Source: Candidatus Bathyarchaeia archaeon
Lineage (GTDB): Archaea; Thermoproteota; CALKCG01; B24
Assembly (NCBI GenBank): GCA_038870975.1
Contig: JAVZJD010000002.1
Span: forward strand, 5,922 to 69,921
Length of the DNA stretch: 64,000 nucleotides
Reading direction: 5' to 3'
Shown here one piece after another: positions 1 through 64,000 of the stretch. The position numbers and the translations under genes are program-made. Positions within the stretch are counted from its first letter, which is position 1. Each line of letters begins with the position of its first letter. Under the pieces are notes generated by a model. It worked only from the letters and a program-made list of their open reading frames with translations, ran no database searches and had not been told where the DNA came from.

Positions 1-365
1 TCACTGCGGTCTTTGTAGAAGCCCCCGTATCTTGGGAAGCTGGCTACCTAGTCGTTGATCTGGCATTCTACGATAAGCCTTCTCTTGCTCCAAAGGGATA
101 TGTCATAGTATGGGAACTTGGTTTAAAAGAAGTCTTAGTTGAAGTTCCAATAGCTCCAAATCAATGGCATTCTCAAGCCGTATTTGCAGGCGTTAGAATT
201 GGGAAGACCTATACAGTTGTTGTGATACTTGAGAACGGTTTGAAGGGGACTTATATAACCTACTGGACAGCATACAGTAAGGTAAGTTATATGCACTGGG
301 GTTTCACAACTGGCTATATGAGGATGCCTAGGACTGAATCGGGATACATATACATAGAGGATTAA
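1..365 (+). CDS. 3' end of an unidentified protein-coding gene, open to the left window edge
   Basis: The frame is open from nt 3 to the TAA at 363-365 (...GYIYIED*). No motif recognised. The start lies outside the window, so it is absent from the ORF track. Confidence 0.35.
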   Translation, partial: TAVFVEAPVSWEAGYLVVDLAFYDKPSLAPKGYVIVWELGLKEVLVEVPIAPNQWHSQAVFAGVRIGKTYTVVVILENGLKGTYITYWTAYSKVSYMHWGFTTGYMRMPRTESGYIYIED

Positions 366-653
366 AGGGTTAGAGCCCTAAACCGTCTAGAATCTTCAAA
401 GTTTAGGAAAGTAGAAGTGGGCGAGTTTTACAGATGGATTTTGAGTGTGTACGCAAATTTTAGACTTTTTCCCATTTCCAGTTAAAAGTCATTGTGAAAA
501 TTCCTTATAAAGCTTTTATGAAACTATTCACACTAAAATACCTAGGATACATGTTGAAAATCTACACATTTAAAAAGAGCGATCAGAAATCCCATTCCAT
601 CTCCCAAGCAGTATCTATAATTGATAGACATATGGTGAAAAAAGGGTGAGATT

Positions 654-1010
654 GTGAAAATAGAAAATAGAATAGAGTCTGGAAACAAATGGACGCCGCA
701 GTATCAATTTATACCTATAGATGGAGAGACAAAGCAAATCTTGGAGAAGTCTTTTTCAAAGAGAAAGGTGCCTAGAGGATTCTGGAAAAAAATTTTAATT
801 GATTTTCTAAATTCAGATGAACAGTTCGTTGAGTTGAAGATAGAAGGGTTGGGATTGAACCCTAGACAGATAGCTCCTTTACTTTCATCTGCGCGAAACT
901 ATTTGAAACTTAACGATAAGATTCAAATACATCTTAAGAAGGGGAAAATCTACCTTGTGAAAATAGCTGAGAAGAAGAATTCTGAAGGGGCTATTCAGGT
1001 AACCATGTAG
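654..1010 (+). CDS. hypothetical protein, 118 aa, Lys-rich
   Basis: ORF with a GTG start preceded by a purine-rich stretch (aaaaagggtgag). It follows about 290 nt of AT-rich non-coding DNA. No motif recognised. Confidence 0.4.
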   Translation: MKIENRIESGNKWTPQYQFIPIDGETKQILEKSFSKRKVPRGFWKKILIDFLNSDEQFVELKIEGLGLNPRQIAPLLSSARNYLKLNDKIQIHLKKGKIYLVKIAEKKNSEGAIQVTM

Positions 1011-1077
1011 AGCGTATGGGGACGATATTTTTAACTTTCTTCATAGTTTCACTAGGTATTAGGGCTTTAATGTTTAA

Positions 1078-1872
1078 ATGAGTAGAAGTGAAATTTTTAG
1101 TTGTCTAACCTCTTTATTTGAGGTGGCTTTTTTGATCGTAGATGCACACGTTCATTTAAAACATGGAGATGTTAATAGGACTGAGTATAATGCTGAGACG
1201 ATAGTCTACACAATGGATGCCGTTGGTATTGACATTTCTGTCGTTTTCGCAATGAGTACTTCAACAAAACGTTCGATAGAGATGGCTCTTGAAGCTTGTA
1301 AAAAGTTTCCAGATAGGTTGATACCCTATGTTTACGCTATTCCGAGCTTCGAAAGAGTGGTTAACGATGAGATTAAAGAGGCTGTAGTCAAACTTGGTTT
1401 TAAAGGGGTTAAAATCCACGCTGGAGAGTATACCATAGCCGAATACGTCATAGACCCCCTTATAGAGCTGGTTGAAAGACTTGAAGTACCATGTTTAATA
1501 GACTGCGTAGGGAGGATTTCAGACGTAAAGCGTATAGCTGAAAAGTTTCCAGAAGCTAAAATAATCGTCGCGCATTTTGGAAAATACTTGTCAAGAGATG
1601 AAAACCTCATAGACCAGTTTATAGGCTTAGCCTCCACTCATGGAAACATCTACCTCGACACAAGCGGAGTGGTTTTAACCCAGAAAATAGTGGAAGCCAT
1701 TAAAAGAGTAGGGTCAGACCGTATAGTATTCGGAACAGATGGACCGCATGAAGAACCTGATACTGTGAGCTTCGCAAAGAGGGAGCTTGAAAAGATTAAA
1801 GCTTTAAAATTGAATTCGACGGATGAAGAGAACATATTGGGTAAGAGCATACTAAGACTTCTGAAAATTTAG
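1078..1872 (+). CDS. TIM-barrel metal-dependent amidohydrolase (amidohydrolase_2/TatD-like)
   Basis: Motifs DAHVHL, KIHAGE, AHFG and FGTDGP are spaced as in metal-dependent amidohydrolases. The real start is probably the TTG at 1132, just before LIVDAHVHL. Confidence 0.6.
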   Translation: MSRSEIFSCLTSLFEVAFLIVDAHVHLKHGDVNRTEYNAETIVYTMDAVGIDISVVFAMSTSTKRSIEMALEACKKFPDRLIPYVYAIPSFERVVNDEIKEAVVKLGFKGVKIHAGEYTIAEYVIDPLIELVERLEVPCLIDCVGRISDVKRIAEKFPEAKIIVAHFGKYLSRDENLIDQFIGLASTHGNIYLDTSGVVLTQKIVEAIKRVGSDRIVFGTDGPHEEPDTVSFAKRELEKIKALKLNSTDEENILGKSILRLLKI

Positions 1873-2462
1873 ACCTTTGAAGCCTCGCTTGGTTTTTCCC
1901 AGATATCCATCTCAAGCCTCTTAATCCGTTTACGCTCACGCGTGAGGTACTTGTATACTGTGCTGTGTTGACGCCCCTCTATAAGCATTTGAATGGCCTC
2001 TCGGGCGACTTCAAACCATGGGCTTTTGCCTATGAGGGAGACAGTATTGCCGTATACGGATATGTATACACCTGTTAGTTCTTCAATCATCTTCCTAGCC
2101 TTACCTTCGCGCCCTATTATTCTACCCTGAATCCTTCTAATGGCATTTTCATTCAAACCGTAGTCGTTTCTAAGGTCTAAAATCTCGAACATTGTATCTT
2201 CCTCTAAAAGCTTAAATGCTTTCTCTGGGCTGAAGCCGCGGCCTATGGCTAGAACTACGTTTTTAGCTATGAGTGGGCTTAAAACATCTCCATCGTCGGC
2301 TGGTGTTATCTCAACGTCTCCAGATGAGCTATCTATGTTAAGTCTTACGTGACATTTATCCTCTATAGCACGTTTAACCTCACCCTTAGCCCCTATTAAA
2401 ACGCCAACTCTATTGATTGGAATCCTCACTCTGAAGACACTCATATATTCTAACGCTCCCAT
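1869..2462 (-). CDS. KH-domain RNA-binding protein (archaeal Dim2/Pno1-like, two KH modules)
   Basis: IPINRVGVLIGAKGEVKRAIE and RIQGRIIGREGKARKMIEELTG are GxxG KH motifs. The ~195 aa size is typical of aDim2. Confidence 0.7.
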   Translation of the reverse strand: MGALEYMSVFRVRIPINRVGVLIGAKGEVKRAIEDKCHVRLNIDSSSGDVEITPADDGDVLSPLIAKNVVLAIGRGFSPEKAFKLLEEDTMFEILDLRNDYGLNENAIRRIQGRIIGREGKARKMIEELTGVYISVYGNTVSLIGKSPWFEVAREAIQMLIEGRQHSTVYKYLTRERKRIKRLEMDIWEKPSEASKV

Positions 2463-2605
2463 CTAAAGGAGTTTGCTCGAAGCTTTATACATTACTTCTC
2501 CCATATAAAGCTCAGTCTTCAGTTTTACGTCTATCGGTCAGATGTTTGGAACGGTGGACGTTAAGGTAACCTTATTAGGGGAATGAACTCCACATATTTT
2601 CAGAA

Positions 2606-3316
2606 ATGGCTGAGAAACCCATTAGACTGCGTGAAGTCTTAGAAGTCGTATATTCAGCCGAGAGATGGGATATCTTAAGAAAGCTTAGATTGCAGGCTAT
2701 ACAACTGCTTGAAGCCTTGGAAAGCTTCAGTATTAGGGGATTCATCCACGGAAGTGTGGCTAGAGGAGATGTAGATGAAGACAGCGATATTGACGTCGTT
2801 GTTCTTCAGCCCATACCAAGCCATGTTATAGAGACACGTCTACTAATGAGGGGCTTCAACATTTTTAGTAGAGTTTTAACGCAGGCTACTCCAAGCAATA
2901 CTCCTAAGGCTCACATATACTTAGACCCGCGGGAGAAGATATCTGTAACCTTTCCGCTTCTAAGCTTTAAAAGTAGAGAGCTTGAATTCTACAGATTCGG
3001 CGGTATGTTGGGGCTTAGAGGATTGAGGGAGAATATGAGAGTACCTGGATGTACTAAAAGGCTCACATTTATCAAACCGACGAATACAGGGCACCTTGAA
3101 TACCCAGTTGAAGGGTTTGAATCTGAAGTGGCTAGAGAGCTGGGCATAAGCGTAGCCGTCGTGGAAGAGCGTGTGAGAGTTTTAAAGAGGAGAGATGAAC
3201 ATGGAAGAACAGGATTATTCGTTAAGAGGCTTTTAACCGAGGGTGAGAATTTTGAGAGCGTTTTGGAGGAAATAGTTTCTAAAAATCCTCCGGCTAGGAG
3301 GAGGTTGAAGTTTTGA
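2606..3316 (+). CDS. Pol-beta-superfamily nucleotidyltransferase domain protein
   Basis: The motif GSVARGDVDEDSDIDVVV matches the minimal nucleotidyltransferase fold pattern (GS...D.D). Confidence 0.6.
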   Translation: MAEKPIRLREVLEVVYSAERWDILRKLRLQAIQLLEALESFSIRGFIHGSVARGDVDEDSDIDVVVLQPIPSHVIETRLLMRGFNIFSRVLTQATPSNTPKAHIYLDPREKISVTFPLLSFKSRELEFYRFGGMLGLRGLRENMRVPGCTKRLTFIKPTNTGHLEYPVEGFESEVARELGISVAVVEERVRVLKRRDEHGRTGLFVKRLLTEGENFESVLEEIVSKNPPARRRLKF

Positions 3317-4485
3317 GCTTAAACGTATATACACGTATCGGGGTATACTTAGCGGTTATTTCGCTACTATGGCTTGTAATCTACGTAATCGTTAGAATAT
3401 TTAGGCTCGACAGGAGAAACCTTCACATCAAGCCGTTTCTAGTCATGTATAAGACTGCTAGGTTTAATAAGATCCTCGTAGATTTAGCCAATAAGCATAA
3501 GGAGGCTTGGAAATACTTTTCAACGCTCAGCGTTTTCTTAGGATTTGGACTCCTACTGTTTTCAACGTATACACTCACTGAGAACATATTTAAATTGTTC
3601 ATGAAGTCGGAAGAAGCAATAGGGCTGGTGCCGATACTACCAGGCATAACCGTAGGGTTTGAGCCTTTAATCTACATTCTGCCAGCTATAATCATAGGTC
3701 TCACTGCCCACGAGATGATGCATGGTATTGCAGCTATACTTGAAAATATACCTGTTGAATCGTCGGGGATTCTTGCGGCTTTCATAATTTTTGGAGGTTT
3801 TGTAGAGCCGAATGAAGAAGCGTTCAGGAGGTCGAAACCATTATCTAAGCTTAGAACACTGTCGTCTGGCCCCTCGTCAAATCTCGCAGTAGCCACCATA
3901 ACGCTGATACTTTTAAATGTCCTTTTCCAACAGCCTCAAGGTCTCCTAGTCTATAGTGTCAGTCCTGATAGTCCGTTTTACAAGCTTGGCTTAGAAAGCT
4001 GGAGCCTGGTTAGTGAGATAAACGGGGTTAAAGTAGGAGTGACTAAGCCTTCAGTACCCTTCATAACGCCTTATCAGAATCCGCTGAAAGAGCTCAGTAA
4101 GTTGAACATAACGGATAATGTCGTCGTTAAAACGGATAAGGGCGTTTTCAACGTTTCTTTAGGTGAATTCAACGGGAGTTTAAACGTGAGGTTCTACGTA
4201 TATCCATACAGTCCTTCGATCTTCGGGGATCTTATACCTAAACCTGTGGCATTCACATGCTACTTAATCTTAATGTATGTATGCAATATAAACGTCGCTT
4301 TTGCGATCTTTAACATGTTGCCAGTATATCCTTTAGACGGCTATGGATTTGTAGAAGTGTTTCTAGTGAAGATAAAAAACCGTGTACTCAGGAATATTGC
4401 AACACTCTGTCTGAACGTTTTCGCACTAAGCCTTCTAGTATTAAACATGGGTTTAACTTTTCTGAGGTTTAGAATTTTGAGTTGA
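3313..4485 (+). CDS. site-2 protease family (M50) intramembrane metalloprotease with a PDZ-like insert
   Basis: Multiple TM segments, an HEMMHG zinc motif inside a TM helix, and a C-terminal NMLPVYPLDG motif. It overlaps the upstream gene by 4 nt. Confidence 0.7.
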   Translation: MSLNVYTRIGVYLAVISLLWLVIYVIVRIFRLDRRNLHIKPFLVMYKTARFNKILVDLANKHKEAWKYFSTLSVFLGFGLLLFSTYTLTENIFKLFMKSEEAIGLVPILPGITVGFEPLIYILPAIIIGLTAHEMMHGIAAILENIPVESSGILAAFIIFGGFVEPNEEAFRRSKPLSKLRTLSSGPSSNLAVATITLILLNVLFQQPQGLLVYSVSPDSPFYKLGLESWSLVSEINGVKVGVTKPSVPFITPYQNPLKELSKLNITDNVVVKTDKGVFNVSLGEFNGSLNVRFYVYPYSPSIFGDLIPKPVAFTCYLILMYVCNINVAFAIFNMLPVYPLDGYGFVEVFLVKIKNRVLRNIATLCLNVFALSLLVLNMGLTFLRFRILS

Positions 4486-4498
4486 AATAGAGCGGTGA

Positions 4499-5434
4499 AT
4501 GATGTTGCTCAAATGTCAGAGGTGCGGTGGAGAGGCTGTTTACAGGAGAATATACTCAGGTGAAGTCCTATGCCGTAGACACTTCTTAAAATCCATAGAG
4601 GATAGGGTGCACTATGCGATAAAACGCTATAGAATGTTCAATCCAGACGATAGAATAGGGTTGGCTCTTTCAGGAGGGAAAGATAGCTTAACGTTACTGT
4701 ACATTCTGTCTAAGATAGAGGCTGCTTTTCCAGAAGCTGAGCTCATAGCGGTTACGATAGATGAAGGTATAAAAGGCTACAGGAGAGCCTCTTTAAAAAT
4801 AGCTTCTGAAGCATGTAGAAAGCTTAAGATTCCACATCACGTATACAGTTTTAAAAAACTCTTCGGTATGACGCTCGATGAGCTTGTCAGAGTAGCTTCT
4901 GATAAGGGGCTTAAACCTAGGCCGTGCGTCTACTGCGGTATTTTACGGCGTAAAGCTTTGAATATGGCCTCTGAAGACCTTAAACTGGGTAAAATAGCTA
5001 CAGCTCATAACCTCGACGATGTCATTCAAACGTATGTGTTGAACTTAGCTCACGGAGACATTTACAGGTTTATAGCTTCAGGCCCGGTGACGGAGAGTAG
5101 ATTCACAGGAGTCCCTACACGGGTTAAACCTATGGTCTTTGTACCTGAAAAAGAAGTTTCACTATTCGCCGCTCTCATGGGGTTTAAATTTCAACCTACA
5201 CAGTGTCCGTATACTGGTTCATCGCTCAGATCTGACATTAGAGCCTTAATAAATCAGCTGGAGAGTAAACATCCAGGTATTATGTTCACCCTTTTGAAGA
5301 GTTTTGAGAAGATAGCAGAGGCTCTTGAACGGAGCGTAGAGTTTCCACAGGTTAGAAGATGCAGTGTATGTGGAAGTCCAGCTACGGGAGACCTGTGTAA
5401 AGCCTGTGAGCTTTTAACGAAACTTAAAGTCTAG
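4499..5434 (+). CDS. TtuA/NcsA-family tRNA 2-thiolation PP-loop ATPase
   Basis: PP-loop SGGKDS, an N-terminal CxxC...C zinc finger (CQRCGG...CRRH), a central PCVYCG motif and a C-terminal CSVCGS...CKAC. Confidence 0.75.
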   Translation: MMLLKCQRCGGEAVYRRIYSGEVLCRRHFLKSIEDRVHYAIKRYRMFNPDDRIGLALSGGKDSLTLLYILSKIEAAFPEAELIAVTIDEGIKGYRRASLKIASEACRKLKIPHHVYSFKKLFGMTLDELVRVASDKGLKPRPCVYCGILRRKALNMASEDLKLGKIATAHNLDDVIQTYVLNLAHGDIYRFIASGPVTESRFTGVPTRVKPMVFVPEKEVSLFAALMGFKFQPTQCPYTGSSLRSDIRALINQLESKHPGIMFTLLKSFEKIAEALERSVEFPQVRRCSVCGSPATGDLCKACELLTKLKV

Positions 5435-6438
5435 GGTATATTTTTATGCAGTCTGAAGGCTGCGGCTAGTGCGCCGTAAAGTCCTATATCGTCACCCAGA
5501 GGTGTTACGGCTATCTCCGCCTCTCTGTTAACTATGTAGTCTTTGAAGTGTTGTTTTATCGGGTTCAAAACATGTTCGACGTTGTTAAGTGTAACAGCTC
5601 CACCTAGAGTCACAAGGTCTGGGTCGTAGACGTTTATGGCCGATGCTACGCCCATAGCGTTTAAAACCCCTATGTTTTCCACTATCTCTATGCAGAGTCT
5701 ATCGTTCAGTTTAGCACCGTCATAAACAGATTTCGCGGTTATACCGTTTAAACTACCGTTTGAAGCTTTCCAAAGGTAGCTGTTCATAAAGTCTTCAAAT
5801 TTGTTTTTAGCTTCTATCATAAGCTTTGCAAAGTTTGGTATATTACGTCCAGAGCAGTAAGCCTCCCAATGTCCACGTTTACCACATCCGCAGACAAGTC
5901 TACCTTCACAATCTACGACTATGTGGCCTATCTCATGGGCATTTCCGTCTTTACCTAGAAGTAGCCGCCGGTCTACGTAAACGCCAGCACCTATACCTGT
6001 GCTTATAGTTATATAAACAATGTTGTCTACGTTTTTCCCCAAACCGTAAAACTTCTCACCGATGACGGATATGACACAGTCGTTGTAAACTTCTACCGGA
6101 ACCTTGAAAGCATCTTCTAAAGGCTTTCTAACAGGTATAAATTCGTAAGGTGCATTAGCTGGTTTTACAATTCCACCCCTAATTGGATCTTGAGGACCGA
6201 ATGCACCGACACCTATACCGACCATATCCCTAGGGTCTAGGCCAGCCTCGTTTTGGAGCCTCCGGATCATCGATATTACTTGGAGGCTTACTGCTTCAGC
6301 GCCTTCAAATAGATTCGTACGTTCTGAAATTCTCGCTATAAATTCGCCTTTCGCAGTGCCAGCGGCAACTCTTGTGTTTGTTGCACCTAAATCTACTGCT
6401 ATACCATATTCCATAGTGGTCAGAGAATACTTTGACAA
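5431..6438 (-). CDS. ROK-family sugar kinase (glucokinase-like)
   Basis: N-terminal DLGATNTRV ATPase motif and the ROK zinc motif GHIVVD...CGCGKRGHWEAYCSG. Confidence 0.75.
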   Translation of the reverse strand: MSKYSLTTMEYGIAVDLGATNTRVAAGTAKGEFIARISERTNLFEGAEAVSLQVISMIRRLQNEAGLDPRDMVGIGVGAFGPQDPIRGGIVKPANAPYEFIPVRKPLEDAFKVPVEVYNDCVISVIGEKFYGLGKNVDNIVYITISTGIGAGVYVDRRLLLGKDGNAHEIGHIVVDCEGRLVCGCGKRGHWEAYCSGRNIPNFAKLMIEAKNKFEDFMNSYLWKASNGSLNGITAKSVYDGAKLNDRLCIEIVENIGVLNAMGVASAINVYDPDLVTLGGAVTLNNVEHVLNPIKQHFKDYIVNREAEIAVTPLGDDIGLYGALAAAFRLHKNIP

Positions 6439-6493
6439 ACTATGTTAAAACATTTTCCAACGCGGCGTGATCATAATGGAGTATAAGCCTAGT

Positions 6494-8995
6494 TTAGAAG
6501 ACTAGGCTCCCTCTAATATTCGCTCTTCTAAAGTAAGTAATTGCGTCTTTGACAACTCTAGACATGCTTCTAACTTCTTCATCAGTTGTATAGTTGGGAA
6601 AGACATTCTTTTTGACAAGTTGTATGAACTCCTTGGGCTTAGGCATTGAAACAACGTAGAAGTCTCCACCGGTTATATCTGCAATCCTTTTAAGGAGTTC
6701 AACGCCAGTCCTATCAAGTCCATATTGGAACGTTTCTCCAAATGGTGCTATGGCAATTACAGGTATATGCATCATAGCTAGGTTTTTAGCCACAGATATA
6801 GCATCTTCATATGCCTTTCTCAAGCTGTCTAAGTAGAATGGGCTTACGAAGGTCGTACTTAAGGGAACGTTTGCTGCTCCATCGCTTATGAGGACTACGA
6901 CAGGTAGGACGTTTTTATTTCTTCTCTTTTCAGCTTTTATAAGCTCTAAAGCAGATTGAAGGCCTTTAGCGAGTGGAGTGTATCCACTTGCTTTTAAACG
7001 TCTGACCTTCCTGGCTACAACTAGTAGATTTCTAGTCGGGTGGGAAATAACCTTGGCATTGAACCCTTGGAAGGCTATGACCCCGACTTTATCACGTTTT
7101 GTGTAGGCTTCTCTGTGGAGACCCAGTATAACCTTTGATATTATGGGCAGGTAGTCTGCCATTGAATCGCTTAGATCTAAAAGGAAGACTATCGTTAGAA
7201 TAGACCTTGAAGATAGGAGTTTAACCTTTAAATCCTCAGGCTTAACGTTTATACTCAATTCACCAGACTGCGTAGTGGATATGTGTCCATTAGCTACGGC
7301 TGTTTGAATGGTGGGTATTAGAGCTAAGCTCGTATAAACGTCTCGTCTATAGCTTTCGTATCCCGCATATCTTCCGACTGTGGCGTAGGTTAAAGTGTGA
7401 GCTCTTCTACCTGAGAGGTAGAACGTCTTCCTCCTAGCTTGTTTTAGAGGGGTTGAGGGTAATGCTAGGGTTTTAACTTCACCTACGCTTTCGTATGTTC
7501 GTTCTCTGAAAACACCTCTACCCATATGCTTTTCTCCCAAAACTGTAATGAGGTCTTCTGAGCTTTTCTTCAACCATTCGGATTCAACGCCTTCTGAAGG
7601 CTTCGTCTTCACCTTTACTCCGTCTTTGGGCGGAGACTTAGCCCGTCGAAAAAACCTAGTAATCCCTCTACTCCCAGACCCTTTACCGCCACCGAAAACT
7701 CCCAAAGGGCTTGAAAATCGACTAGAATCCCTTCTTTTAGACTCCATTTCTTCGTTACGTGTTCCATGTTTCTCCAAACCGCGTGAATGTAACTGAGTAA
7801 TCTTCTCTTCTTCTGAACTGGTGGAAGGCCTAGGCTCTTCTAAGCTACCGTTTTTAAGCTTTGAGCTCAGCTTGGATGGGCCTTCTTTTAAGCTGGATTC
7901 ACGGCTAGAAGATATTTGTGAAATCTCTCGCACTATCTCCCAAGAAAGGGTGCTGTACAGTTGGTCGAACGTCTTGAGGATTTCTTCACGTGAGGCTGGC
8001 TCTTTAAATCCACCGCTTCGTGTCCTATGCATTAACGCTAAGAGGGCGGCTCTTCTAACGTGGGAAGCGTCAACAATCGGTTTATTTTCAAAAGCCGCTA
8101 AGGTCTTCGCGGTTTTAAGGATAACTATGTCGGGTCTATGTCCATCAACGTCTAGTGTTATGCAAAGCCTCACCGTAAGCCTAACTATGGAATCTGGGAT
8201 CAAAACTTTTGAGAGTATATTACGTGCTTCAACTATCCTCCTTCTAAGGTCCTCCTGTAAAGGCTCATATTTTGCTCTAAACCCTTCTGGGTCTGCTTCA
8301 AACTCTAGATTCCTCTTAACGATTTCAGCCCTTAATTCTTCATCTTTTACGGATGTAGATGCGACTGATATTGGGAATCTGTCTAAGAGCTGTGGCCGTA
8401 GTTCTCCCTCCTCAGGGTTCATGGTACCGACAAGTAGGAATCTTGAAGGATGTGCGACGGATATTGTCTCCCTTTCCACTATATTCCATCCTGAGGCTGC
8501 TGCGTCTAAAATGTCGTCTACTATGTGGTCTGGGAGGAGGTTTACTTCGTCTATGTACAGTATATTTCTATTGGCTTCAGCAAGCAGACCTGGTTGGAAG
8601 ACTCTAACTCCGTCTCGAAGCGTCTTCTCTATGTCTAGAGTCCCGATAAGCCTATCCTCAGTAACACCTAGGGGAACCGTTATGACCTTCATTTTTCTAA
8701 ATGAGTATTTAATGTTGCCTTCCCTCAATCTTCGGAAGCACTCTTCACACATTTCAGCTGGGTTATCTGGGTCGCAGTTGAAAATACAACCGTCTACTAC
8801 CTTTATCTCCGGAAGTAAGTCGGCTAAAGCTCGAACTATAGTACTTTTCCCCGAGCCCTTTTCTCCTCTTATTAGAACACCGCCTATTTGCGGGTTTATA
8901 GCATTAAGAATCAGGGAGAGTTTTAAATCCTCTTGGTCTACAAAAGCAGTAAAAGGGAAGACGGTACGCTTATCTTTAAGCGTTAATGAAGGCAT
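6494..8995 (-). CDS. fused Mg-chelatase-like AAA+ ATPase (ChlI/BchI-type) and vWA (ChlD/BchD-type) protein
   Basis: The N-terminus has Walker A GEKGSGKST, Walker B ILYIDEVNLL and GTMNPEEGELRPQLLDRF. A ~150-aa Ser/Glu/Lys/Arg low-complexity linker follows. The C-terminus has the vWA MIDAS motif LLDLSDSM. Confidence 0.7.
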   Translation of the reverse strand: MPSLTLKDKRTVFPFTAFVDQEDLKLSLILNAINPQIGGVLIRGEKGSGKSTIVRALADLLPEIKVVDGCIFNCDPDNPAEMCEECFRRLREGNIKYSFRKMKVITVPLGVTEDRLIGTLDIEKTLRDGVRVFQPGLLAEANRNILYIDEVNLLPDHIVDDILDAAASGWNIVERETISVAHPSRFLLVGTMNPEEGELRPQLLDRFPISVASTSVKDEELRAEIVKRNLEFEADPEGFRAKYEPLQEDLRRRIVEARNILSKVLIPDSIVRLTVRLCITLDVDGHRPDIVILKTAKTLAAFENKPIVDASHVRRAALLALMHRTRSGGFKEPASREEILKTFDQLYSTLSWEIVREISQISSSRESSLKEGPSKLSSKLKNGSLEEPRPSTSSEEEKITQLHSRGLEKHGTRNEEMESKRRDSSRFSSPLGVFGGGKGSGSRGITRFFRRAKSPPKDGVKVKTKPSEGVESEWLKKSSEDLITVLGEKHMGRGVFRERTYESVGEVKTLALPSTPLKQARRKTFYLSGRRAHTLTYATVGRYAGYESYRRDVYTSLALIPTIQTAVANGHISTTQSGELSINVKPEDLKVKLLSSRSILTIVFLLDLSDSMADYLPIISKVILGLHREAYTKRDKVGVIAFQGFNAKVISHPTRNLLVVARKVRRLKASGYTPLAKGLQSALELIKAEKRRNKNVLPVVVLISDGAANVPLSTTFVSPFYLDSLRKAYEDAISVAKNLAMMHIPVIAIAPFGETFQYGLDRTGVELLKRIADITGGDFYVVSMPKPKEFIQLVKKNVFPNYTTDEEVRSMSRVVKDAITYFRRANIRGSLVF

Positions 8996-9086
8996 CTTCT
9001 TCTAATAAGTTTAAGGGAGAATCTGTCTATTAAACATATTTTTATTTGGTTTGAAAAGAAAAATTGAGAGAAAAGAGATTTAGGAG

Positions 9087-11261
9087 TTAAATATTCAATG
9101 TTTTAGCTACTTTTCTAGCTGTTTCAACGACTCTACTTCTAAAGCTATTGTATGCTTCAGTGAACCCTGTCATGGTTTTAACGGTGGATCCGAAGCTTCC
9201 CCACTCGTTATATGTTAGTCCTCTAATGCCCATATCTCCAACTTCTATGCCAACTTTTCTAAGTAGTTCAGATAAATCTGGCGTCAGCTCGTATGCTTTA
9301 ACAAAATCGTCCAATTGGCTGAGGAGTTCGACTATTCTATAGTCATGTTTCATCATTATAGCGTTGTCGTATTTTGAAAGGTTGAAGTTATAACTTTGCG
9401 ACTCCTTTAAAACATTGAGCTGATGGTCTGGAAATTCGGTATTCGTCATATTCCACCTAGCCAGCGTAAGGAGGGTATCCATAGGTCTCCTCTTGGAAGC
9501 TGGTAGCACATCTATACCGTTTAAAACATTTTCAGCCTCTTCCCTGGTCAAACCATACTCGGAGATTAAGTAGTTGATCCACTTAACCTTGTTTTCAGAG
9601 CTGAAGAAGATCCACCAAACTCTTTGAGCTACAAGAGTCCCAGCGAGTCTTATAGCCTCCTCCCAATCCATCAAGTAATTCAACGCCTTATCCTTAGAAT
9701 CGAATAACTTTGCTTCAACTAAAAGACTAGCCAAATGCTCATTGTCTAAAGTTTTCAAGTACTGGTTGAACGACGTTAAAACAACCTTCTCCTCTAAACT
9801 TTTAGCCGTGAAATTATATCCCCATCCTGTAGCACCAGTCCAAGCTTCGGTTTTATCAGCCGCTGGTACACCAAGCTTTCTACAGAATTCTAAAAGTTTA
9901 GCTTCAGGGTCTTCAAACCTTTTTAAAGCCTCCATTATCAGCTGAGCTGCTTTAGCCTCTCTAAGATGCCCTTCAAGTCTACCACCCATATTAGTTTCGT
10001 AGACTTTAGTAGTTTTAATGCCCATCTTAACAGCTTTAGCCCTTCCACATATTTTAGCCAGTATCAGTGCGACTTCTTGAGAGACCGTGAACGTTATCGT
10101 ATTGTTTGTACCTATTCCAAGACTTTCGAGAATGCTGGTTATATCGATGGCTGCTGGACTGCTTCCTGCGACTTTAAACACTATATTTGGTCTGCCTCTT
10201 TCAACGTCCTTCGACCAGCCCCATAAGAGGTACTCGTCGTACTTCATAAAGTACTCTTGAGTCGCCTTGTAGATTTTTAAAGCGTCTTCAATGCTTCTAT
10301 CGACATTGTCGGCGACGTTTGGGTTCAACTGATAGCTTATCATTCCATCTGAAAATTCTTTAAGGTAGAATACCGGTCTGAAAACTTCCATGTTGGGCCA
10401 AAGTGCCAACATTGTGGCCAACATTGCAAGCTCGTCTTGATGTTCGTCTATACCCTTTAAGTAGTCTGGGTTTTTCCTGAGGTAGTCTTCAAGTTTACTC
10501 CAAAGGCTTGGGTCATCTCTATAGGCTATAGCCGCTAGAACCGGGTTTGTTGAAACTTGAACGTAGCCTAGTCTTCTAAGCCACCTCAGCCCTAGGGCGT
10601 AGTCATTTCCAAATCTACACATGCCTCTTTTAGACATTACGTAGTATACGTTGGTTTGAATTTCCTCTCTTAAAGCGTCTAGGAAACTCAGAGTGATATT
10701 GTCTTCTTTGAGCTTCCTCTCAACGTTTTCTCCCATGGAAGCAACCATGCTTTTTATACCCCTGGGGTCTCCGCGCATAACCTTCTTCATATCTTCAATC
10801 TTCATCTTCACAACTGCTTTAGCTACTTCAGCGCTTCCAAAATCTTTACGTTCAGTGTTCTCCCAGAGAGATAGCGTATTCCTTATAATCTTCAGAGTGT
10901 CTTCAACGTCTCTATCGGTAAAGCCAACCCACTCTCTTTCTAAACCAAATAGGTTTATCGCTATTTCGAGGAGAACGTCGTAGGCTCTACCCCTCTGAAT
11001 AATGAGGTCTTCCATCTTCTTCTTAACCCAAATAGGCTCCATAAACATCAAATTCAACTGTCTAATTATGGCTCCGACGACGTCGGCCAATCTACCTATT
11101 AAATCTGGGTTTAACAGACTATCGGCGGCTAACTGAGGATAGCCCATCATCGTAGTTTTAACTACGTGGTCGGCATAATCCAGGCTTTCACAGGGATGTC
11201 GCAATTCTTCTGGCTTAGCTGAAGATAAAACCTCGTATACGTCTAAGGCCTTCACAACCAC
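9087..11261 (-). CDS. unusually large (724 aa) transaldolase-superfamily protein
   Basis: The central region carries the transaldolase motif series QVSTNPVL, SYQLNP, NIVFKVAGS (candidate Schiff-base Lys), GIGTNNTITFTVSQ and ETNMGGRL. It is flanked by an unassignable ~220-aa N-terminal and ~250-aa C-terminal extension. Confidence 0.5.
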   Translation of the reverse strand: MVVKALDVYEVLSSAKPEELRHPCESLDYADHVVKTTMMGYPQLAADSLLNPDLIGRLADVVGAIIRQLNLMFMEPIWVKKKMEDLIIQRGRAYDVLLEIAINLFGLEREWVGFTDRDVEDTLKIIRNTLSLWENTERKDFGSAEVAKAVVKMKIEDMKKVMRGDPRGIKSMVASMGENVERKLKEDNITLSFLDALREEIQTNVYYVMSKRGMCRFGNDYALGLRWLRRLGYVQVSTNPVLAAIAYRDDPSLWSKLEDYLRKNPDYLKGIDEHQDELAMLATMLALWPNMEVFRPVFYLKEFSDGMISYQLNPNVADNVDRSIEDALKIYKATQEYFMKYDEYLLWGWSKDVERGRPNIVFKVAGSSPAAIDITSILESLGIGTNNTITFTVSQEVALILAKICGRAKAVKMGIKTTKVYETNMGGRLEGHLREAKAAQLIMEALKRFEDPEAKLLEFCRKLGVPAADKTEAWTGATGWGYNFTAKSLEEKVVLTSFNQYLKTLDNEHLASLLVEAKLFDSKDKALNYLMDWEEAIRLAGTLVAQRVWWIFFSSENKVKWINYLISEYGLTREEAENVLNGIDVLPASKRRPMDTLLTLARWNMTNTEFPDHQLNVLKESQSYNFNLSKYDNAIMMKHDYRIVELLSQLDDFVKAYELTPDLSELLRKVGIEVGDMGIRGLTYNEWGSFGSTVKTMTGFTEAYNSFRSRVVETARKVAKTLNI

Positions 11262-11334
11262 TTATTATTTGAGGATTCACGTAAAAACTTTAAGGGGAAT
11301 GTTTTATATCCTCCTATGCTAGATTTTAAATGGC

Positions 11335-12339
11335 ATGGATATTGTAAGAGTTGGATTTATAGGTGCTGGAGCTATGGCTAATAGCGTCCATTACCCGTCG
11401 TTGGCCAGCTTTAGAGACGTTGAAATAGCTGCTATATGCGATTTACACGAAACTAGGCTTAAAGAGACTGCTGACCGTTATAATGTTGAGCAACGGTTTA
11501 CAGACTATAGGCTTATGCTTGAAAAGGTGTCTCTAGACGCTGTTTACGTTATTATGGCTCCAATACCTTCAGACCACTACGTGAACGCTGAGCCTTTAAC
11601 CAGTATCGTCGTCAACTGTCTTAAACGCGGTTTACACGTGTTCATAGAGAAGCCGCCTGGGGTATCGGTTGAAGATGCTGAGAAAATGGCTGAGGTTGCT
11701 GAAAAGAGCGGTTGTAAGACAATGGTTGGCTTTAACAGGAGGTTTATACCCGTGTTCAGAGAAGCTAAACGTATAGTTGAGGAAAACGGTTCCATAACGC
11801 ACTGTACGGCGGTGTTCCATAAGAATATGATAGGTCAACCTGAGCCTTGGGGTCGTGTAAGCCATCTAGTGGCTGACGTAATACATGCTGTTGATGCTTT
11901 GAGGTTTATGGGCGGTGAAGTGGATGAAGTAACGGCTTACGTTTGCCGCTTCTATGCGGATTACATGAACAGTTTCAACGCCCTCGTAAAGTTTAGGAAT
12001 GGATGTATAGGGCATTTATGCTCAAACTATTCTTCAGGTGGACGTGTACATTACTTTGAAATGCACTCTAAAGCTCTATATGCATTTGTTAACCTGCCCT
12101 TTGAGCCTGAAAAGCAGGAGGCTTTGATACTTAGAGGAGGGAAATCGTATGGTGAAGCGGAGGTTCTGAAGAACCTGGACTTAGTGGGAGGATGTAGAGA
12201 CTTCCATGTAGTCTACGGCTATCTTCAAGAGAATAGACACTTCATAGATTGCATTAAGAATGATGAGATGCCTGAGACAAACTTTAAAGATGCCGTTGAA
12301 ACCATGAAGCTCGTGGAGCGTATAAAGTCTTCTATCTGA
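11335..12339 (+). CDS. Gfo/Idh/MocA-family NAD(P)-dependent oxidoreductase
   Basis: N-terminal Rossmann motif VGFIGAGAMA, then EKP and GFNRRF motifs typical of the family. Confidence 0.75.
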   Translation: MDIVRVGFIGAGAMANSVHYPSLASFRDVEIAAICDLHETRLKETADRYNVEQRFTDYRLMLEKVSLDAVYVIMAPIPSDHYVNAEPLTSIVVNCLKRGLHVFIEKPPGVSVEDAEKMAEVAEKSGCKTMVGFNRRFIPVFREAKRIVEENGSITHCTAVFHKNMIGQPEPWGRVSHLVADVIHAVDALRFMGGEVDEVTAYVCRFYADYMNSFNALVKFRNGCIGHLCSNYSSGGRVHYFEMHSKALYAFVNLPFEPEKQEALILRGGKSYGEAEVLKNLDLVGGCRDFHVVYGYLQENRHFIDCIKNDEMPETNFKDAVETMKLVERIKSSI

Positions 12340-12350
12340 AGGGGGTCGAT

Positions 12351-13157
12351 ATGGAGATAATAGTCTTCGCTAAGATGTTTCAGAAGCTTCCACTACCGGA
12401 GTTCGCAAGCATTATGTCTGAAATCGGCTTTGAGGGTGTAGATTTAACGGTTAGACCTGGAGGCTATATAGCTCCTAGTGAAGTTGAAGAGAGACTTCCA
12501 GAAGCCGTTGACCTTCTGAAGTCTAAAGGCTTGTCTGTCCCAATGATAACTACGTCGATTGTAGATGCAAGAGAACCATATGCGGAAGAGACTTTTAAAG
12601 TGGCTTCAGAGTGTGGTATAAAGTATTTGAAGCTTGGTTATTGGCTTTACGAAGGTTTTGGGAAGTTGAAGGCTCAAGTGGAAGCCGTCCGTAGAAGTCT
12701 AAGAGAGATAGAGAAACTCAGTCGTAAGTACAACGTGACGGCGGCTATACATACACACTCGGGTATGTTTTTAACAGCCGAGCCGGCTGTCGTGTTAGAA
12801 ATCCTCAGAGACTTCAATCCAGACTACGTAGGAGCGTACATAGACCCCGGTCACATGGTTGTTGAAGGTGGATTGGCTGGTTGGCTCATGGGTATGGACA
12901 TGTTAAGCGAGAGAATACGTATGGTTGCGGTGAAAGACTTTGCTTGGATTAAAAGGGGCGGTTCATGGAATGCCGTAGTAGTACCACTTGGAGAAGGATT
13001 AGTTCCGTGGAGGGGGGTGTTTGAAATACTTAAGCTTATTGGTTTTAAAGGTCCGGTGTCGATACACTGCGAATACGAAGAAATGCCTCTTAGAGAGATA
13101 GTAGAACAGGCTAGGGGGGATTTAAACTACGTGAAGAACATCCTCAACTCTATTTAA
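12351..13157 (+). CDS. sugar-phosphate isomerase/epimerase (xylose-isomerase-like TIM barrel)
   Basis: Length and motif layout (GFEGVDL, AIHTH, IDPGH, SIHCEYE) match the AP-endonuclease-2/xylose-isomerase-like TIM-barrel family. Confidence 0.65.
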   Translation: MEIIVFAKMFQKLPLPEFASIMSEIGFEGVDLTVRPGGYIAPSEVEERLPEAVDLLKSKGLSVPMITTSIVDAREPYAEETFKVASECGIKYLKLGYWLYEGFGKLKAQVEAVRRSLREIEKLSRKYNVTAAIHTHSGMFLTAEPAVVLEILRDFNPDYVGAYIDPGHMVVEGGLAGWLMGMDMLSERIRMVAVKDFAWIKRGGSWNAVVVPLGEGLVPWRGVFEILKLIGFKGPVSIHCEYEEMPLREIVEQARGDLNYVKNILNSI

Positions 13158-13162
13158 AGATG

Positions 13163-14389
13163 TTAAATTTCACCGATGGATTCATCTTCATCTAACGTAA
13201 GCCTCATTAAATCCGGCTCTGGCGGCATTAGGTTTAGAAATTGCTCGGCAGCCCGTCTCGGCTCTTCACTTCCGACTATGTACCTTCCAACCACTACTAT
13301 ATCTGCTCCGTTTTTCAAGGCTTCGACGGAGGTTTTGGGGGTTATACCTCCTGCAACTGCTAGGAGGACTTTAAAACGGCTTTTAATCTCAGCTATTTCG
13401 TTCCACTTATATTCGACTGTTTTACCAGACTCTGCTGTCATTCTTTCAACGTCAGCGCTAACGTGTAGAAGCACTACGTCAGGCTTATACTCTAGCGTTT
13501 CAATTTTAGCTATCGGGTCTGAAACTTCCATAGTATCTAGAATCGAGTAGACTCCCTGTTTTCGTGCTTCAAGTATGGCTTTATCTATCGTAGTCTTCGA
13601 TGCGGCGGCGAGTATGCAAACAGCGTCTGCAGTAGCGTCGGCGGCTTCTTTAACCTCAACTCTCCCAACATCCATTGTTTTCAAGTCTGCAACTATGAAT
13701 GCGTCCCTCCAGACTTCTCTAATCTTCTCAATGGCTTTAACACCGTAGGCCTTTATGAGCGGTGTGCCAGCTTCAAGGATTACTCTTTCACTCCTAGGTA
13801 GTTGTTTAACTATTTCCAGGGCTTTCTCGAGACTACTCAAATCCAATGCTACTTGCAGGTACGGTGGACTCCAAAGCTTTTTAACTCTAAACCCCATAAT
13901 CGGGTGGACTGCTCTATCCTTCTCCTTGAGAACCTTTTCAACAGTTGGATATTCTTTTAGCGCTCTTCTCACGGCAAGCTTCGTAGCGGCGTAATTGAAC
14001 TGGTAGATTCTCCTGAAGTCTCTAGCCTTAGGATGCACGAAGACAGAGACTATTACAACCCAGTTTTCACACTTATCCCTTGGAATAACCCCCTCTTCAA
14101 CTGCATCAGCTATGGCTTTAGCAACAGCCGCTTGAGCTGGGCCGAAGACCTTCTCAGAGTCTTCCATACTTCTAACGGTGACTTTAGGCACTATGAGAGT
14201 GCTAGGCTTCACCGGTAGATTTGGCCTTAGTACGGCTAGCATAGCTGTATGTCCAGCGGATGGATTGGATAAAGCGTTTACAAAAGCTAAGCCAGCCGCC
14301 CCGCTCTTCTCTCCAAGCACTACATCGACGTGGGCAACTTCATAGCCTGAACCTATTAGAGCTTCCCCTACGTAGAAGCCTCTTTCCAA
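13163..14389 (-). CDS. fae-hps: bifunctional formaldehyde-activating enzyme / 3-hexulose-6-phosphate synthase (Fae-Hps)
   Basis: The N-terminal half ([23 protein letters not shown]...) is Fae-like. The C-terminal half (PYLQVALDL..., [23 protein letters not shown]) is an OMP-decarboxylase-fold HPS. Confidence 0.85.
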
Positions 14390-14563
14390 TTTACCACACG
14401 GTATACATAGTCGTTAGGATAATTAAAACTTTTGAAATGAATTGCTGTAAATACTGGCAGATCTACGTGGGGTTTGAAGGTTGTTTGTGGAAAACATTCA
14501 AAGGAAGTGGATGCATGTGAAACGTTTATTAATTTCCCGTCTATTCTATAGTTACGATTATAC

Positions 14564-15169
14564 ATGTCTACGGAACTACTCATACCTGGTGCTACAACAG
14601 TCGGCTTAGTGTTTAAAGATGGGGTTATACTGGCTTCTGAAAAACGCTATACTTATGGGCGTTACGTTTTAAGTAAAGCCGTTAAGAAGGTCTTCAAAGT
14701 GTCCGATAGAATCGGCGTAGCATGCGCTGGATTGGTTTCAGATATGCAGTCTGTAGTTCAGCTCATAGCGGCTAATATGAAGCTTTACGAGTTGGATACT
14801 GGAAGGCCATGTACGGTTAGAGCGCTTGCTAAGCTTACGTCTCAAATCTTATTCTACAGGAGGCTTTTCCCACTTTTAACGCAGACTTTAGTCGGCGGCG
14901 TGGATGAGGAAGGGGCAAGCCTATACATTCTAGACCCATTAGGGTCTGTGATAAAAGACGAATATGCCGTTGTCGGGTCTGGAGCTGAAATATCTCTAGG
15001 TGTTTTAGAGGCGGAGTATAGGCCGAATATGTTGCTTGAAGACTCTAGAAACTTGGTTATTAAGGGTATGCGTGCAGCTATGGCTAGAGATGCCACGAGT
15101 GGAGATGGTATAGACGTGCTTATAATAACTGGTGAAAGGACTTGGGAAGAGTCTATACCCGTGAAATAA
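14564..15169 (+). CDS. psmB: proteasome subunit beta
   Basis: A short propeptide is followed by the active-site Thr context GATTVGLVFKDGVILASEKR. Length is ~200 aa. Confidence 0.85.
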   Translation: MSTELLIPGATTVGLVFKDGVILASEKRYTYGRYVLSKAVKKVFKVSDRIGVACAGLVSDMQSVVQLIAANMKLYELDTGRPCTVRALAKLTSQILFYRRLFPLLTQTLVGGVDEEGASLYILDPLGSVIKDEYAVVGSGAEISLGVLEAEYRPNMLLEDSRNLVIKGMRAAMARDATSGDGIDVLIITGERTWEESIPVK

Positions 15170-15203
15170 CTTTTTATCCTTTTTAATCGTATCCTAATCT
15201 AGC

Positions 15204-15806
15204 ATGGTTATACTGGGTTTAGACTTAGCTGGTGTTGAAAGTAGACCTACAGGTTTCTGCATACTTCGGGATGACTTGGCTGTCGAAACGGGGCTTGCTT
15301 ATACGGATGAGGAAATCATGAGGATTATTCTGAGGCATAAGCCTTCCGTGACGGCTATAGACGCGCCACTGTTCCTTCCAAAAGGAAGGTCTTCGATTGA
15401 AGATCGTAGCGGTCCCCACCTGAGGAAGTGTGATAGGATTCTCCTGAATAGTGGTATAAGGTTTTTCCCGATAACCTTGGGACCTATGAGAAAGCTTACG
15501 TCTAGGGGCATGTCTCTAAAGGAGAAGATTAACGCTGTCGGCTTGGAAGTTATCGAGGTGTATCCCGGTGGGGCTCAAGACATCTTAGGAATACCTAGGG
15601 GTAAATCCAGTCTGGAGGGGTTAAAAAGCGGTCTTAAAAGACTCGGTTTAAAGGGGTTGAGAGAAGATTCATCTATGCATGAGCTTGACGCGGCTACCGC
15701 GGCTTACGTTGGGTATCTCTATTTCATAGGTGAGTATTTAGCTCTTGGAGACTCTTCAGAGGGGTATATGATTATGCCTAAATCTGGAAAATTCAGACTC
15801 TACTGA
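15204..15806 (+). CDS. DUF429-like predicted RNase-H-fold protein
   Basis: The N-terminal ILGLDLAG..RPTGFCIL pattern and overall size recall DUF429/COG2410. This is a call from memory. Confidence 0.5.
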   Translation: MVILGLDLAGVESRPTGFCILRDDLAVETGLAYTDEEIMRIILRHKPSVTAIDAPLFLPKGRSSIEDRSGPHLRKCDRILLNSGIRFFPITLGPMRKLTSRGMSLKEKINAVGLEVIEVYPGGAQDILGIPRGKSSLEGLKSGLKRLGLKGLREDSSMHELDAATAAYVGYLYFIGEYLALGDSSEGYMIMPKSGKFRLY

Positions 15807-15850
15807 AGGGAATAGTTAAGTTACTCTAATTCCTAAGTCTACTAGAATCC

Positions 15851-16723
15851 ATGTCTGCCACAGTTCCTTCGAAGAGAAAGTTTAAGCTTTCCGTAGCCTT
15901 ACCTGCGTCACTCCTCAGCGAAGCCGGCAGTCTTAGAGATAAGACTATTCGAGCTGGTTTTATAGGTAGAGCTTTAGCGGTATTCAGAGTTGATGAAGTT
16001 GTAATTTACAGAGACTTGTACGGTTTGAAAAATCAAGAGAGGGAAGCGTCTCTTATATCTTCTCTACTCTCGTATATGGAGACTCCCCAGTATTTACGGG
16101 TTAAGGTTTTCCCCATAGAGAAGAGCCTACAGTATGCTGGTATACTTCCACCGTTGAGGACGCCGCACCATCCGACTGTTGCAAAGGCGGAGGAAGTTTT
16201 AGATGGAGAGTTTAGAGAGGGGATAGTAGTATCCCATGATGGCTCTTCAAGCCTCGTAGATGTGGGTTTGGATAAACTGGTTAGAATCCCAGTTAGAGTT
16301 AAGACTGGTTTGAGGGTTACGGTTAAAGTGTTCAAGAAGGCTGACGGACTCATCGGCGAATTAGCGTCTAGAAAAAACATTCCAATCTACTGGGGTTACA
16401 GAGTTTTAAACATCAACCGTCCCATCGGAGGAGTCTTAGAAATCTACAAAGACGCGTTTAAAATCGCCACCTCGAAATATGGAGTACCTATAGTCGAAGT
16501 ATACGAAGAGTTGAAGACGCGTCTCACTGGAAACGCGAACACCTTAGTCTTATTCGGGTCGCCTAGAGAAGGATTAGCTGAGATTATGCTTAGAGAGGGT
16601 TTAAATCTTAAGGATTACGTGGATTTGACTGTAAACTTCATCCCTCATCAAGGCTCTGTAACAGTGAGAACTGAAGAGGCCCTTTATGCAGTATTAGCTA
16701 TATTGAACCTTCTAGCACCTTAG
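15851..16723 (+). CDS. SPOUT-superfamily putative RNA methyltransferase (DUF171/COG2106-like)
   Basis: KLSVALPASLLSE... start, an OB-like insert and a C-terminal LVLFGSPREGL knot-region pattern. This is a call from memory. Confidence 0.5.
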   Translation: MSATVPSKRKFKLSVALPASLLSEAGSLRDKTIRAGFIGRALAVFRVDEVVIYRDLYGLKNQEREASLISSLLSYMETPQYLRVKVFPIEKSLQYAGILPPLRTPHHPTVAKAEEVLDGEFREGIVVSHDGSSSLVDVGLDKLVRIPVRVKTGLRVTVKVFKKADGLIGELASRKNIPIYWGYRVLNINRPIGGVLEIYKDAFKIATSKYGVPIVEVYEELKTRLTGNANTLVLFGSPREGLAEIMLREGLNLKDYVDLTVNFIPHQGSVTVRTEEALYAVLAILNLLAP

Positions 16724-17952
16724 AAGGGTTTTAATTCGTCGATGTTTTCTCTCACTTTTTCAAAAGCTGCAACGATATCATCCATATCTTCCCTTGAACC
16801 CAGTAGAACGTACTGGGGAAGCCACATGCCTTCACTGTAGCAGGCTTTCTCGGATTTAGGTAGGTGTACTTTCGCATAATCTACATTCTTCCCGTAGAAT
16901 GGGCATGAGAGGGGGCATTTCACGTAGTAGTTTAAGTAGGGCTCTCTATACAGTGGTCTGCTGTAGCCTGGGCTTAAAGGTATGCCTTCGGCTCTTAAGA
17001 CCTCGGCGAACCTCGCTTTAGGTATACCGTTGAAGGCCTCTGGGTTGTATCTGAAAATGTACAGATGGTAGGCGTTTCTCGTGACTCTCTCGTCCCTCCT
17101 CATGGTTTTTAAACCGTCGATTTTAGAAAGTTTACTGTCCAAGTAGGAGGCATTCTCCATCCTCCGCTTTAAGTGCTCATCGTATCTTGAGAGTTGTACG
17201 AGTAGTATGGCTGCTTGAAACTCCGTCATCCTGTAGTTTCCTCCTGGCAGATGGTGTTCATACCATTCTCCAGTGGGTAGTCTGCCGCAATTGTGTAGAC
17301 TCCAGGCTTTAACGTAGAGGTCTCTATCGTTTGTAACTATAATTCCCCCTTCGCCGCTAGTTATGTTCTTACTCGATTGGAAGCTGAAGGCTCCTAAGTC
17401 ACCTATAGAGCCAACTCTTTTACCTCGCCACTCCGACCCCCACGCTTGACATGCGTCTTCAATTATCCTGAGGTCGTATTTTCTAGCTATGCGGGTTAAC
17501 TCGTCCATATTGGCTGGCCTCCCACCTATGTGGACTGGTATTATGGCTTTAGTACGCTCGGAAATATGTTCTTCAACGCTGTTCGGGTCTAAAGTGTAAG
17601 TGTCGGGCTCAATATCTGCAAAGACTGGTATTGCATTGACGTCTAATACAGCTGTGGCGGTCGCCATGAAGGTGTAAGGTGGCACTATGACTTCATCTCC
17701 GAATCCGATTCCACAGGCTTTAAGAGAGATTTCTAGTGCAGCTGTTCCGTTTGTAACCGCTACGCCGTACTTAGCATGTTGGTACTCTGCGAAAGCTTTT
17801 TCAAACTTAGGCTTCTTCGTCCCTCCTATACCCCAGGCTCCGCTTTCAAGGACTTCTTTCAAGGCGTTGTATTCTCTCTCATCGAATACTGGCCATTTTG
17901 GGAAAGGTTTTCTTCTGACTGGTTCTCCACCGTTGATGGCGAGTTTACCCAT
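16720..17952 (-). CDS. DegT/DnrJ/EryC1/StrS-family PLP-dependent aminotransferase
   Basis: Family pattern with GTAALE, IIEDACQAWG and the PLP-lysine context SFQSSKNITSGEGG. Confidence 0.8.
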   Translation of the reverse strand: MGKLAINGGEPVRRKPFPKWPVFDEREYNALKEVLESGAWGIGGTKKPKFEKAFAEYQHAKYGVAVTNGTAALEISLKACGIGFGDEVIVPPYTFMATATAVLDVNAIPVFADIEPDTYTLDPNSVEEHISERTKAIIPVHIGGRPANMDELTRIARKYDLRIIEDACQAWGSEWRGKRVGSIGDLGAFSFQSSKNITSGEGGIIVTNDRDLYVKAWSLHNCGRLPTGEWYEHHLPGGNYRMTEFQAAILLVQLSRYDEHLKRRMENASYLDSKLSKIDGLKTMRRDERVTRNAYHLYIFRYNPEAFNGIPKARFAEVLRAEGIPLSPGYSRPLYREPYLNYYVKCPLSCPFYGKNVDYAKVHLPKSEKACYSEGMWLPQYVLLGSREDMDDIVAAFEKVRENIDELKPF

Positions 17953-18059
17953 AGGAACACCTAGATATACTTTCTTTGAAGAAGTATTTAACTGTCTATC
18001 GTTTTGTAGAGTAGAGTAATGGTTAATAGGCTGGGCTACACTCCAGTAGATTTGAGGAT

Positions 18060-18815
18060 ATGATATTAGAAGTTAAGGATTTAAACGTTGAAGTTTCCGG
18101 TAGGCTCGTTTTGAAGGATATAAGCTTATCTATAGGTTTTGGTGAAGCGGTGTTCCTTCTTGGACCGAACGGCTCGGGTAAAACCTCTCTCATTCAGTCT
18201 ATTCTGGGAAACCCTGCCTATAGGGTCTTAAAAGGTAGTATCGTATCGCAGGGTTTTGAGATTACAGCGCTTAAACCGGAGGAGAGGGCTAAAATAGGCA
18301 TAGCCGCTTCATTTCAACTACCCCCTAAGATAAGGGGTCTTAAAGCAGGTAGACTTCTTGAGGAGGTTTCCAAGAGGTTTGACGTTGACAAGGGTTACGT
18401 TGATGGTCTTGTTTCAGCTCTCAAGCTCGGAGAGTTTATGGATAGGGAGCTCTACGTGGGCTTCAGCGGAGGCGAAGTGAAAAGGTTTGAGGTACTTCTA
18501 GCGCTTCTGCAGAAGCCTAAGCTCCTCCTCTTAGACGAGCCGGACTCTGGAGTAGACGTGGAGAATTTAGCGGTGATAGGTAAGACTTTAGACAGCTATC
18601 TCCATGAGGATGATGACCTTTTAAGCACTAGAAGGTCTATACTCATAGTGACTCACACTGGGGCTTTAGCCAAATACATCAATCCGTCGCGGGCATACAT
18701 CATGTTAAACGGTGAAATCGTCTGCTATGGTAAGGGTGAAGACGTTATCAAGAGGGTTTTTAGAGATGGATTTGAGAAATGTAAATCCTGCTATGAGAAG
18801 TTTAGAGGAGGATAG
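18060..18815 (+). CDS. sufC: Fe-S cluster assembly ATPase SufC
   Basis: Walker A GPNGSGKTS, ABC signature FSGGEVKR and Walker B LLLDEPDSGVD. It sits directly upstream of a SufB/D gene. Confidence 0.85.
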   Translation: MILEVKDLNVEVSGRLVLKDISLSIGFGEAVFLLGPNGSGKTSLIQSILGNPAYRVLKGSIVSQGFEITALKPEERAKIGIAASFQLPPKIRGLKAGRLLEEVSKRFDVDKGYVDGLVSALKLGEFMDRELYVGFSGGEVKRFEVLLALLQKPKLLLLDEPDSGVDVENLAVIGKTLDSYLHEDDDLLSTRRSILIVTHTGALAKYINPSRAYIMLNGEIVCYGKGEDVIKRVFRDGFEKCKSCYEKFRGG

Positions 18816-18823
18816 GTTGTCTA

Positions 18824-20038
18824 ATGTTGTCTGAAGCTTTGAAGAAGAAGGCTGAAATGGCTTTAACTAAGAAGCCAGTCTACGGCTTAGACTTAGACGT
18901 ATCCGAATTCGAGCCGAAACACGTAGATTTAAACGTTGAAAGCCTCGACTCGTTGGATGAGGAGCTCAGTAGTAGTATGGAGTCTGTTGGCTTAAGCTTA
19001 AGCGAGAAGAGTACTCTAGGAGGCTATATTCAGGTCGATCAGACGTCTGTCTACAGTCTAAGCCGTAAGAGCGGTTTAACTATTCTAAACCTTAGAGAAG
19101 CGCTTAAACAATTCGACTTTTTAAGAGAATTCTACTGGAGGCTTATCCCAGTAGACTTGGATAAGTTTACGGCTTTAGCCGCTCTATACGAAGAAAGCGG
19201 ATACGTCATAGTTGCAGAGAAGGGGTTTAAATCTGAGAATCCAATTCAAGCATGTCTACTCGTTAAAAGCCCTAGAAGCCTTCAAACCCCACACAATATA
19301 GTGATCGCTGGGGAGGGTGTGAATCTACACGTGATAACTGGTTGTACTACCGCTCCTGAGAGCTTTGGCCTACATGTTGGAATCTCAGAGTTCTACGTCG
19401 GGAGGAATGCGACTGTTACGTTTACGATGATACACAGCTGGAGTAGGGCTTCACACGTCAGACCTAGAACGGCGGTTCTAGTGGAGGATGGCGGTCGATT
19501 TATAAGCAATTATGTAATCCTCAAACCGGCGTCTTCAATACAGACTTACCCCTCCATAAGGCTGGTCGGTGGGAATACTTCAGCGGTGTCTACGTCTGTA
19601 GTGCTTGGGTCTGGAAGTGCGAATATAGACGTAGGCTCCAGCGTGAGCTTGGAGTCTAAAGGCTCAAACTGTAGGATAATCTCTAGAGTAGTTGGCGGAG
19701 GCTCTTCTGAAACCGTGACTAGGAGTAGAATATCGGCTTTAGTGGACGGTGTTAAAGGGCATACAGAGTGTAATGGTATAATTGTTTCAGACGGTGCTTC
19801 AATAGTGGCTATTCCAGAGCTGGAGGCTAAGGCTGAAAACGTTGAGCTTACACATGAAGCTGCAATAGGTAAAATATCGGAGGAGGAGATATTCTACCTG
19901 CAGACTAGAGGTTTCACGAGGGAGGAAGCTGTCTCTCTAATCGTCGGAGGCTTCTTAGAGTCTGGGTTATCAGATTTGCCGACTAGCGTAGAGAAATACC
20001 TGAGAAGTGCTATTCAATCGGCTCTAACGGGCTTATAA
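18824..20038 (+). CDS. sufB: Fe-S cluster assembly scaffold protein of the SufB/SufD family
   Basis: C-terminal SufBD beta-helix region (HTECNGIIVSD..., ELEAKAENVELTHEAAIGKISEEEIFYLQTRG). It follows sufC. Confidence 0.7.
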   Translation: MLSEALKKKAEMALTKKPVYGLDLDVSEFEPKHVDLNVESLDSLDEELSSSMESVGLSLSEKSTLGGYIQVDQTSVYSLSRKSGLTILNLREALKQFDFLREFYWRLIPVDLDKFTALAALYEESGYVIVAEKGFKSENPIQACLLVKSPRSLQTPHNIVIAGEGVNLHVITGCTTAPESFGLHVGISEFYVGRNATVTFTMIHSWSRASHVRPRTAVLVEDGGRFISNYVILKPASSIQTYPSIRLVGGNTSAVSTSVVLGSGSANIDVGSSVSLESKGSNCRIISRVVGGGSSETVTRSRISALVDGVKGHTECNGIIVSDGASIVAIPELEAKAENVELTHEAAIGKISEEEIFYLQTRGFTREEAVSLIVGGFLESGLSDLPTSVEKYLRSAIQSALTGL

Positions 20039-20052
20039 TTTAACGGCTCGTT

Positions 20053-21708
20053 TCAACTTTTAACCTGACTTTTAGACCTTTTAACAGTCACATACTCCGC
20101 TAGGAAGCCTTTGAGCTTTTTCTCAGGTCTCTTCCACTCACGTTTCCGCTCTTCAAGTGTATCTCGGTCGACGTTTAAATTTAGCATTCTCCTAGGTATG
20201 TCTATTTCGATTTCATCTCCATTTTCCACTAGAGCTATAGGTCCACCCTCGTAAGCCTCTGGAGATACGTGTCCTACGCATGGTCCTCTAGTGGCTCCTG
20301 AGAACCGTCCGTCTGTTACAAGGGCGATTTCATCTGATAAACCCATACCGTATATCAACGCAGTCGGTATGAGCATTTCCTGCATACCCGGACCGCCCAT
20401 CATACCTTCATACCTTATCACTATGACTGAGCCCTTCTCTATTCTTCCGGCTTCTATGGCTTTTAAAGCTTCATCCTGCCCGTTGAATACTACGGCTGGC
20501 CCTATGAATACTTTGGCTCTTTCAGAGACCGCTGAGGCTTTAACAACGGAGCCTTGCGGAGCTAATGAACCTTTAAGTATTGCTATGCCGCCCTCGCTTT
20601 TCAACGGTTTGTCTATGGGCTTTATGACGTTGTAGTCTAAAATTTTTGCATCGGCTATGTTTTCCCCGACCGTTTTAAACGTGACGGTTAAAGCGTCTAA
20701 GTGTAGTAGTGTCTTCAACTCGCTCATGAGTGCTGGGACGCCTCCGGCTCTGTGGAAGTCTTCCATGTCCATTTCTCCGCCTGAACCTATTAGATTGGCT
20801 AAGTGGGGGACTCTACGGCTTATCTCATCGAATAGGTCTATGGAGATTTCTACACCGAGTTCTTCAGCTATAGCTGGAAGGTGGAGTACTGTGTTTGTAG
20901 ACCCTCCTAAAGCCATGTCCACTATGATGGCGTTTTCAAAGGCTTCTCGCGTCATTATCGCTGATGGTGTTAAATTCCTATTGACTAGTTTAACGATCTG
21001 TTCACCGGCTTTCCTAGCGAGTGAAATCCTACTCGAATAGTAGGCTGGGATTGTGGCTGTATACGGTAGGGCTATGCCTAATGCTTCGGATAGGCAAGCC
21101 ATTGTGTTGGCCGTGAAAAGTCCATTGCAGGAGCCACAGGTTGGACATGCTATTCTCTCAAGCTCTGTAAGCTCTTCTATGCTTAAACGTCTCCCCAGTA
21201 CTTCGCCGACGGCTTCAACGACTGTAAGTATTCCAGTCTTCCTGTTTCTCCATCTTCCAGAGCCCATCGGTCCCCCGGTTATAAGTATGCTCGGTATGTT
21301 TAGTCTAGCGGCTGCCATAAGCATTCCAGGGGTTATTTTATCGCAGTTTGTTAGAAGTACAAGCCCGTCTAGTCTGTGTGCTTCAGCCATGGCTTCGATG
21401 CTGTTGGCTATGAGTTCTCTAGATGGGAGGGAGTATTTCATGCCTATGTGGCCCATGGCTAATCCATCGCATATGGCTATTGTGTTGAATTCAAACGGTA
21501 CACCTCCCCCCCTCCAAACACCTTCTTTTACGGCTTCCACCATCCGTTTGAGGTGCATATGTCCTGGGACGATGTCTGTGTAGCTGTTTGCAATGCCTAT
21601 GAATGGTCTATTTAAATCACCTGGATCTACTCCTAGAGCGTATAGCAGTCCCCTATGGTGAGCCCTGTTTAAACCACTTTTTATCTCACTGCTTCTCGAC
21701 GTGTTCAA
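20053..21708 (-). CDS. ilvD: dihydroxy-acid dehydratase
   Basis: IlvD/Edd motifs CDGLAMGH, NCDKITPGMLMAA, CPTCGSCNG and ALVTDGRFSGAT. Confidence 0.9.
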   Translation of the reverse strand: MNTSRSSEIKSGLNRAHHRGLLYALGVDPGDLNRPFIGIANSYTDIVPGHMHLKRMVEAVKEGVWRGGGVPFEFNTIAICDGLAMGHIGMKYSLPSRELIANSIEAMAEAHRLDGLVLLTNCDKITPGMLMAAARLNIPSILITGGPMGSGRWRNRKTGILTVVEAVGEVLGRRLSIEELTELERIACPTCGSCNGLFTANTMACLSEALGIALPYTATIPAYYSSRISLARKAGEQIVKLVNRNLTPSAIMTREAFENAIIVDMALGGSTNTVLHLPAIAEELGVEISIDLFDEISRRVPHLANLIGSGGEMDMEDFHRAGGVPALMSELKTLLHLDALTVTFKTVGENIADAKILDYNVIKPIDKPLKSEGGIAILKGSLAPQGSVVKASAVSERAKVFIGPAVVFNGQDEALKAIEAGRIEKGSVIVIRYEGMMGGPGMQEMLIPTALIYGMGLSDEIALVTDGRFSGATRGPCVGHVSPEAYEGGPIALVENGDEIEIDIPRRMLNLNVDRDTLEERKREWKRPEKKLKGFLAEYVTVKRSKSQVKS

Positions 21709-21829
21709 TCTGAGTCACGCAATAGTTCAATCTGTGGAAGAAGCTATAAGCTTTAGTACAGTAAAAGTTCGTGTTGTAAAAGCTTAAATAGTGGATGTGT
21801 GTCTAAAATAGGCTTGTGTTCCATTAGGG

Positions 21830-23380
21830 GTGTTGCGATGGGGTGGTACTTTATCATCGAACTGTAGCGGCTTCCCCTCGAAAATACTTCTTCTAGATAC
21901 AACTTTAAGAGATGGTGAACAGACCCCAGGTGTATCACTCACCCCTGAGAAAAAACTGAGGATAGCGGTTAAACTTGATGAGATCGGCGTAGACTTTATA
22001 GAGGCTGGTTTTGCAGCGGCTTCTCGGGGGGAGTTTGAAGCTGTAAAGCTTGTATCGTCTCAAGGTTTGAAAGCTAAAGTCTACAGTTTCAGTAGAGGCG
22101 TTAAATCCGATATAGATTCTGCTGCAGATGCTGGAGCTGATGGTGTAACTTTAACGTTGCCCACTTCAGACCTACATATAACCTACAAGCTTAAGAAGGA
22201 TAGAGACTATATTTTGAGGAGTACTGAGGAGTCTGTAACGCATGCTAAGAGTAGGGGGTTGACCGTAGAATTCCTCGCAGAGGATGGTAGTAGAAGCGAC
22301 TTGGAGTTTCTGGAGAAAGTCTTTAATAGAGCTGTGGAGTGTGGAGCAGATAGAGTATGTCTTTGCGACACTGTTGGGGTTTTAACGGTTGAGAAGACTT
22401 ATGAAGTAGTTCGTAGGCTTTCGGCGAATTTGAAAGTCCCATTGGCGATTCACTGTCACAACGACTTCGGATTGGCTGTTTCAAATTCTATCGCTGCTCT
22501 TAAAAGTGGTGCTCAAGAGGCTCATGTTACAGTCAACGGGCTTGGAGAGAGGGCTGGTAATGCTGCTTTGGAGGAGCTTGTTGTAGCTTTAAACGTTTTA
22601 TACGGCTGTAAGTTGAACATCCGCATGGAGCTTATACATGAAACGTCTAGGCTTGTTTCAAGGTTGACGGGTATTTTCCTCCAGCCTAATAAGGCGATAG
22701 TTGGTGATAATGCGTTTACTCATGAGTCTGGAATACATACGCACGGCGTTTTATCGCACCCAGCAACTTATGAGCCTATTTCGCCTGAGCTTGTAGGAGC
22801 ATCTAGACGTATAACTGTGGGTAAACACGCTGGCTCACATGGTATTGAAGCCATGCTCAGAAGTATGGGTTTAACTGTGACGAAAGAGCAGCTTTCAGAA
22901 ATCCTGAAGAGGATTAAAACTCTAGGCGATAAGGGTAAGCAGGTTACAGACACAGACCTTCAAGCTATAGCTGAAGCCGTCCTAGGATTGCCAAAGGTCA
23001 GACCTATACAGTTGAAAGAGCTTACTGTCGTAACTGGTAATAGGATTACTCCGACGGCTTCTGTTAAGCTGTCTTTAAACGGTAAGACGATAGTTGAGTC
23101 TGCAACTGGAGTAGGCCCGGTTGACGCCGCTATTAACGCCATTAGGAAGGCTGTTTCAGCGGTGGAGCCTATTCAGCTTGAAGAATACCATGTGAAAGCT
23201 ATAACTGGTGGAACCGATGCCGTCGTCGAAGTCTTGGTGAGGCTTAGGAAGGGTGCGAGGGTTGTTACGGCTATGGGTGCTAGAGGGGATATCGTTATGG
23301 CGAGTGTGGAAGCCGTCTTAAACGGGATGAATACTCTCCTAGTCGACTATGAGAAGATTAGGGGGGAGGGTAAAAGTTGA
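21830..23380 (+). CDS. leuA: 2-isopropylmalate synthase / (R)-citramalate synthase family
   Basis: LLDTTLRDGEQ, HCHNDFGLAV and HESGIH motifs plus a C-terminal LeuA-dimer regulatory domain. LeuA and CimA specificity cannot be separated by eye. The start is GTG or TTG. Confidence 0.8.
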   Translation: MLRWGGTLSSNCSGFPSKILLLDTTLRDGEQTPGVSLTPEKKLRIAVKLDEIGVDFIEAGFAAASRGEFEAVKLVSSQGLKAKVYSFSRGVKSDIDSAADAGADGVTLTLPTSDLHITYKLKKDRDYILRSTEESVTHAKSRGLTVEFLAEDGSRSDLEFLEKVFNRAVECGADRVCLCDTVGVLTVEKTYEVVRRLSANLKVPLAIHCHNDFGLAVSNSIAALKSGAQEAHVTVNGLGERAGNAALEELVVALNVLYGCKLNIRMELIHETSRLVSRLTGIFLQPNKAIVGDNAFTHESGIHTHGVLSHPATYEPISPELVGASRRITVGKHAGSHGIEAMLRSMGLTVTKEQLSEILKRIKTLGDKGKQVTDTDLQAIAEAVLGLPKVRPIQLKELTVVTGNRITPTASVKLSLNGKTIVESATGVGPVDAAINAIRKAVSAVEPIQLEEYHVKAITGGTDAVVEVLVRLRKGARVVTAMGARGDIVMASVEAVLNGMNTLLVDYEKIRGEGKS

Positions 23381-25050
23381 GGATGAGTGGGAGTCAAGCG
23401 TTAATAGAGGCTCTGAAAAGAGAAGGGGTTAAAGTAATCTTTGGAATACCTGGAGGGGCTATAATGCCTGTCTACGACGTTCTCTACGATGAGAAGGATA
23501 TAAGACACATTCTCATGCGGCATGAACAGTGCGCTGCACACGCAGCCGATGGGTATGCTAGGGCTTTACGTGGACCTGGTGTTTGTATGGCTACTTCTGG
23601 ACCTGGGGCTACGAATCTTGTGACTGGTATTGCTAATGCTTATATGGATTCTAGCCCTGTTGTGGCGATAACTGGTCAGGTTGCTACGCACTTGATCGGT
23701 AAAGACGCTTTCCAAGAGACCGACATAATCGGTATAACTACTCCCATAACCAAGTACAATTATCAGGTTAGGCGGGTTGAGGATATACCTAGGATAGTTA
23801 AAGAGGCGTTCTACATTGCGTCGACGGGTAGGCCTGGGCCTGTGGTTATAGATGTGCCTAGGGATATGCAGACTGGTATAGCTGATGTGGATTTCAACGT
23901 TAAGGTGAGTATAAGGGGCTATAAGCCTAATGTTGAACCCCACCCTCTACAGGTTAAAAGGGCTGTCGACATACTGGTTGGTAGTGAGCGTCCAGTAATA
24001 CTTGCTGGTGGAGGAGTGCATTGGTCTAAGGCTTACGGGGAGCTTCTGACCTTAGCTGAGCTGTTAATGGCGCCTGTAGCTACTACCTTCATGGGTAAAG
24101 GCGTTATACCTGAAAACCACCCTCTGGCTTTAGGCTGTGTTGGGATGCATGGTAGGGTTGAAGCCAATAAGGCTATTATGGCTTCTGACGCTATTCTAGC
24201 GGTAGGTGTTAGATTTTCAGATAGAACTACTGGTAAGGTTGATGAATTCTGTCACGATGCTAAGATAATACACATAGACATAGACCCCTCCGAGATTAGG
24301 AAGAACGTCCCAGTTCACCTACCTATCGTTGCAGACGCTAAATACGCTCTTAAAGCTATCATAGATGAGTTGATCCGTAGAGGCTTCAAGAGGGAGAAGT
24401 CTGATTGGATTAGACGTATTGAAATGCTTAAGAAGGAGTGTGAAGACTCAGAGCCAGGTGGAGATCTTACGGCTGTGAATGCTATTAAGCTTCTACGTAA
24501 AGTTCTGCCTGAGAAGGCCATTGTGACCACGGAGGTTGGGCAGAATCAAATGTGGGCTTCGTTACACTTCAGGGTTTTAAAGCCTGGGACGTTCATATCT
24601 TCAGGCGGATTGGGGACTATGGGCTTCGGCTTCCCTGCGGCGCTTGGAGCTAAAGTCGCAGTGCCTGATGTACCCGTCGTAGATATCGCTGGAGACGGTA
24701 GTTTTCTGATGACTGAGCAGGACTTAGCTACTAGTGTTGTTGAAGATATACCAGTTACGGTTATGGTTCTCAACAATTCGAGTCTAGGTATGGTTGCTCA
24801 GTGGCAGAGGTTCTTCTTTGGAAGAAGATACTCTCATACGGATTTGAAGGGTGTGCCAGATTTCGCTAGACTTGCTGAGGCTTTTGGGGCTAGAGGTGTG
24901 AGAGTTGGTTCTCTGAATGAGCTTGAGCAGGTTTTACGTGAGGCTGTGAAATCGGATGTAACTGTTGTTATAGATGTTCCAATACCTAAGGAGGAGGATG
25001 TTCTACCGATTGTTCCACCGGGTAGGAGTTTAAAGGATATGATATGTTAG
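23377..25050 (+). CDS. ilvB: acetolactate synthase large subunit
   Basis: ThDP enzyme with GIPGGAIMPVYD and the ThDP motif IAGDGSFLMTEQDL...VLNN. It overlaps leuA by 4 nt. Confidence 0.9.
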   Translation: MRMSGSQALIEALKREGVKVIFGIPGGAIMPVYDVLYDEKDIRHILMRHEQCAAHAADGYARALRGPGVCMATSGPGATNLVTGIANAYMDSSPVVAITGQVATHLIGKDAFQETDIIGITTPITKYNYQVRRVEDIPRIVKEAFYIASTGRPGPVVIDVPRDMQTGIADVDFNVKVSIRGYKPNVEPHPLQVKRAVDILVGSERPVILAGGGVHWSKAYGELLTLAELLMAPVATTFMGKGVIPENHPLALGCVGMHGRVEANKAIMASDAILAVGVRFSDRTTGKVDEFCHDAKIIHIDIDPSEIRKNVPVHLPIVADAKYALKAIIDELIRRGFKREKSDWIRRIEMLKKECEDSEPGGDLTAVNAIKLLRKVLPEKAIVTTEVGQNQMWASLHFRVLKPGTFISSGGLGTMGFGFPAALGAKVAVPDVPVVDIAGDGSFLMTEQDLATSVVEDIPVTVMVLNNSSLGMVAQWQRFFFGRRYSHTDLKGVPDFARLAEAFGARGVRVGSLNELEQVLREAVKSDVTVVIDVPIPKEEDVLPIVPPGRSLKDMIC

Positions 25051-25057
25051 GAGGCGG

Positions 25058-25567
25058 TTGTATTTGGGAGAGTATATTTTGGCTGCTCTCGTTGAGCATA
25101 AGCCTGGCGTTTTACATAAGGTTTCAAACATGTTTAGGAAGAGGAATTTCAACATAGAGAGTATAACGGTTGGTGCATGTGAGGATGGAGATGTTGCTAG
25201 GATGACTATAACTGTTCAAGGTGATGAAGCTGTCGTTGAGCAGGTTGTGAAGCAGCTTCAAAAGCTTGTAGATGTTATAAAGGTTAGTAGGCTTGAGCCT
25301 AGTAAGAGCGTTGTTAGAGAGCTGGCTCTAGTTAAGGTTTACACGGCTGATTCTAAGGCTAAAAGCGACGTTGTAAACTACGCCACCATATTCAGAGGTA
25401 GGATTGTCGACGTTTCTAAAGACTCTATGATAATCGAGGTTACAGGTTCGCCTAGTAAAATCGATGCCTTCGTTGAACTCGTGAAACCCTACGGTATTAA
25501 AGAGTTCGCTAGGACTGGCGTTGTAGCTATGTCGAGAGGACTTAAATCTTTGAAAGTAGAAGAATAG
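25058..25567 (+). CDS. ilvN: acetolactate synthase small (regulatory) subunit
   Basis: ACT domain LVEHKPGVLHKVSNMFRKRNFNIESITVG followed by the ALS small-subunit C-terminal domain. Confidence 0.85.
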   Translation: MYLGEYILAALVEHKPGVLHKVSNMFRKRNFNIESITVGACEDGDVARMTITVQGDEAVVEQVVKQLQKLVDVIKVSRLEPSKSVVRELALVKVYTADSKAKSDVVNYATIFRGRIVDVSKDSMIIEVTGSPSKIDAFVELVKPYGIKEFARTGVVAMSRGLKSLKVEE

Positions 25568-26572
25568 GTGGAGGTGTTTACCACGGTTAAGGTCTTCCAT
25601 GATGAGGATGCTTCTCTAGAGCCTCTTAAAGGTAGGACTATTGCGGTGATAGGCTATGGAAGCCAGGGTAGGAATCAGGCTTTAAACTTTAGAGACTCGG
25701 GTTTAAATGTGATCGTAGGCGTTAGACGTGATGGTAGGTCTTGGAGGCTTGCATCTGAAGACGGTTTTAAAGTCTATGAGATACCTGAAGCCTCAAGGCT
25801 CGGCGATATTGTCCATATACTGATTCCGGATACTGCTCAGCCTGAGGTTTACGCTGAACAGATCGCTCCGTATATTTCAGAGGGTAAGGCTTTAGGCTTC
25901 AGCCACGGGTTCAACATACACTTTAAACGCATCGTTCCCCCTTCAAACGTAGACGTTATAATGGTTGCTCCGAAGAGTCCGGGGCATCTTTTGAGGCGTA
26001 TGTATTTGGAGGGTTTCGGAGTTCCTGCGCTTGTAGCGGTTCATCAAGACTACAGTGGGAAGGCTAGAGAAACTGTTCTAGCTATGGCTAAGGCTTTAGG
26101 CTGTACTAGGGCTGGGGTTATAGAGACTACTTTTAAGGATGAAACTGAGAGCGATTTGATAGGTGAACAGTGTGTACTAGTTGGTGGTTTAATCGAGCTT
26201 ATTATGAAGGGTTTTGAAGTACTGGTGGAGCTTGGGTATCCGCCTGAGCTTGCCTACTTTGAGGCGTGTAATGAGGCTAAGCTCATAATGGACCTTATAT
26301 ACGAGCGGGGTATAACTGGTATGCTTCAGGCGGTTTCAGACACGGCTAAGCATGGAGGTTTAACTAGAGGACCGAGGGTTTTAGACGAGAGGGTTAAAGA
26401 GAATATGCGTAGAGTGGCTGAAGAAGTTATAAGCGGTAAGTATGCTGAAGAGTGGGTTAAAGAGGATGCTGCTGGTAGGCCGAATCTTAAGCGTCTCCTC
26501 ATGGAGATTGAGCGGCATCCTCTTGAAGTCGTCGGTAGGAGTATACGTAGGATGGCTGGTATAGAAAAGTAG
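25568..26572 (+). CDS. ilvC: ketol-acid reductoisomerase
   Basis: [22 protein letters not shown] motif and [11 protein letters not shown]. Confidence 0.9.
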
Positions 26573-26583
26573 AAATCGTCCGG

Positions 26584-26600
26584 TTTTATTTTTCATTTTT
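26584..26600 (+). terminator. oligo-T tract (ttttatttttcattttt) between ilvC and the next gene
   Basis: A T-rich run lies 12 nt after the ilvC stop, and archaeal RNAP terminates at oligo-T. It could equally be read-through spacer. Confidence 0.3.
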
Positions 26601-26602
26601 AA

Positions 26603-27658
26603 ATGTCTGAGAGGCTTGCTTTAAAGGTTGATAAGCGTAGATCCAACGATTTGATTAAGCTTCTCAAGGTTATGGGGCTTTTAAATGGAGATTTTAAGGT
26701 AAAACGTGTAGAAGACTATGTACTGGTTCCGATTTTGAGGAAGCCTACTGTTGAAGAATTGGAGGTGCTCAGCCGTTTTGAGCCTGTTTTACAGGTGGGT
26801 GTTTTCGAGCCTAGGTTTAAAACGTCTAGTGTTAGAGAGGCTTTAAAGGGTTTAATCCCAGATGGTTTACTCGACTCGGTTCCATCTTCAATGGATTTGA
26901 TAGGTGAGGTTGCTATTGTGCAGGTTCAAGATGAGTTGAAGCCTTTCTTAAAGGCTATTGGAGAGGCTATTCTCAAAGTCTATCCACGTATTAAAACGGT
27001 TCTAGTGAAGAGTAGCCCTATATCTGGGGTTTTCAGAGTTGGAGGCTATGAGGTTGTTGTAGGCTCTGGTGTGACTGAGACTTTCTACAGGGAGCATGGG
27101 TGTGTATACCTTGTAGACCCTGTTAAAGTGTACGTAAGTCCAAGGTTGAGCTTTGAGCGTTTAAGGGTTGCTTCGATGGTTAAGCCCGGTGAGAACGTGT
27201 TAGACATGTTTACAGGTGTTGGATGTTATGCTATTTTAATCGCTAAGAGGGTTTTAAACTGTAAAGTCTACGCTGTTGATTTAAACCCTTACGCTATTAA
27301 ATACCTTAAGTATAATATTGAGAGGAATAGGGTTCAGGGTAGAGTTGTACCGATTGAAGGAGATGCATCTAAAGTCGTGGAGTCTGGTTTAAACGGGATG
27401 TTTGATAGGGTTATAATAGATAACCCTTCGAACGCTAGGGAGTTTCTAAGAGCTGCTTGCGATGCGCTTAAACAGACTGGTGGAGTTGTACACTACTACG
27501 AGTTCCGCCCAGAGGGTGATTTAATGGATAGGGTTTTAGAGGACTTCTACGAGAACGTTGAGAGGTTTGGAAGGTCTGTAAAGTCCTCTAACGTTAGAGT
27601 AGTTCGGGAGGTTGCTCCTAGAATATACCATGTGGTTGTAGACGCCTCTATCCAGTAG
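26603..27658 (+). CDS. Trm5/Taw22-type (Met-10+ like) tRNA methyltransferase
   Basis: SAM-binding VLDMFTGVGCYAI, DLNP and a catalytic-loop IIDNPSNA pattern, with an N-terminal D1/D2-like region. Confidence 0.7.
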   Translation: MSERLALKVDKRRSNDLIKLLKVMGLLNGDFKVKRVEDYVLVPILRKPTVEELEVLSRFEPVLQVGVFEPRFKTSSVREALKGLIPDGLLDSVPSSMDLIGEVAIVQVQDELKPFLKAIGEAILKVYPRIKTVLVKSSPISGVFRVGGYEVVVGSGVTETFYREHGCVYLVDPVKVYVSPRLSFERLRVASMVKPGENVLDMFTGVGCYAILIAKRVLNCKVYAVDLNPYAIKYLKYNIERNRVQGRVVPIEGDASKVVESGLNGMFDRVIIDNPSNAREFLRAACDALKQTGGVVHYYEFRPEGDLMDRVLEDFYENVERFGRSVKSSNVRVVREVAPRIYHVVVDASIQ

Positions 27659-27679
27659 ACCATCCAAGGCTTGGTTATT

Positions 27680-28087
27680 CTACTCTTTAAACGCTTCCAG
27701 TGTGATGTGTACAACGGTGTCTGGGCTTTTTAAAAGCCGTAGGATTTCCCTAGGTAGGTCTGAGGCTGATGAATCGGCTTTAACCATGACGGTTCTTGGG
27801 CATACGTACTGGCTCTTCCTGAAGACCATAGATTTTACGTCTGTTAGAGTCATTTCTCTAGAGCCGTATCCTCTAACAGTCCACGTGAACGGTCCAGCTT
27901 CGAGCTTTAAGGTTACGACTGTACTTCCGCTTTTTAGAAGCTGTTTGAATTCTGGGCTTAAATCGTAGGCTGCTTTCGAAGCTGAAACGGCGATTATACA
28001 GTCTCCTCTCGGCGTTACATAGGGGTCTCTGGTGATTTCAAAAGTAGTCTTATGTTTAGCTGTTATGTTTGGGTGTCCCCTAGCCAC
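27680..28087 (-). CDS. DUF371-family protein
   Basis: The motifs ARGHPNITAKHKTTFEIT and PRGDCIIAV recall DUF371. This is a call from memory. Confidence 0.5.
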   Translation of the reverse strand: MARGHPNITAKHKTTFEITRDPYVTPRGDCIIAVSASKAAYDLSPEFKQLLKSGSTVVTLKLEAGPFTWTVRGYGSREMTLTDVKSMVFRKSQYVCPRTVMVKADSSASDLPREILRLLKSPDTVVHITLEAFKE

Positions 28088-28112
28088 TACGTACTCCCTA
28101 GCGTTGGAGATT

Positions 28113-28607
28113 CTACCACCATCCCCTCCATCCCTTCTTACCCCTTAAAGGTACGAATGCTACACCACCCAAGTGTACTGTTTCAACAGTTTCATCGCTA
28201 CGCTTGTACGCTTTAACCAATTCTTGGAATCCACCTGGCGGTCCAATGGGTGCGACTATGAGACCGCCTACTTTAACCTGTTCGATTAGAGTGTCTGGGA
28301 TCTCTGGGGCTGCGGCTGTAACGAGGATGCGGTCGTATGGTGCTTTTTCAGGATAGCCTAGAGAGCCGTCTCCATGTATGACTGTGACTCTATCTGAGTA
28401 TCCGCTTTTACGTACGTTTTCCTCAGCCATTCTGTAAAGCTCGAAGATTATTTCAACCGTCCAGACGTGTCCCCACTTCTCCCTAGGTTCATCAGACGGT
28501 GCGACTACTTCAGCTATTGTACAAGCGTGGTATCCTGAGCCGGCTCCAACCTCTAGAACTTTTAAACCCACTTCGAGTTCAAGCGCTTCATTCATTATAC
28601 AGACCAT
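28113..28607 (-). CDS. pcm: protein-L-isoaspartate O-methyltransferase, C-terminal 164 aa (second coding segment)
   Basis: MVCIMNEALELEVGLKVLEVGAGSGYH is the SAM motif I of PIMT. The segment ends ...GGVAFVPLRG. Confidence 0.85.
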   Translation of the reverse strand: MVCIMNEALELEVGLKVLEVGAGSGYHACTIAEVVAPSDEPREKWGHVWTVEIIFELYRMAEENVRKSGYSDRVTVIHGDGSLGYPEKAPYDRILVTAAAPEIPDTLIEQVKVGGLIVAPIGPPGGFQELVKAYKRSDETVETVHLGGVAFVPLRGKKGWRGWW

Positions 28608-28645
28608 GTTTCACCCCTCTAGCCTTCTGGCTAGAAGTGTGGTGC
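28608..28645 (-). other. bulge-helix-bulge (BHB) RNA motif enclosing a 29-nt insertion in pcm (candidate intron)
   Basis: mRNA sense reads G-CACC-ACA-CUUCUAGCC-AGAA-GGCUAGAGG-GGUG-AAA-C. That gives a 4-bp helix (28644-41 with 28615-12), two 3-nt bulges (28640-38 and 28611-09) and an inner 9-bp hairpin. Symmetric excision removes 29 nt and restores the frame. Confidence 0.6.
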
Positions 28646-28837
28646 GGATATGGTTTGACCGTAGCCTATCGGTAGTGGTGTGTCGACGTAGGCGTATGGC
28701 TTTAAATATTCCGGTAGAAAGTTCTCCCTTGGGACTCTTCTAAACGCCTCTATGACTTTCTCCGTCTTGAGGATGCCTTCTCTAACGTAGATGTCTATCA
28801 ACTTCTCCTTCTCTCTTTTAAAATCCTCAGAGGACAT
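28631..28837 (-). CDS. pcm: protein-L-isoaspartate O-methyltransferase, N-terminal 67 aa (first coding segment)
   Basis: ...[33 protein letters not shown] matches the PIMT N-terminus. The frame then runs into TAG inside the 29-nt insertion. Confidence 0.85.
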
Positions 28838-28869
28838 GTTTCCACTATTTAAATGGTTTACGTTTACTG

Positions 28870-30234
28870 TTAAACGTTTCCCATGCCTAACATCTTGTAC
28901 TCTTGCACCAGCTTCCTAGCCTTCTCCAGCCACGTTGGGAATTCCTCCGGGTTCTCTGGGAAATTCTGGTAGTGTGTTTTAACTGTTTTCATGAGTTCAG
29001 ATGTTTTTCTAAGCCTTATGACGAAGTTGAGCTTTCCTACTGAGCGTAGAAACCTAAGGGCTTTATCTGTGATTGTGAGTTTAACTTCACCGTATAGGCT
29101 GGCTTTTAAAACGTCTTCTTCAGCTATCAGCCTCCGGCTCATACCGTAGTTCAACTCTTCATCCGAAGCATTCTGGAGGAATACTCTGAAGACGTCTAGA
29201 GATGCCTGTTTAGAGCCGTATCCCCTCATGTATGCTACGTTGTAGCTCCAAAGACCCCTGTAGCTTACATCTCCCTTCTCTAAAGCCTTCGCGGCGGTTT
29301 CACCTGCGAGTTTTCCAGCTGTCATAGATGGTCCTATTCCACCTCCGTGGATCGGGTTTACTTGGCAGGCTGCATCACCTACCACTATTAAGCCGTTTGA
29401 AACCATGTTGTCTAGAGGTCTTCTCGTTGGGACGAAGGCTCCTCTTCCGTCTAAAACCTCAGCCTTTTTAAGCCATGGAAGCTTATCCTCTATGAACCTT
29501 GTGAAGTAGCTTTTAATCTCCATTTTGGCTTTTGAAGCTTGAACACCCAGCCCTATGTTGACCTTGTTTAAACCCTTCGGGAATAGCCAGAAGTATCCCC
29601 CTGGAGCGTACTCTTGGCTTAGGTATATGTAGCCGAACGTTCTATCTTCAATTTCGCCTTCTAAGGTTCTAACCTCTCTGTAGGCTATTTCAAGCTCTTC
29701 TCTTTCCACTGTTTTTTCAAAGCCAGGCGTATCTGGGGCTTTACTCCTGAGGACTGCGGATACACCTGAGGCGTCTATGAAAACCCTCCCCCTTAAAACT
29801 CCGCTTGAATTACGGCCTCTGACTTTAACGGCGACTATGTAGTTGTTTTCAACTACAGGTTCTAAAACGGTGGTTCTATCCATAAGCTCTACGCCTGCGT
29901 TTAAAGCCTCTTTGAGAAGCCTCCCTCCGAATTCGCGTCTATCGACCATGAAGGCTTTAGCCCCTAGACCGTATATTCGGAATGAGGTTTCAAAGTCTGG
30001 TGAAACTACTTTAACGCCTTCAAGCTCCCAGCAGAGTTCGGAGCCTGTGGGGTATTTTAAGCCTATGTTGTCGAAGTGGTGTTTACCGACTGCGTCTCCA
30101 CAGGCTTTAAGTCCTACGTTTTCAGATGGCTTAGACTCTAAGAGGCATACTCTTAAGCCTTTCTCAGCGGCTGTCTTTGCGGCTAGACATCCTCCTGTTC
30201 CAGCACCTACGACTACAACATCGTAGAGCTCCAT
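28870..30234 (-). CDS. geranylgeranyl reductase family flavoprotein (archaeal lipid saturase type)
   Basis: FAD motif [14 protein letters not shown] and a later VGDAA motif, in a 454-aa archaeal GGR-like layout. Confidence 0.75.
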
Positions 30235-30250
30235 GTCTCTATATTATGCC

Positions 30251-30739
30251 TCATCTGGGAGATTTATGTTTTCTCAGTAGTCTACCGTCTTCGTCTATTT
30301 CACCTAGTTTCACTCTTGTGGAGGATATGGGTTTTCCATCTTCGGCTAAAACCATTGGAATCTTCACTATTTCAATGGTTTTCAAGCCCCGTGCTTCTCT
30401 AAGCCTGTTTATTTCCAAGGCTCTACTGTAGGTTTCATCGCTGACTACTATGGCTTCTACAGCCGGGTTGTATGCTGCTGGACCGTAGGGGTCTTCTATG
30501 GCTGTTATAATAGCTCTATCTTCCACTCGCATGTCTTCCAACAGCTTCTTAAGGCTTTCCAGTCTTTCAACGTAGGGTTTGACTTCATGGGCTTTCCCCA
30601 TGCTTCTGGCAAATTTGTCTGTCGTAAGCCCTATGAGGACGTTATCTCCGAGGTTGAAAGCCGTAATTAGAAGCTCTCTATGCCCCTTATGGATGGTGTC
30701 GAATGTACCTCCTAATGCGACGAGTCTGAATCTGCGCAT
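30251..30739 (-). CDS. coaD: archaeal phosphopantetheine adenylyltransferase (cytidylyltransferase fold)
   Basis: GGTFDTIHKGH nucleotidyltransferase motif in a ~160-aa archaeal PPAT-like (COG1019) protein. Confidence 0.65.
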   Translation of the reverse strand: MRRFRLVALGGTFDTIHKGHRELLITAFNLGDNVLIGLTTDKFARSMGKAHEVKPYVERLESLKKLLEDMRVEDRAIITAIEDPYGPAAYNPAVEAIVVSDETYSRALEINRLREARGLKTIEIVKIPMVLAEDGKPISSTRVKLGEIDEDGRLLRKHKSPR

Positions 30740-30772
30740 AGCTTCATGTAGTGTTTAAGAGAGTTTAAATAG

Positions 30773-32023
30773 TTAAGTAGTACTATTCGATGTAGTGGAT
30801 TTTTCCAACCCTCTATGAGCCTGCATCAGTATTGCTAGTGCTACTGCTTGAGTTGAAACGGCGAATATCAGCGTTAAGACTGGTTGTACGTTGAAGTCTA
30901 TCATTAAGCCGTAGATGGCTCCGCTTGCTAGGAAGCCTACGCCGTAGGCTGCGTTGAAGATTCCATATGCCAATCCTCTTGAAGAGGTTTCTGTAAACGC
31001 TGAGACTGCTGCTCTGTATGTGGATTCTTGTACGCCTAAGACTACTCCGAAGAATATCGATGCGATTATTAGGGTTGTTAAGCCTGAGTTTAGCATCGTG
31101 AATACTGGTGGGAGTATTGAGAGTATGAAGGGTAGGGCTAGGATTTTAATGCCCAGTCTATCGTATAGGTATCCTGAGGTTAGGGCTGCTGGAGCGTCAA
31201 TCCCCTGGATTAGAAGGTATATTAGTGGAACTATCCACTGCTGTTGCTCCGGCTGTAGTATGGCTGAGGCTTTGTACAGTATTAGCGATGCGGGGATTAA
31301 ACCTACGGTGTTTAAAGTAACTGCTAGTGTGTAAACGTAGAATGGTTTTCTAAGGGCTTTATCGGCTTTTTTAACGTCTACTGTAGGCTCCAGTACTGTT
31401 TTAGAGCCTATTCTCAAGTATGTGTATGTTAATGCTGCTATGAGTATTGTGAACGGTATTGTCAGTATGCTGAAGCTCAACCTGTAGTTGTTTCCACTGT
31501 AGAGCATTAGCGTTGCCACTAGTAGTGGTCCTGCAACTGCTCCTACTTGGTCTAGGAATTCATGTATTCCGAATGCTTTACCTGCCCCCATTCCTCTACT
31601 CACTATGGATATGATCGTGTCTCTAGAGGGTGATCTACAGGCTTTCCCAAGTCTTTCAAGCAGTACTAGGATTGCCGCTATTTCCCATCCGTTTGCGAGG
31701 CCTAGAAGCGGTATGGAGGCTATAAGCCCATAGCCTATGAACATGAAGACCCAGTATGCTCTAGTGGTGTCCGCTAGGAAGCCGCTGATGAGTCTTGTAG
31801 CGTATCCTAGGAATTCTCCGAGTCCGCTGACGAGTCCTACGACGAATGCTGTAGCGCCTAGAAACTTCAGGAAGTCGGGTATTAGTCCTCTTGAGCCTTC
31901 GTATACTATGTCGCCCATTAGGCTTACTACTCCAAGGAGTAGGATGCTTACGTAGACGCTTCTCAATTCTATGGTGTGTTTCACGTTAGACCGCCAGTTT
32001 AAGCTAAGTATCGCATACTCCAA
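30773..32023 (-). CDS. MFS transporter
   Basis: About 12 predicted TM segments with a hydrophobic MFS-like layout. Confidence 0.65.
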   Translation of the reverse strand: MEYAILSLNWRSNVKHTIELRSVYVSILLLGVVSLMGDIVYEGSRGLIPDFLKFLGATAFVVGLVSGLGEFLGYATRLISGFLADTTRAYWVFMFIGYGLIASIPLLGLANGWEIAAILVLLERLGKACRSPSRDTIISIVSRGMGAGKAFGIHEFLDQVGAVAGPLLVATLMLYSGNNYRLSFSILTIPFTILIAALTYTYLRIGSKTVLEPTVDVKKADKALRKPFYVYTLAVTLNTVGLIPASLILYKASAILQPEQQQWIVPLIYLLIQGIDAPAALTSGYLYDRLGIKILALPFILSILPPVFTMLNSGLTTLIIASIFFGVVLGVQESTYRAAVSAFTETSSRGLAYGIFNAAYGVGFLASGAIYGLMIDFNVQPVLTLIFAVSTQAVALAILMQAHRGLEKSTTSNSTT

Positions 32024-32355
32024 CCATTAAAGTTTACTATTAAAGTTTAAACCTATTCTACGATATTTAGGGTTTGCCCTCTACTCTAATCGGTGGAAAT
32101 ACCTAGTCGACATCGCCTCCTTTATAACTTTAGGGTAAATATATAGGTGTAATTCAAATAGAAGGTGATAGTTCTTGTCCAAGAAAATAATACAACGCAT
32201 GAGAACTTTCTCTTCCATATTCAGGAGATCAACACCAGAAGTAGTGAAAAAACAAGTTAAACTACCCTACACATTCAGACCGATACTACCAGAGTATAAA
32301 ATATATCGAAACATACTGGATTAAAGAACCCCTCTCAAAAATAACCATAGCCTCA

Positions 32356-33858
32356 ATGCCCGAGCTCGGCGGAGCATACGGATACTTCATATCCGAAGTA
32401 GAACTTCTAGAAGAAGAGAGAAAAGTCACCGATAAACTCATAGACATGCTTTCATCAGAGCTAAAACCGCCAACGGTTGAAGAAGTAGACCTTAGAAAGC
32501 ACGTACTAGCCGAAGCCGAAAGAATCATAGGCAAATACCGTTCAATGCTATCAGTAGCTAAAGAAAGCAAAGAAAAAGTACTCTACTACGTCGAAAGAGA
32601 CCTATTAGGCTTCGGACCGATACACGCAATGGTTTTAGACCCTAGGATTGAAGACATATCATGCGAAGGCGTAGGAGGACCCGTATACGTATGGCATAGA
32701 GACTACGAAGGACTCCCCTCAAACCTAGTATTCTTAGACGCTAAATTCCTAGACGACCTAATAGTTAAACTCGCACACATAGGCGGTAAACACGTTTCAA
32801 CGGCATTCCCAATAGTCGACACCATGATATACGGTAAACACAGATTCGTAGCAACCTTCAAACGAGAAGTCACACCTAAAGGCTCTACATTCACGATAAG
32901 AAAATTCAGAGAAAAACCCCTATCGATAACCGAACTCGTAAAATCCCACACCGTAACCGCAAGAATAGCCGCATACTTCTGGCTCCTCCTCGAAAACAGA
33001 ATGTCGATAATCATCATAGGGGGAACAGGAGCAGACAAAACAACACTTCTAAACGGACTAGCAAGCCTAATAAACCCAGCGATGAAAATATGCACAGTAG
33101 AAGAAATAGCAGAGTTAAACCTATCACATGAAAACTGGGTTCAATTCGTAAGCCGTGAAAGCTACGGCATCGGAGGCGCTGCTTCAAGCGCCATACCGCT
33201 ATTCAGCCTTGTAAAGACAACACTCAGATACAGACCAGACTACATAGTCGTCGGTGAAGTAAGAGGAGAGGAAGCCTTCGTACTATTCCAAGCCTTAGCA
33301 ACAGGACACGGCGGAATGTGCACACTACACGCTGAAGACGTAGACTATGCGATTAAAAAGCTTACAAGCCCACCTATGAACGTAGCCGAAGTATACATAC
33401 CTCTTATGAACGTAGTCGTAGAAGTCGAAAGAGTACATCTACCAAAGCCTGTAAGCGGAGCTACATTCGGAAGAAGAGTTAGAGAAGTATCCGAAATCAT
33501 AAGCCACAAGGAGTTTCTAAAAGTCTTCTCATGGAACCCAATAACAGACGAATTCTCATCGAGGCTTGAGGAAAGCATACTACTGAGGAAAATAGCCCTT
33601 AAAACAGGTAAAGACTTCCAAGACCTACTCGACGAAATAGACAAGAGAGAAGTAATAATCAGATGGATGGTTGAAAAGGGAATATTCCAAAACGAAGACG
33701 TAGCCAAAGTAATATCGCAATACTACATATCGCCAGATGCAATCTACAACGTAGCATCCATGGAGCTAGCAGTACCGATAAAAATCAAACTACCTGCACT
33801 CGTGCAAATGGGTGAAAACCCATCAACGGAGAAGGAGGAAAGTCAAACCCCATCATAA
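32356..33858 (+). CDS. FlaI/VirB11/PilB-type secretion ATPase, N-terminally disrupted with an aberrant Walker A
   Basis: Walker B DYIVVGEVRGEEA and His box TGHGGMCTLHA are intact, but Walker A reads GGTGADKTT (Asp where Gly is expected, codon gac 33034-36). Homologous N-terminal coding continues upstream in another frame from the ATG at 32199. Confidence 0.7.
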   Translation: MPELGGAYGYFISEVELLEEERKVTDKLIDMLSSELKPPTVEEVDLRKHVLAEAERIIGKYRSMLSVAKESKEKVLYYVERDLLGFGPIHAMVLDPRIEDISCEGVGGPVYVWHRDYEGLPSNLVFLDAKFLDDLIVKLAHIGGKHVSTAFPIVDTMIYGKHRFVATFKREVTPKGSTFTIRKFREKPLSITELVKSHTVTARIAAYFWLLLENRMSIIIIGGTGADKTTLLNGLASLINPAMKICTVEEIAELNLSHENWVQFVSRESYGIGGAASSAIPLFSLVKTTLRYRPDYIVVGEVRGEEAFVLFQALATGHGGMCTLHAEDVDYAIKKLTSPPMNVAEVYIPLMNVVVEVERVHLPKPVSGATFGRRVREVSEIISHKEFLKVFSWNPITDEFSSRLEESILLRKIALKTGKDFQDLLDEIDKREVIIRWMVEKGIFQNEDVAKVISQYYISPDAIYNVASMELAVPIKIKLPALVQMGENPSTEKEESQTPS

Positions 33859-33918
33859 CCCCCTCTTTTAAGAAAAACTTATCTCAAACAGTTAAACCCA
33901 TTATATCATGATTGGAAA

Positions 33919-34836
33919 TTGTCAAGTACTAAACTGAAGGAAGAATTCCTAAAACTCCTAGAAACAGATAGAGAATTCAGATACCTCGTCATAAGCCATC
34001 TAGGACTAATAGAGCTAATAGAAGGGCAGAGGAAAATACTCGAAGAACTTAAAATCCTACACGAAAACCAGGAGAAACTATGGGAGAATGCAAACAAGCT
34101 ATGGGAAGAAGTTAAAAGCCTCAGAGAGGGGCAAGAGAAACTATGGATGGAGGTTAGACTTCTCAGAGAAGAACAGGAGAAGCTTTGGCAGGAGGTTAAG
34201 AACCTCAGAGAGGGACAGAACAAGCTTTGGGAAGAGGTTAAAAGTTTAAGGAAGGGCCAGGAAAAACTGTGGGAGAATCAGAACAAGCTATGGGAGGAAG
34301 TTAAAAGCCTTAGAGAGGGACAAGCGAAGTTGTGGGAGAATGCAAACAGACTATGGGAGGAAGTAAAACACCTCAGAGAAGGGCAGAACCGGCTATGGGA
34401 AAACCAGAACAGGCTCTGGAAAAGCCAGGAAAGAATGAGAGATGAGTTTAGATCTTGGACTATACAAGGATTCGGTGAACTAGCAAAGTTTGCAGGGGTA
34501 TCATTTAAAGAATTCGTTAGAAGCTTCCTAACTAAACACCTCAGAGAAATGGGCTTAATACCAGCAGATGGAGAATTGAAGAAAATAGTCATAGATGGGG
34601 AAGAGATAAACATCTTCTTTGAAAACCCACTTATAATTGGAGAAGTAACATCTAGCGTTGAAAGTATTGAAGAATTGGAAAAACTATTGAAGAGGGCGGA
34701 GCTTGCAAGGGAAAAGTACGGAAGAGAACCTATGAAATACCTAATCGCATTAACAGCCTCAGCCTCAATAGCCGATGAAATTAAAGTGCGAGCTAAAATA
34801 AACAACGTAGAGCTAATCCTCGGAAAAATAAGTTGA
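33919..34836 (+). CDS. coiled-coil repeat protein with a degenerate PD-(D/E)XK-like C-terminal domain (DUF3782-like)
   Basis: Heptad-based LWE[EN].. repeats (LWENANKLWEEVKSLREGQEK and variants) are followed by a globular domain (VIDGEEINIFFENPLIIGEVTSS). It is a paralogue of 37300-38079. Confidence 0.6.
   Translation: MSSTKLKEEFLKLLETDREFRYLVISHLGLIELIEGQRKILEELKILHENQEKLWENANKLWEEVKSLREGQEKLWMEVRLLREEQEKLWQEVKNLREGQNKLWEEVKSLRKGQEKLWENQNKLWEEVKSLREGQAKLWENANRLWEEVKHLREGQNRLWENQNRLWKSQERMRDEFRSWTIQGFGELAKFAGVSFKEFVRSFLTKHLREMGLIPADGELKKIVIDGEEINIFFENPLIIGEVTSSVESIEELEKLLKRAELAREKYGREPMKYLIALTASASIADEIKVRAKINNVELILGKIS
34078..34428 (+). repeat. in-frame tandem repeats built from 21-bp modules (42- and 63-bp super-units) encoding the LWE heptads
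   Basis: Near-identical DNA units occur at about 34100, 34225, 34288 and 34351, for example ctatgggaagaagttaaaagcctcagagaggggcaagagaaa. Confidence 0.8.
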
Positions 34837-34959
34837 AATACAACACCTTGAAATAGAACAATAAAACATTCAACGTTTTAACCCATTTCTCACAGCGTAT
34901 AGAGAGAAGAGTTAAATACTGCTACATTGTAAAGCGGACTTTAAAGGTGTCTTTCCCCC

Positions 34960-36252
34960 ATGTACGAAGAGATCCTTAAAATAGTTGAACAAATCCCCGT
35001 AGTAGATTCCCATGAACACCTCGCAATCCCAAGTAGCTATACAGCCCCCAGGGAGCCCATAGCCCTCCTACTGAGAGGCTACTTCCCAAGCGACCTACTT
35101 TCAGCAGGTATGTCTCCAAAAGAACTTCAAACCCTTCAAAACGATGAAGTACCCACTGAGGAGAAGTGGCCCATATTCAGAAAATACTGGGTTAAAACTG
35201 AGCATACAGCCTACGCTAGAGAAGTAAAGCATACTCTACGTATCTACGGCGAGGAAACCTTAAACTTGGAAAGCCTAAAAAGGCTCAGCCAGAAGATGAA
35301 TAGACTCACAGGAGACCGAATCGTCGAATTCCTCGACTCTCTAAACATTAAAGCAGCTCTCGTCGATATACTCGGATCATTGGACACATTGAAGCGCTTC
35401 CTCAAAGGCGAGGTCAAGCTACCGGAATGCTACAAGCCTCTAATACCGCTCCCAATATTTCATGAACCTGTAAGGTCTTTCTACAACATACAGAGTATAG
35501 CTGAAGTGGCAGGTAGAACTGTAACATGCTTAGACGAATTCCTAGAGGCCGTTAAAGAGATATTTAAACGTTTGAAAGAATGCGGAGTGGTTGGTGTAAA
35601 AGACCAGAGTGCATACTACAGACGTATAGACTTCAACCTATCGAGAAGGGATGAAGCCGAGCGACTATTCAATAAATGCCTCAGAGACCCGAACAACAGC
35701 CTCGGCTGGCCTGAGGCAAAACCCTTAGACGACTTCCTATTCCACCAGTACATGAGGTATGCTAGAGAATTAAACCTACCAGTTCAAATACACACAGGCC
35801 ATATGGCTGGCATAAGAAACAGAGTAGATAAAGCCAACGCCGTGTACTTCATACGGGTTTTAGAACTACACCAGGATGTCAACTTCGACCTATTCCATGG
35901 AAACTGGCCCTACATGGGAGACCTACTATTCATAGCGAAAAACTATCCGAACGTGTACATAAACCTATGCTGGGTGAACATAATAGACCCAGTATACAGC
36001 GTAGAACTGCTGGAGAGAGCAGTAGTCACAATACCGCATAAGAAGATAAATGGGTTTGGAGGAGACTACTTCGCACCTGAAATACTACCAGCCCATCTAT
36101 CTCAAGCCAGGGAAAACATAGCACGTGCACTATCAAACCTAGTATCGAGAGGATGGATTTCAAAAACAGAGGCCTTAAACCTAGCGGCAGACTGGCTCTA
36201 CAACAACCCCAACGAACTATTCAAACTGGGGTTGAAGCCCTACAGCCCTTAA
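34960..36252 (+). CDS. TIM-barrel metal-dependent hydrolase (amidohydrolase superfamily)
   Basis: VDSHEHL at the N-terminus, VQIHTGH and FGGD later. Substrate is unknown. Confidence 0.55.
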   Translation: MYEEILKIVEQIPVVDSHEHLAIPSSYTAPREPIALLLRGYFPSDLLSAGMSPKELQTLQNDEVPTEEKWPIFRKYWVKTEHTAYAREVKHTLRIYGEETLNLESLKRLSQKMNRLTGDRIVEFLDSLNIKAALVDILGSLDTLKRFLKGEVKLPECYKPLIPLPIFHEPVRSFYNIQSIAEVAGRTVTCLDEFLEAVKEIFKRLKECGVVGVKDQSAYYRRIDFNLSRRDEAERLFNKCLRDPNNSLGWPEAKPLDDFLFHQYMRYARELNLPVQIHTGHMAGIRNRVDKANAVYFIRVLELHQDVNFDLFHGNWPYMGDLLFIAKNYPNVYINLCWVNIIDPVYSVELLERAVVTIPHKKINGFGGDYFAPEILPAHLSQARENIARALSNLVSRGWISKTEALNLAADWLYNNPNELFKLGLKPYSP

Positions 36253-37034
36253 ACCCCTAACGCCTCTCTAACCTCCCTCTTAAAATTCTCCCTATCCATG
36301 AATGAGGCTTTTATCGCCTTTCCATTAACAGCACACTGTGGAACCTGACCACGCTTCTCCACTTCTTCCACCTCCTCAAACATATTTACCATTCTCACTG
36401 GAAGACCCGGCATAACCTCCCCTATCAAGTTTTTAATATGCTCAGCAAAGTACATACAGAATGGGCATGAAGGGTCATAGAAGATCAACCCTCTACCCTT
36501 ATCCTCCGCCTGTGGAGTAAACACAGCCGTTTCAGGCTGGTAAACATACCCCTCCTCCATAGGGTAGTAGAGTAGAAAGGGTTCATCCTCTCTAACCTTT
36601 TTAAACCCCATCCTCAGGTAAAACTCATTCTGCGGATAATACCCGGGGACTTGAAAAGCCCATGTGACAAGAGCAAGTGGGAGCTTATAATCGAAGAATT
36701 CTCTAGGCTTTTTCACGTCTTCAATTAAAGCATTTAACAACGTCTTCCCAATACCCTTCCTCTGGTTCCGTCTATCTGGGACAAATATACAGGTTATCTC
36801 TAGAAGCCTCCTTTTAGGCTTAGGTTGATACTGTATTAAACCCACGGGTGTTGAATCTAAATAAGCCATTTTACCTATGCCTCCAAACACCTCTAACGAC
36901 TTTCTCGCCCAAGCTCTTTTAACATTCGCGCCTTCGATAAAAACTCGTTCGCTTCTCTTCTCAGGTGGAATGCAAAGACTTATTAGAGAATCAATATCTT
37001 CCAGTTCCACATCCTTTATCTTCCAAAACCCCAT
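36249..37034 (-). CDS. GNAT N-acetyltransferase fused to a thioredoxin-like C-terminal domain
   Basis: GNAT motif A context RRNQRKGIGKTLLNALIE, and a C-terminal CPFC (YDPSCPFCMYF) thioredoxin-fold-like segment. Confidence 0.6.
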   Translation of the reverse strand: MGFWKIKDVELEDIDSLISLCIPPEKRSERVFIEGANVKRAWARKSLEVFGGIGKMAYLDSTPVGLIQYQPKPKRRLLEITCIFVPDRRNQRKGIGKTLLNALIEDVKKPREFFDYKLPLALVTWAFQVPGYYPQNEFYLRMGFKKVREDEPFLLYYPMEEGYVYQPETAVFTPQAEDKGRGLIFYDPSCPFCMYFAEHIKNLIGEVMPGLPVRMVNMFEEVEEVEKRGQVPQCAVNGKAIKASFMDRENFKREVREALGV

Positions 37035-37299
37035 TTAAAACCTCAGAACAATATCCTCTAAATGGTATAAAACATTTTGCTAAAAACTTAAAGTAAAATT
37101 GGATTTTAAGAAGGGAAAAGCGTTAAAAATGATTTAAAAATACAGCCGTTAAAGGTAGAAATATAGACGCCTGGTAAGTGCCGATTAATATTCTAATGAA
37201 CCTATTCAAACTTGAGCAAGCATTCCTATAGCCCAAACAGACTTGATCGCTCAACCTTTATATAGCCGTGGGGGGTTTAACTACAGTAGTGTACACTCC

Positions 37300-38079
37300 A
37301 TGGAGCTAAAGCTTCTCAAAGAAAAACTGCTAAACCTTCTAAAAGAAGATGAAGAATTCAGGTATGCTGTAGCAGGGCTCATAGGATTAGAAGAAATACT
37401 AAAGAGACTAGATAGGCATGAAGCTGAGCTTGTCAGACTTAGAGAAGACATGAACAAGGGGTTCGAGAAACATAGCGAAATACTGAGTAGACATGAAGTT
37501 GAATTAATTAAACTAAGGGAAGATATGATGGAAGGCTTCAGAAGACATGATGAAATCTTAAGTAGGCATGAAGCCGAACTGGTTAAACTAAGGGAAGATC
37601 TGTTGGAGGGGTTTAGAAGACACGATGAAATTTTAAGCAGACATCAAGCGGGGCTCGTTAAGCTTAGAGAAGATATGATGGAGGGGTTCAACTTACTGAG
37701 GAGACACCTAGATGCCTTAGGCGCTAGATGGGGAATTTTAACTGAATCGGCATTCAGAAAGGGTCTTAAAGGAATCTTGGAGAGAGAACTAGGCTTAAAA
37801 GTTGAGAAATGGGTTAAATACGATCAGGAGGGTGAAGTCTTCGGATATCCAAGCCCCATAGACGTGGACGTAACCGTGAAAGATGGGAGAGAAATTCTAG
37901 TCGAGGTCAAATCTCACGTAGATAAAGCCGACGTCCGAATATTCGAAAGAAAGGTGAAATTCTACGAGAAAACCGAAGGAAGGAAACCATCAAGGCTGAT
38001 AATAGTGACACCTTACGTAGACGACGATGCTTTAGAGCTGGCGAAACACTTGGGGATAGAAGTATACACGAACATCTAG
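37300..38079 (+). CDS. coiled-coil repeat protein with an intact PD-(D/E)XK nuclease-like C-terminal domain (DUF3782-like)
   Basis: The N-terminus MELKLLKEKLLNLLKEDEEFRY parallels 33919-34836. It has 25-aa repeats (RHEAELVKLREDMMEGFRRHDEILS) and a C-terminal IDVDV...EILVEVKSH (D...ExK). The ORF-track start at 37243 is probably too early. Confidence 0.6.
   Translation: MELKLLKEKLLNLLKEDEEFRYAVAGLIGLEEILKRLDRHEAELVRLREDMNKGFEKHSEILSRHEVELIKLREDMMEGFRRHDEILSRHEAELVKLREDLLEGFRRHDEILSRHQAGLVKLREDMMEGFNLLRRHLDALGARWGILTESAFRKGLKGILERELGLKVEKWVKYDQEGEVFGYPSPIDVDVTVKDGREILVEVKSHVDKADVRIFERKVKFYEKTEGRKPSRLIIVTPYVDDDALELAKHLGIEVYTNI
37414..37692 (+). repeat. about 3.7 tandem copies of a 75-bp in-frame repeat
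   Basis: Successive units begin aggcatgaagctgagctt, agacatgaagttgaatta, aggcatgaagccgaactg and agacatcaagcggggctc. Confidence 0.8.
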
Positions 38080-38353
38080 CAGTTTTAAGCGGTTATAATA
38101 CTGCTCAATTCATGTCATACTTGTGGGATTCCATGAAGTTTTAGAGTCAATTACGTAGTTTAATTCCTAGGATGTTTAAAGCCACCTGTTTTGAAACAAT
38201 TAGTGTCACCATCTCTATCTTCTGAGAAGACATATGTAATTCAACGTCTTTAATCGGCTACGCTTCAGTGGTTTTAGCCTAGCACTTCTAGGTAGTGAAA
38301 CTACAGCTGAAAAGCTTAAATGGTCTTGGGATAAGTTCGTTATGGTGTGTTAG

Positions 38354-39289
38354 GTGGATGCTTTCAAGCTGAATAAGAGGTTAGGAAGAGGGGTTAACAT
38401 ACTCGGCTACGACCCGGTATGGAGGTCTAAGGATAGGGCACGTATGAAGGATGAGCATTTCAAACTCATAAGCGGTGCTGGCTTTAACAGTGTACGTATC
38501 GCACTCCACCCCCTCCGGGATGAAGCTATGAGTGAAGAATTTAAGCTTTCGAATAAGTGGTTGGAAGTTTTAGACTGGGCTATTGAACAATCCCTCAATA
38601 ATGGTCTTGCGGCTATACTCGACTTTCACGAGTTTATAGCTATGGGTAAAGCTCCGCTAGAGAATAAGGATAAGTTCCTCTCCTTCTGGAAGCAGGTCGG
38701 TGAACGATACCGCGATTATCCAGATGAGGTTCTCTTTGAACTACTCAATGAACCGAACAGCAAATTGACACCAGAATTGTGGAATACCTTCCTTAAAGAA
38801 GCCCTCCAGCTGATCCGAGAGAGAAACCCCGAGAGAACCGTTATCATAGGACCCGCATACTGGAACAACATCAACCTTCTAGATAAGCTGACCCTTCCAG
38901 AAGACGATAGAAACATCATAGTAACCGTCCACTACTACGAGCCGATGGACTTTACACATCAAGGCGCTAAATGGGCTGGACGGGAAAACAAAATCGGCGT
39001 AGAGTGGAGGGGAACGGATGAAGAGAAGAAAGCAATTATAAACTCTTTCAATAGAGCTCAGTCATGGGCGAAGGAACATAATAGGCCGATATTCCTCGGA
39101 GAATTCGGAGTCTACGATAAAGCTCCAATGGAATCTAGAGTCCGATACTTAAGCTTCATCGCTAGACTTGCGGAAAGCATGGGCTGGAGCTGGGCCTACT
39201 GGCAGTTCGACAGCGACTTCATATTGTACGATATACCGAACAATAGGTGGATAGAACCAGTATTAAACGCTCTAATTCCAAGAGGATAG
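38354..39289 (+). CDS. GH5 endoglucanase/cellulase-like glycoside hydrolase without a signal peptide
   Basis: GRGVNILG, acid/base LLNEPN and nucleophile context IFLGEFGV. An in-frame TAG directly precedes the GTG start, so no leader is encoded. Confidence 0.75.
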   Translation: MDAFKLNKRLGRGVNILGYDPVWRSKDRARMKDEHFKLISGAGFNSVRIALHPLRDEAMSEEFKLSNKWLEVLDWAIEQSLNNGLAAILDFHEFIAMGKAPLENKDKFLSFWKQVGERYRDYPDEVLFELLNEPNSKLTPELWNTFLKEALQLIRERNPERTVIIGPAYWNNINLLDKLTLPEDDRNIIVTVHYYEPMDFTHQGAKWAGRENKIGVEWRGTDEEKKAIINSFNRAQSWAKEHNRPIFLGEFGVYDKAPMESRVRYLSFIARLAESMGWSWAYWQFDSDFILYDIPNNRWIEPVLNALIPRG

Positions 39290-39493
39290 CAATACCAGGT
39301 GAAATAACCACGAGGGGAAAAAGAGCACCAACAGATGGAGAAAGCAGTCTTTATGCCTCTCCCCTGCGAGTCGGTGAAGCTCACTTAACACTATTACTCC
39401 TCCAATAAGATTCCCCATGACCATAGTTTTTGGAAAACGTTGAGAAAATTCTTAAAAGTCAACGTGGATGATGTAATTTGAGAGGTTTTAAAG

Positions 39494-40150
39494 ATGATAC
39501 GTGAAGACCATAGGAGACGTTTAACCGAAGAGTTTAAAAAGAAGTTGGAAAAACCCATTAGGCTCATCGTGTTCACGCAGGAAGTTGAATGTCCATTCTG
39601 TGCTCAAACAAGAAGCCTAATTGAAGAACTAGGCTCTCTGAGCGATAAAATAACCGTTGAAGTATACGACTTCATTAAAGACTCTAAAAAAGCTGAAGAA
39701 TATGCAGTTGATAAGGTCCCAGCAGTAGCTATAGTTGGGGAAAAAGACTACGGTTTAAGATTCTACGGCCTACCATATGGATACGAGTTTCAAACACTCC
39801 TAGAGGCTTTATCCTATGTCTCAACGGGTAGGACAAACCTCTCAGAAGAATCTAAGAGGAAGCTGAAGACCTTGAAAACAACAGTCCACATTCAAGTCTT
39901 CGTAACATTGACATGTCCCTACTGTCCATCTGTTGCAAGTCTAGCCTATAGATGCGCTGTGGAGAGCGACATGGTGAAAGCCGAAGTAGTAGATGTAAGC
40001 GAATTCCCACACCTCGCCTACAAATACGCGGTCATGGGCGTCCCCAAGACCATTATAAACGATAAAGTTGAATTCGTCGGAGCAGTACCAGAGAAACTAT
40101 TCATAGACTACATTATGCTCGCCATAGGTAGCCCAGGATACATCCTCTAA
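39494..40150 (+). CDS. protein disulfide oxidoreductase (PDO, two thioredoxin folds)
   Basis: Two CxxC sites (CPFC and CPYC) in tandem thioredoxin-fold halves. The ~220 aa size matches hyperthermophile PDOs. Confidence 0.8.
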   Translation: MIREDHRRRLTEEFKKKLEKPIRLIVFTQEVECPFCAQTRSLIEELGSLSDKITVEVYDFIKDSKKAEEYAVDKVPAVAIVGEKDYGLRFYGLPYGYEFQTLLEALSYVSTGRTNLSEESKRKLKTLKTTVHIQVFVTLTCPYCPSVASLAYRCAVESDMVKAEVVDVSEFPHLAYKYAVMGVPKTIINDKVEFVGAVPEKLFIDYIMLAIGSPGYIL

Positions 40151-40168
40151 AACGCCTACGGTGCAAGA

Positions 40169-40972
40169 TTGACCAGTAGAAGAGAACCCTTAAAACTAGT
40201 ATTCATATACAGCGGTGAATTCGCAGAACGAGTCATAAGAAACCTCATAAACGACCCAAGCTTCTGTAAATCCTGCGGATTATACTGCAACTCCTGCAAA
40301 TACGGCTTATACAGCCATGTTCAGAACATACTAGCCGCGGTAAAGCTTCCAAACCCCTCAGACCTACCAGCGTTCATAGATAAGCCCGAGGAGTATATGC
40401 CTAAATCAACCCCTAAAGCCGACATATGCGTAGCATCAGGCCTACATAAAGACCTACTGCTAGAACTACCACGTCACCTCAAAAAGACGGGTGTAAAAGC
40501 TTTAGTAGTTCCAGTGGAAGACTTCAATGAAGTACCAGCAGGCTTAAAGAGGCAAGTTGAAGAATACTGCTTAGAACTAGGCTTGGAAACGGCATTTCCC
40601 AAGCCTTTCTGCTCTTTAGAGCCCTCAGAAGATAAACCTCTAATCTCAAGATTCGTTGAAGAGCTTGGCGTAGGTAGACCAAAGCTTGAGATATCCCTGG
40701 CCAGAAGAAGCGGGTATGAAATCATAGAGTATGCAATTGTCAAACGTAGTGCGCCGTGCGGCTCTACATGGTACGTAGCGAAAAAATTAACAAACGTTGA
40801 AACTAAGAGGGAAATCTTATACGACGCCATAGCTAGAGCCCACCACAGCTACCCATGCACGGCAACAATGAACATAGACCCGGAAGCAAAAGAACCTATA
40901 CTGCACTTAGGAGGCTACATAATAAGAGAAGAAGTTGAGAAAGCAATTGAGGGTGCTCTCCTCAGAACTTAA
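40169..40972 (+). CDS. DUF166-family Cys-rich protein
   Basis: The CKSCGLYCNSCKYG cluster and overall layout recall DUF166. This is a call from memory. Confidence 0.5.
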   Translation: MTSRREPLKLVFIYSGEFAERVIRNLINDPSFCKSCGLYCNSCKYGLYSHVQNILAAVKLPNPSDLPAFIDKPEEYMPKSTPKADICVASGLHKDLLLELPRHLKKTGVKALVVPVEDFNEVPAGLKRQVEEYCLELGLETAFPKPFCSLEPSEDKPLISRFVEELGVGRPKLEISLARRSGYEIIEYAIVKRSAPCGSTWYVAKKLTNVETKREILYDAIARAHHSYPCTATMNIDPEAKEPILHLGGYIIREEVEKAIEGALLRT

Positions 40973-41064
40973 TCTGATAGAGTAAAGGAAGTAACACATC
41001 AACCATTTTAAACGAAATATCCAGTAGATGGACCCGCTCTTAGCCTCTAAACAATAGCCCTATA

Positions 41065-41982
41065 CTATACCTTAATTTTAGAAAGGTATCTAAAAGCCGA
41101 TAAAGCCGCTTTACATCCTTCTCCAGCTGCAACCACTATCTGCTTCTCCGGTACGTTTGTAACATCACCCGCTGCGAAAAGCCCTGGAAAACTAGTTTCA
41201 CATGCACAATTCACAACTATCTCACCCCACTGATTTTTCAATACAAAATCGACTATCTCCGAGTTCGGAGTAGAGCCTACTTCAATAAAAACCCCTTGAA
41301 CTGGTAGGAAAAACTCCCTACCATCTTTCAACACTTTCATACCTTTAACCGTTTTATCTCCGGTTATTTCTAAGACGCGGGTGCTAGTCCATATACTAAC
41401 TTTATCTGAAGCCTCAGCTTTCTCAACAAGTATTGGATCAGCTTTAAGCTTAGGCATAACTTCTATAAGATATACGTTGCTTGCAATCTTCATCAACTGT
41501 AAAACCGCTTCTAAACCTGAATTCCCCCCACCGACAACAGCCACATCCATTCCCTTAAACAATGGTCCATCGCAAGTAGCACAGTAGGAAACGCCTCTAT
41601 TCTTGAAATCCCTTTCACCTGGAACGTTGAGCTCTTTAGCTCTTCTACCGGTTGCAATTATAACAGTTCTACCGAGATAAGTGGCATTATCTGTAATCAC
41701 GTTAAAAAGCCCATTTTGAACGGCAACTTTACGAACCTCCTCTATTTTAAAGTCGAAGCTATACTGCGTTAAATGCTCATAGAACTTAGCAGCCAATTCT
41801 TCACCTGTAATATACTGAAAACCAGTATAATTCTCGATAGTCGACGAAAACGTAACTTGACCACCCAGATTAACCGTAAGCACTAGAAAATCCATCCTTT
41901 TCCGAGCGGCGTAAATAGCCGCCGTTATTCCAGCGGGACCAGCACCCACGATTATCAAATCGTAAATATGTTCTGAACTCAT
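41065..41982 (-). CDS. trxB: thioredoxin reductase
   Basis: FAD motif IIVGAGPAGITAA, redox-active CATCDG, NAD(P)H motif VVGGGNSGLEA and GDV near the C-terminus. Confidence 0.85.
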   Translation of the reverse strand: MSSEHIYDLIIVGAGPAGITAAIYAARKRMDFLVLTVNLGGQVTFSSTIENYTGFQYITGEELAAKFYEHLTQYSFDFKIEEVRKVAVQNGLFNVITDNATYLGRTVIIATGRRAKELNVPGERDFKNRGVSYCATCDGPLFKGMDVAVVGGGNSGLEAVLQLMKIASNVYLIEVMPKLKADPILVEKAEASDKVSIWTSTRVLEITGDKTVKGMKVLKDGREFFLPVQGVFIEVGSTPNSEIVDFVLKNQWGEIVVNCACETSFPGLFAAGDVTNVPEKQIVVAAGEGCKAALSAFRYLSKIKV

Positions 41983-42170
41983 TCAAGAGTTTCTACGGAT
42001 TATCCTCCTAAATATTTTTCTACGTTATACTGCTATCTCCACGTAACTATAACAAATAGGGGTAAGCATAAGAAACATACAATCACTAAACGCATCATCA
42101 TACAGACTAGAATACCGTCAGAGTTAAATACTTAGAGAATTTTTAAAATCATTATGGGAGGCGTTTTCCT

Positions 42171-42503
42171 ATGGTTAAAAAGATGATCTACATAGGTAAT
42201 GCGAAGAAAATACCAGTTGGAGAAGCTAGAAAATTCCTCTATCCAGTTGGTGATGAAAAAGGCACTGAGAGACCAGGTTTACTCATACATCTTGAAGATG
42301 GATTCGTAGCTTACGATGGATTATGTACGCATATGCAGGCTGAAGTCGAATGGAACCAATATACTGGAAAAATTTGGTGCACACTGCACGATGGCATGTA
42401 CGACCCGAAAACCGGAAGACCATTCATGGGGATGCCTAAAGAACCATTAAAGAAAATAGAGTTAAAGATCGAAGAAAACGGTGAAATTTTCGCTCTAATA
42501 TAA
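42171..42503 (+). CDS. small Rieske [2Fe-2S] domain protein
   Basis: CTHMQ (CxH) and CTLHDG (CxxH) motifs at Rieske spacing. Confidence 0.7.
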   Translation: MVKKMIYIGNAKKIPVGEARKFLYPVGDEKGTERPGLLIHLEDGFVAYDGLCTHMQAEVEWNQYTGKIWCTLHDGMYDPKTGRPFMGMPKEPLKKIELKIEENGEIFALI

Positions 42504-42533
42504 CACGTTAAAAACATTTCCCCATTTTCTCTT

Positions 42534-42953
42534 TTAAACCCTACATACAGTTTGAATATCCCCCTTTCTAAGCCTTTCAACAAGGTTTAATACTCTATCT
42601 TTTATCAAATTCCTCACCTTTCTCGCTTCTTCCAACGGCATTCCCGCGGGGTCTGGAATATCCCACTCTTCAACATACTTGGTGTAAACCACTGGGCATA
42701 AAGAGCCACTGCATACGATTACAGCCATGTAGGCATTTTCCTGAAGCTCTCTAGTCATAAGTTGAGGCCTCTTACGGCTTATATCAATCCCCTCTTCAAG
42801 CATAAGCTTCACAGCATTCGGATGAACATTCTCAACCGGAGTTAAGCCTGCACTTACAGCCTTCCAATCCTCAGGTGCATATGTATTAAAATATGCTTCA
42901 GCGATCTGACTTCTAAAACTATTCTCAACGCAGACGAAAAGTACAGTCTTCAA
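42534..42953 (-). CDS. arsC: arsenate reductase of the LMW-PTP (thioredoxin-coupled) type
   Basis: P-loop VLFVCVENSFRSQIAEA (CX5R-S) with downstream Cys residues (VCSGSLCP). Confidence 0.75.
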   Translation of the reverse strand: MKTVLFVCVENSFRSQIAEAYFNTYAPEDWKAVSAGLTPVENVHPNAVKLMLEEGIDISRKRPQLMTRELQENAYMAVIVCSGSLCPVVYTKYVEEWDIPDPAGMPLEEARKVRNLIKDRVLNLVERLRKGDIQTVCRV

Positions 42954-43034
42954 TTATACCATCTCTCTAGTATTCAGCTTAGATTTAAACTTTTAAGGCT
43001 AAAAATAAAATAAATAAATATTTCAGGTGAGGTT

Positions 43035-43577
43035 ATGCCACCGCATTGCGATACTATGGATGGTCCAGTTGTTACAGCTGCTAAAAAGGCTTTGGAAACG
43101 GGAAACGTCAACCTTATCCTCCCTTGGGTGCCGAAGAAAGCTGAAGAGGAATTGAAGAAGGCTTTTGAAAAGACCCTTCAAGTGAGAAAACTGAGTAAAG
43201 AAGCAGCTGAACTTGCAGACTACTGGTTTTTTGAAACAGCCGTACGGTTGCATAGGGAAGGCGAAGGAGCCCCATATACTGGGCTTAAGCCAGCCGGGTT
43301 GGATTGGGGTTCTATTATACCGCGGGCGGATAAGGCAATTGAAAAAGGAAATCCAAAAGAAGTAGTAGATTTCATACTGCACACTGTTGAAGGGGAATTG
43401 CAGAGAAGGTTTAAACACGTCATGGAGAAGAAGAATTACGATGTGAATGATGTGGACGCTGCAAGAGATTATGTGCAAGCAATGCTTGGCTTTATCTTAT
43501 ATGCGCATCATCTATACGAGTACGTAAAGAGTGGAAAAGTATACAGTGAAGAAAGAATAGGTGGACACGTGCACTAG
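43035..43577 (+). CDS. conserved hypothetical protein (HCDTxDGPVV-type, DUF6448-like)
   Basis: The N-terminal MPPHCDTMDGPVVTAAKKALETGNVNLILPWV matches my recollection of DUF6448. The antisense ORF 43023-43478 looks like a shadow. Confidence 0.45.
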   Translation: MPPHCDTMDGPVVTAAKKALETGNVNLILPWVPKKAEEELKKAFEKTLQVRKLSKEAAELADYWFFETAVRLHREGEGAPYTGLKPAGLDWGSIIPRADKAIEKGNPKEVVDFILHTVEGELQRRFKHVMEKKNYDVNDVDAARDYVQAMLGFILYAHHLYEYVKSGKVYSEERIGGHVH

Positions 43578-43741
43578 CTGTGAGACAATAATGAAAGGAT
43601 GGCTAATAGAAAGCTGAAATTAAGCAAAATAAAAAGTGGGTTTATGACGATATTTATTTAGGATTGGTTCTCCTAGTTAGGGAAACCTTAGATCAAGCTG
43701 TTTTAACGGAATTAGCGAGGATTGGCAACTTTATCAGTTTG

Positions 43742-43757
43742 CCCGAATATATTCGGG
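43742..43757. promoter_or_regulatory. perfect 16-bp palindrome cccgaatatattcggg upstream of a TATA-like ttaattatatataa
   Basis: The palindrome lies 36-51 nt upstream of the ATG at 43793, with the AT box at 43764-43777 in between. Confidence 0.4.
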
Positions 43758-43792
43758 AAAGATTTAATTATATATAACTCTGTTATATCAAT

Positions 43793-44575
43793 ATGGTGAT
43801 TAAAATTGTAGGTAAAGAAGAGTTGAAAAAGATTCTCAGAGAGTTGAAGTCAGAGGAAGATTTAGCTAGAGTTGAAGAGGAAGCACGTCGGTTTTTACGA
43901 GATATAGACCCCGAAACATTATCCATTATTGAGCAAGAGCTCTTAGAGGAAGGCTTAAACTTCGAAGATTTAAGGAGGCTTTGCGAAATACACTTGAAAG
44001 CAATCACGATTAAAAGAGAAGAACCTGAAATTGGAGAAGAGCATCCAATAAGCATACTTAAGGCTGAACATGAAATCATATTGGACAACCTCAAGATATT
44101 AGAAGAGATAGTTAGTAAAGTAAAATCCGACATAGGCTTAGAGCAATTGAATGAAGAGTTTGAGAAACTAGAGCCAGTAGTAGCACTACTGCTTGAAGCT
44201 GAAAGTCACCATCAGAGGGAGGAGGAAGCACTATTCCCACGTTTAGAGAGGCAGGGAATTGCTGGACCGCCAAATATTATGAGGATAGAACATGAAGACT
44301 TAAGAGCTAAGAAGAAGACTCTTAAAAGACTTTTAGACGAGCGTGCCACATTAGACCGTAACTACTTAACTGACAATGTGTATGAGTTAGGCAATTATAT
44401 CGCTTCAACCCTAAGAGACCATATATACAAAGAAAACAACATACTCTATCCACTATCTCTAACAACAATACCTGAAAATGAGTGGCGTAAAATCAAAGAG
44501 GAATTTGACGTTATTGGATACTGTTGCTTTACCCCAGGAATTAAAGCCTTAGGAGAGCACCGCCATGAAGTATGA
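43793..44575 (+). CDS. DUF438 N-domain plus hemerythrin (HHE cation-binding) protein
   Basis: IIEQELLEEGLNFEDLRRLCEIH (DUF438-like), then HPISILKAEHE and ESHHQREEEALFP hemerythrin His/Glu motifs. Confidence 0.65.
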   Translation: MVIKIVGKEELKKILRELKSEEDLARVEEEARRFLRDIDPETLSIIEQELLEEGLNFEDLRRLCEIHLKAITIKREEPEIGEEHPISILKAEHEIILDNLKILEEIVSKVKSDIGLEQLNEEFEKLEPVVALLLEAESHHQREEEALFPRLERQGIAGPPNIMRIEHEDLRAKKKTLKRLLDERATLDRNYLTDNVYELGNYIASTLRDHIYKENNILYPLSLTTIPENEWRKIKEEFDVIGYCCFTPGIKALGEHRHEV

Positions 44576-44810
44576 AAAACAGTCTACTGTGGGCGATTAT
44601 CTAATTGGTGATGGAATATTCACCGTGAGTAAAGAGGGAAATAGGGTAATTATTAAACTATATGCATGGTCGAAAAGGAGAGGAAAAGAGATAATTCGTC
44701 TACTCGATAGTAGAAGCGACACAGAGATACACATACATGACAGAGGATACATCTACGGAGAGAATAGTGAAGATAGAGCTGAAATAGCACAATCCTTCGC
44801 CAATACATGA
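44565..44810 (+). CDS. hypothetical small protein (81 aa)
   Basis: The ORF overlaps the upstream hemerythrin gene by 11 nt, which suggests co-translation. No motif recognised. Confidence 0.4.
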   Translation: MKYEKQSTVGDYLIGDGIFTVSKEGNRVIIKLYAWSKRRGKEIIRLLDSRSDTEIHIHDRGYIYGENSEDRAEIAQSFANT

Positions 44811-44823
44811 AGCAAATAGTTTT

Positions 44824-45459
44824 TCACGAATATTCGAAGTAGTATTCTAAGAGCCGTCTTATCCCCCTCCTCATTCTCTCAGAAAGCGTTGAAGAGCTGA
44901 TTCCAAGCTTACGTGAAATATCCGATATAGTCGATTTTTTGGGATAATTGAAGAAACCCATTTCTAGAGCCATTCGTAAAGCCATCTCCTGCTTCTCAGT
45001 TAAGACTAAACCCCTCCCTCTAAATCTCTCCACTCCTAGTATTTTTGGCTCAAAACCAAGTTCCTCTAAAGTTGAAACTATATCTTGCACTATTCTTGTG
45101 TTGGGAGAAACAAATATGTAAACAAGCCTACTACTTTCCACACTCCACGCTGCCGTCAGAAAAGCACCCTTTGAAACAATAGTGTTACATACGTCGCATC
45201 CATCGGATTCAAACCATGCGATAGATTCCTTCCCTAACTTAATGCTACTCCGCATCTTCACATTACTACGTTTTAGAATATTAACGGATTGTTTTACCGG
45301 TATTCTCACTAGATGCCTAGTAATACCGCGCGGTAAACGCCTAATGTCAACCACTCTAAACTGGTGAATCCCTAAATCTTTAAATAGTTTCAATACTTTA
45401 CACCGTTCATTTGCTATTTCAATAGAAATACGGTAGGGTAATTTTTCTCTATAAGCCAT
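44824..45459 (-). CDS. HTH_10 (bacterio-opsin-activator-type HTH) transcriptional regulator
   Basis: The C-terminal LTEKQEMALRMALEMGFFNYPKKSTISDISRKLGISSSTLSERMRRGIRRL is the classic HTH_10 pattern. Confidence 0.7.
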   Translation of the reverse strand: MAYREKLPYRISIEIANERCKVLKLFKDLGIHQFRVVDIRRLPRGITRHLVRIPVKQSVNILKRSNVKMRSSIKLGKESIAWFESDGCDVCNTIVSKGAFLTAAWSVESSRLVYIFVSPNTRIVQDIVSTLEELGFEPKILGVERFRGRGLVLTEKQEMALRMALEMGFFNYPKKSTISDISRKLGISSSTLSERMRRGIRRLLEYYFEYS

Positions 45460-45593
45460 TTTTCAACCTCCCTCTAAATACTAACACCTCTTTCGATTTT
45501 CTTCACATCGTGCTTCTACTTAAAAAATAGGTGGATTAAAATTCTGAAGAAATGTTTACATACCAAATCCAGCATTTCTATAGGTGTCGTCAC

Positions 45594-46895
45594 ATGTCAA
45601 ACGCTATCGATAGAGGTAAGATTGAGGCTTTAAAGAGTATGTTGCTTAGTCTGCATAAGGGTGAATCTATAGAAGAGTTGAAGCGTAAGTTTAAGGGCGT
45701 CCTTGAAACTATTTCTCCCATTGAAATATCTCTGGTTGAGCAGGAGCTTGTTAGGGAAGGCGTATCCATCTCAGAGATACTTAGGCTATGTGATTTACAC
45801 GTAGAGCTCATCAGGGATACGTTACGCTCTAGTTTACTTATGGATGTGCCTAAAGGGCATCCCGTAAGCCTTATTTCTAGGGAAAATGAACATATTACTA
45901 AGCTTGCTGAAGCTTTAAACGTTTATGCTGGAGCTCTGAGTAAAGCCAGCTCAGGAGAAGCCGAAAGCCATCTAAAAGCTATCAGCAACATATTAGCCGA
46001 GCTGAGAAAATCTAGATTGCATTATAGAAAGATTCAGATGTTAATATTTCCATATCTTGAGAGGAGGGGTATAACAGCTATTCCAAGGGTTTTATGGGGC
46101 AGAGAAGACCAGATAATTGTTAAACTTAGGGAACTATCCACGCTTGTGGAGAAAGAGTTAACTCATCCTAAAGAATACCCCAATATAGCTGAAAAAGCAA
46201 TGGAGGTTTCTAGGGAGATATCTGACCTCATTTTCAGGGAGGAGAGGATTTTACTACCAGCAGTATGGATTCTTCTATCTGAGGGGGAGTGGGTGGCTAT
46301 ACATGAAGCCGCTAAAGATATAGGGTATCTAATACCCATCGACGTAGAGTGGGCATCTAGAGCTAAGCCACTACTACCGTATGAAGTTAACGGGGTCGTT
46401 ACACGAGAGCAGGTTGAAAGTCTTCCACAAGAGTTTAAATTCGCTGCTTTAGCCCCGGACACGTACGAAGTTAGGTCTGAAGAGGATCTAGAGTTTGAAA
46501 CAGGCTTCCTGAGTAAAGATGAAGTTGAAGCCATATTTAGGCATCTACCAATCGAGGTGACGTATGCCGATGTCAATGATAGGGTTACATTCTTCTCCCA
46601 AAGCATCTTTAGAAAGGGATTCGCTAGAACAAAAACAATTATCGGCAGGAGACTTGGATATTGCCATCCACCTAGACTTGAACATTTCGTTAAAAGCAAC
46701 GTTGACGATCTTAAAGCTGGAAAATCGGATTATAAGGAGTATTGGACTAAGCTTGGAGATAGAACAATTAGGGTCATCATAGCCGCAGTTAGAGATAAAG
46801 ATGGGAAGTATCTTGGGACTCTAGAGATTGTTGAAGACCTAACCGAAATAGTGAATAATCCAGATGAGATTAAGGGGAAGATAGTTACCCTATAA
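45594..46895 (+). CDS. DUF438 / hemerythrin / PAS-like sensor protein
   Basis: LVEQELVREGVSISEILRLCDLH (DUF438), a hemerythrin-like central part (HPVSLISRENEH) and a C-terminal PAS-like block (YCHPPRLEHFV...IRVIIAAVRDKDGKYLGTLEIVEDLTEI). The ORF-track start at 45552 is less likely than the ATG at 45594. Confidence 0.65.
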   Translation: MSNAIDRGKIEALKSMLLSLHKGESIEELKRKFKGVLETISPIEISLVEQELVREGVSISEILRLCDLHVELIRDTLRSSLLMDVPKGHPVSLISRENEHITKLAEALNVYAGALSKASSGEAESHLKAISNILAELRKSRLHYRKIQMLIFPYLERRGITAIPRVLWGREDQIIVKLRELSTLVEKELTHPKEYPNIAEKAMEVSREISDLIFREERILLPAVWILLSEGEWVAIHEAAKDIGYLIPIDVEWASRAKPLLPYEVNGVVTREQVESLPQEFKFAALAPDTYEVRSEEDLEFETGFLSKDEVEAIFRHLPIEVTYADVNDRVTFFSQSIFRKGFARTKTIIGRRLGYCHPPRLEHFVKSNVDDLKAGKSDYKEYWTKLGDRTIRVIIAAVRDKDGKYLGTLEIVEDLTEIVNNPDEIKGKIVTL

Positions 46896-47037
46896 ATACG
46901 ATCTCAGTATTTGGGTTTAGCCATAGGTATGCAATTCCACCCATCAAGAGGAAATCGTCAAAGTAGCTTATATAGGTAGGACTAACGCGGAGAGAAGCCA
47001 CCTAGAAAGGCCGTGAAATAAGGGAATTAAAAATCTT

Positions 47038-47217
47038 CTACTGGTAGTTGGTAGAGTCATACATTCGAACAGCATGACTTGTAATCTCTAAAGAACAGGA
47101 ATAATACTTAGAGCAGAACTCCTCACATTTTTCAGCCCAAGTCTCCTCTCTATAGGCGAGACTACACTCTTCACAAATGTATAAGGACTCACCTTTCCTC
47201 TCTACCCTCTTCACCAT
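47038..47217 (-). CDS. small Cys-rich protein (59 aa), not in the ORF track
   Basis: Translation: MVKRVERKGESLYICEECSLAYREETWAEKCEEFCSKYYSCSLEITSHAVRMYDSTNYQ. It has CxxC plus four more Cys and starts 23 nt after the ACR3 stop on the same strand. Confidence 0.45.
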   Translation of the reverse strand: MVKRVERKGESLYICEECSLAYREETWAEKCEEFCSKYYSCSLEITSHAVRMYDSTNYQ

Positions 47218-47240
47218 GATAGTTAGACGCCTCCTACCAA

Positions 47241-48263
47241 TTAAGAATCTACGCTAGAGAAATATTTTCTGGTTTTTAAGGCTATTTTCACGAATGTCAG
47301 CATAGACGGGACCTCCCATAATGGGCCGACTACTGTTGCTAAGGCTGCCTCTGAACTAGCACCGAAAACGACTGTAGCTGTTGCTATGGCAACCTCAAAT
47401 TGAGTACCTGAGCTTATAAAAGCGATGGTTGAGGCATCTTTATAATTGAATTTTAAGAGCCAAGGTATAATGTAGAAAAGGGAGGACATAATAAAGAAAT
47501 GTAGTAGCAATGGTATTGAAACCAAGCCTACTAAAAGAGGCTGATCAGCAATCGCTCCACCCTTTAAGGAGAAAAGCATTATAACAGTAATTAGTAAAGC
47601 TAGAGCCGCAGTATTCCCTATAAGTGGGCGAAATTTGTTATCAAACCACTCTTCCCCCTTTCTTGAGACGAGAATTTTTCGCGACATTTGCCCTGTAATT
47701 AATGGTAGACCGACAAACAGAATCACACTCTTTGTAATTAGTGTTATTGGAACTGGTATTCCTCCGATTCTGAGGTAGAAAGCTGCAAGAGGTGCATAAA
47801 GTATTAGAGTCGATAAAGCATTTATCGCGGTTATCACGATACCTTTAGCTACGTCGCCCTGCGCCAGTAGAATCCAGAATAAAACCATCCCGGTGCATGG
47901 CGCTATTCCAAGCAGAATAACACCAGACGCGTATCCTGGATAGCTACTTAAGAATAAGTGTGCCAGTAGAGCCATGAGCGCTGGGGCGACAGCCCAATTA
48001 CCTATTAACGTAAGGATTGTGGGTTTGGGAGACTTAGCAGCTTTCACTATCTCCTCAAACTTTATGTTCACCATTGTTGGATACATTAGGAGGAAGAGAC
48101 ATACCCCCATGGGAATCGATATATCCCAAACCTGAAGAGACCCAATCCATAAACCTAACTCTGGAAAGAACCTACCTAATAGAAAGCCGGCAATCATGCT
48201 AAGAACAACCCACAGCGTAAGGTATTTTTCAAATGAACCTAAAACTGTTCGACTTTCAGACAT
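47241..48263 (-). CDS. acr3: ACR3-family arsenite efflux permease
   Basis: FEKYLTLWVVLSMIAGFLLG start, LMYPTMVNIKFEE motif and about 10 TM segments. Confidence 0.8.
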   Translation of the reverse strand: MSESRTVLGSFEKYLTLWVVLSMIAGFLLGRFFPELGLWIGSLQVWDISIPMGVCLFLLMYPTMVNIKFEEIVKAAKSPKPTILTLIGNWAVAPALMALLAHLFLSSYPGYASGVILLGIAPCTGMVLFWILLAQGDVAKGIVITAINALSTLILYAPLAAFYLRIGGIPVPITLITKSVILFVGLPLITGQMSRKILVSRKGEEWFDNKFRPLIGNTAALALLITVIMLFSLKGGAIADQPLLVGLVSIPLLLHFFIMSSLFYIIPWLLKFNYKDASTIAFISSGTQFEVAIATATVVFGASSEAALATVVGPLWEVPSMLTFVKIALKTRKYFSSVDS

Positions 48264-48290
48264 GCTTGCCTCCTCTACTGACCATCCGTT

Positions 48291-49526
48291 TTAATGGGTC
48301 TCCTTAACTTTATCCGCAAGCAATCTGCCAATCTCTACAACCCGTTTAAGAATCTCTTCAGTAGGTGGACCGTTCACCTCTAACACATCGACAACCTCAA
48401 CCTTAAACTGTCCAAGCAACTCTTGCATATGTTTCACCGCACTCCCACCCCAGCCGTAAGAGCTTAAGAATACGGCGTACTTTGTCGGTGGACGTAAAAC
48501 CCTCATGAGATATGCAACATAAACAGCCAACGGATGAGCACCGCCTAAAACAGTTGAACCACCTAAAACAACAGCTCTAGAGTCTACAAGGTCTTTAATA
48601 AGGTCTCCAACATCGGTCACCGTTAAATTGTGAAGAACCACTTCAATACCTTCCCCAGCGAGTACCTCAGCCATCTGCTCAGCCATATGCTTAGTACTAT
48701 CCCACATACTCACATAAATTATCGACACCTTTCGCTTAGTTTCACCATTCACCCACTTCCTATAAGCATCTAGAATGACCTCAGGCTTCCTATGAATAGG
48801 TCCGTGGCTCGGAGCTATCACTTTAACGTCTAAGTCCTTCAACTTTTCCAACCCCCTCTGTGCCATGGCTCTAAAAGGCATCATTATCTCACCCCAATAC
48901 TTTTGAGCATGTATGAGTAGATCTTCAACATCATCGCCATAGATTCCCTCAGCTAAGTGAGAGCCGAAGAAATCGCATGAAAAAAGTATTCCATCCTCTT
49001 CAACGTAGGTAAACATCGTTTCGGGCCAGTGAAGCATAGGCGCCTCTATAAAACGTAGAGTTTTCCCACCGAGGCTTAACCTCTCTTGATCGGCAACCAT
49101 CTTCATCCTCTCCTCTGAAACATTGTAAAAAATTCGAGCCATTTTTACCCCTCTACTTGTCGCTACAAGCTTAGCCTTCGTAGCGACCTTCATCAGATAT
49201 GGTATAGCACCCGCATGATCGGGCTCAGCATGATTCATCACAATATATTCTATTTCCCCGGGATCTACTAGACTACGGATCTTTCTTTCAAGCTCTCGCT
49301 CGAAACCTGGGTTCACCGTATCTATTAACGCATTCTTCTCTTCCCCCAGCACAAGATAGGCATTATAAGACGTTCCTCTTGGAAGAGGAATTAAAGCATC
49401 GAAAAGCCTACGGTTCCAGTCTTTTACACCAACCCAGTAGACGTTTCTTGAAATCCTAAAAACGTTCCCCTCAATCGTATAATCATCACCACATACTGTA
49501 GTGGATGAAAACAGGTATTTAAGCAT
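48291..49526 (-). CDS. fprA: flavodiiron protein (FprA-type O2/NO reductase: metallo-beta-lactamase plus flavodoxin domains)
   Basis: Di-iron motif NHAEPDHAG in an MBL fold, and a C-terminal flavodoxin-like KVSIIYVSMWDSTKHMAE. Confidence 0.8.
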   Translation of the reverse strand: MLKYLFSSTTVCGDDYTIEGNVFRISRNVYWVGVKDWNRRLFDALIPLPRGTSYNAYLVLGEEKNALIDTVNPGFERELERKIRSLVDPGEIEYIVMNHAEPDHAGAIPYLMKVATKAKLVATSRGVKMARIFYNVSEERMKMVADQERLSLGGKTLRFIEAPMLHWPETMFTYVEEDGILFSCDFFGSHLAEGIYGDDVEDLLIHAQKYWGEIMMPFRAMAQRGLEKLKDLDVKVIAPSHGPIHRKPEVILDAYRKWVNGETKRKVSIIYVSMWDSTKHMAEQMAEVLAGEGIEVVLHNLTVTDVGDLIKDLVDSRAVVLGGSTVLGGAHPLAVYVAYLMRVLRPPTKYAVFLSSYGWGGSAVKHMQELLGQFKVEVVDVLEVNGPPTEEILKRVVEIGRLLADKVKETH

Positions 49527-49857
49527 GATTTAATACATGTAGATGAAGAGTTAAAGGAAGTAATCATAGATGGATAGGAGATAACATTTTTCCCTAGATT
49601 TTTCTGGTTTTCAAGGCTTTATTCGTCGGTTTAAAGTTTATCGAGAAATTGAAACTACTCCTTGATGGCATCGGAGTTGACGTGCATAATTGGCTAGTGT
49701 CTTTCACCCAGCAGATTTTTTAAAGACTCTGGGGCAAGTAAACATTTGTTTCATCATAGAGGTGAAGTAGAATAAACCTCACCTGTTTTCAGTTGATGAA
49801 AGCATATTTCTGAAGATTATGGGCTTAGCAGTACATTCTCTTTGGGCGTTTGACCAG

Positions 49858-50379
49858 TTAAACGGTAGACCTTTTAATCTTAGGAAGAGTTTCAATAGTA
49901 AACTTGGCGATTTGTTCTTTTGTAAGTCCGTACTCCCCATTCAACTTACTTATTTTACCCTGTTTAAACATAGATGCAAGAGTATTATAGACTGTTTTCA
50001 AGGCTTTATTCGTTGTTTTAGCGAGCTCAGACGGTGTCAAAGACTCTTTACTCAGTTTTCCAAGTCTAAAACCTAAGTAGGCTCCTACTAAGCTCAGCAT
50101 TATAGCGTCTTCAGCGGATAAATCCGTTCTCTTAAGAACTACTCCATTATCTGTTACTTGGAGAAATTCAGAACATTCTCTGATAAGCGTGTCAAAGTTG
50201 GGCTCGAAGACTATTTTCGAAATCGCCTCATAAGACGGGTATACTTTAGAAAGCCATTCAAAGAAAGCCCTTAAAACAACGTCAGACTCGCCTTTGAAAG
50301 TTGCTTCTAAAGAGCCTATTTTAACATTCAACTCTATACTACTCAACAAGTTCACCTTTAAGCCTAGGTGCAACTTCAC
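49858..50379 (-). CDS. two-domain wHTH protein, paralogue 1 of a four-member local family
   Basis: The N-domain IELNVKIGSLEATFKGESDVVLRAFFEWLSKVYP aligns with the other three. The C-terminus is helix-turn-helix-like (LTPSELAKTTNKALKTVYNTLASMFKQGKISK). The likely start is the TTG at 50346, overlapping the upstream stop. Confidence 0.6.
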   Translation of the reverse strand: MKLHLGLKVNLLSSIELNVKIGSLEATFKGESDVVLRAFFEWLSKVYPSYEAISKIVFEPNFDTLIRECSEFLQVTDNGVVLKRTDLSAEDAIMLSLVGAYLGFRLGKLSKESLTPSELAKTTNKALKTVYNTLASMFKQGKISKLNGEYGLTKEQIAKFTIETLPKIKRSTV

Positions 50380-50836
50380 TTATGAAGTACTTCAACCCCT
50401 TCGAAGTAATCCTATATTCGCCTCTTTCCACCTTCTCGACAAGATAACCATTCTGAAGCTCACTAAGTCTAGCGCTGATAGAACTTTTAGATTTACCCAA
50501 TCTTCCAGAGATCTCTTCAAGTGAAAGTGAAGCCTTATCGGATTTGCCGAATAGGTAGGCGAGATATTTAACGATCAAAACTAGTAGACAGCCTTCGAAA
50601 ATAGTCAACTTCTTCATATCGGCTAAAACAGTGGGTTCAGGATGTACTGTAACTAAATCCTTTAAACCCTTGGAGACCTCCTCTAAATCCAAGCTTAGAG
50701 TCAAATTTTTCACAAGGCTGAAAGTCGGATAGACGTCTGATATGAATTTGATAAGACTTCTCAAAACCTGCTCGGCATCCCCTGAAAACTCCAACTCTCC
50801 ACCCTGGAATGAGACTTTAACTTTAACCTCGCTCAT
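50339..50836 (-). CDS. two-domain wHTH protein, paralogue 2
   Basis: N-domain VKVKVSFQGGELEFSGDAEQVLRSLIKFISDVYP and C-terminal winged helix LSLEEISGRLGKSKSSISARLSELQNGYLVEKVERGEYRITSKG. It overlaps the upstream gene by 4 nt. Confidence 0.65.
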   Translation of the reverse strand: MSEVKVKVSFQGGELEFSGDAEQVLRSLIKFISDVYPTFSLVKNLTLSLDLEEVSKGLKDLVTVHPEPTVLADMKKLTIFEGCLLVLIVKYLAYLFGKSDKASLSLEEISGRLGKSKSSISARLSELQNGYLVEKVERGEYRITSKGLKYFISEVAPRLKGELVE

Positions 50837-51381
50837 AACATTCCTCCCCTAATCTTTGGGATAATCATCTTCTCAACCCACATTTGACCTTGAGCTGAAA
50901 GCTTCCACACGACATCCTTCGGGTCAGGCTTGAAAACTCTACCCGATTCAGCCATCTCCTTAAGTCTAGCTGACACGTTTGAAACCTTAAAGCCCGAATT
51001 CTGCAAAAGTAGAGCTATAGTTTTAGGGTCAGACTTCTGCTCTTTAAATGCATAAAGTAGCAAACCTATAGCTTCATACTGGCTTAACTTAGCCTTCTCC
51101 GAAGCCACTATCAAAGGACCGTCAACGCTCCACTCAATCAAACCCTCTAATAGGTTAGATGTCTGTGGAGCCTTTTCAGCAGCCTCGAAATGCTTGAACG
51201 TAGAAGGCTGAAAATCCTCTACAGTCAAACTACTTTTAAGTAACTCCTTAAAACCCATTGAAGAAGCTTCTTCTAAAGCCGTTTTAACAAGGCTGAGCTT
51301 TTCACGGAGTTCTTCAACCGTTGAAAACTCAAACTCTAGAGAGCCAAACCAAGACCGGAAGATCGCTTTTACTCCGCTCAT
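50833..51381 (-). CDS. two-domain wHTH protein, paralogue 3 (first gene of the trio)
   Basis: N-domain FRSWFGSLEFEFSTVEELREKL and C-terminal IALLLQNSGFKVSNVSARLKEMAESGRVFKPDPKDVVWKLSAQG. An AT-rich 224-nt upstream region precedes it. Confidence 0.6.
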   Translation of the reverse strand: MSGVKAIFRSWFGSLEFEFSTVEELREKLSLVKTALEEASSMGFKELLKSSLTVEDFQPSTFKHFEAAEKAPQTSNLLEGLIEWSVDGPLIVASEKAKLSQYEAIGLLLYAFKEQKSDPKTIALLLQNSGFKVSNVSARLKEMAESGRVFKPDPKDVVWKLSAQGQMWVEKMIIPKIRGGML

Positions 51382-51605
51382 ATCTGTAGAAAAGATTAGA
51401 TAAACCAGTATATAAATCTATTCAAAAAATCCTTTAAAATTCCCATATTTAAAAACACTTACATAACCTTTTTACCATAATTTTCACGGATAAAAAAGGC
51501 GTGGTAAAATATTTAGGAATAAACTAGGAAAATTTTATTTAAATTCTACATGGTTTTATCCATAAAACAGTTAATATTTCCTCCATTGAATACTTAAGTG
51601 AAAAC

Positions 51606-52010
51606 TCACAAACTTGGAGGCTTCTTCTGAATATACACGTATTTACCCTTTCTACCGCCTCTATACAGTATATCGCTTCTAACTAAATCAGCTAAAGTAT
51701 GCGCAACAGCAGTCCTATCGTAGTGGAAGCCACGTTTACTGAGCTCTTCATGAACATCGCTGAGCGTCCTCCCAGTACTAAACCATCCGGTCCTCCAAAG
51801 ATTGAGTAGAACACCCCTGCAAGTTGATGGAGTGGGCTCTTTAACAATTTCAAACTCAGGCTTACTAAGCTCTCTATCCAGTAGAGAGACGTTTTGAAAT
51901 GCACTTAGAAATTCTTCAACAGTCTTCTTAAGCTGGTCTTCTCTACACTCAATCTCTGCTTCGACTCCTTGATACTTTAACTTTATCCTGACTTTTCTAT
52001 CGGATTCCAT
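51606..52010 (-). CDS. two-domain wHTH protein, paralogue 4, divergent from nurA
   Basis: N-domain RKVRIKLKYQGVEAEIECREDQLKKTVEEFLSAF and C-terminal RTLSDVHEELSKRGFHYDRTAVAHTLADLVRSDILYRGGRKGKYVY. I prefer the ATG at 52010 over the ORF-track start at 52049, which would cover the TATA element. Confidence 0.6.
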   Translation of the reverse strand: MESDRKVRIKLKYQGVEAEIECREDQLKKTVEEFLSAFQNVSLLDRELSKPEFEIVKEPTPSTCRGVLLNLWRTGWFSTGRTLSDVHEELSKRGFHYDRTAVAHTLADLVRSDILYRGGRKGKYVYIQKKPPSL

Positions 52011-52021
52011 ATTCAACCACT

Positions 52022-52043
52022 TTGTTGATTGAACAATCAACAA
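52022..52043. promoter_or_regulatory. 10+2+10 inverted repeat ttgttgattg-aa-caatcaacaa (operator candidate)
   Basis: Perfect 10-nt arms lie in the 77-bp divergent region, between the TATA-like box and the paralogue-4 start. Confidence 0.5.
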
Positions 52044-52048
52044 CAACA

Positions 52049-52056
52049 CTTATAAG
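52049..52056. promoter_or_regulatory. palindromic TATA-like box cttataag shared by the divergent promoters
   Basis: It lies 32-39 nt upstream of the nurA ATG (52088) and 39-46 nt upstream of the paralogue-4 ATG (52010). That spacing fits archaeal TATA-to-TSS distances with very short leaders. Confidence 0.4.
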
Positions 52057-52087
52057 GGAGTACATCTACATATAGAGTGGTGATTGC

Positions 52088-53236
52088 ATGGATATAAACA
52101 TTTCCCCCTCAACAAATCACTCTAAGGATGACCCTCAAAGTCTCCCATGGCTTAAAGAAATGCCCTACGTAAAACTCTACCAAGAACTCGTCGACACAGG
52201 TACAGAGCTACTTCTCAATAGGCTTAAAACATATAGAAAAGAAGTTTACAAACTGGTAGATGAAGTCAAAAACAGGTTAAAAATATATAAAGCTGTTTAC
52301 GACAAAGATGGACCTGCTTCTTCTAGAATAATCGGAGTAGATGCAGGGAGAAACGGAACAGAGTACAAATTCGCATACATACCCCTATATGGAGCTATTG
52401 CGGTTCTAGTTGAAAACTGGGAGATTGTAGATGAACCACTGTGTGTAACAGGACCACCGGACGTATGGGCTTCAGAATTAGACCCAGATAAGCGTGAAAG
52501 TCTTCTACACATGGCTTTGGAATACCACGTAGCTACTAGAGCCGTAGAAAAGTGGAAACCAGACTATCTTCTACTTGATGGGGGGATAGTACTCAACCCT
52601 AAACTCTACCCAGATTTCCAAGTTTCACCACAGTATGAAGGAGACTTCTACTTCACAGTCATTACTGTCCTCGAACTTTTAAATACCTGTAGGAAACTCC
52701 ACGTTCCAGTTTTAGGCTTCGTTAAGCGTACACATATGAACTTCTACTCTTCATTCATGAGGAACAGTCAGATTAGAGACTCAACACTGATGAACTTCAT
52801 ACTTAAAGAAGGCGAATACTCTGAACCCTTCAAAGTTGAAAACATAGTGGCTGAATCCTACAGAACTGTGGCTGAAAGCCTAAAATACGATAAAAGCCTT
52901 CCAGTCATATACTCAAGTTACATAAAGACGAGTTCAGCCCCGTTCAGAGTGGAGGTTCCAATGTTCTGTTTAAACAAACTCGGAGAATTGATGTCCATCG
53001 TCTACACTATGGCAGGCTTCGACGGTATTCCATATCCTATACATGAAGCAGATAGGCTTTCAAGGATAACTAGACCAACTTCGAACATACACTCTTTAGT
53101 ACTCTACTCTAAAGCCTTAGAACTCGTCGAAAGCGGAGAAATGGAGCTTAAAGACCTAGACCTCCTAATGCTCGAGTATGGTGAAAGCTGGACGTTAAAC
53201 GGCAATCTTGAAGAACTTAGAGGTGGCGACGTTTGA
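52088..53236 (+). CDS. nurA: NurA-family 5'-3' nuclease
   Basis: NurA motif series in order: IIGVDAG, DYLLLDGGI, VLGFVKRTH and PYPIHEADRLSRIT. Confidence 0.7.
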   Translation: MDINISPSTNHSKDDPQSLPWLKEMPYVKLYQELVDTGTELLLNRLKTYRKEVYKLVDEVKNRLKIYKAVYDKDGPASSRIIGVDAGRNGTEYKFAYIPLYGAIAVLVENWEIVDEPLCVTGPPDVWASELDPDKRESLLHMALEYHVATRAVEKWKPDYLLLDGGIVLNPKLYPDFQVSPQYEGDFYFTVITVLELLNTCRKLHVPVLGFVKRTHMNFYSSFMRNSQIRDSTLMNFILKEGEYSEPFKVENIVAESYRTVAESLKYDKSLPVIYSSYIKTSSAPFRVEVPMFCLNKLGELMSIVYTMAGFDGIPYPIHEADRLSRITRPTSNIHSLVLYSKALELVESGEMELKDLDLLMLEYGESWTLNGNLEELRGGDV

Positions 53237-54777
53237 AACAGATAGGCTACATACTGTCAGGTTGCGACCAAAGTAAAATATCTTTCGTAGTCATGGAGGA
53301 TACCAGAGTCTACGTAAACAACTACTACTTCATAAACCATCCTTCAAGCTCAGCGGGAGAATTCAACCCAGTTTTACTGAGAGTCTATAAGATAACACCT
53401 TATAACCCTGAAATGACGATAGGAAGCTTCGGACCTATAGCTGGTAAAAAAGGTGAAAAAGCATACTACGGTAAAAAACTCGAATATCTAGTAGCTTGGG
53501 CTGAAGTCTTAGGTTACATATCTTGGGATGGCAAATGGAGAAGACTCGAATGTAGTCCCAATACTTGGGACTCAATCTACGAACCCACATACGAAGAACT
53601 AGAAGGATTCTTCATAAAACTCTCAAGCAAAAGCTTAACGGACAGAACAGACTTCCCAATAGCCATAGGCAGACACAGGGGTTTAAACATACCATTCCAC
53701 CTAGATTTAAACGCCATAGCCAAAGGACATATTTTTGTCGCTGGAATGACTCGAAGCGGCAAGAGTACTTTTGTCTTAAACCTTATAGCTAGAGCTCTTG
53801 AAAACGATTTAAAGCCTAGATTTATAATATTTGATAGAAGGTGCGAGTATTCCCTCCTGTCAAAATATGGAGCCACAGTACTCCCATACCTCAGCTTCGT
53901 ACCTAAAACCGAGTTGATCTCTCCAAGCCTTATAGTGTCTAGGCTTGGCTTAGATCCGAATAAGGCTGAAGGGAAGCTTCTATGTGAAGCTTTAAACTCC
54001 ATGAGAGCTGACGGCTCCGATTTAACTACTAAAAACGTACTAAGAAGATGCGTAGAACTCTCCCCATACTTGGTTTCAAGAGGCAGGGATTCAATTCTAT
54101 CTAAGATTAGATGGATTCTTGAGAAGCGCGGAGACACAGTATTCACGGAGGAGCATAAGCCTTTAAACATCTTAGAAGTGCTTTACGATAAACCAGCTGT
54201 AATCGTAGACTTCTCAGTCGATGCCAACATTGAAGACCAACAGCTTACCGCTAAATACTTGATACGCGAGGTTGTAAACCACGCTATTAAGTGTAGAGCT
54301 ACTGGAGATTTTGCCACAATATTTGTAATAGAAGAAGCACAGTACTTCGTACCTGAGAGAGGACTTAAAATAGAGGTTGGAAACCCTGAGAAAACAGGAG
54401 TAGATAAACAACTAATAGAAGCAATAAGTCAAGCTGGAGGATACAACGTAGGCTTTATAATAGTTACACAGAGACCTGCTTACATTTCAAAGTCAATAAT
54501 ATCACAGTGTAATACGATAGCGGCCTTCAGGCTTATGGCTGGCAACGACCAAGAAGCAATCATAAAATACTCTGAATACGGAAGTGAAAGAATGAGCGAC
54601 TACCTACCTGGACTGGCGGATCATGAAGCCCTCATATGGGGTATGGCGTCGCCAGTACCATTCCCAGTCACAGTAGAGATAGATGTTAAGGACTATCCGT
54701 CTAAAACAGGAGTGACGGCTAAAGTATCATGGGAGAGGATGAACCTTAAAACATCAAACCTTAAAATCCAACATTGA
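53233..54777 (+). CDS. herA: HerA/FtsK-superfamily hexameric ATPase (DUF87-type)
   Basis: N-terminal barrel-like segment, Walker A FVAGMTRSGKST and Walker B ATIFVIEEAQYFVP. The TTG start overlaps the nurA stop (TTGA). Confidence 0.7.
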   Translation: MKQIGYILSGCDQSKISFVVMEDTRVYVNNYYFINHPSSSAGEFNPVLLRVYKITPYNPEMTIGSFGPIAGKKGEKAYYGKKLEYLVAWAEVLGYISWDGKWRRLECSPNTWDSIYEPTYEELEGFFIKLSSKSLTDRTDFPIAIGRHRGLNIPFHLDLNAIAKGHIFVAGMTRSGKSTFVLNLIARALENDLKPRFIIFDRRCEYSLLSKYGATVLPYLSFVPKTELISPSLIVSRLGLDPNKAEGKLLCEALNSMRADGSDLTTKNVLRRCVELSPYLVSRGRDSILSKIRWILEKRGDTVFTEEHKPLNILEVLYDKPAVIVDFSVDANIEDQQLTAKYLIREVVNHAIKCRATGDFATIFVIEEAQYFVPERGLKIEVGNPEKTGVDKQLIEAISQAGGYNVGFIIVTQRPAYISKSIISQCNTIAAFRLMAGNDQEAIIKYSEYGSERMSDYLPGLADHEALIWGMASPVPFPVTVEIDVKDYPSKTGVTAKVSWERMNLKTSNLKIQH

Positions 54778-55026
54778 TATTTACCTAGAACTACTTTTGT
54801 TGCAGTACCATTAAGAGAGCTAAACTAAGCTTCATCATAATACAGAGAAAGTAAATTAGAATTCCACAGTTTGACGTAAGATTCTTAGAGTTCTACAAGT
54901 AAAGTCTTTATATTTTCCATTCAAAAGAAAATTCACCTGAGGAAGCTTGAAGAGGCCCGAAAAGAGATGGTGGAAGATTCAGGCATAAGCCTCGAAGACC
55001 TCATTGAAGAGATAGGCTGACAATAA

Positions 55027-55277
55027 ATGTTTCAAGTAATCGTATCTCAAAGAGCCAGAAACTCCCTGAGCACTACAAAAGAAGGATTATTGAGCTACTC
55101 TTAATTTTTCGTGAAAATCCGGTTCCAGCCGAATATTATGACGTAAAAAAGCTTAAAGGATGCGCAGATATTTATAGAGTTAGAATCGGCGATATTCGAG
55201 TGATCTACGAAATATTATGGGACCTTAATATGGTTCATGTATTACTAGTTGAATGGAGAGAAAGAGCCTACCCTTAA
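55027..55277 (+). pseudogene. frameshifted RelE/ParE-type toxin gene, with a truncated antitoxin remnant upstream (~54889-55020)
   Basis: ATG 55027 gives MFQVIVSQRAR... and then stops. The other frame continues LPEHYKRRIIELLLIFRENPVPAEYYDVKKLKGCADIYRVRIGDIRVIYEI...LLVEWRERAYP*, a classic RelE/ParE pattern. The upstream ORF (...RKLEEARKEMVEDSGISLEDLIEEIG*) lacks a start codon. Confidence 0.55.
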
Positions 55278-55874
55278 ACAAAAAGGAGGGGTTTGCGGGA
55301 GATATCACCAAGTAGTCGTTGGTTCAAATGCATCTGAAAATCGCTTCTATGCTATTAGATTTTGGTATTCCAGTTACAAACATTAATAACCAGACGCTTG
55401 ACGTATCTGGTAGAATCATGGTTTACGATAACAAGATAAAGGGTAATGGACTTAGGGTTTATGAGTTTATGCGGATACTATTCTCTAACGAATCATGGAT
55501 ATAGATAGGAGTCCGTAGATGGCGCTAAAACAACTATGAATGATGGCAGAGGCAGGTTCACGGAGCTGAAATACTACTACGGCGGATCATGGTCGAGTTG
55601 GAACGCTATAAAGTTTACAAATGGAAGTGGAAAAGCAGGTATGGAGTATCCACCGGACCCACCATACCGTGCTAAAGCCTTAGATACTAATGGGCTTATA
55701 ACGTGGGGAGGCTACGATGCAGACCCCTGAGAAAGCTGGCTACTAGCTACGGATAAGTAGCGCTTATGGTCTAGATGCTCAACACTTGCAAATAGCATTT
55801 TTCTCTGTTAGTATGGTAGAAAGGAATTTAAAAAAGTTAATAGGCACTCTACAAGCAGTGCCTACTCCAATAAA

Positions 55875-56876
55875 TCAAAGTGGGAGTGTAATGGGTCTAC
55901 CTTCTTCGGCGGATTTAACGGCGGCAAGTGTTACTTCAAGTGTTCTAACGCCTTCAGATATGGGTGTTCTAGTGGCTCTATCTTCTAAAACAGCATTTAT
56001 CAAGTCGAGCTCAGCCATCCTCATAGTATCTCTGAAGGGTTCGGCAAACTCCTCCACACTAAAAGGTGTCTTCGTACTCCAGTGGATCTTTAACCGATTC
56101 GGGTCTTCAGATTCAAGCATAGCATCCCAACCCACTATACTCCACTTCAAGCCCCAAGTGTAAGGTGAAGCCCCTATAGTCGCCGTTACTACGCCTACTG
56201 CGCCTGATGAGAATCTTAAAATAACTCCGCTTACGTCTTCAATAGTCATCCCTTCAACGTCCTTGTAGAATAGTCTATCCATTTCGGCATAGACGCGTTT
56301 AACATCTCCGCAAAGCCACACTATAATATCGTACAGGTGTGTAGACTGTTCAACAATCTGTCCTCCGCTTTTAGATCTATCTATCCACCAGTCTTTACGT
56401 ATAAATCTACACCAGTATTTTCCAGAGGCCAGCCCTATAGAGCCTAAACTATTAGACTCGATAAGGCTCTTAGCTTTCTCAACACCAGCCCCAAACCTCG
56501 ACTGGTAGCCAACCTGACTTTTTACACCATACTTTTCAACGGCTTTAGCCATCTCCCTCGCAAGCTTAATATCTAAAGCTATAGGCTTCTCAATGTATAT
56601 GTTTACACAGTTTTCAGCGGCAACCATGACTTCATCGCTGTGAGCGAAAGGCGGCAAACATATAAATACTACGTCCAATTTGGCTTTTTCAAGCATAGTC
56701 CGCCAATCTTCATAAACCTCACCACCGTAGGTTGAAGCGAAACGCTCAGCTCTAGAACGTACAATGTCGCTGAAAGCCTTAAATTCTACATTTTTAATGT
56801 TCGAAAGACTTCTAGCATGGGCTTCAGCAATACCACCGCATCCTATAAACCCGACAGCTAAACGTCTCATCAACAA
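55875..56876 (-). CDS. Gfo/Idh/MocA-family oxidoreductase
   Basis: VGFIGCGGIAEAH Rossmann motif, then EKP and GYQSRF motifs. Confidence 0.75.
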   Translation of the reverse strand: MLMRRLAVGFIGCGGIAEAHARSLSNIKNVEFKAFSDIVRSRAERFASTYGGEVYEDWRTMLEKAKLDVVFICLPPFAHSDEVMVAAENCVNIYIEKPIALDIKLAREMAKAVEKYGVKSQVGYQSRFGAGVEKAKSLIESNSLGSIGLASGKYWCRFIRKDWWIDRSKSGGQIVEQSTHLYDIIVWLCGDVKRVYAEMDRLFYKDVEGMTIEDVSGVILRFSSGAVGVVTATIGASPYTWGLKWSIVGWDAMLESEDPNRLKIHWSTKTPFSVEEFAEPFRDTMRMAELDLINAVLEDRATRTPISEGVRTLEVTLAAVKSAEEGRPITLPL

Positions 56877-57053
56877 TCCCCCACCTTATAACATGCCAAC
56901 TGTTTAAATACTTAACCTCTACAAGTTTAACACATCTCCAGCTTCTTAGAAGAGTTTACGAATGCTTCACTTCTCAAAAAGCAGGAGTGGAACAATCGTT
57001 AAAATCGCTAAGATGGAAGATGCATAGAATACAGAAGAAGGGCCTAAGCTACT

Positions 57054-58109
57054 TCATAGCAAGCCAGCTATCATACTGGCTAGAGAGAAGCCAAGCCTCA
57101 CAGCAGTTTGTCGAAAACCCATACCTATACTCCACTTAGAACTCGGTATAGCCATAGTTACAAGCGTTGCTGAAGCAGGCCAAGTAGCCGAGTATAACCC
57201 ATAGGAGATTGCGTAGATCGTCGTGAATAAATTTAAATCTCTAACAAACGGTAGAAACGCATAGAGAGGAATCATTAATAGAATACATAGTTGAAGAAAC
57301 CTCTTCAAATCCATCTTCTTCAAAACATAGGCTGCACTGAGCTGAGATACAAGCGTCGCCAATCCAATAATTGAAAACATGAAGCCCACTTGAGTAGTGG
57401 AAGCATTAAACCTCTCGGAAGCATATATGGAGAGGAGGGAATTGCTCACACCAACTGTAAGAGAAATGAGCATGTGAAATACAACGAGCAGGCTCATGGT
57501 TCTCAAAAGCCTCCTAAAGCTCCAACCTTCCCCGCCGCCTCCATTTTTACTCAGACTCTTAACCTCCTTCATCATCCAGGCTGGAGCTAAGCACAGGGCC
57601 ATTGCAATAGAGGCTATTATAAAAACAGGCATCCACCCATAGTTGTCTACGATAGCCCCAGCCAAAACAGGTGCCGTCAAAGTACCTAAAGGCCAAGCAA
57701 CGTTCATAAGCCCGTAAATACTGGCTCTATTCTCCAATAGACTGATCTCCGCTATGTAAACCATACGGGCGGGTATGAAAACTGTAAAAGAAACTGTATA
57801 TATGATGATAAGTGGAGAAAGCTGAACCCAGTTTTTCACAACAGTGTAGAGTAAGACAGATATTGATGAGAAGATTATGCTTAAGATTATGACCTTCTTA
57901 TTCCCATATTTTTCAGCGATTAAACTACTCGGTATGATTAAAGCCGTAGCTGTAAAGCCTGAAATCGAGAGTATAACACCAACTTCTACGATCGAAGCCC
58001 CCAATCTCTGAATAAAAAGAGGCTGAAGAGGTATGATCAATTCTGAGGCTAATGCTATCCCTAGGTTAACTATGAAAAGAGCGTATAGGCTTTTCTTAGG
58101 ATTCTCCAA
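57054..58109 (-). CDS. MFS transporter
   Basis: About 10-12 TM segments with an MFS-like layout. Confidence 0.6.
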   Translation of the reverse strand: MENPKKSLYALFIVNLGIALASELIIPLQPLFIQRLGASIVEVGVILSISGFTATALIIPSSLIAEKYGNKKVIILSIIFSSISVLLYTVVKNWVQLSPLIIIYTVSFTVFIPARMVYIAEISLLENRASIYGLMNVAWPLGTLTAPVLAGAIVDNYGWMPVFIIASIAMALCLAPAWMMKEVKSLSKNGGGGEGWSFRRLLRTMSLLVVFHMLISLTVGVSNSLLSIYASERFNASTTQVGFMFSIIGLATLVSQLSAAYVLKKMDLKRFLQLCILLMIPLYAFLPFVRDLNLFTTIYAISYGLYSATWPASATLVTMAIPSSKWSIGMGFRQTAVRLGFSLASMIAGLL

Positions 58110-58390
58110 TTACCTCGTCATCGCCCCCTTCAGATAATTCTCAGAGCCGTTAAATCTTTCAACAAAGGGCTATTAAATGCTACTCTTACAGCCGTCCATA
58201 CTCTTCCAAAAGAATTATGATACTGTGTACTCACTATGAGCATCAACAGGTTAAAGCAGAGCCGTCTAAAACTTAGAAGAGCCGTCGGTTTGGAGAGGAT
58301 ATTTAAGGTCCGATCATAAGACCGTGTTTAGAAGCTGTACTGGAAGAAGTAAAAAAGTATAATAACAGGGTTTCTGCAGAAAGAAAAGAC

Positions 58391-59617
58391 GTGGATGTAA
58401 TAAGTTTAAGATTTTCAGACATAAATGGAACTTTGAAGGAAGTCATAATTTCCGAAAAGCTTTTTGAAAAAGCAAACGTCGAAGGTATATGGTTTGACGG
58501 TTCTTCGATAGAGGGCTTTGCAAGACGTTTTGAAAGCGATATGCGGCTTATCCCCGACACTTCTTCAAGCTACACGATTAACGGTGTTAAATCATACTTC
58601 TGTGAAGTTTACAAGGCAGGTCAGCCGTTCGCTGGAGACCCCCGCATAGTCTTAAAAAGATTCTTACGCAAAGCCGAGGAAAACTACAGGGTTAAACTAG
58701 TCGTGGCAGGTGAGCTTGAATTCTACCTTCTTAGAAATGGTGAAGCAATAGATACTGGAGGATACTTCGACGTATCTCCGAGGGATAAAGCCAATCTTGT
58801 TAAAATTCGAATCGCTGAGAAGCTTACAGAAGCAGGGATAGAATGGAGTAGTGGACACCATGAGGTCGGGCCTGGTCAAAACGAAATAGACATACTTCAC
58901 GATTATGCTGTAAATACTGCTGATAAAATACTCTTGACGAAAAATATAATCAAACTCATATCTGAATCTGAGGGGCTGAAGGCCGTTTTCATGCCTAAGC
59001 CATTCTATGGTATGCCTGGGAACGGCATGCATATACACTTAAGCCTCTGGAGTGGAAATGAAAACCTCTTCTACGATGAGAAGGGTCTCTATAGGCTTTC
59101 AGATTTCGCTATGAAGTTTATAGCTGGAATCTTTGAACATGCAGGAGCTATAACAGCCGTAGCAAATCCCACGATAAACTCCTATAAGAGGCTTGGAGAA
59201 TTTGAAGCACCTAAGTACGTTTACTGGGGTATGAAGAATAGAGATGCGTTAATAAGAGTTCCAGAATTCATCAGTAAGAATTCAGCTAGGATAGAGTATA
59301 GAGCTTCAGACCCCTCTGCAAACCCCTACCTACTCTTCACAGCTCTGCTTGTAGCTGGTTTAGACGGCGTTGATAGGAATCTGGAACCTCCAGAGCCCAT
59401 TGAAACAGACATATATGAAAGTGGGCTATATAAGAGTCTGCCAACATTACCTTCAACACTGAAGGAATCTCTAGAAGCGCTTAGAAGAGACTCCGTTATA
59501 CACAGTAGTTTAGGTGAGGCTGGTGAAAACCTCATAAACCTCAAATTGAAAGAATGGGAAGAGTACACCTGTAGGAAAATAACAGATTGGGAAAGGGAGA
59601 AATACATCGACGTGTAG
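58391..59617 (+). CDS. glnA: glutamine synthetase (type I-like)
   Basis: ISLRFSDINGTLKEV beta-grasp, HHEVGPGQNEI, NGMHIHLSLW, NSYKRL and IEYRASDPSANPYL. N-terminal-like coding extends upstream of the GTG without a start codon. Confidence 0.8.
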   Translation: MDVISLRFSDINGTLKEVIISEKLFEKANVEGIWFDGSSIEGFARRFESDMRLIPDTSSSYTINGVKSYFCEVYKAGQPFAGDPRIVLKRFLRKAEENYRVKLVVAGELEFYLLRNGEAIDTGGYFDVSPRDKANLVKIRIAEKLTEAGIEWSSGHHEVGPGQNEIDILHDYAVNTADKILLTKNIIKLISESEGLKAVFMPKPFYGMPGNGMHIHLSLWSGNENLFYDEKGLYRLSDFAMKFIAGIFEHAGAITAVANPTINSYKRLGEFEAPKYVYWGMKNRDALIRVPEFISKNSARIEYRASDPSANPYLLFTALLVAGLDGVDRNLEPPEPIETDIYESGLYKSLPTLPSTLKESLEALRRDSVIHSSLGEAGENLINLKLKEWEEYTCRKITDWEREKYIDV

Positions 59618-59659
59618 GCTTCACAGTAATAGAGTTTAGATCAGTGTTACGTAGCTTCT

Positions 59660-61030
59660 TCACCTTTTGAGGAGAAGTACAATAATGCCAATCGTAATAA
59701 CTACCCCTACTAACAATAGGATGAGTTGAGAGTAATCTCTCCTCCAAACAGCATGTATCTCTCTATGCTCATCAACGTATACTTCAATAGTCCTCTCATC
59801 AACTATTCTATCTTCGGGTTTAAGTCCTTCGAAGTGGTCGAATACGTTTAAAACTAGAAAGCCAGTTCTCAACTTGCTTAATTTCACGGTAGCGTATGTA
59901 CCCTTATGGTACCATCCAGATCCTAAGGCATCACCATAATCGGTGATTACAGAGACGTAATACATATCCTCTTTCGGAATCAATGCGTTTAAGAGTTCTT
60001 CTCTCCACCTCCCTCTTACAGGATCGTAAACTCCGAAACCAGCGCAGAATTCCCAGTAGCACCAGGCAATATTCCTCTTTTCAGCTTCTCTAGCTACGAA
60101 ATAAGTCCATCTAATCCTAGAATTAATATCCGCTTTACTATACGCTCCGAATTCTCCGAGGAGGAGTGTGATATTACCATGCTTTATAGACCATTGAACC
60201 GCTATATCTAATTCATCTCTAATCTGTTTCTTTTCAGCCTCAGTTCCAAGCCACCTCCTTCCAACAGGTGGAGAAGGATTAACCCACTCAGCACCCTGAT
60301 GTGTAAATTCAAAGGGTGTGTAGAAGTGGAATGTAACTATTATATTCTCATCGCCTTCAGGTATCTTCAGATCTCTAAGCCTATAAACGCTATTCCAATC
60401 CACCGGGCCTACTACGATCTTCCTCGTAGGGTTTGTCTCCCTTATGATTTTAATTGTATCCGTAAGGAGTTCATTCCATATTTCGCTAGTTAAAGCTCCA
60501 CTGGGCTCATTGAGCAATTCAAAATACAGGTTTTCAGGATAATCCTCGTAGTGTTCAGCTATCTGCCTCCATAGGGCTATGAAACGCTCTCTATGTTTTA
60601 CAGGATCCTGCATAATCTCCTCATAGTGATGGATGTTTATTATAACTATTAGGCTCTGCTCTAAAGCCTTATTCACAACGTGATCAACTCTTGCGAAGAA
60701 GCTTTCATCAATCTTATAGGGTGGATTTTGATCCGCGTGAGCTGACCATCTTATCGGAATTCTAACTGTGTCAAACCCCGCCTCTCTTATTATACTGAGG
60801 TACTCATCTCTTATGTAGACACCCCACTCTCCTTCTCTAGGGGCTTCCAATGCATTCCCGATGTTTATCCCCCTACGCATATAAACTCCAGTCTGCTCTC
60901 CACTTTCAGCAAATGAATAGGTGCAACGATTAAATTCCAAAGATACAACATAAGAGACCAGTAGAATAAAAATTGCTAGGTGAATTCTACAATACTTCAA
61001 AATACCACCTCTACAGTCTCTATTTTCCAA
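59660..61030 (-). CDS. secreted or membrane-anchored GH5 endoglucanase/cellulase
   Basis: N-terminal hydrophobic leader, GINIGN, LLNEPS acid/base, LLGEFGA nucleophile, an extra beta-rich domain and a C-terminal TM anchor (LILLLVGVVITIGIIVLLLKR). Confidence 0.75.
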   Translation of the reverse strand: MENRDCRGGILKYCRIHLAIFILLVSYVVSLEFNRCTYSFAESGEQTGVYMRRGINIGNALEAPREGEWGVYIRDEYLSIIREAGFDTVRIPIRWSAHADQNPPYKIDESFFARVDHVVNKALEQSLIVIINIHHYEEIMQDPVKHRERFIALWRQIAEHYEDYPENLYFELLNEPSGALTSEIWNELLTDTIKIIRETNPTRKIVVGPVDWNSVYRLRDLKIPEGDENIIVTFHFYTPFEFTHQGAEWVNPSPPVGRRWLGTEAEKKQIRDELDIAVQWSIKHGNITLLLGEFGAYSKADINSRIRWTYFVAREAEKRNIAWCYWEFCAGFGVYDPVRGRWREELLNALIPKEDMYYVSVITDYGDALGSGWYHKGTYATVKLSKLRTGFLVLNVFDHFEGLKPEDRIVDERTIEVYVDEHREIHAVWRRDYSQLILLLVGVVITIGIIVLLLKR

Positions 61031-61094
61031 CGAGTTTAATTAACCTTAAGGAGGTTTTCATAGCGGGTCTTTATATCTGCTAGGAAACTGGGCA

Positions 61095-62246
61095 TCATAT
61101 CTTAGATTTAACACGTAACATAACGAATATCGCGGTTATTATCCATGAAATCGCCGAAGCTATTGCGAATGTTATTCTAGACTCATAGAGCATATACTCC
61201 TCTCTAGTCATTATCTGAAATCTCCGATGATCGGTTCTTGCTGTGGAAAACGGTCTAAATACTTCTTCAATCTCAACTCCACGGACCTCTATATAGGCCG
61301 GGTCGTTAACACCTAATCCTCTCTCCGCGGCCATTTTAAGCGTTGGAATAAGCCTCGGATTAAAGCCCATTATGAGTGCAGCTATCGAATCGGTAGCTAC
61401 GGGGTCTTTTCCAATAATAATTAAACCCATATTTACAGGCGTTCCCTGTGTTGGACCCAACCCCTCCATAGCTACTATCCCATCTATTATCGTGAGGTTT
61501 ATCGGTCTAATGGTAGCTAAATCCGTTATCGGCGCAGCCATATAGGTTCCTCCAAGCCTATTATCAGCCTCATGTAGCCTCCATTTTGGACTACCGTAAA
61601 CCGACGACGGTGGAATCCCTATAAGGTTTTTCAAACCAAGTGTTACAACAGCATCACTATGAGTCTTTAAACATGCTAGTGAGATGAAGAAGTCGATTTC
61701 AAATAACCGCTTGTTTAAAGTTATGTTTTGAAGAGCTCTACCGTTAGGTACAGTTACGTTAACGAATTCTCCAACGTTTAAATCGACTAATTCGACTCCA
61801 CTACTTAAGGCTACATCTAAGAGCCCTAGTATTCTAAGGTTTTCCAGCGTATTCCCTTCTCCGCTCCCCTCTGCTACTGCGATCTGAGAAGAACCCATAG
61901 ACTTAAGTAGGTTTATTAAGGCTCTCAGAGTTTCCGGGTGGGTTGTCGCAGGTGGAGTGTGAGCTCCGACTACATTGGGTTTAATCATAATCTTATAACC
62001 GGGTTTTATATAGTCCTCTAAATTGAGGAGATGGAAAGCCTCACTTAAAGCTTCATATACGTTCGTCCTCTCAGCTTTAACGACTGCTACAACGGCTTTA
62101 CTCTCCCCTCTGAATTTGAGGTCTCTGAGGGCTTCATCGGGGTTTTTAGCCGTATATGCATATATAGTGAGAGCTGTAAATATACAGGATATTGAAAGGA
62201 ATATGATTATAAGCAGTCTACTAAAACCATACGGCATATCCTTCAA
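61095..62246 (-). CDS. DUF362-domain protein with N- and C-terminal TM helices
   Basis: IKPNVVGAHTPPATTHPETLRALI and GLKNLIG patterns recall DUF362. This is a call from memory. Confidence 0.5.
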   Translation of the reverse strand: MKDMPYGFSRLLIIIFLSISCIFTALTIYAYTAKNPDEALRDLKFRGESKAVVAVVKAERTNVYEALSEAFHLLNLEDYIKPGYKIMIKPNVVGAHTPPATTHPETLRALINLLKSMGSSQIAVAEGSGEGNTLENLRILGLLDVALSSGVELVDLNVGEFVNVTVPNGRALQNITLNKRLFEIDFFISLACLKTHSDAVVTLGLKNLIGIPPSSVYGSPKWRLHEADNRLGGTYMAAPITDLATIRPINLTIIDGIVAMEGLGPTQGTPVNMGLIIIGKDPVATDSIAALIMGFNPRLIPTLKMAAERGLGVNDPAYIEVRGVEIEEVFRPFSTARTDHRRFQIMTREEYMLYESRITFAIASAISWIITAIFVMLRVKSKI

Positions 62247-63402
62247 AAAGTATAATCTGCAACATCACTTTAAAGGTTTCGTAGCAATCTATACGGCGGG
62301 TTTTACTCAAACTTTCATAGCTACTCTCAATTACACTATGATGATTATTTGGCTGGGTTCTTCAAACGGAGGATTATGTCCTGCTCTATCGATGGGACGA
62401 GCCGTATATTATGCTTGGCTCCTCTTAATATCGTATGATGCTACCGAATTGGTATTCAAGCCGATTTTAAGTCTTATATCAGATAGATTTGGATGGAGGA
62501 TTGCAATAATCCTATCAACTACCTCTCAAATACTTTCATCGGCCGTTCTAATTGGAGGTGAATTCCAAAATCTTCTATCATCAAGAATTCTCCAAGGGAT
62601 AGCTTCTTCGATATCACCTACTCTCATGGTTTTAACATCCAATCTAACCGACGACGGTGAACGCTACGTAGGTGTTTACATGGGTTTTAGGGGTTTAGGC
62701 TATCTATTGGTACCGCTATTAACGGCTGTTATGAAAGATCCGAGTAGACATTTCATAGCAACCATCACATCTATTCTAGCATTTTTACAGATAGCTCCAT
62801 TAACTGTAAAAGTAGATTTAAAGTTTAGAAAAATGGATGTGTTTGATCTCAATATAGCTTTCCAGAGGAATACGTATCTGTTGTTTCTACTGACTGTATT
62901 GGCGTCTGTACTCATGGGTGTTAGATTCACATTAATACCTATAACTATGATTAAACGGGGGTTTACAACGCAAATCGTTAGTATGATTTTAACCTTAGGC
63001 TTCTTAATATGTATTATAGGTCAAGCGTCATCGGGGGTTTTAATCGAAAGTAAACATCTAATACCTTTAGCCTCCTCAGGCTTCATACTATCTACAGTAG
63101 GATTGATATACATACTTTTCGCAGTAAACCTCCTCGAACTACTGATCATATCTCTAACGGTAACTCTAGGGTCTGGTTTAGCATTACTATCGACGAATAC
63201 ATTGCTTACAAGAGAAGCTCGGAAGACGAATATAACTTCCACCCTAGGCTTAAACGGATTAGCACAGAGTATGGGGGAGCTCATAGGGTTGATCGTTGTC
63301 GCCCGGTTCTCGGAGATTAACTTCGATATAGCGTTAATACTAATCGTAATGTTTACGCTAGCTGGATTTATCATCTCCCTCTTTTTAAGAGGGAAATACT
63401 AG
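62203..63402 (+). CDS. MFS transporter
   Basis: The loop motif SLISDRFGWR between TM2 and TM3 and about 12 TM segments. The first plausible start that keeps TM1 is the ATG at 62203. The ORF-track start at 62023 runs antisense through the DUF362 gene. Confidence 0.6.
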   Translation: MIISSLLKPYGISFKKYNLQHHFKGFVAIYTAGFTQTFIATLNYTMMIIWLGSSNGGLCPALSMGRAVYYAWLLLISYDATELVFKPILSLISDRFGWRIAIILSTTSQILSSAVLIGGEFQNLLSSRILQGIASSISPTLMVLTSNLTDDGERYVGVYMGFRGLGYLLVPLLTAVMKDPSRHFIATITSILAFLQIAPLTVKVDLKFRKMDVFDLNIAFQRNTYLLFLLTVLASVLMGVRFTLIPITMIKRGFTTQIVSMILTLGFLICIIGQASSGVLIESKHLIPLASSGFILSTVGLIYILFAVNLLELLIISLTVTLGSGLALLSTNTLLTREARKTNITSTLGLNGLAQSMGELIGLIVVARFSEINFDIALILIVMFTLAGFIISLFLRGKY

Positions 63403-63518
63403 GGCGTTCGCTAAAAGCCTCTAACAGAATTTAAAGGTAATCTCCGTTTACTGCGTTAAATAAAAATCTACCCGATTATTCATCATAGCTTTGATGGATT
63501 AAAATTTATACCTCTATA

Positions 63519-64000
63519 TCAAGTTATTGGAAGTATAAATAGGGGGGATGTTGTTAGAGTTAACTCATATATGCCATCTTCACACTCGCAGAATTCCTTT
63601 AAACCATATAGCTTCACAACTTCGAGCTTCTTAGCTTGTATATTCAATCTAATCGTATGTTTACGTCCAGTAGTCCAGCATACGTATTTTTCAACACCCT
63701 GCTTATTTTCAAAAACTAGAATATAGTCGTTTCCATCTTCGGTTTGAACCCTCCCTCTAAAGTAGAATCCATCAAGTTGCGATATGAGAGTATATATAGC
63801 GTAGTACGCTGGTTTGATAAAGTACATCGGTCTTCCGTAGACCGATTTAAGCCCTTCATAGTCTGCTATTACACCAAAATTATGTTCAGAGTCTTGAATA
63901 CTAATCCCATCATCTTTCCAGTCGTAGAATACGCTTATATTAACACCATTCATAATGTTTACTAGGAACATTCTAACCGCGTACTCTGCCTGAGTCGTAA
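63519..64000 (-). CDS. C-terminal part of a probable glycoside hydrolase, open to the right window edge
   Basis: The frame stays open upstream of the ATG at 63971 as far as nt 64000. WKDDG...EHNFGVI...KPAYYA resembles the end of a GH TIM barrel, followed by a beta-sandwich-like tail. Confidence 0.35.
   Translation of the reverse strand, partial: TTQAEYAVRMFLVNIMNGVNISVFYDWKDDGISIQDSEHNFGVIADYEGLKSVYGRPMYFIKPAYYAIYTLISQLDGFYFRGRVQTEDGNDYILVFENKQGVEKYVCWTTGRKHTIRLNIQAKKLEVVKLYGLKEFCECEDGIYELTLTTSPLFILPIT

Follow-up and report, generated by a model that had tools for sequence, protein, structure and literature searches.

A candidate bulge–helix–bulge mRNA intron within the coding region of pcm in Bathyarchaeia

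Since 2002, splicing of a coding region by the tRNA-splicing machinery has been known for essentially one archaeal gene, cbf5 (archaeal dyskerin/pseudouridine synthase), the pre-mRNA of which carries a bulge–helix–bulge (BHB) intron in Desulfurococcales and Sulfolobales (Watanabe 2002; Yoshinari 2006; Yokobori 2009, PMC2738675). The rule stated for cbf5 is that the endonuclease EndA cuts between bulge residues 2 and 3 (PMC2738675). The mRNA of Haloferax volcanii HVO_1309 has a BHB intron in its 5′ UTR, and a strict motif, hBHBh′, needs at least two Watson–Crick pairs in both h and h′ (PMC7714728, the latter in a footnote). Relaxed motifs are reportedly cut only by (αβ)2 and ε2 EndA, and a broad-specificity (αβ)2 EndA with an L1 loop is characteristic of TACK archaea (PMC5829648). 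EndA and RtcB were present in all near-complete Bathyarchaeia genomes examined, and BHB-dependent rRNA circularisation was seen in Bathyarchaeia metatranscriptomes (PMC12918454). Full-text literature searches returned BHB introns in archaeal mRNAs only for cbf5 (coding region, Crenarchaeota) and the HVO_1309 5′ UTR, and never pcm or isoaspartate methyltransferase mentioned together with BHB. The first-pass annotation of the locus described here had held that BHB introns in protein genes are documented essentially only for cbf5; this stands for coding regions, but the 5′-UTR intron of HVO_1309 is also known. In eukaryotes, HAC1 and XBP1 undergo cytoplasmic mRNA splicing by IRE1 together with tRNA ligase or RtcB. 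In metazoa the sealing ligase is RtcB (work cited in PMC6379350).

We analysed a 64,000-nt stretch of DNA from a Bathyarchaeia archaeon (the window), on the minus strand of which two ORFs are the halves of one protein-L-isoaspartate O-methyltransferase, pcm. The upstream ORF (28631–28837; 68 aa) ends in ...GQTISAPHF* with two TAGs in frame; the downstream ORF (28113–28607; 164 aa) begins with MVCIMNEAL and lies in another frame, with 29 nt between them. Joining the halves at ...SAPH–MV... gives a 231-aa protein (696 nt, that is, 231 codons plus stop) that matches Pfam PCMT (PF01135) from residue 9 to 225 and from profile position 2 to 209 of 210 (E=1.7e-65), and that aligns with the solved PCMTs 2yxe (E=1.3e-61) and 1jg1 (E=2e-51) colinearly and without a gap at the junction. 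Such colinearity over the full length, with profile and structures alike, places the joined protein in the PCMT family. The break falls within the most conserved motif of that family, and alignment to the solved PCMTs revealed no further damage in the rest of the gene. What had been claimed from the letters at first pass, two halves of one pcm with a 29-nt break between PH and MV and two TAGs in the upstream frame, agrees with the Pfam and structural comparisons and with a recheck of the sequence. The 164-aa ORF stands as a protein in GenBank and in the output of gene callers.

We propose, at a probability of about 0.85, that positions 28638–28610 of the minus strand form a BHB intron within the pcm coding region that is removed from the mRNA by EndA and RtcB (Table 1). 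In the pre-mRNA, the last bases of exon 1, CACC (from Ala–Pro codons), would pair with the GGUG that lies close to the 3′ end of the insert. EndA would then cut both bulges between nucleotides 2 and 3, RtcB would ligate ...GCA CCA C to AC AUG GUC..., yielding ...SAPH-MVCIM... and the 231-aa enzyme, and the 29-nt intron would be set free, probably as a circle. The predicted spliced junction joins ...AUAUCCGCACCAC to ACAUGGUCUGUAUAAUG..., and the predicted circular-intron junction joins ...GGGGUGAA to ACUUCUAGCC.... We infer that EndA and RtcB carry out this reaction in vivo.

Table 1. Positions of the pcm exons, the candidate intron and the elements of its predicted fold in the window
Feature	Position	Strand	Description	Basis
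pcm exon 1	28639..28837	-	ATG 28837-28835 to C28639, His codon base 1; 66 codons + 1 nt; predicted to end at nucleotide 2 of the 5′ bulge	ORF list, Pfam, dN/dS, cut position in L022/L042
Exonic closing pair, 5′ partner	28645..28645	-	G of Ala codon	covariation
Central helix H, 5′ strand	28641..28644	-	CACC; exon (codons Ala GCA, Pro CCA); pairs with 28612-28615	
5′ bulge	28638..28640	-	ACA; predicted cut C28639/A28638	
Candidate BHB intron, 29 nt	28610..28638	-	A CUUCUAGCC AGAA GGCUAGAGG GGUG AA; predicted cuts between bulge nucleotides 2 and 3	sequence, fold, homologous inserts of 29-33 nt in 33 genes, covariation
Intronic helix h′	28616..28637	-	9 bp, one G-U; 28637-28629 with 28624-28616; AGAA loop 28628-28625	
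Central helix H, 3′ strand	28612..28615	-	GGUG; intron	fold, covariation
3′ bulge	28609..28611	-	AAA; predicted cut A28610/A28609	
Exonic closing pair, 3′ partner	28608..28608	-	C; pairs with G28645; sole conserved pair of helix h	
pcm exon 2	28113..28609	-	AC (completes His CAC), ATG GTC ... stop TAG 28115-28113	ORF list, colinearity with 2yxe/1jg1, dN/dS about 0.05-0.07

The candidate most resembles the cbf5 intron, in that both are short introns in a protein-coding region with a BHB that is mostly relaxed and predicted to be cut between bulge nucleotides 2 and 3, a variable interior with conserved exon pairing, and a patchy presence among relatives that implies precise loss; both are also routinely mis-annotated as two ORFs or a frameshift. 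It differs in its host, a protein-repair enzyme unrelated to RNA metabolism, in its lineage, Bathyarchaeia, and in its very compact, uniform length of 29–33 nt; moreover, cbf5 splicing has cDNA and in-vitro EndA evidence, whereas the pcm intron is known from sequence comparison. With a PCMT gene as host it falls outside the cbf5 intron family, and its mechanism would be analogous. With the 37/38 hBHBh′ introns of pre-tRNAs and the BHB sites of pre-rRNAs it shares a 4-bp central helix, an intronic h′, two 3-nt bulges each 3′ of its own helix strand, and the expectation of EndA and RtcB as enzymes and a circular intron as product. In contrast to those sites, its helix h has 1 bp rather than at least 2, and its host is an mRNA, so that the motif is built from codons and synonymous sites are constrained. 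Like HVO_1309, pcm would supply an EndA substrate in an mRNA, but the HVO_1309 intron lies in an untranslated leader with no frame to restore, in a euryarchaeon with a homodimeric EndA. The likeness to HAC1/XBP1 consists of a tiny, spliceosome-independent, frame-changing intron in the mRNA of a proteostasis factor and, as far as it can be inferred for pcm, of an endonuclease cutting in stem-loops and a tRNA ligase sealing; HAC1/XBP1 splicing nevertheless uses another endonuclease, relies on twin 7-nt loops instead of a BHB and is stress-regulated, while regulation of pcm would be hypothetical.

In the mRNA sense, the region reads G-CACC-ACA-CUUCUAGCC-AGAA, continued by GGCUAGAGG-GGUG-AAA-C and the exon-2 AUG at 28607–28605. 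The minimum free energy (MFE) structure returned by RNAfold is the proposed one, in which CACC and GGUG form the 4-bp helix, ACA is the 3-nt bulge and a hairpin of 9 bp follows, at −18.9 kcal/mol (z=-4.8; 0 of 200 shuffles were equally stable). The coordinates, helix, bulges, 9-bp stem and AGAA loop given at first pass all hold against the letters and RNAfold. The orientation of the motif is canonical, each bulge lying 3′ of its central-helix strand, the canonical orientation being that derived from the 37/38 intron in the 7-nt anticodon loop. On the intron side the 5′ bulge is closed by the 9-bp hairpin, well beyond the two Watson–Crick pairs of a strict h′, and on the exon side the 3′ bulge is closed by a single G–C. 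Helix h thus consists of one invariant pair (28645/28608) where a strict motif has at least two, and the motif is therefore relaxed, HBh′-like; it had been so described from the start, and the next position outwards is pairable in only 12 of 33 related sequences. A one-base-pair helix h also means that cleavage at the 3′ site needs a broad-specificity EndA. In this connection the first-pass annotation had pointed to crenarchaeal heteromeric enzymes, to which a correction applies: the host is a Bathyarchaeia (TACK) archaeon and not a classical crenarchaeote. A longer exonic helix, ACCAU/AUGGU, taken from the MFE fold of the window was rejected, the Thr wobble base being unconstrained in the relatives.

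By itself, BHB geometry is not beyond chance in the window. When searched for compact hairpins of 9 bp or more combined with 3-nt bulges and a 4-bp helix, G–U pairs being accepted, the window gave 6 instances against a mean of 5.8 in dinucleotide shuffles, that is, no excess. The significance of the pcm motif comes from its position at a gene break and its conservation in relatives, not from its geometry. A heuristic that excises a BHB and fuses the two flanking ORFs proved too permissive, yielding 95 candidates in the window, nearly all of which joined adjacent genes. No Rfam family matched the pcm region; tRNA and Rfam searches of the window and 60 loci, which looked for a native Bathyarchaeia tRNA intron as a comparison, found no intron-containing tRNA and no Rfam family. 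Pfam scans of roughly 50 further window ORFs found neither EndA, RtcB nor cbf5, and no second obviously split family.

Both half-proteins are deposited publicly as sequences of ‘Candidatus Bathyarchaeia archaeon’, and the 164-aa half falls into a 90% cluster with 20 distinct members, of which the 15 listed measure 164 or 160 aa. In a relative at 87% identity on the amino-acid level (loci L001–L004) we find both a 29-nt insert and the gene order of the window (CTP_transf, GGR, pcm, DUF371, Trm5, KARI), the neighbours in the window being taken as annotated by synteny with L001; its insert differs in the loop (AGAA to UGGC), in one stem pair (G–U to A–U) and in the 3′ bulge (AUA). We then scanned one genome per species, which returned 80 loci, and read the insert site by tblastn and direct inspection. 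An insert at exactly the same site was present in 33 distinct sequences, all from Bathyarchaeia and from several clades, with lengths of 29 nt (9 sequences), 30 (8), 31 (6), 32 (5) and 33 (5). These genes stem from independent assemblies and habitats, among them hot springs, Guaymas Basin, Juan de Fuca fluids, peat and the coal-bed MAG BA2. The site held 0 nt in 27 Bathyarchaeia loci of the same scan and in all Desulfurococcales/Pyrodictiaceae, Asgard, Methanobacterium and Thermoplasmata loci. In a rough neighbour-joining tree of exon-2 proteins, intron-bearing and intron-less lineages are interleaved within Bathyarchaeia, and the closest full-length relatives found for one intron-bearing gene (L070) have 82–84% identity. 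The interleaving agrees with an old intron that was repeatedly and precisely lost, as argued for cbf5; on this pattern of presence and absence, the pcm intron appears to be old within Bathyarchaeia and to have been precisely lost many times.

All 33 inserts follow the pattern G-[C(A/G)CC]-[3-nt bulge]-[hairpin]-[GG(U/C)G]-[A(A/G/U)A]-C-AUG, so that the 4-bp helix and the two 3-nt bulges on opposite strands are kept throughout. The 5′ bulge is ACA in 31 of them, UCU in L022 and ACU in L042; the 3′ bulge is AAA, AGA or AUA (24, 5 and 4 sequences), its nucleotides 1 and 3 always being A. From the window to its relatives the intron stem hardly changes, while the 4-nt loop differs in each of them; between clades, the hairpin sequences are unrelated yet always paired, as in the arms CUUCUAGCC/GGCUAGAGG, CAACACAGC/GCUGUGUUG, UAACUGAUC/GAUCAGUUA and GGGUUAACC/GGUUAACCC. 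A covariance model trained on eight sequences served to align the full set of 33. In this alignment, which is fitted to the model and made of phylogenetically related sequences, 98.6% of cells were paired and double-sided changes occurred in 96 cells, compared with 27.5+/-4 in column shuffles (0/500 reached the observed value). Sliding the 3′ partners by 1–3 columns as a control reduced pairing to 20–46%. In the inner helix h′, compensatory changes affected 8 of 9 pairs and 97.8% of cells were paired. The second pair of the central helix covaries (GC in 24 sequences, AU in 8, GU in 1; CACC/GGUG versus CGCC/GGCG), tying a synonymous exon Ala codon to the opposite intron base (GCA with GGUG, GCG with GGCG), and the equivalent of the outer pair G28645–C28608 is G–C in 33/33. 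Unconstrained folds of the individual sequences agree with the covariance alignment, and the core was kept in 28 of 36 folds with 27-nt flanks. Comparison of pcm orthologues, put forward at first pass as a check for the insertion and for compensatory changes in the helices, thus found both.

The window alone does not place the cuts: whether cleavage follows bulge nucleotide 2 or 3 or falls on the codon boundary, the product is identical, and the first-pass annotation, which had named nucleotide 2 or 3, was correct that either regenerates the frame. Two relatives refine this. In L022 (BA2), the region reads GCG CC-UCU-CGG...CUG-GGCG-AAA-C-AUG, and in L042 GCG CC-ACU-UGG...; in both, only cutting after nucleotide 2 on both sides yields Ala-Pro-His-Met, cutting after nucleotide 3 giving Leu and after nucleotide 1 giving Asn. 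His stands at this position in 26 of 27 intron-less Bathyarchaeia genes. Cuts between bulge nucleotides 2 and 3 restore SAPH-MV in all 33 sequences. Under the BHB rule, the window intron would begin and end two bases upstream of where a codon-boundary reading had placed it; the spliced product is the same.

The fold also bears on codon choice in exon 1. Bulge nucleotide 1, the wobble base of the Pro codon, is A in 32 of 33 intron-bearing genes, and that codon is accordingly CCA in 32/33; among Bathyarchaeia genes that lack the intron, CCA occurs in 7/27 (Fisher 4e-9). After splicing, the His codon would be CAC in 33/33, whereas the 27 intron-less genes have CAC in 16, CAU in 10 and CAA in 1 (4e-5), although neither set of counts is phylogenetically independent. 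The invariance of CAC is explained by its last C, which pairs with the invariant outer G. As judged from these comparisons, the helix and bulge constrain synonymous codons of exon 1. Insert length, by contrast with the fold, is free of frame constraint: 13 of the 33 inserts are multiples of 3, all 13 with stops, and in the others the exon-1 frame stops within the insert or 10–13 nt into exon 2. A full-length PCMT can therefore be encoded by none of the 33 unspliced mRNAs. Purifying selection acts strongly on both exons, dN/dS between the window and related genes being 0.05–0.10 in each at dS about 1. The original proposal, a BHB intron that is a substrate of the tRNA-splicing endonuclease, gains strong support from the 33 same-site inserts, the covariation, the L022 and L042 cut positions and the codon constraint.

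Searches for a spliced copy were made in several collections. A search of 5.8 billion proteins found no full-length protein with more than 66% identity to the joined protein of the window; a scan of JGI metagenomes for a gap of 0–30 nt between the exon ends returned four contigs, all four with the insert; the spliced L070 protein had no match above 84%; and none of 188 fetched proteins equalled any spliced product. These negatives carry little weight, as the collections may hold no transcriptomes of these lineages.

The only serious rival to the intron is a split gene, in which the insert supplies a stop and a ribosome-binding site and the 68-aa and 164-aa fragments are translated separately and assemble, the hairpin being incidental or regulating translational coupling. 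Exon 2 does begin with ATG, the natural Met of the family, with GAGGGGTGA at the right distance before it. In the clade of the window, the SD-like GAGGGGUGA lies 5 nt before this AUG and the C-terminal fragment could be translated alone; SD-like motifs precede 25 of 60 ORFs of the window, and the calling of the 164-aa ORF as a protein by gene callers and GenBank fits the same picture. The SD-like GGUGA, however, is GGCGA in 25 of the 33 sequences and covaries with the exon (CACC to CGCC), which suggests that it is kept for intramolecular and not for 16S pairing. Separate translation also requires neither two conserved 3-nt bulges nor a covarying hairpin, and it leaves L022 and L042 without the near-invariant His, which they encode only after splicing by the BHB rule, their unspliced N-terminal fragments ending in ...SAPLG*. 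Given also that the upstream ORF runs past the exon-2 ATG out of frame in 7 of 33 sequences and that the break sits inside the most conserved motif of the family, we regard a split gene as improbable.

The remaining alternatives fare worse. Cleavage of the BHB by EndA without ligation of the exons, which would destroy or separate the mRNA as a form of regulated decay and leave no full-length PCMT, would account for the conserved structure, and EndA is known to cut non-tRNA RNAs (PMC7714728). Both exons are, however, under strong purifying selection as one colinear enzyme, and the cut positions are constrained such that joining restores the frame and the His codon, which would otherwise be pointless; this outcome is very improbable. 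Still harder to credit is translational recoding, whether by ribosomes that bypass the 29–33 nt in the manner of T4 gene 60 or by frameshifting through the insert. Like gene 60, pcm has a short non-coding gap in the ORF, an early stop that closely follows the putative take-off site and, directly after it, a hairpin, but the likeness is superficial: gene 60 needs matched take-off and landing codons, and in pcm the take-off CAC or CAU (CUC in L022) meets an unmatched AAC, UAC or GAC before the AUG. Bypassing, moreover, could not restore the His in L022 and L042 and has no need of the covarying helix between exon and insert. Frameshifting is ruled out by stops in both frames, a TAG one codon past the His in frame 0 and a TGA two codons before the AUG in the exon-2 frame, so that neither frame crosses the insert. 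A frame-breaking insert with stops in MAG-derived sequence might also suggest a decaying pseudogene or an assembly artefact, a reading effectively refuted by its recurrence in independent NCBI, JGI, ENA and Logan assemblies (20 distinct cluster members and 33 distinct inserts) and by a gene that is otherwise undamaged, with dN/dS of 0.05–0.10 at dS about 1.

Rather than being merely tolerated, the intron could act as a switch, with functional methyltransferase made only when EndA/RtcB splicing, or temperature-dependent folding of the minimal relaxed BHB, permits. The persistence of the intron across deep Bathyarchaeia clades and the stops in all 13 in-frame introns are compatible with a tight off-state and are no demonstration of one, and we consider such regulation unlikely. 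If true, it would be an archaeal counterpart of HAC1/XBP1 splicing, and the excised circular RNA of 29–33 nt would possibly be functional.

On the comparative evidence, it is very likely that pcm joins cbf5 as the second family of archaeal protein-coding genes to require splicing. Among the Bathyarchaeia species representatives that our scan returned, about half currently have pcm called as two ORFs or as a truncated protein, and annotation pipelines blind to BHB introns will wrongly score such genes as pseudogenes. The 33 variants of 29–33 nt would be natural minimal substrates for the recognition of relaxed motifs by EndA, and the set may also serve as a record of repeated precise intron loss. 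A second, unrelated gene in an uncultured and globally abundant lineage would show that coding-region splicing by the tRNA-splicing machinery is not peculiar to one RNA-modification gene.

The gene order surrounding the split pcm gene, which encodes protein-L-isoaspartate O-methyltransferase (PCMT), is kept between our window and the pcm loci of relatives with 87% PCMT identity (L001–L003; see the table for the conserved order). In two related metagenome-assembled genomes, the intron-bearing pcm is preceded, at a distance of a few hundred bases, by a gene for tRNA-Gly(CCC) (L027:37-113 and L038:1017-1094), and neither copy of this tRNA gene contains an intron. At another relative's locus (L059:3428-3522, from the metagenome-assembled genome MFD00709.bin.2.105), the pcm match changes frame once, near residue 154-180. 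Across this pcm the net length change is +1 nt. Instead of pointing to another intron site, the switch has the appearance of an indel of one base, possibly a long-read assembly error.

Elsewhere in the window, this Bathyarchaeia contig carries two GH5 cellulase-family genes. No Pfam match was found for a run of four successive ORFs, the first two of which (173 and 165 aa) overlap by 41 nt. In a stretch of about 1.1 kb (54778-55874), bordered on one side by a NurA-HerA pair and on the other by an oxidoreductase gene, we detected no tRNA or Rfam match, no ORF exceeding 64 aa and, as repeats, just one weak 18-nt direct repeat.

Features of the window around and beyond pcm
Feature	Position	Strand	Pfam E
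408-aa fusion protein: Fae (formaldehyde-activating enzyme) plus OMPdecase/HPS-like	13163-14389	-	
Conserved order: ACT / KARI / Trm5-TYW2 / DUF371 / pcm (split) / geranylgeranyl-reductase-like / CTP_transf_like / MFS	25058-32023		
GH5 cellulase-family gene	38354-39289	+	3e-46
Four successive ORFs (173, 165, 182, 147 aa)	49858-52049	-	
GH5 cellulase-family gene	59660-61030	-	4e-54

Within pcm itself, a Shine-Dalgarno-like sequence, GAGGGGTGA (28616-28607, minus strand), is located 5 nt upstream of the exon-2 ATG, and similar GGAGG/GGTG motifs stand before 25 of 60 ORFs in the window. In this clade, unspliced pcm mRNA might therefore also give rise to a free 164-aa C-terminal PCMT fragment.

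Follow-up and report, generated by a model that had tools for sequence, protein, structure and literature searches.

Small winged-helix proteins conserved with the HerA-NurA module of a Bathyarchaeia archaeon

Introduction

Could a nurA-herA pair that lies beside four small winged-helix (wHTH) genes and apart from mre11 and rad50 be a DNA-targeting defence system, or is it the regular DNA-end-processing module of its lineage? HerA, a ring-shaped ATPase, threads DNA, and NurA is a nuclease that docks on HerA and degrades the strands, a mechanism that is established at the family level. The pair studied here lies in a 64,000-nucleotide stretch of DNA from a Candidatus Bathyarchaeia archaeon, called the window below. 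The first-pass annotation had read it as an effector for defence, or as derived from a mobile element, and as something other than the canonical resection machinery. In published genome analyses, HerA-NurA is placed among the homologous-recombination repair genes of ammonia-oxidising archaea (PMC5797428; PMC7554672). We find that the comparative data favour an ordinary HerA-NurA DNA-end-processing module of this archaeon, not a defence system.

Results and Discussion

Organization of the locus

All the open reading frame coordinates of the first-pass annotation were reproduced. The features are as follows.

49607..49633, no strand: 27-nt copy of the wD-internal sequence 49994-50020, in the left spacer; first 20 nt exact
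49858..50379, minus strand: wD, open reading frame; acidic N-terminal beta-beta-alpha module and basic winged helix
50339..50836, minus strand: wC, open reading frame; central member of the wB/C/D family
50833..51381, minus strand: wB, open reading frame; first in the wB-wC-wD array
51382..51605, no strand: wA1-wB spacer, 224 nt, AT-rich (sequence)
51606..52010, minus strand: wA1 (also wA), 134 aa, ATG start; divergent partner of nurA
52011..52087, no strand: divergent control region, 77 bp (sequence)
52088..53236, plus strand: NurA-family nuclease, RNase H-like fold (Pfam NurA)
53233..54777, plus strand: HerA-family hexameric translocase/ATPase (Pfam DUF87 and FtsK_SpoIIIE; Walker A/B)
55023..55277, plus strand: decayed, start-less ParE/RelE-type toxin frame (frame translation; ParE_toxin match)

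The three-gene wHTH operon is translationally coupled, as had been proposed: the wB stop overlaps the wC start in the junction sequence ATGA, and the true start of wD is probably TTG 50346 or 50349, which would place it behind a GGTGA ribosome-binding site and within the end of wC. The TTGA overlap between nurA and herA was likewise read in the sequence, and herA is translationally coupled to nurA. The spacer at 51382..51605, in which an HMM search found no family coding signal and Rfam gave no match, presumably holds the wB-wC-wD promoter.

The NurA and HerA enzymes

The frame at 52088-53236 matches Pfam NurA at 8.4e-18, and that at 53233-54777 matches DUF87/HerA at 2.6e-12 and FtsK_SpoIIIE at 1.8e-7. 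Every motif on which these calls had been based (IIGVDAG, LLLDGGI, GFVKRTH and HEADRLSR for NurA; GMTRSGKST and IFVIEEAQ for HerA) is present in the translations. NurA residues D85, E137, D164 and D322 are invariant among 22 homologues, the catalytic acidic residues being kept, and the D/E/D motifs align with those of Sulfolobus NurA 2YGK, the only relative that the NurA profile found by sequence in the PDB. The window HerA is about equally distant from every solved HerA structure. Judging from the intact catalytic motifs, the threading and degradation mechanism would apply here.

The pair is nevertheless divergent from the curated repair equivalogs, and on this point the earlier reading stands. 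NurA reaches 21.9 bits with the NCBIfam model NurA_Sulf (cut-off 400), and HerA reaches 45.9 bits with HerA_Thermprot (cut-off 800). With the antiphage HerA models, the window HerA reaches 64-72 bits (cut-offs 800-850), slightly better than with the repair models and far under all cut-offs. That both enzymes fall short of the repair-equivalog cut-offs counts against an ordinary end-processing module.

A family of small winged-helix proteins

The four small proteins do form one paralogous family, though a distant one, according to pairwise, HMM and profile-profile evidence. In pairwise comparison wC matches wD with an E value of 1e-15, wB at ~1e-4 and wA at ~1e-3; HMM iteration merges wB, wC and wD into a single family, and the profile of wA matches that of the wB/C/D family over both domains with a probability of 95.6% (E 1.3e-8). 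By sequence, wD is a recent duplicate of wC, and wB has orthologues in two related loci (L001_180 and L002_151).

AlphaFold models place a C-terminal winged helix in both wA and wC. In the wA1 model, a disordered linker joins an N-terminal beta-hairpin and helix to a winged helix at pLDDT 84-94; the wC model (pLDDT 86) consists of a beta-hairpin and helix, a small region in the middle, a wHTH at residues 79-143 and a long C-terminal helix. The fold matches of wC were generic MarR-like ones only, and a search for structural matches to the N-terminal beta-beta-alpha module found none. An acidic N-module joined to a basic wHTH is common to all the paralogues; in wD, the two halves have pI values of 5.0 and 9.7. 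In wA1 the recognition-helix block 'GYHYDRTAVSH..L.DLVR' is invariant in 50 homologues, whereas the recognition helix of wB/C/D lacks strong conservation. Furthermore, wA1 belongs to the best-conserved parts of the locus and is not fast-evolving, as its identity levels off at ~50% while the enzymes diverge (47-52% where NurA and HerA drop to 21-28%).

In Pfam, wC had no match above the cut-off and no HTH family was matched, the hits being weak and generic. Neither a Pfam or NCBIfam model nor a published description of the family was found. These results indicate a previously undescribed, deeply conserved wHTH family.

Linkage of the wHTH genes to nurA-herA

Is the neighbourhood of these genes and nurA-herA anything more than coincidence? 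Since wHTH regulators are plentiful in archaeal genomes and the Pfam matches here are weak and generic, the small genes might be unrelated local regulators that lie beside nurA-herA by chance, with no functional connection. In a reverse test anchored on wA1 alone, however, NurA was divergently adjacent in 65 of 66 metagenome loci, and HerA followed NurA in 43/43. The association proposed by the first-pass annotation is thus real, non-random and very strong, and it persists through divergence and rearrangement: the same four genes are retained at 76% NurA identity, and at 55% identity the orthologues are kept, although a rearrangement has put them all on one strand. In L002, L013 and L038 a single co-directional array holds both the small genes and nurA-herA, and wA lies beside NurA-HerA in 17 reference-genome loci. 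The linkage spans Bathyarchaeia and Nitrososphaerota, marine loci included, and three to five orthologous subtypes (wA1, wA2, wB, wC) are retained across these two archaeal classes, with wA2 present in other lineages. Chance neighbourhood is therefore effectively refuted by the co-occurrence statistics, and we regard it as highly improbable.

The wB/C/D genes are less constant companions, being nearby in 25 of 39 loci and absent within at least 3 kb in the other 14. A second module type (type 2), NurA-HerA-phosphoesterase without wHTH genes, also occurs in Bathyarchaeia. One MAG has both types, which makes paralogy with functional divergence possible. The existence of this second type, like the lack of mre11 and rad50 in the window, counts against the window pair being the regular module.

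The divergent control region and wA1

Given the wA start at ATG 52010, the 77-bp divergent control region is confirmed. It holds a perfect 22-bp palindrome, TTGTTGATTG-AA-CAATCAACAA, at 52022-52043, which is unique in the window (0 expected by chance) and whose arms are invariant in at least 8 relatives, variation being confined to the 2-nt centre. The palindrome lies between the wA1 start and a TATA-like TTATAA at 52050-52055, and GGTGAT at 52079-52084 is the ribosome-binding site of NurA. The pentamer TGTTG/CAACA is 12-fold enriched in the divergent zone and was found in 35/36 non-redundant loci; in distant loci, the perfect palindrome showed no significant enrichment. Part of the first motif signal proved to be NurA coding sequence.

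The confident winged helix with its basic surface, the invariant recognition-helix block, the identity plateau near 50%, the unique conserved palindrome and the pentamer enrichment all point to wA1 as, most likely, a dedicated regulator that works through a promoter element rich in TGTTG/CAACA. It would bind this element in the shared 77-bp region and, from the shared promoter, control its own gene and nurA-herA.

Local wHTH regulators of the MarR/ArsR type share with wA1 the fold, the divergent transcription and a palindrome in the shared promoter. Csa3a is a CARF-wHTH protein. According to a title in the reference list of PMC12977600, it activates the transcription of DNA repair genes in Sulfolobus, a precedent for a wHTH factor controlling such genes. 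In contrast to both, the proteins described here match no Pfam HTH family above the cut-off, carry a unique N-terminal beta-beta-alpha module and no CARF or ligand-binding domain, and occur as several conserved paralogues, not as a single regulator.

wB, wC and wD: regulators or subunits?

A single local operon rarely needs three to five conserved paralogous regulators, which suggests that some of them have a role beyond regulation. We consider wB, wC and wD to be, probably, DNA-binding accessory partners. Together with wA2 in other lineages, they would assemble through their N-modules into a hetero-oligomer that binds DNA and has one of two roles, co-regulating the operon or aiding HerA-NurA in finding or loading onto DNA.

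A further-reaching view, which overlaps in part with this one and also fits a housekeeping function, sees all the wHTH proteins not as transcription factors but as parts of a larger HerA-NurA machine, either stoichiometric subunits or adaptors: a hetero-oligomer of the wA/wB/wC type would recognise DNA ends or particular structures and recruit or gate the helicase-nuclease. It would thereby fill a poorly understood recruitment step that the canonical model gives to Mre11-Rad50; a review calls the activation of HerA-NurA after break recognition unknown (PMC7690668). The retention of several orthologous subtypes across two classes, the translationally coupled arrays (typical of complex subunits), the co-directional arrays, the five family genes on the mre11-rad50 strand in L081, and the acidic and basic halves of every paralogue agree with it, as does the fusion of the module elsewhere to kinase, TIR-like, nuclease-like and DUF488 domains. 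On the other hand, wA1 lies opposite the nurA strand in the wA1-anchored loci, which is how local regulators are classically arranged; wB/C/D are missing from 14 of 39 neighbourhoods; type-2 modules manage entirely without wHTH genes; and the wB/C/D recognition helix is not strongly conserved. We therefore judge the subunit proposal possible but rather unlikely.

The fusions also lend some support to the earlier idea of wHTH proteins as adaptors for effector enzymes. The TIR-like and nuclease-like fusions of the wB/C/D module lie beside a PbeA/XPB-like helicase and have the flavour of a conflict system; as such, they count against a plain end-processing module with its partners.

Repair module or defence system?

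Could NurA-HerA instead be the effector of an accessory system against viruses or plasmids, or of a mobile-element remnant, with the diversified wHTH proteins to target or license it? HerA ATPases pair with effectors in known defence systems (PMC11291478; PMC11472057), the window HerA scores slightly higher with the antiphage models (far below all cut-offs), one locus (L131) has the wB/C/D module fused to a TIR-like effector beside a PbeA-like helicase, a second NurA-HerA type occurs in the class, together with the first in one MAG, and a decayed toxin adjoins HerA.

The boundary features that had been taken as marks of an island were found but do not support that reading. The start-less ParE/RelE-like frame on the right matches ParE_toxin at E 1.3e-4 (22.9 bits; cut-off 23), and nothing corresponding to the 1.1-kb stretch that holds it was detected in the close relatives compared; in L001 an oxidoreductase directly follows HerA. 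The frame is not part of the NurA-HerA/wHTH system. On the left, the exact 20-nt copy (49607-49626 = 49994-50013), which can be lengthened to a 27-nt match at 93%, is peculiar to the window; an HMM search of the spacer detected no decayed paralogue, and the copy, which does not belong to the system, is probably the scar of a recombination or duplication. Both the ParE remnant and the repeat are small strain-specific changes.

The wider context argues in the same direction. No Mre11 or Rad50 was found anywhere in the window, as first reported, but in L049 the wHTH genes are followed directly by a contiguous nurA-herA-mre11-rad50, whose Rad50 carries SMC_N/AAA_23 domains as well as a CPTC hook, and in L062 and L081 mre11-rad50 lies within ~3.5 kb of the wHTH, NurA and HerA cluster. 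In a rough neighbour-joining tree of NurA, midpoint-rooted and without support values, the window clade is nested among wHTH-linked clades, and the basal L049 is Mre11-Rad50-linked. The cluster sits among genes for tRNA synthetases, ribosomal proteins and Fe-S assembly in other genomes and among metabolic or transport genes in the window, where the right-hand Gfo/Idh/MocA neighbour is syntenic in L001. Its distribution is widespread and follows the lineage, with marine Nitrososphaerota-type contigs in many samples, and wA1 is not fast-evolving. Searches of 2.9 million viral contigs gave no relatives, PADLOC/PHROG gave no match for NurA, wA, wB or wD, and there was no tRNA in the window and no integrase or transposase among the annotated flanking genes.

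Thus, the features and the linkage described by the first-pass annotation stood, whereas its defence or mobile-element reading, which we now consider improbable, was not supported. The case that it had set against its own proposal, namely that this is the regular nurA/herA of the lineage with mre11-rad50 merely elsewhere, is the one that the comparative data favour.

Comparison with known HerA systems

The locus shares with the archaeal end-resection complex of Sulfolobus, Pyrococcus and Thermococcus a D/E/D/D nuclease coupled to a Walker A/B ATPase, and the three relatives put the same clade beside mre11-rad50. It differs in gene order (nurA-herA, without mre11/rad50 in the window, instead of herA-mre11-rad50-nurA), in the distance of both proteins from the curated equivalogs, and in its 3-5-member wHTH family, which is not reported for the model organisms. 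In Deinococcus-Thermus, a stand-alone HerA-NurA, for which a role as a minimal end-resection machine has been predicted (PMC12977600), is similarly a two-gene helicase-nuclease operon without adjacent Mre11-Rad50. That pair is bacterial, with a proposed origin in archaea, and no wHTH family accompanies it, whereas the one here is archaeal and vertically inherited, with some relatives still joined to mre11-rad50. Sir2-HerA and DUF4297-HerA also combine a HerA-family hexameric ATPase with a neighbouring degradative effector gene, but here the partner is NurA, and the context is that of a core genome with lineage-wide vertical distribution and no viral or defence-island association.

We consider it likely that the locus is a regular, vertically inherited HerA-NurA end-processing module, with wA1 as its putative regulator and wB, wC and wD as candidate DNA-binding partners. 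The wHTH set is a conserved part of the HerA-NurA module in Bathyarchaeia and Nitrososphaerota, in which these putatively DNA-binding proteins probably control or assist HerA-NurA.

NurA and HerA enzymes

All six ORFs called in the first-pass annotation were recovered, and the locus is laid out as follows:

49858–50379, − strand, wD, small winged-helix (wHTH) protein
50339–50836, − strand, wC, small wHTH protein
50833–51381, − strand, wB, small wHTH protein
51606–52010, − strand, wA1, small wHTH protein
52011–52087, control region between wA1 and nurA
52088–53236, + strand, nurA
53233–54777, + strand, herA

The NurA and HerA motifs reported for the pair, including Walker A GMTRSGKST and Walker B IFVIEEAQ, are present in the translations, and the 4-nt TTGA overlap of the two genes is seen in the DNA. 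The NurA ORF matched the Pfam family NurA (PF09376) at 65.2 bits (cut-off 21, E 8.4e-18) over profile positions 3–254 of 254. In an alignment of 22 homologues, D85, E137, D164, and D322 of this NurA clade are unchanged, and a PDB search with the NurA profile returned Sulfolobus NurA (2YGK) as the sole match, with the first three acidic motifs aligned. The protein is predicted to be a NurA-family nuclease with RNase H-like acidic active-site residues. The HerA ORF matched DUF87, the HerA central domain, at 47.8 bits (cut-off 23.2, E 2.6e-12) and Pfam FtsK_SpoIIIE at 31.3 bits (cut-off 24). Judging from the intact motifs, a HerA ring translocase would pass DNA to the NurA nuclease; HerA feeding NurA is the established mechanism of the family (PMC7690668, PMC12977600).

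Could the enzymes themselves tell repair from antiphage function? The canonical DSB-repair equivalogs of NCBIfam were not reached (NurA_Sulf, 21.9 vs. 400; HerA_Thermprot, 45.9 vs. 800; helicase_HerA, 47.7 vs. 970), and neither were the antiphage HerA equivalogs (72 bits vs. 800 and 63.9 vs. 850). The PADLOC HerA matches are confined to the C-terminal ATPase part. Structure comparison was discarded as a means of classing HerA: with its Walker motifs intact, the protein is roughly equidistant from every solved HerA protein of the repair and the antiphage type, and the comparison does not set the two types apart. Since both enzymes fall far under every equivalog cut-off, similarity alone assigns no role, and the comparative context must do so.

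Some close and intermediate relatives carry probable inteins, 280–525-aa insertions at the HerA Walker A P-loop after ‘FVAGM’ (L007:11146–14301; L015:11065–13575; L016:11071–15270; L017:11026–13620). The L016 protein has a second insert that ends in the classic ‘...VHN|S’ junction; the window HerA has no P-loop insertion.

Linkage of the wHTH genes to nurA-herA

The nearest NurA relatives are all from Bathyarchaeia. At L001 (76% NurA identity), all four small genes are kept. At L002 (55% identity), nurA-herA shares its strand, in a single array, with genes for orthologues of wB and wC/D and for a wA-like protein, which indicates that the association outlasts rearrangement. A survey of 41 reference-genome loci with the family HMMs revealed two module types. 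In type 1, wA adjoins NurA-HerA, mostly together with two to three wB/C/D genes. In type 2, NurA-HerA is followed by a calcineurin-like phosphoesterase of ~220 aa (Metallophos, 2e-17), and wHTH genes are absent (L004:8001–11355 and ~17 more Bathyarchaeia loci: L022, L025–L033, L035, L039–L041). This enzyme might act as a minimal partner resembling Mre11. Both types occur in one MAG, CAYYPV01 (L013 and L020).

In a reverse test, metagenome contigs were scanned with the wA1 alignment alone; at least 579 stretches matched, and 80 loci were kept. NurA was divergently adjacent in 65 of the 66 loci with at least 300 bp of flank, HerA followed NurA wherever there was enough sequence (43/43), and wB/C/D genes lay on the other side in 25 of 39. 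The wA1 relatives bear Nitrososphaerota/Thaumarchaeota names, with marine (Tara) sequences among them. The tie between NurA-HerA and the wHTH genes is thus strongly supported by the related loci and by the reverse test, and the linkage is real and old.

A repair module or a defence island?

Could the cluster be a defence or mobile-element system distinct from canonical end resection, as had been suggested? Its lack of Mre11 and Rad50, one of the observations made at the outset, holds, in that neither is detectable in the 64-kb window. In this respect, the window differs from the canonical herA-mre11-rad50-nurA operon, but its relatives L049, L062, and L081 have both genes close by. At L049, the order is [wA2-like][wB-like][wC-like] wA1 | nurA-herA-mre11-rad50, contiguously, where wA2 is a second wA subtype; Mre11 is 412 aa long (Metallophos), and Rad50, at 696 aa (SMC_N/AAA_23), has the zinc-hook motif CPTC. 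In L062, rad50-mre11 comes two genes past herA, L081 has five wHTH-family genes followed by mre11-rad50 on the same strand, and in both, mre11-rad50 lies within ~3.5 kb of the cluster.

The surroundings are those of housekeeping genes. In other genomes, genes for tRNA synthetases, ribosomal proteins, and Fe-S assembly surround the cluster; the window flanks encode a hemerythrin/PAS protein, an SBF transporter, a flavodiiron-type protein, a Gfo/Idh/MocA oxidoreductase, and an MFS transporter, and the right-hand oxidoreductase neighbour is common to the window and L001. The viral contig collection contained no relative of wA1 or of the window NurA clade. PHROGs and PADLOC gave no match for NurA, wA, wB, or wD; the matches for HerA and wC were of a generic ATPase or HTH kind. 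A tRNA scan of the window and an Rfam scan of the locus were both empty. Neighbours, synteny, viral contigs, and tRNA gave no sign of a patchy spread in variable or defence islands or mobile elements. The anti-phage Sir2-HerA and DUF4297-HerA systems pair HerA with a Sir2 or DUF4297 effector; neither lies beside HerA here, where the partner is NurA.

A phylogeny of NurA was built by neighbour joining (NJ). In this midpoint-rooted NJ tree, which has no support values and is indicative only, the Mre11-Rad50-linked L049 branches off before L038, the window clade, and the type 2 clade; the wHTH linkage consequently looks ancestral and type 2 derived. Published genome analyses also place HerA-NurA in the homologous-recombination repair set of ammonia-oxidising archaea (PMC5797428, PMC7554672). 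The defence or mobile-element reading is left unsupported by the mre11-rad50-linked relatives, the housekeeping neighbours, the synteny, and the want of viral relatives. Taken by its comparative gene context, the locus is most plausibly the repair module of its lineage and no defence island.

The features taken as island borders do exist. On the right, the decayed RelE-type frame is present: between herA and the oxidoreductase gene lies a 1.1-kb stretch (54778–55874) with a ParE/RelE toxin frame that is frameshifted or lacks a start, and with what may be the tail of an antitoxin. The close relatives compared showed no counterpart of this stretch, and in L001 the oxidoreductase directly follows HerA. 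The ParE remnant is a strain-level scar, not an island border. On the left, the 20-nt exact repeat likewise exists, within a 27-nt copy at 49607–49633, in the spacer downstream of wD, of wD-internal sequence at 49994–50020. It is absent from all relatives examined and is again a strain-level scar, not a border, probably left by a duplication or recombination event linked to the wC-to-wD duplication. A decayed fifth paralogue was considered for this spacer and was undetectable there.

Elsewhere in the window (~30000–34000), the AT skew changes sign near 32 kb, going from about −0.2 to +0.27, and the GC content falls from 0.46 to 0.42; this may be a coding-strand change or a compositional boundary.

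The four small wHTH proteins

The four small proteins do form one family, paralogous but distant (18–24% identity). Pairwise statistics among wA–wD are convincing only for wC–wD (E 1e-15), HMM iteration draws wB, wC, and wD into a single family, and profile–profile comparison joins wA to that family with 95.6% probability (E 1.3e-8), both domains being covered. The proposed translational coupling of wB-wC-wD was also borne out: wB and wC overlap by ATGA, and wD likely begins at a TTG that overlaps the end of wC, its most likely start, behind a GGTGA ribosome-binding site.

In the AlphaFold model of wA, a beta-hairpin plus helix is followed by a disordered linker and then by a winged helix at pLDDT 84–94. 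The model of wC (pLDDT 86) has the same N-terminal beta-beta-alpha part (N-module), a small middle region, the winged helix, and a long C-terminal helix. In all four proteins the charge is split, with an acidic N-module (pI 4.7–5.3) and a basic wHTH half (pI 9.1–10.1). Foldseek matched the DNA-binding domains of Fur, MarR, and IdeR; against PDB and viral structures, wA and wC gave generic wHTH matches only, and the N-module gave none. None of the four proteins reached a Pfam or NCBIfam cut-off; all matches to curated HTH families there fell short, and wA and wB had no HTH match at all.

There are two wA subtypes: wA1 (‘HYDRTAVAH...QKKPP’) is always divergent from nurA, and wA2 (‘GKLRRWK...YVYV’) is co-directional. 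The wB/C/D profile found 477 representative clusters among 1.84 billion proteins. A full-text literature search found no description of the wHTH family or of its NurA-HerA linkage. The wHTH set is an undescribed, deeply conserved partner of the known HerA-NurA system, in a lineage-specific variant.

A candidate operator in the divergent control region

The divergent region is indeed 77 bp long if wA starts at the ATG at 52010. In it, a perfect 22-bp palindrome, TTGTTGATTG-AA-CAATCAACAA (52022–52043), separates a TATA-like TTATAA from the wA1 start; this palindrome occurs once in the window, with 0 occurrences expected by chance. Its arms are constant in at least eight relatives, the 2-nt centre alone varying, and it is kept down to 76% NurA identity. 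At ~49% identity, the half-site is still there as TTGTTGA-N4-TCAACAA. In the true non-coding part of distant loci, perfect palindromes are not significantly enriched (mean best arm 4.8 vs. 4.45 in shuffles), and for these loci a pentamer enrichment test took the place of the perfect-palindrome test. In the divergent zone of 36 non-redundant loci of both classes, TGTTG/CAACA shows 12-fold enrichment and is present in 35; no pentamer is more widely spread.

The 15-mer TTGTTGATTGAACAA was rejected as a conserved operator. Of its 76 matches, 71 lay just upstream of wA1, but the distant-locus matches are the NurA start: there, TTG-GTG-ATT-GAA-CAA encodes (M)VIEQ, with GGTGA as its ribosome-binding site. 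Because NurA coding sequence inflates the matches, we dropped the 71/76 statistic as operator evidence. The box itself (52022–52036) much resembles the NurA ribosome-binding site plus start TTGGTGATTGAACAA, coding (M)VIEQ, in L104, L059, L057, and others, and a similar box lies near the wA1 start in these loci; the box that overlaps the NurA start may be a further binding site. Loss of an ancestral N-terminal peptide from the window NurA was ruled out, as intermediate relatives align GGTGATTGCATGG of the window with GGTGATTGAACAA; given this homology, the start site is unchanged.

Divergent from nurA throughout, wA1 looks like a dedicated regulator, with a candidate operator in the shared promoter region. 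Its wHTH recognition block is invariant among homologues, and its identity levels off at 47–52% where NurA and HerA drop to 21–28%. Speculatively, variable half-site spacing would be tolerable because a ~20-aa disordered linker joins the N-module to the wHTH. wB, wC, and wD, with wA2 elsewhere, are orthologous subtypes that have been conserved and come from translationally coupled genes, as is seen more often in complex subunits than in redundant regulators.

The wB/C/D module in other proteins

Elsewhere, fusion partners of the module are a Ser/Thr kinase, DUF488, and an unannotated nuclease-like domain, and at L131 module-bearing proteins surround a ResIII/XPB-like (ERCC3-type) helicase (PADLOC PbeA, 6e-22).

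Proteins and loci carrying the module outside nurA-herA clusters
P0107, 535 aa: Ser/Thr protein kinase, then two tandem middle-plus-wHTH units
P0160, 326 aa: full module, then DUF488
L131:1094–5592 (also L132): 141-aa module-only protein; 376-aa fusion with nuclease-like N-domain (PD-ExK-like motif, read by eye); helicase; 258-aa TIR-like plus module fusion

The TIR-like N-domain of one L131 module protein scored 7.6e-12. A PD-(D/E)xK identity for the N-domain of protein P0161 was set aside, the motif having been read by eye with no Pfam or PDB support. The L131-type cluster looks like an undescribed conflict system that would reuse the DNA-binding module. Together, the fusions and this cluster suggest that the module can serve enzymes as a DNA-binding appendage, and wB/C/D might thus also help HerA-NurA physically.

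A more far-reaching proposal, which we consider rather unlikely, is that wA1, wA2, wB, and wC form a hetero-oligomer, an unrecognised component of the DSB machinery in Bathyarchaeia and Nitrososphaerota. Sensing DNA ends or DNA structures, it would recruit HerA-NurA or license it, with or instead of Mre11-Rad50, the module being re-deployed as a targeting domain in the TIR-like, nuclease-like, and kinase fusions beside another helicase.

Implications

HerA-NurA is regarded as the archaeal end-resection motor and is essential in the thermophiles tested, and its recruitment, activation, and regulation are an acknowledged gap (PMC7690668, PMC12977600). The wHTH family, for which Pfam and NCBIfam have no model, is linked to nurA-herA more tightly than mre11-rad50 is, and its range takes in two ecologically dominant archaeal groups, the sediment Bathyarchaeia and the ammonia-oxidising Nitrososphaerota. 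A false lead is also removed, as the locus does not belong in a catalogue of defence systems. The wHTH proteins offer concrete candidates for the missing layer of regulation or recruitment, alongside a defined promoter element, and if the proteins are indeed that layer of archaeal end resection, the finding would carry greater weight.

Follow-up and report, generated by a model that had tools for sequence, protein, structure and literature searches.

The locus studied here lies in a 64-kb stretch of DNA from a hot-spring Bathyarchaeon (the window) and carries four minus-strand genes, A to D, next to a divergent pair encoding the nuclease NurA and a HerA-type ATPase/translocase (Table 1). The stop codon of C (TGA) and the start codon of B (ATG) overlap as ATGA at 50833-50836, and the end of B is overlapped by 8 nt by the start of A. 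The start of A is most likely the TTG at 50346; a Shine-Dalgarno-like AGGTGA precedes this codon, and A orthologues begin with MSSIE or MSEIE at the same point. D starts at the ATG at 52010 (MESDRK), not at a GTG further upstream. These reading frames and overlaps are as given in the original prediction, and its proposal of coupled production fits the overlaps, the Shine-Dalgarno-like sequences and a metatranscriptome contig that spans the C/B junction. RNA-derived contigs (assembled, from one run, with no strand information) cover C-B-A including the C/B overlap, the one over C ending at 51370.

All four proteins have an acidic N-terminal half and a basic C-terminal half. C ends in ...IPKIRGG, which is common to the family described below, and D is shorter, without the family's middle helices; its winged-helix helix 1 opens with a conserved Cys, and its wing, RGGRKGK, is basic.

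Table 1. Genes and promoter features of the locus, in window coordinates; the TATA-like boxes were read from the sequence.
Feature	Position	Strand	Description
Gene A	49858-50346	minus	162 aa; A-type paralogue, TTG start; from the ORF and orthologue starts
Gene B	50339-50836	minus	165 aa; B-type, leads the B-then-A pair
Gene C	50833-51381	minus	182 aa; C-type; from the ORF and profile match
TATA-like box TTTATATA	51409-51416	minus	centre ~31 nt upstream of the C ATG
Gene D	51606-52010	minus	134 aa; D-type short form; from the ORF and profile match
Palindrome TTGTTGATTG-nn-CAATCAACAA	52022-52043		between the D TATA box and the D start, over the expected transcription start
Palindromic TATA-like box CTTATAAG	52049-52056		in the 77-bp D|NurA intergenic region
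NurA nuclease	52088-53236	plus	382 aa; divergent from D; Pfam NurA, E 8e-18
HerA-type ATPase/translocase	53233-54777	plus	514 aa; Pfam DUF87/HerA, E 3e-12

Fold and family of the four proteins

The full-length AlphaFold2 model of B (pLDDT 89.9, pTM 0.76) has two beta-strands (residues 4-10 and 13-19) and three helices (21-35, 37-45 and 51-58) ahead of a winged helix (pLDDT 96-98) composed of helix 79-95, strand 103-105, helices 106-113 and 117-129 and a hairpin at 133-143; a further helix (145-164) follows the 103-143 region. The topology is H1-S1-H2-H3-S2-wing-S3, with helix 3 as the recognition helix. In a profile search of PDB sequences, the winged-helix part matched CooA, IdeR, AspA, Lrs14 and SmtB (E 6e-6 to 1e-3), and positions 1-95 had no match. 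By the model and these matches, the C-terminal HTH and wing noted originally form an ordinary winged helix; the hydrophobic helix once placed in a variable linker is its conserved helix 1 (B residues 79-95). To call the proteins two-domain was too strong: the N-terminal 78 residues of B modeled alone in AlphaFold2 reached a pLDDT of 71.9 and a pTM of 0.43, with low confidence past residue 35, and as this part folds confidently in the full-length model only, it is not clearly a separate domain.

Searches of Pfam, NCBIfam and PDB sequences and searches with Foldseek assigned the N-terminal part to no family, in line with the original prediction. Against Pfam and NCBIfam, A-D scored at best 12-18 bits where the cut-offs are 22-35 bits, with no cut-off reached; C had no match and D only a chance-level match to Sld5. 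Across 103 family members, no Pfam family matched more than 17 and none did so better than E 5.5e-6. The full B model retrieved only winged-helix regulators from the PDB and BFVD with Foldseek, none at E<=1e-3 (best whole-model match E 1.4e-3; TM 0.33-0.44 and rmsd ~13 Å over 'full' alignments), the winged helix alone being superposable on PDB structures. For the N-terminal 78 residues the best Foldseek match, at E 1.6, was not significant; GB1-like and Lsr2-dimerization-like beta-beta-alpha matches to this part, at E 2-7, were not significant either.

Several family assignments were rejected. Membership of MarR, TrmB, ArsR/SmtB or IclR fails on missed curated cut-offs and on an unlike whole-protein fold (for example, the MarR N/C-helix dimer core), and A-D are not ordinary MarR/TrmB paralogues with unrelated regulons, the reading opposed to the original prediction, since no Pfam or NCBIfam cut-off is reached and the genes travel as one set. 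In PADLOC, A and B matched generic winged-helix parts only, and C and D matched nothing; the Csa3/CARF-wHTH match is limited to B residues 92-156, the winged helix, and in place of the ~130-residue Rossmann fold of a CARF domain the N-terminus has a beta-hairpin-helix of ~35 residues and further helices. A GINS/Sld5 identity for D (E 0.064) was discarded as chance, D aligning co-linearly with the family.

Archaeal winged-helix regulators (ArsR/SmtB, Lrs14, TrmB, MarR and the HTH_24 of Lrp/AsnC) share with the family its C-terminal ~65 residues (H1-S1-H2-H3-wing), its 'S-x-S/T-x-R-L-S-E-L' recognition helix and, like many archaeal repressors, a palindrome in the family's own promoter between TATA box and start. 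They have no counterpart to its N-terminal ~95 residues (beta-hairpin, three helices and a small hairpin), and they act as single homodimers, whereas the family comes in fixed sets of 2-4 paralogues.

Profile comparisons support the homology of the four proteins. A and B align over their full length in hhalign (probability 98.7%, E 1.5e-16), and C residues 76-179 align to a family profile built from 103 sequences (probability 97.9%, E 3.9e-13). D alone matches that profile with a probability of 82.6% (E 1e-5); a 38-sequence D-family profile matches it with 97.9% (E 5.9e-13), co-linearly over 135 columns that include the N-terminal beta-beta-alpha. The C-family HMM fuses with the A/B family upon iteration. 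Among the window proteins, the family HMM finds A at 1e-50, B at 5.5e-55, C at 5.8e-14 (C-terminal two thirds) and D at 6.5e-5. The claim of four paralogues in one unplaced family thus stands. The alignable N-terminal module described with it holds for A, B and the D family but not for C, whose N-terminal 75 residues have diverged and give no significant alignment to the family in this lineage.

Family loci were gathered with a hand-made degenerate DNA pattern across species-representative genomes, and membership was defined as a full-length match to the alignment-derived profile together with occurrence in a B-then-A ordered cluster. The window proteins match the profile and lie in such a cluster; the BA1 MAG has a cluster whose four members are all matched over their full length (E 7e-22 to 5e-61). 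The DNA pattern also drew in winged-helix genes of haloarchaea and bacteria (HMM E 1e-4 to 1e-9), which were unrelated and were discarded. The scan yielded 71 loci, almost all labeled Bathyarchaeia. An exhaustive HMM search returned 398 clusters (50% identity) at E<=1e-3, mostly full-length matches of 160-175 aa, to which a final homologue search with a broad alignment added almost nothing. One protein, P0036, carries two family modules in tandem within one chain. A-D represent a previously undescribed winged-helix family found almost only in genomes labeled Bathyarchaeia, and the family fills an annotation gap of ~400 clusters (50% identity) now called 'hypothetical' or mislabeled 'ArsR'; B itself is annotated as an 'ArsR family regulator' in one source.

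The ancient duplication proposed at the outset is borne out by the family tree, which separates B-type from A-type clades without exception (143/143; 71-72 loci each), and by an unchanged gene order, B then A, with A always second across the 71 loci. At least two adjacent family members occur at 70/71 loci, and C- and D-type members are often present too. This ancient paralogue set probably works as a heteromer, and B and A, probably with C, may assemble stoichiometrically.

Linkage to NurA and HerA

The original prediction missed the context of the four genes: they belong to a conserved module whose other half is formed by the divergent NurA and HerA genes. These two genes are adjacent, overlap by 4 nt and encode intact domains, HerA with Walker A (GMTRSGKST) and Walker B (VIEEAQ) motifs; NCBI names members of the NurA cluster 'DNA double-strand break repair nuclease NurA'. 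NurA-HerA lies within the same 8-kb block as the set at 42/71 loci, most of the remaining blocks being too short to show it, and among blocks that extend 2.5 kb or more to each side, only 4 have a B-A pair without NurA-HerA. The linkage is kept in divergent (D|NurA), co-directional (C-B-A-D-NurA-HerA) and mixed arrangements. Where a D-type gene and NurA are both in view, D is the family gene nearest NurA and mostly immediately adjacent, in 26 records of divergent loci (a count that includes redundant copies and covers 16 distinct promoter sequences) and in ~8 co-directional loci; at L021 a second nuclease gene lies between the two. Pairwise identities of A and of B correlate with those of the neighboring HerA (r = 0.95-0.99).

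Two NurA-HerA subfamilies, with ~20% identity between them, are linked to the set. Most family loci have a second, very divergent pair, NurA2-HerA2. At L021 the set stands in one string with NurA2-HerA2-NurA1-HerA1-Mre11-Rad50, and the window HerA (445 bits) and NurA are both orthologous to the pair beside Mre11-Rad50 there. An additional NurA gene is present on the contig of L017, and at L014 the set accompanies a different motor and nuclease combination. The neighbors of the loci encode ribosomal proteins, tRNA synthetases, thermosome, fibrillarin and GatDE; no integrases, CRISPR arrays or other defense genes were found near the loci inspected. One linked HerA carries two inteins.

HerA-NurA corresponds in archaea to the end-resection machines with which homologous recombination begins; to our knowledge, its targeting and restraint are poorly understood. 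The window pair resembles the canonical herA-mre11-rad50-nurA operon for double-strand break resection in its orthology to the Mre11-Rad50-linked pair and in its overlapping genes, as in the classical complex. It differs in that no mre11 or rad50 lies downstream of HerA or in the window stretches inspected, in that most family loci use NurA2-HerA2, and in its winged-helix accessory set: in the literature searched we found no dedicated DNA-binding accessory or winged-helix partner described for NurA-HerA, and no studies of NurA-HerA from Bathyarchaeia. In the nurA-csm6-herA cluster of Thermoproteales, a paralogous, CRISPR-linked NurA-HerA pair is likewise kept beside the recombination pair with a small accessory sensor in the cluster (PMC3396285); that accessory, Csm6, is of the CARF family and lies near CRISPR arrays, whereas the four winged-helix paralogues here lack a CARF fold and lie near no CRISPR array. 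Bacterial defense complexes pair a HerA hexamer with an effector that attacks nucleic acid or NAD, as in SIR2-HerA and DUF4297-HerA (PMC11291478, PMC11472057). PADLOC HerA models match the window HerA, the one gene matched beyond generic winged-helix parts, and no cognate partner gene of SIR2-HerA, DUF4297-HerA or MADS (mad8) lies beside it; SIR2-HerA and DUF4297-HerA are two-gene systems that lack a winged-helix set, whereas the effector here is NurA and the setting is housekeeping.

Promoters and palindromes

The palindrome upstream of D that the original prediction had named is real: its 10-bp arms match perfectly around a 2-bp spacer, and it is unique, the 64-kb window holding no second copy or half-site; 0/100 shuffles match it. 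The D|NurA intergenic regions of orthologous loci keep a palindrome at this position, with free spacers, and 16 distinct promoters among the orthologues share a TATA element and, after it, (A/G)TGTTG. The arms are lineage-specific (TTGTTGATTG, TTGTTGA or TTGCGCA). The palindrome is a putative operator of D, and the CTTATAAG box may serve both divergent genes, D and NurA. The putative recognition helix of D, HYDRTAVAH, barely changes across lineages with differing arms; D may therefore not bind the operator, or only the shared TGTTG may be read.

Given the distance of the TTTATATA box from the C ATG, a nearly leaderless C-B-A transcript is predicted, with this box as the candidate C promoter. 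A palindrome for the C promoter was rejected: the region has only a 7-bp inverted repeat (51553-51568), which is common to close relatives and not conserved in B24. In co-directional operons the TATA box is instead closely preceded by 2-4 tandem TAACGTTA palindromes at a spacing of ~10-11 bp.

Possible roles of the set

The set is a new family and part of a module built from known parts. The reading we favor, to which we give about an even chance, is that A-D form an autoregulated, probably heteromeric DNA-binding set that partners NurA-HerA and controls or targets it. The basic C-terminal winged helices would bind DNA sequence-specifically, and B and A, probably with C, would be co-produced from their overlapping genes and would hetero-oligomerize by way of their acidic N-terminal beta-hairpin/helix parts. 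One or more members, D being the likeliest, would sit on the palindrome over the D transcription start, which flanks the nurA-herA promoter upstream, and the set would in this way regulate itself and control nurA-herA. The set may in addition join NurA-HerA on DNA, where it would target or restrain the pair.

A doubtful but serious alternative is that A-D are purely transcription factors, a small regulatory cascade or heteromeric repressor of nurA-herA and of the set itself that might respond to DNA damage or to the redox state, with no role at the DNA substrate. The generic winged helix with its AsnC/ArsR-like recognition helix, the palindromic operators conserved in the set's own promoters, the classic regulator-target layout of D divergent from nurA and the 'ArsR family regulator' label of B all suit this view, and the near-invariant cysteine of D, joined by a second in the D1 subgroup, would suit a thiol switch. 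Three to four paralogues in fixed order and overlapping genes are nevertheless an excess for a two-gene operon, for which four regulators would be unusual, and the module is also found fused to PD-(D/E)xK-like, TIR-like, DUF488 and kinase domains. The L014 set, with its different motor and nuclease, also argues against pure regulation and suggests physical teamwork with enzymes. Those fusions also bear on a reading that we consider clearly unlikely, in which NurA-HerA, especially NurA2-HerA2, is a DNA-degrading effector against viruses or plasmids and the winged-helix set its sensor and safety catch. The L014 fusions to TIR-like and PD-(D/E)xK-like domains adjoin an SF2 helicase resembling PbeA; the first label reflects one match to a PADLOC TIR effector (E 8e-12) and the second a reading of a PDG...ELK motif only, and PDB sequence searches with the N-terminal domains of these fusions gave no match. 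Paralogous NurA-HerA pairs with accessory sensors and HerA-effector defense complexes are known (see above), NurA2-HerA2 stands beside the canonical pair at L021, the L017 contig has its extra NurA gene, and the B winged helix has weak PADLOC matches to Csa3/CARF-wHTH and AbiEi. Against defense stand the housekeeping neighbors free of mobile or immune genes, an inheritance that looks vertical and tightly coupled to HerA, the two inteins in one HerA, which are typical of core information-processing genes, the canonical Mre11-Rad50-type partner in the window lineage and the lack of any PADLOC system model matching NurA, C or D.

FtsK gamma reads KOPS and AspA nucleates the archaeal partition complex, and the likeness of the set to both is one of concept only, a winged helix giving specificity to a P-loop-motor machine of FtsK-HerA or ParA type; here the winged helices are separate proteins, the similarity is generic and motor binding is hypothetical. 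That A-D are adaptors for chromosome organization or segregation, loading or orienting an FtsK/HerA-superfamily motor at chromosomal sites, is highly improbable. HerA does belong among the pumping ATPases of the FtsK-HerA superfamily (Pfam FtsK_SpoIIIE matches it), the family profile matches the winged helix and C-terminal helix of AspA (E 1.6e-5), and the tandem promoter sites at 10-11 bp spacing resemble iterons or centromere-like arrays. The palindrome, however, occurs once in 64 kb, the AspA match does not surpass those to ordinary regulators, the nuclease NurA is not an obvious segregation component, and no ParA-like gene lies nearby.

Beyond the autoregulated partner set favored above, it is conceivable, if rather unlikely, that the proteins form a hetero-oligomeric, sequence-reading DNA clamp physically joined to NurA-HerA that chooses where, or on which DNA, the nuclease-motor acts. 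If true, this would make the proteins specificity or licensing subunits of a new class, serving an FtsK/HerA-superfamily machine either as a Chi/KOPS-like guide in archaeal recombination or as the sensor of an archaeal immune system that is itself new, with the TIR-like, nuclease-like and kinase fusions as alternative outputs of the same sensor. The notable features of the set are its four paralogues fixed in order, its two alternative NurA-HerA partners and its conserved operators, and it offers a clean, testable case of ancient paralogues that probably act as a heteromer. Bathyarchaeia are abundant uncultured archaea of sediments and hot springs, and the tight retention of the module among them suggests that it is likely important for genome maintenance or virus resistance.

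Gene organization and homology of the cluster

Four open reading frames, A to D, occupy the minus strand of the window from 49858 to 52049, with product lengths close to those originally predicted and the expected ATGA overlap between genes C and B. The TTG start of gene A, overlapping the stop codon of B, is backed by the N termini of the orthologues and by the preceding AGGTGA; the alternative GTG at 50379 was rejected, as the orthologues begin with MSSIE or MSEIE, which corresponds to the TTG. The D start was placed at the ATG because D orthologues begin with MESDRK or MENRK. The original prediction was thus correct in describing four genes, and left the adjoining NurA-HerA pair unmentioned. 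Downstream on the same strand (47038–49526) lie a flavodiiron protein (ODP metallo-beta-lactamase plus flavodoxin), an SBF/ACR3-type transporter and a 59-aa zinc-ribbon protein slightly below the DUF7128 cut-off, neighbors that are not kept in more distant relatives. Elsewhere in the window, the AT skew changes from about −0.19 to +0.28 at ~32000–32360, an ordinary coding-strand effect because genes switch there from the minus to the plus strand (divergent pair 30773–32023/32356–33858).

Features of the window and of related loci (L-numbers)
Feature	Locus	Position	Strand	Product	Remarks
Gene A	window	start TTG 50346	−	162 aa	AGGTGA ahead of start codon
Gene B	window	stop 50339–50341	−	165 aa	GGAGG five bases 5' of shared ATGA
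Gene C	window		−	182 aa	stop shares ATGA with B start, 50833–50836
Gene D	window	start ATG 52010	−	134 aa	divergent from NurA across 77 bp
NurA	window	52088–53236			divergent from D; Pfam NurA, E 8e-18
HerA	window	53233–54777			beyond NurA, divergent from D; DUF87/HerA, E 3e-12
Palindromic TATA-like box	window	52049–52056			CTTATAAG; in 77-bp D/nurA spacer
Perfect palindrome	window	52022–52043			TTGTTGATTG-tt-CAATCAACAA; five bases from TATA-like box towards D
Inverted repeat	window	51553–51568			GTTTTAT-gg-ATAAAAC; directly past D stop
Tandem TAACGTTA sites	L082	7386–7421
Tandem TAACGTTA sites	L120	2845–2874
Tandem TAACGTTA sites	L097	5737–5765
Tandem TAACGTTA sites	L114	3340–3357
Tandem TAACGTTA sites	L008	5887–5904
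Tandem TAACGTTA sites	L107	5072–5095
HerA with two inteins	L019	2569–6525	−	1318 aa	also in L020
Opposite-strand protein	L002	6961–7692	−
Opposite-strand protein	L019	8171–8866	−
Opposite-strand protein	L035	3128–3868	−

In pairwise BLASTP, A and B align over their full length (E 1.5e-17), and B gives weak matches to C and D. Three-sequence profiles of A and B match with a probability of 98.7% (E 1.5e-16), and residues 76–179 of C match the 103-sequence family profile at 97.9% (E 3.9e-13). The single D sequence reaches 82.6% (E 1e-5) in an alignment that runs co-linearly from the N-terminal beta-beta-alpha unit to the wing; when 38 orthologues from related loci are combined into a D-family profile, the value is 97.9% (E 5.9e-13, 135 columns). 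A C-type HMM recruits A/B-type proteins by the second round of iteration, and all four cluster members of the BA1 MAG are full-length matches to the family profile. Judged from these alignments, A, B, C and D are paralogues, as originally predicted. The proposal that all four share an alignable N-terminal module holds for D; the first 75 residues of C in the window lineage gave no significant alignment to the family.

The AlphaFold and Foldseek analyses proposed with the original prediction were run on B. The AlphaFold2 model from the family alignment (pLDDT 89.9, pTM 0.76) shows an N-terminal part with strands 4–10 and 13–19, helices 21–35, 37–45 and 51–58 and a small hairpin, followed by a winged helix (helix 79–95, strand 103–105, helices 106–113 and 117–129, wing 133–143) and a C-terminal helix (145–164). 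The "hydrophobic helix in the linker" described previously is the conserved first helix of the winged helix (79–95). Modeled alone, the N-terminal 78 residues gave pLDDT 71.9 and pTM 0.43 with confidence ending at residue 35; the N-terminal part therefore packs on the remainder and is not the free domain initially envisaged. Winged-helix regulators were the only Foldseek matches, with TM below 0.45, and matches of the family profile to PDB sequences (CooA, IdeR, AspA, Lrs14, SmtB and others) were confined to positions ~100–165 (E 6e-6 to 1e-3). The N-terminal part matched nothing in either search, and no significant Pfam, NCBIfam or PADLOC model was found for the whole protein in any of the 103 members, in agreement with its earlier description as unassignable. 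In all four proteins the N-terminal half is acidic and the C-terminal half basic.

Distribution of the family and linkage to NurA-HerA

Searched exhaustively by HMM, 1.84 billion representatives yielded 398 clusters at E ≤ 1e-3, of which 126 reach E ≤ 1e-10; almost all are full-length matches of 160–175 aa; named members come from Bathyarchaeota/Bathyarchaeia MAGs, and hot-spring metagenomes contain the window's own DNA. Two long repetitive proteins that score through many short repeats, P0073 (2105 aa, matching profile positions 12–52 only) and P0175 (581 aa, with about seven winged-helix repeats in a row), are probably not family members, and weak haloarchaeal and bacterial matches were rejected as unrelated winged helices. 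One genome per GTDB species was then scanned for RL[ST]E[LM]-x11-GxY[KR][IL]TxxG by means of a degenerate DNA pattern, and local HMMs applied to the hits gave strong matches at no fewer than 71 loci. Among the matches listed, loci are labeled as Bathyarchaeia or equivalent ("Crenarchaeota 13_1_40CM", "Thermoproteota", Hecatella, RBG_16_50_20), apart from one "Nitrososphaerota" and three bacterial MAGs, the latter of which we take to be mis-binned; at least two members are adjacent at 70 of these 71 loci. A neighbor-joining tree was built from the 81 loci that have exactly two strong members each (the 71 loci of the scan plus further related loci), comprising 143 distinct proteins. First-in-pair and second-in-pair proteins separate completely in it (143/143), and the two members of one locus share only 28% identity. 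The B/A duplication is therefore older than the sampled radiation, bearing out the ancient duplication suggested originally, and the two copies have invariably been retained in one order.

Three layouts relate the cluster to nurA-herA: D divergent from the pair with C-B-A after D (the window, B24 and the lineages of L005/L010 and L019); C-B-A-D and then nurA and herA, all co-directional (BA1, L017, L138 and many others); and B-A on one strand with D divergent from nurA (L110, L132, L046). Among the matches listed, NurA and/or HerA are present in 42 of 71 8-kb blocks, 25 blocks end too near the cluster to judge, and four lack the pair although 2.5 kb or more is available on either side, one of these having D at the contig end. 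Wherever both are in view, the family gene adjoining nurA is D; the two are immediate neighbors at most loci, and a second nuclease gene separates them in L021. The partner pairs form two subfamilies with a mutual identity of about 20%: most loci carry NurA2-HerA2, and the window-type pair, NurA1-HerA1, is orthologous to the pair adjoining Mre11-Rad50 in L021 (HerA 445 bits). The L021 gene order (C, B, D, NurA2, HerA2, NurA1, HerA1, Mre11, Rad50) therefore places two NurA-HerA pairs side by side; this co-directional string (8490–18525) includes three family genes and a 355-aa NurA2 with no Pfam hit on record. Within one HerA type, pairwise identities across loci correlate with those of the HerA encoded alongside (r = 0.95 for B and 0.99 for A), and mean identities of 48% (B), 45% (A) and 59% (HerA) indicate that B and A evolve somewhat faster. 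A protein of 231–243 aa on the opposite strand, with an HTH-like N terminus and no Pfam hits, lies inside or next to the cluster in several lineages and is absent from the window.

Promoter palindromes and expression

The palindrome in the D/nurA spacer is perfect and occurs once in the window, as originally described, and lies over the expected D transcription start. Orthologous intergenic regions carry a palindrome at the same position with lineage-specific arms: the window group and B24 have TTGTTGATTG, the L019 group TTGTTGA-n4-TCAACAA and the L061 group TTGCGCA/TGCGCAA. The bases between the arms vary, and the arms themselves are conserved. Co-directional operons have another arrangement: in at least seven species, TAACGTTA is repeated two to four times at a spacing of 10–11 bp, immediately before the TATA box that serves the first (C-type) gene (background 0.5 near-matches per kb), a putative operator type different from the window palindrome. 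Features of this kind are typical of operators bound by dimeric winged-helix proteins. Seen from nurA, the window palindrome sits directly 5' of the shared TATA box; archaeal regulators in this position can block or recruit TFB, and the palindrome may act on nurA in this way. Helix 3 of D (HYDRTAVAH) is nearly constant among lineages with different arms, which speaks against simple D–operator co-variation. The inverted repeat past the D stop has no terminator-like T-run, and is common to close relatives (L005, partly L010), not B24.

In one sediment metatranscriptome, assembled contigs with 95–100% identity cover 49729–51370 (A, B and C), one spanning the C/B overlap; NurA has one short contig and D none. 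As the contigs carry no strand information and may include DNA carry-over, they lend no more than support to the case for expression.

Domain fusions and the role of the set

Several proteins elsewhere join the module to other domains. In P0036 two tandem modules lie behind a Ser/Thr kinase, an arrangement that supports the B-A pairing; P0082 combines the module with DUF488, and P0173 a membrane anchor with a C-type module. In P0090 and P0125, an N-terminal domain of ~200 aa with a PDG...ELK motif precedes an A/B-type module; we read it as PD-(D/E)xK-like from the motif alone, as database searches gave no hit for that identity. In L014 the gene after this fusion encodes an SF2 ResIII/XPB-type helicase (PADLOC PbeA-like), and the next one a protein with a TIR-like N-terminal domain (PADLOC TIR effector, E 8e-12) and a C-type module ending VIPKLRGK. 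The full order (1082–5592) is a 145-aa family member, a 173-aa ECK-motif protein, the 376-aa PD-(D/E)xK-like fusion, the helicase and the 274-aa TIR-like fusion, and two more small winged-helix-like proteins lie on the opposite strand (5611–5982 and 5979–6593).

The fusions to enzymes, and the exchange of NurA-HerA for a different nuclease-plus-motor combination, suggest that the module works physically with such enzymes; that the set acts purely in transcriptional regulation, to which the operator-like palindromes would belong, is rather unlikely. The same observations keep a role in defense open, and the TIR-like, nuclease-like and kinase fusions favor a role in conflict, as does the fact that there is a second NurA-HerA pair. 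However, the flanking genes are housekeeping genes that vary by locus (ribosomal proteins, aminoacyl-tRNA synthetases, thermosome, Nop56/fibrillarin, GatDE), inheritance appears vertical, the window-type pair is linked to Mre11-Rad50 in L021, and the HerA of L019 (on a 422-kb contig) contains inteins (Pfam Intein_splicing twice, plus LAGLIDADG), all of which favor genome maintenance. Overall, defense is improbable, and a segregation or organizing role very improbable.

Winged helices and NurA-HerA are of known kinds, and paralogous NurA-HerA pairs with other accessories have been described (PMC3396285); what is new is the family with its N-terminal part, its organization as four paralogues and the linkage, and the literature searched held no description of the family or of winged-helix NurA-HerA partners. 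Firmly supported are a new winged-helix family, found only in Bathyarchaeia as far as sampled, its constitution as a fixed paralogue set, the genetic coupling of this set to NurA-HerA of either subfamily, and the conserved palindromes in its own promoters. We give an even chance to the reading in which the set is a DNA-binding partner of NurA-HerA: it would be heteromeric, bind DNA and regulate itself, would control the expression of nurA-herA, and might in addition direct the enzyme on DNA or hold it back.
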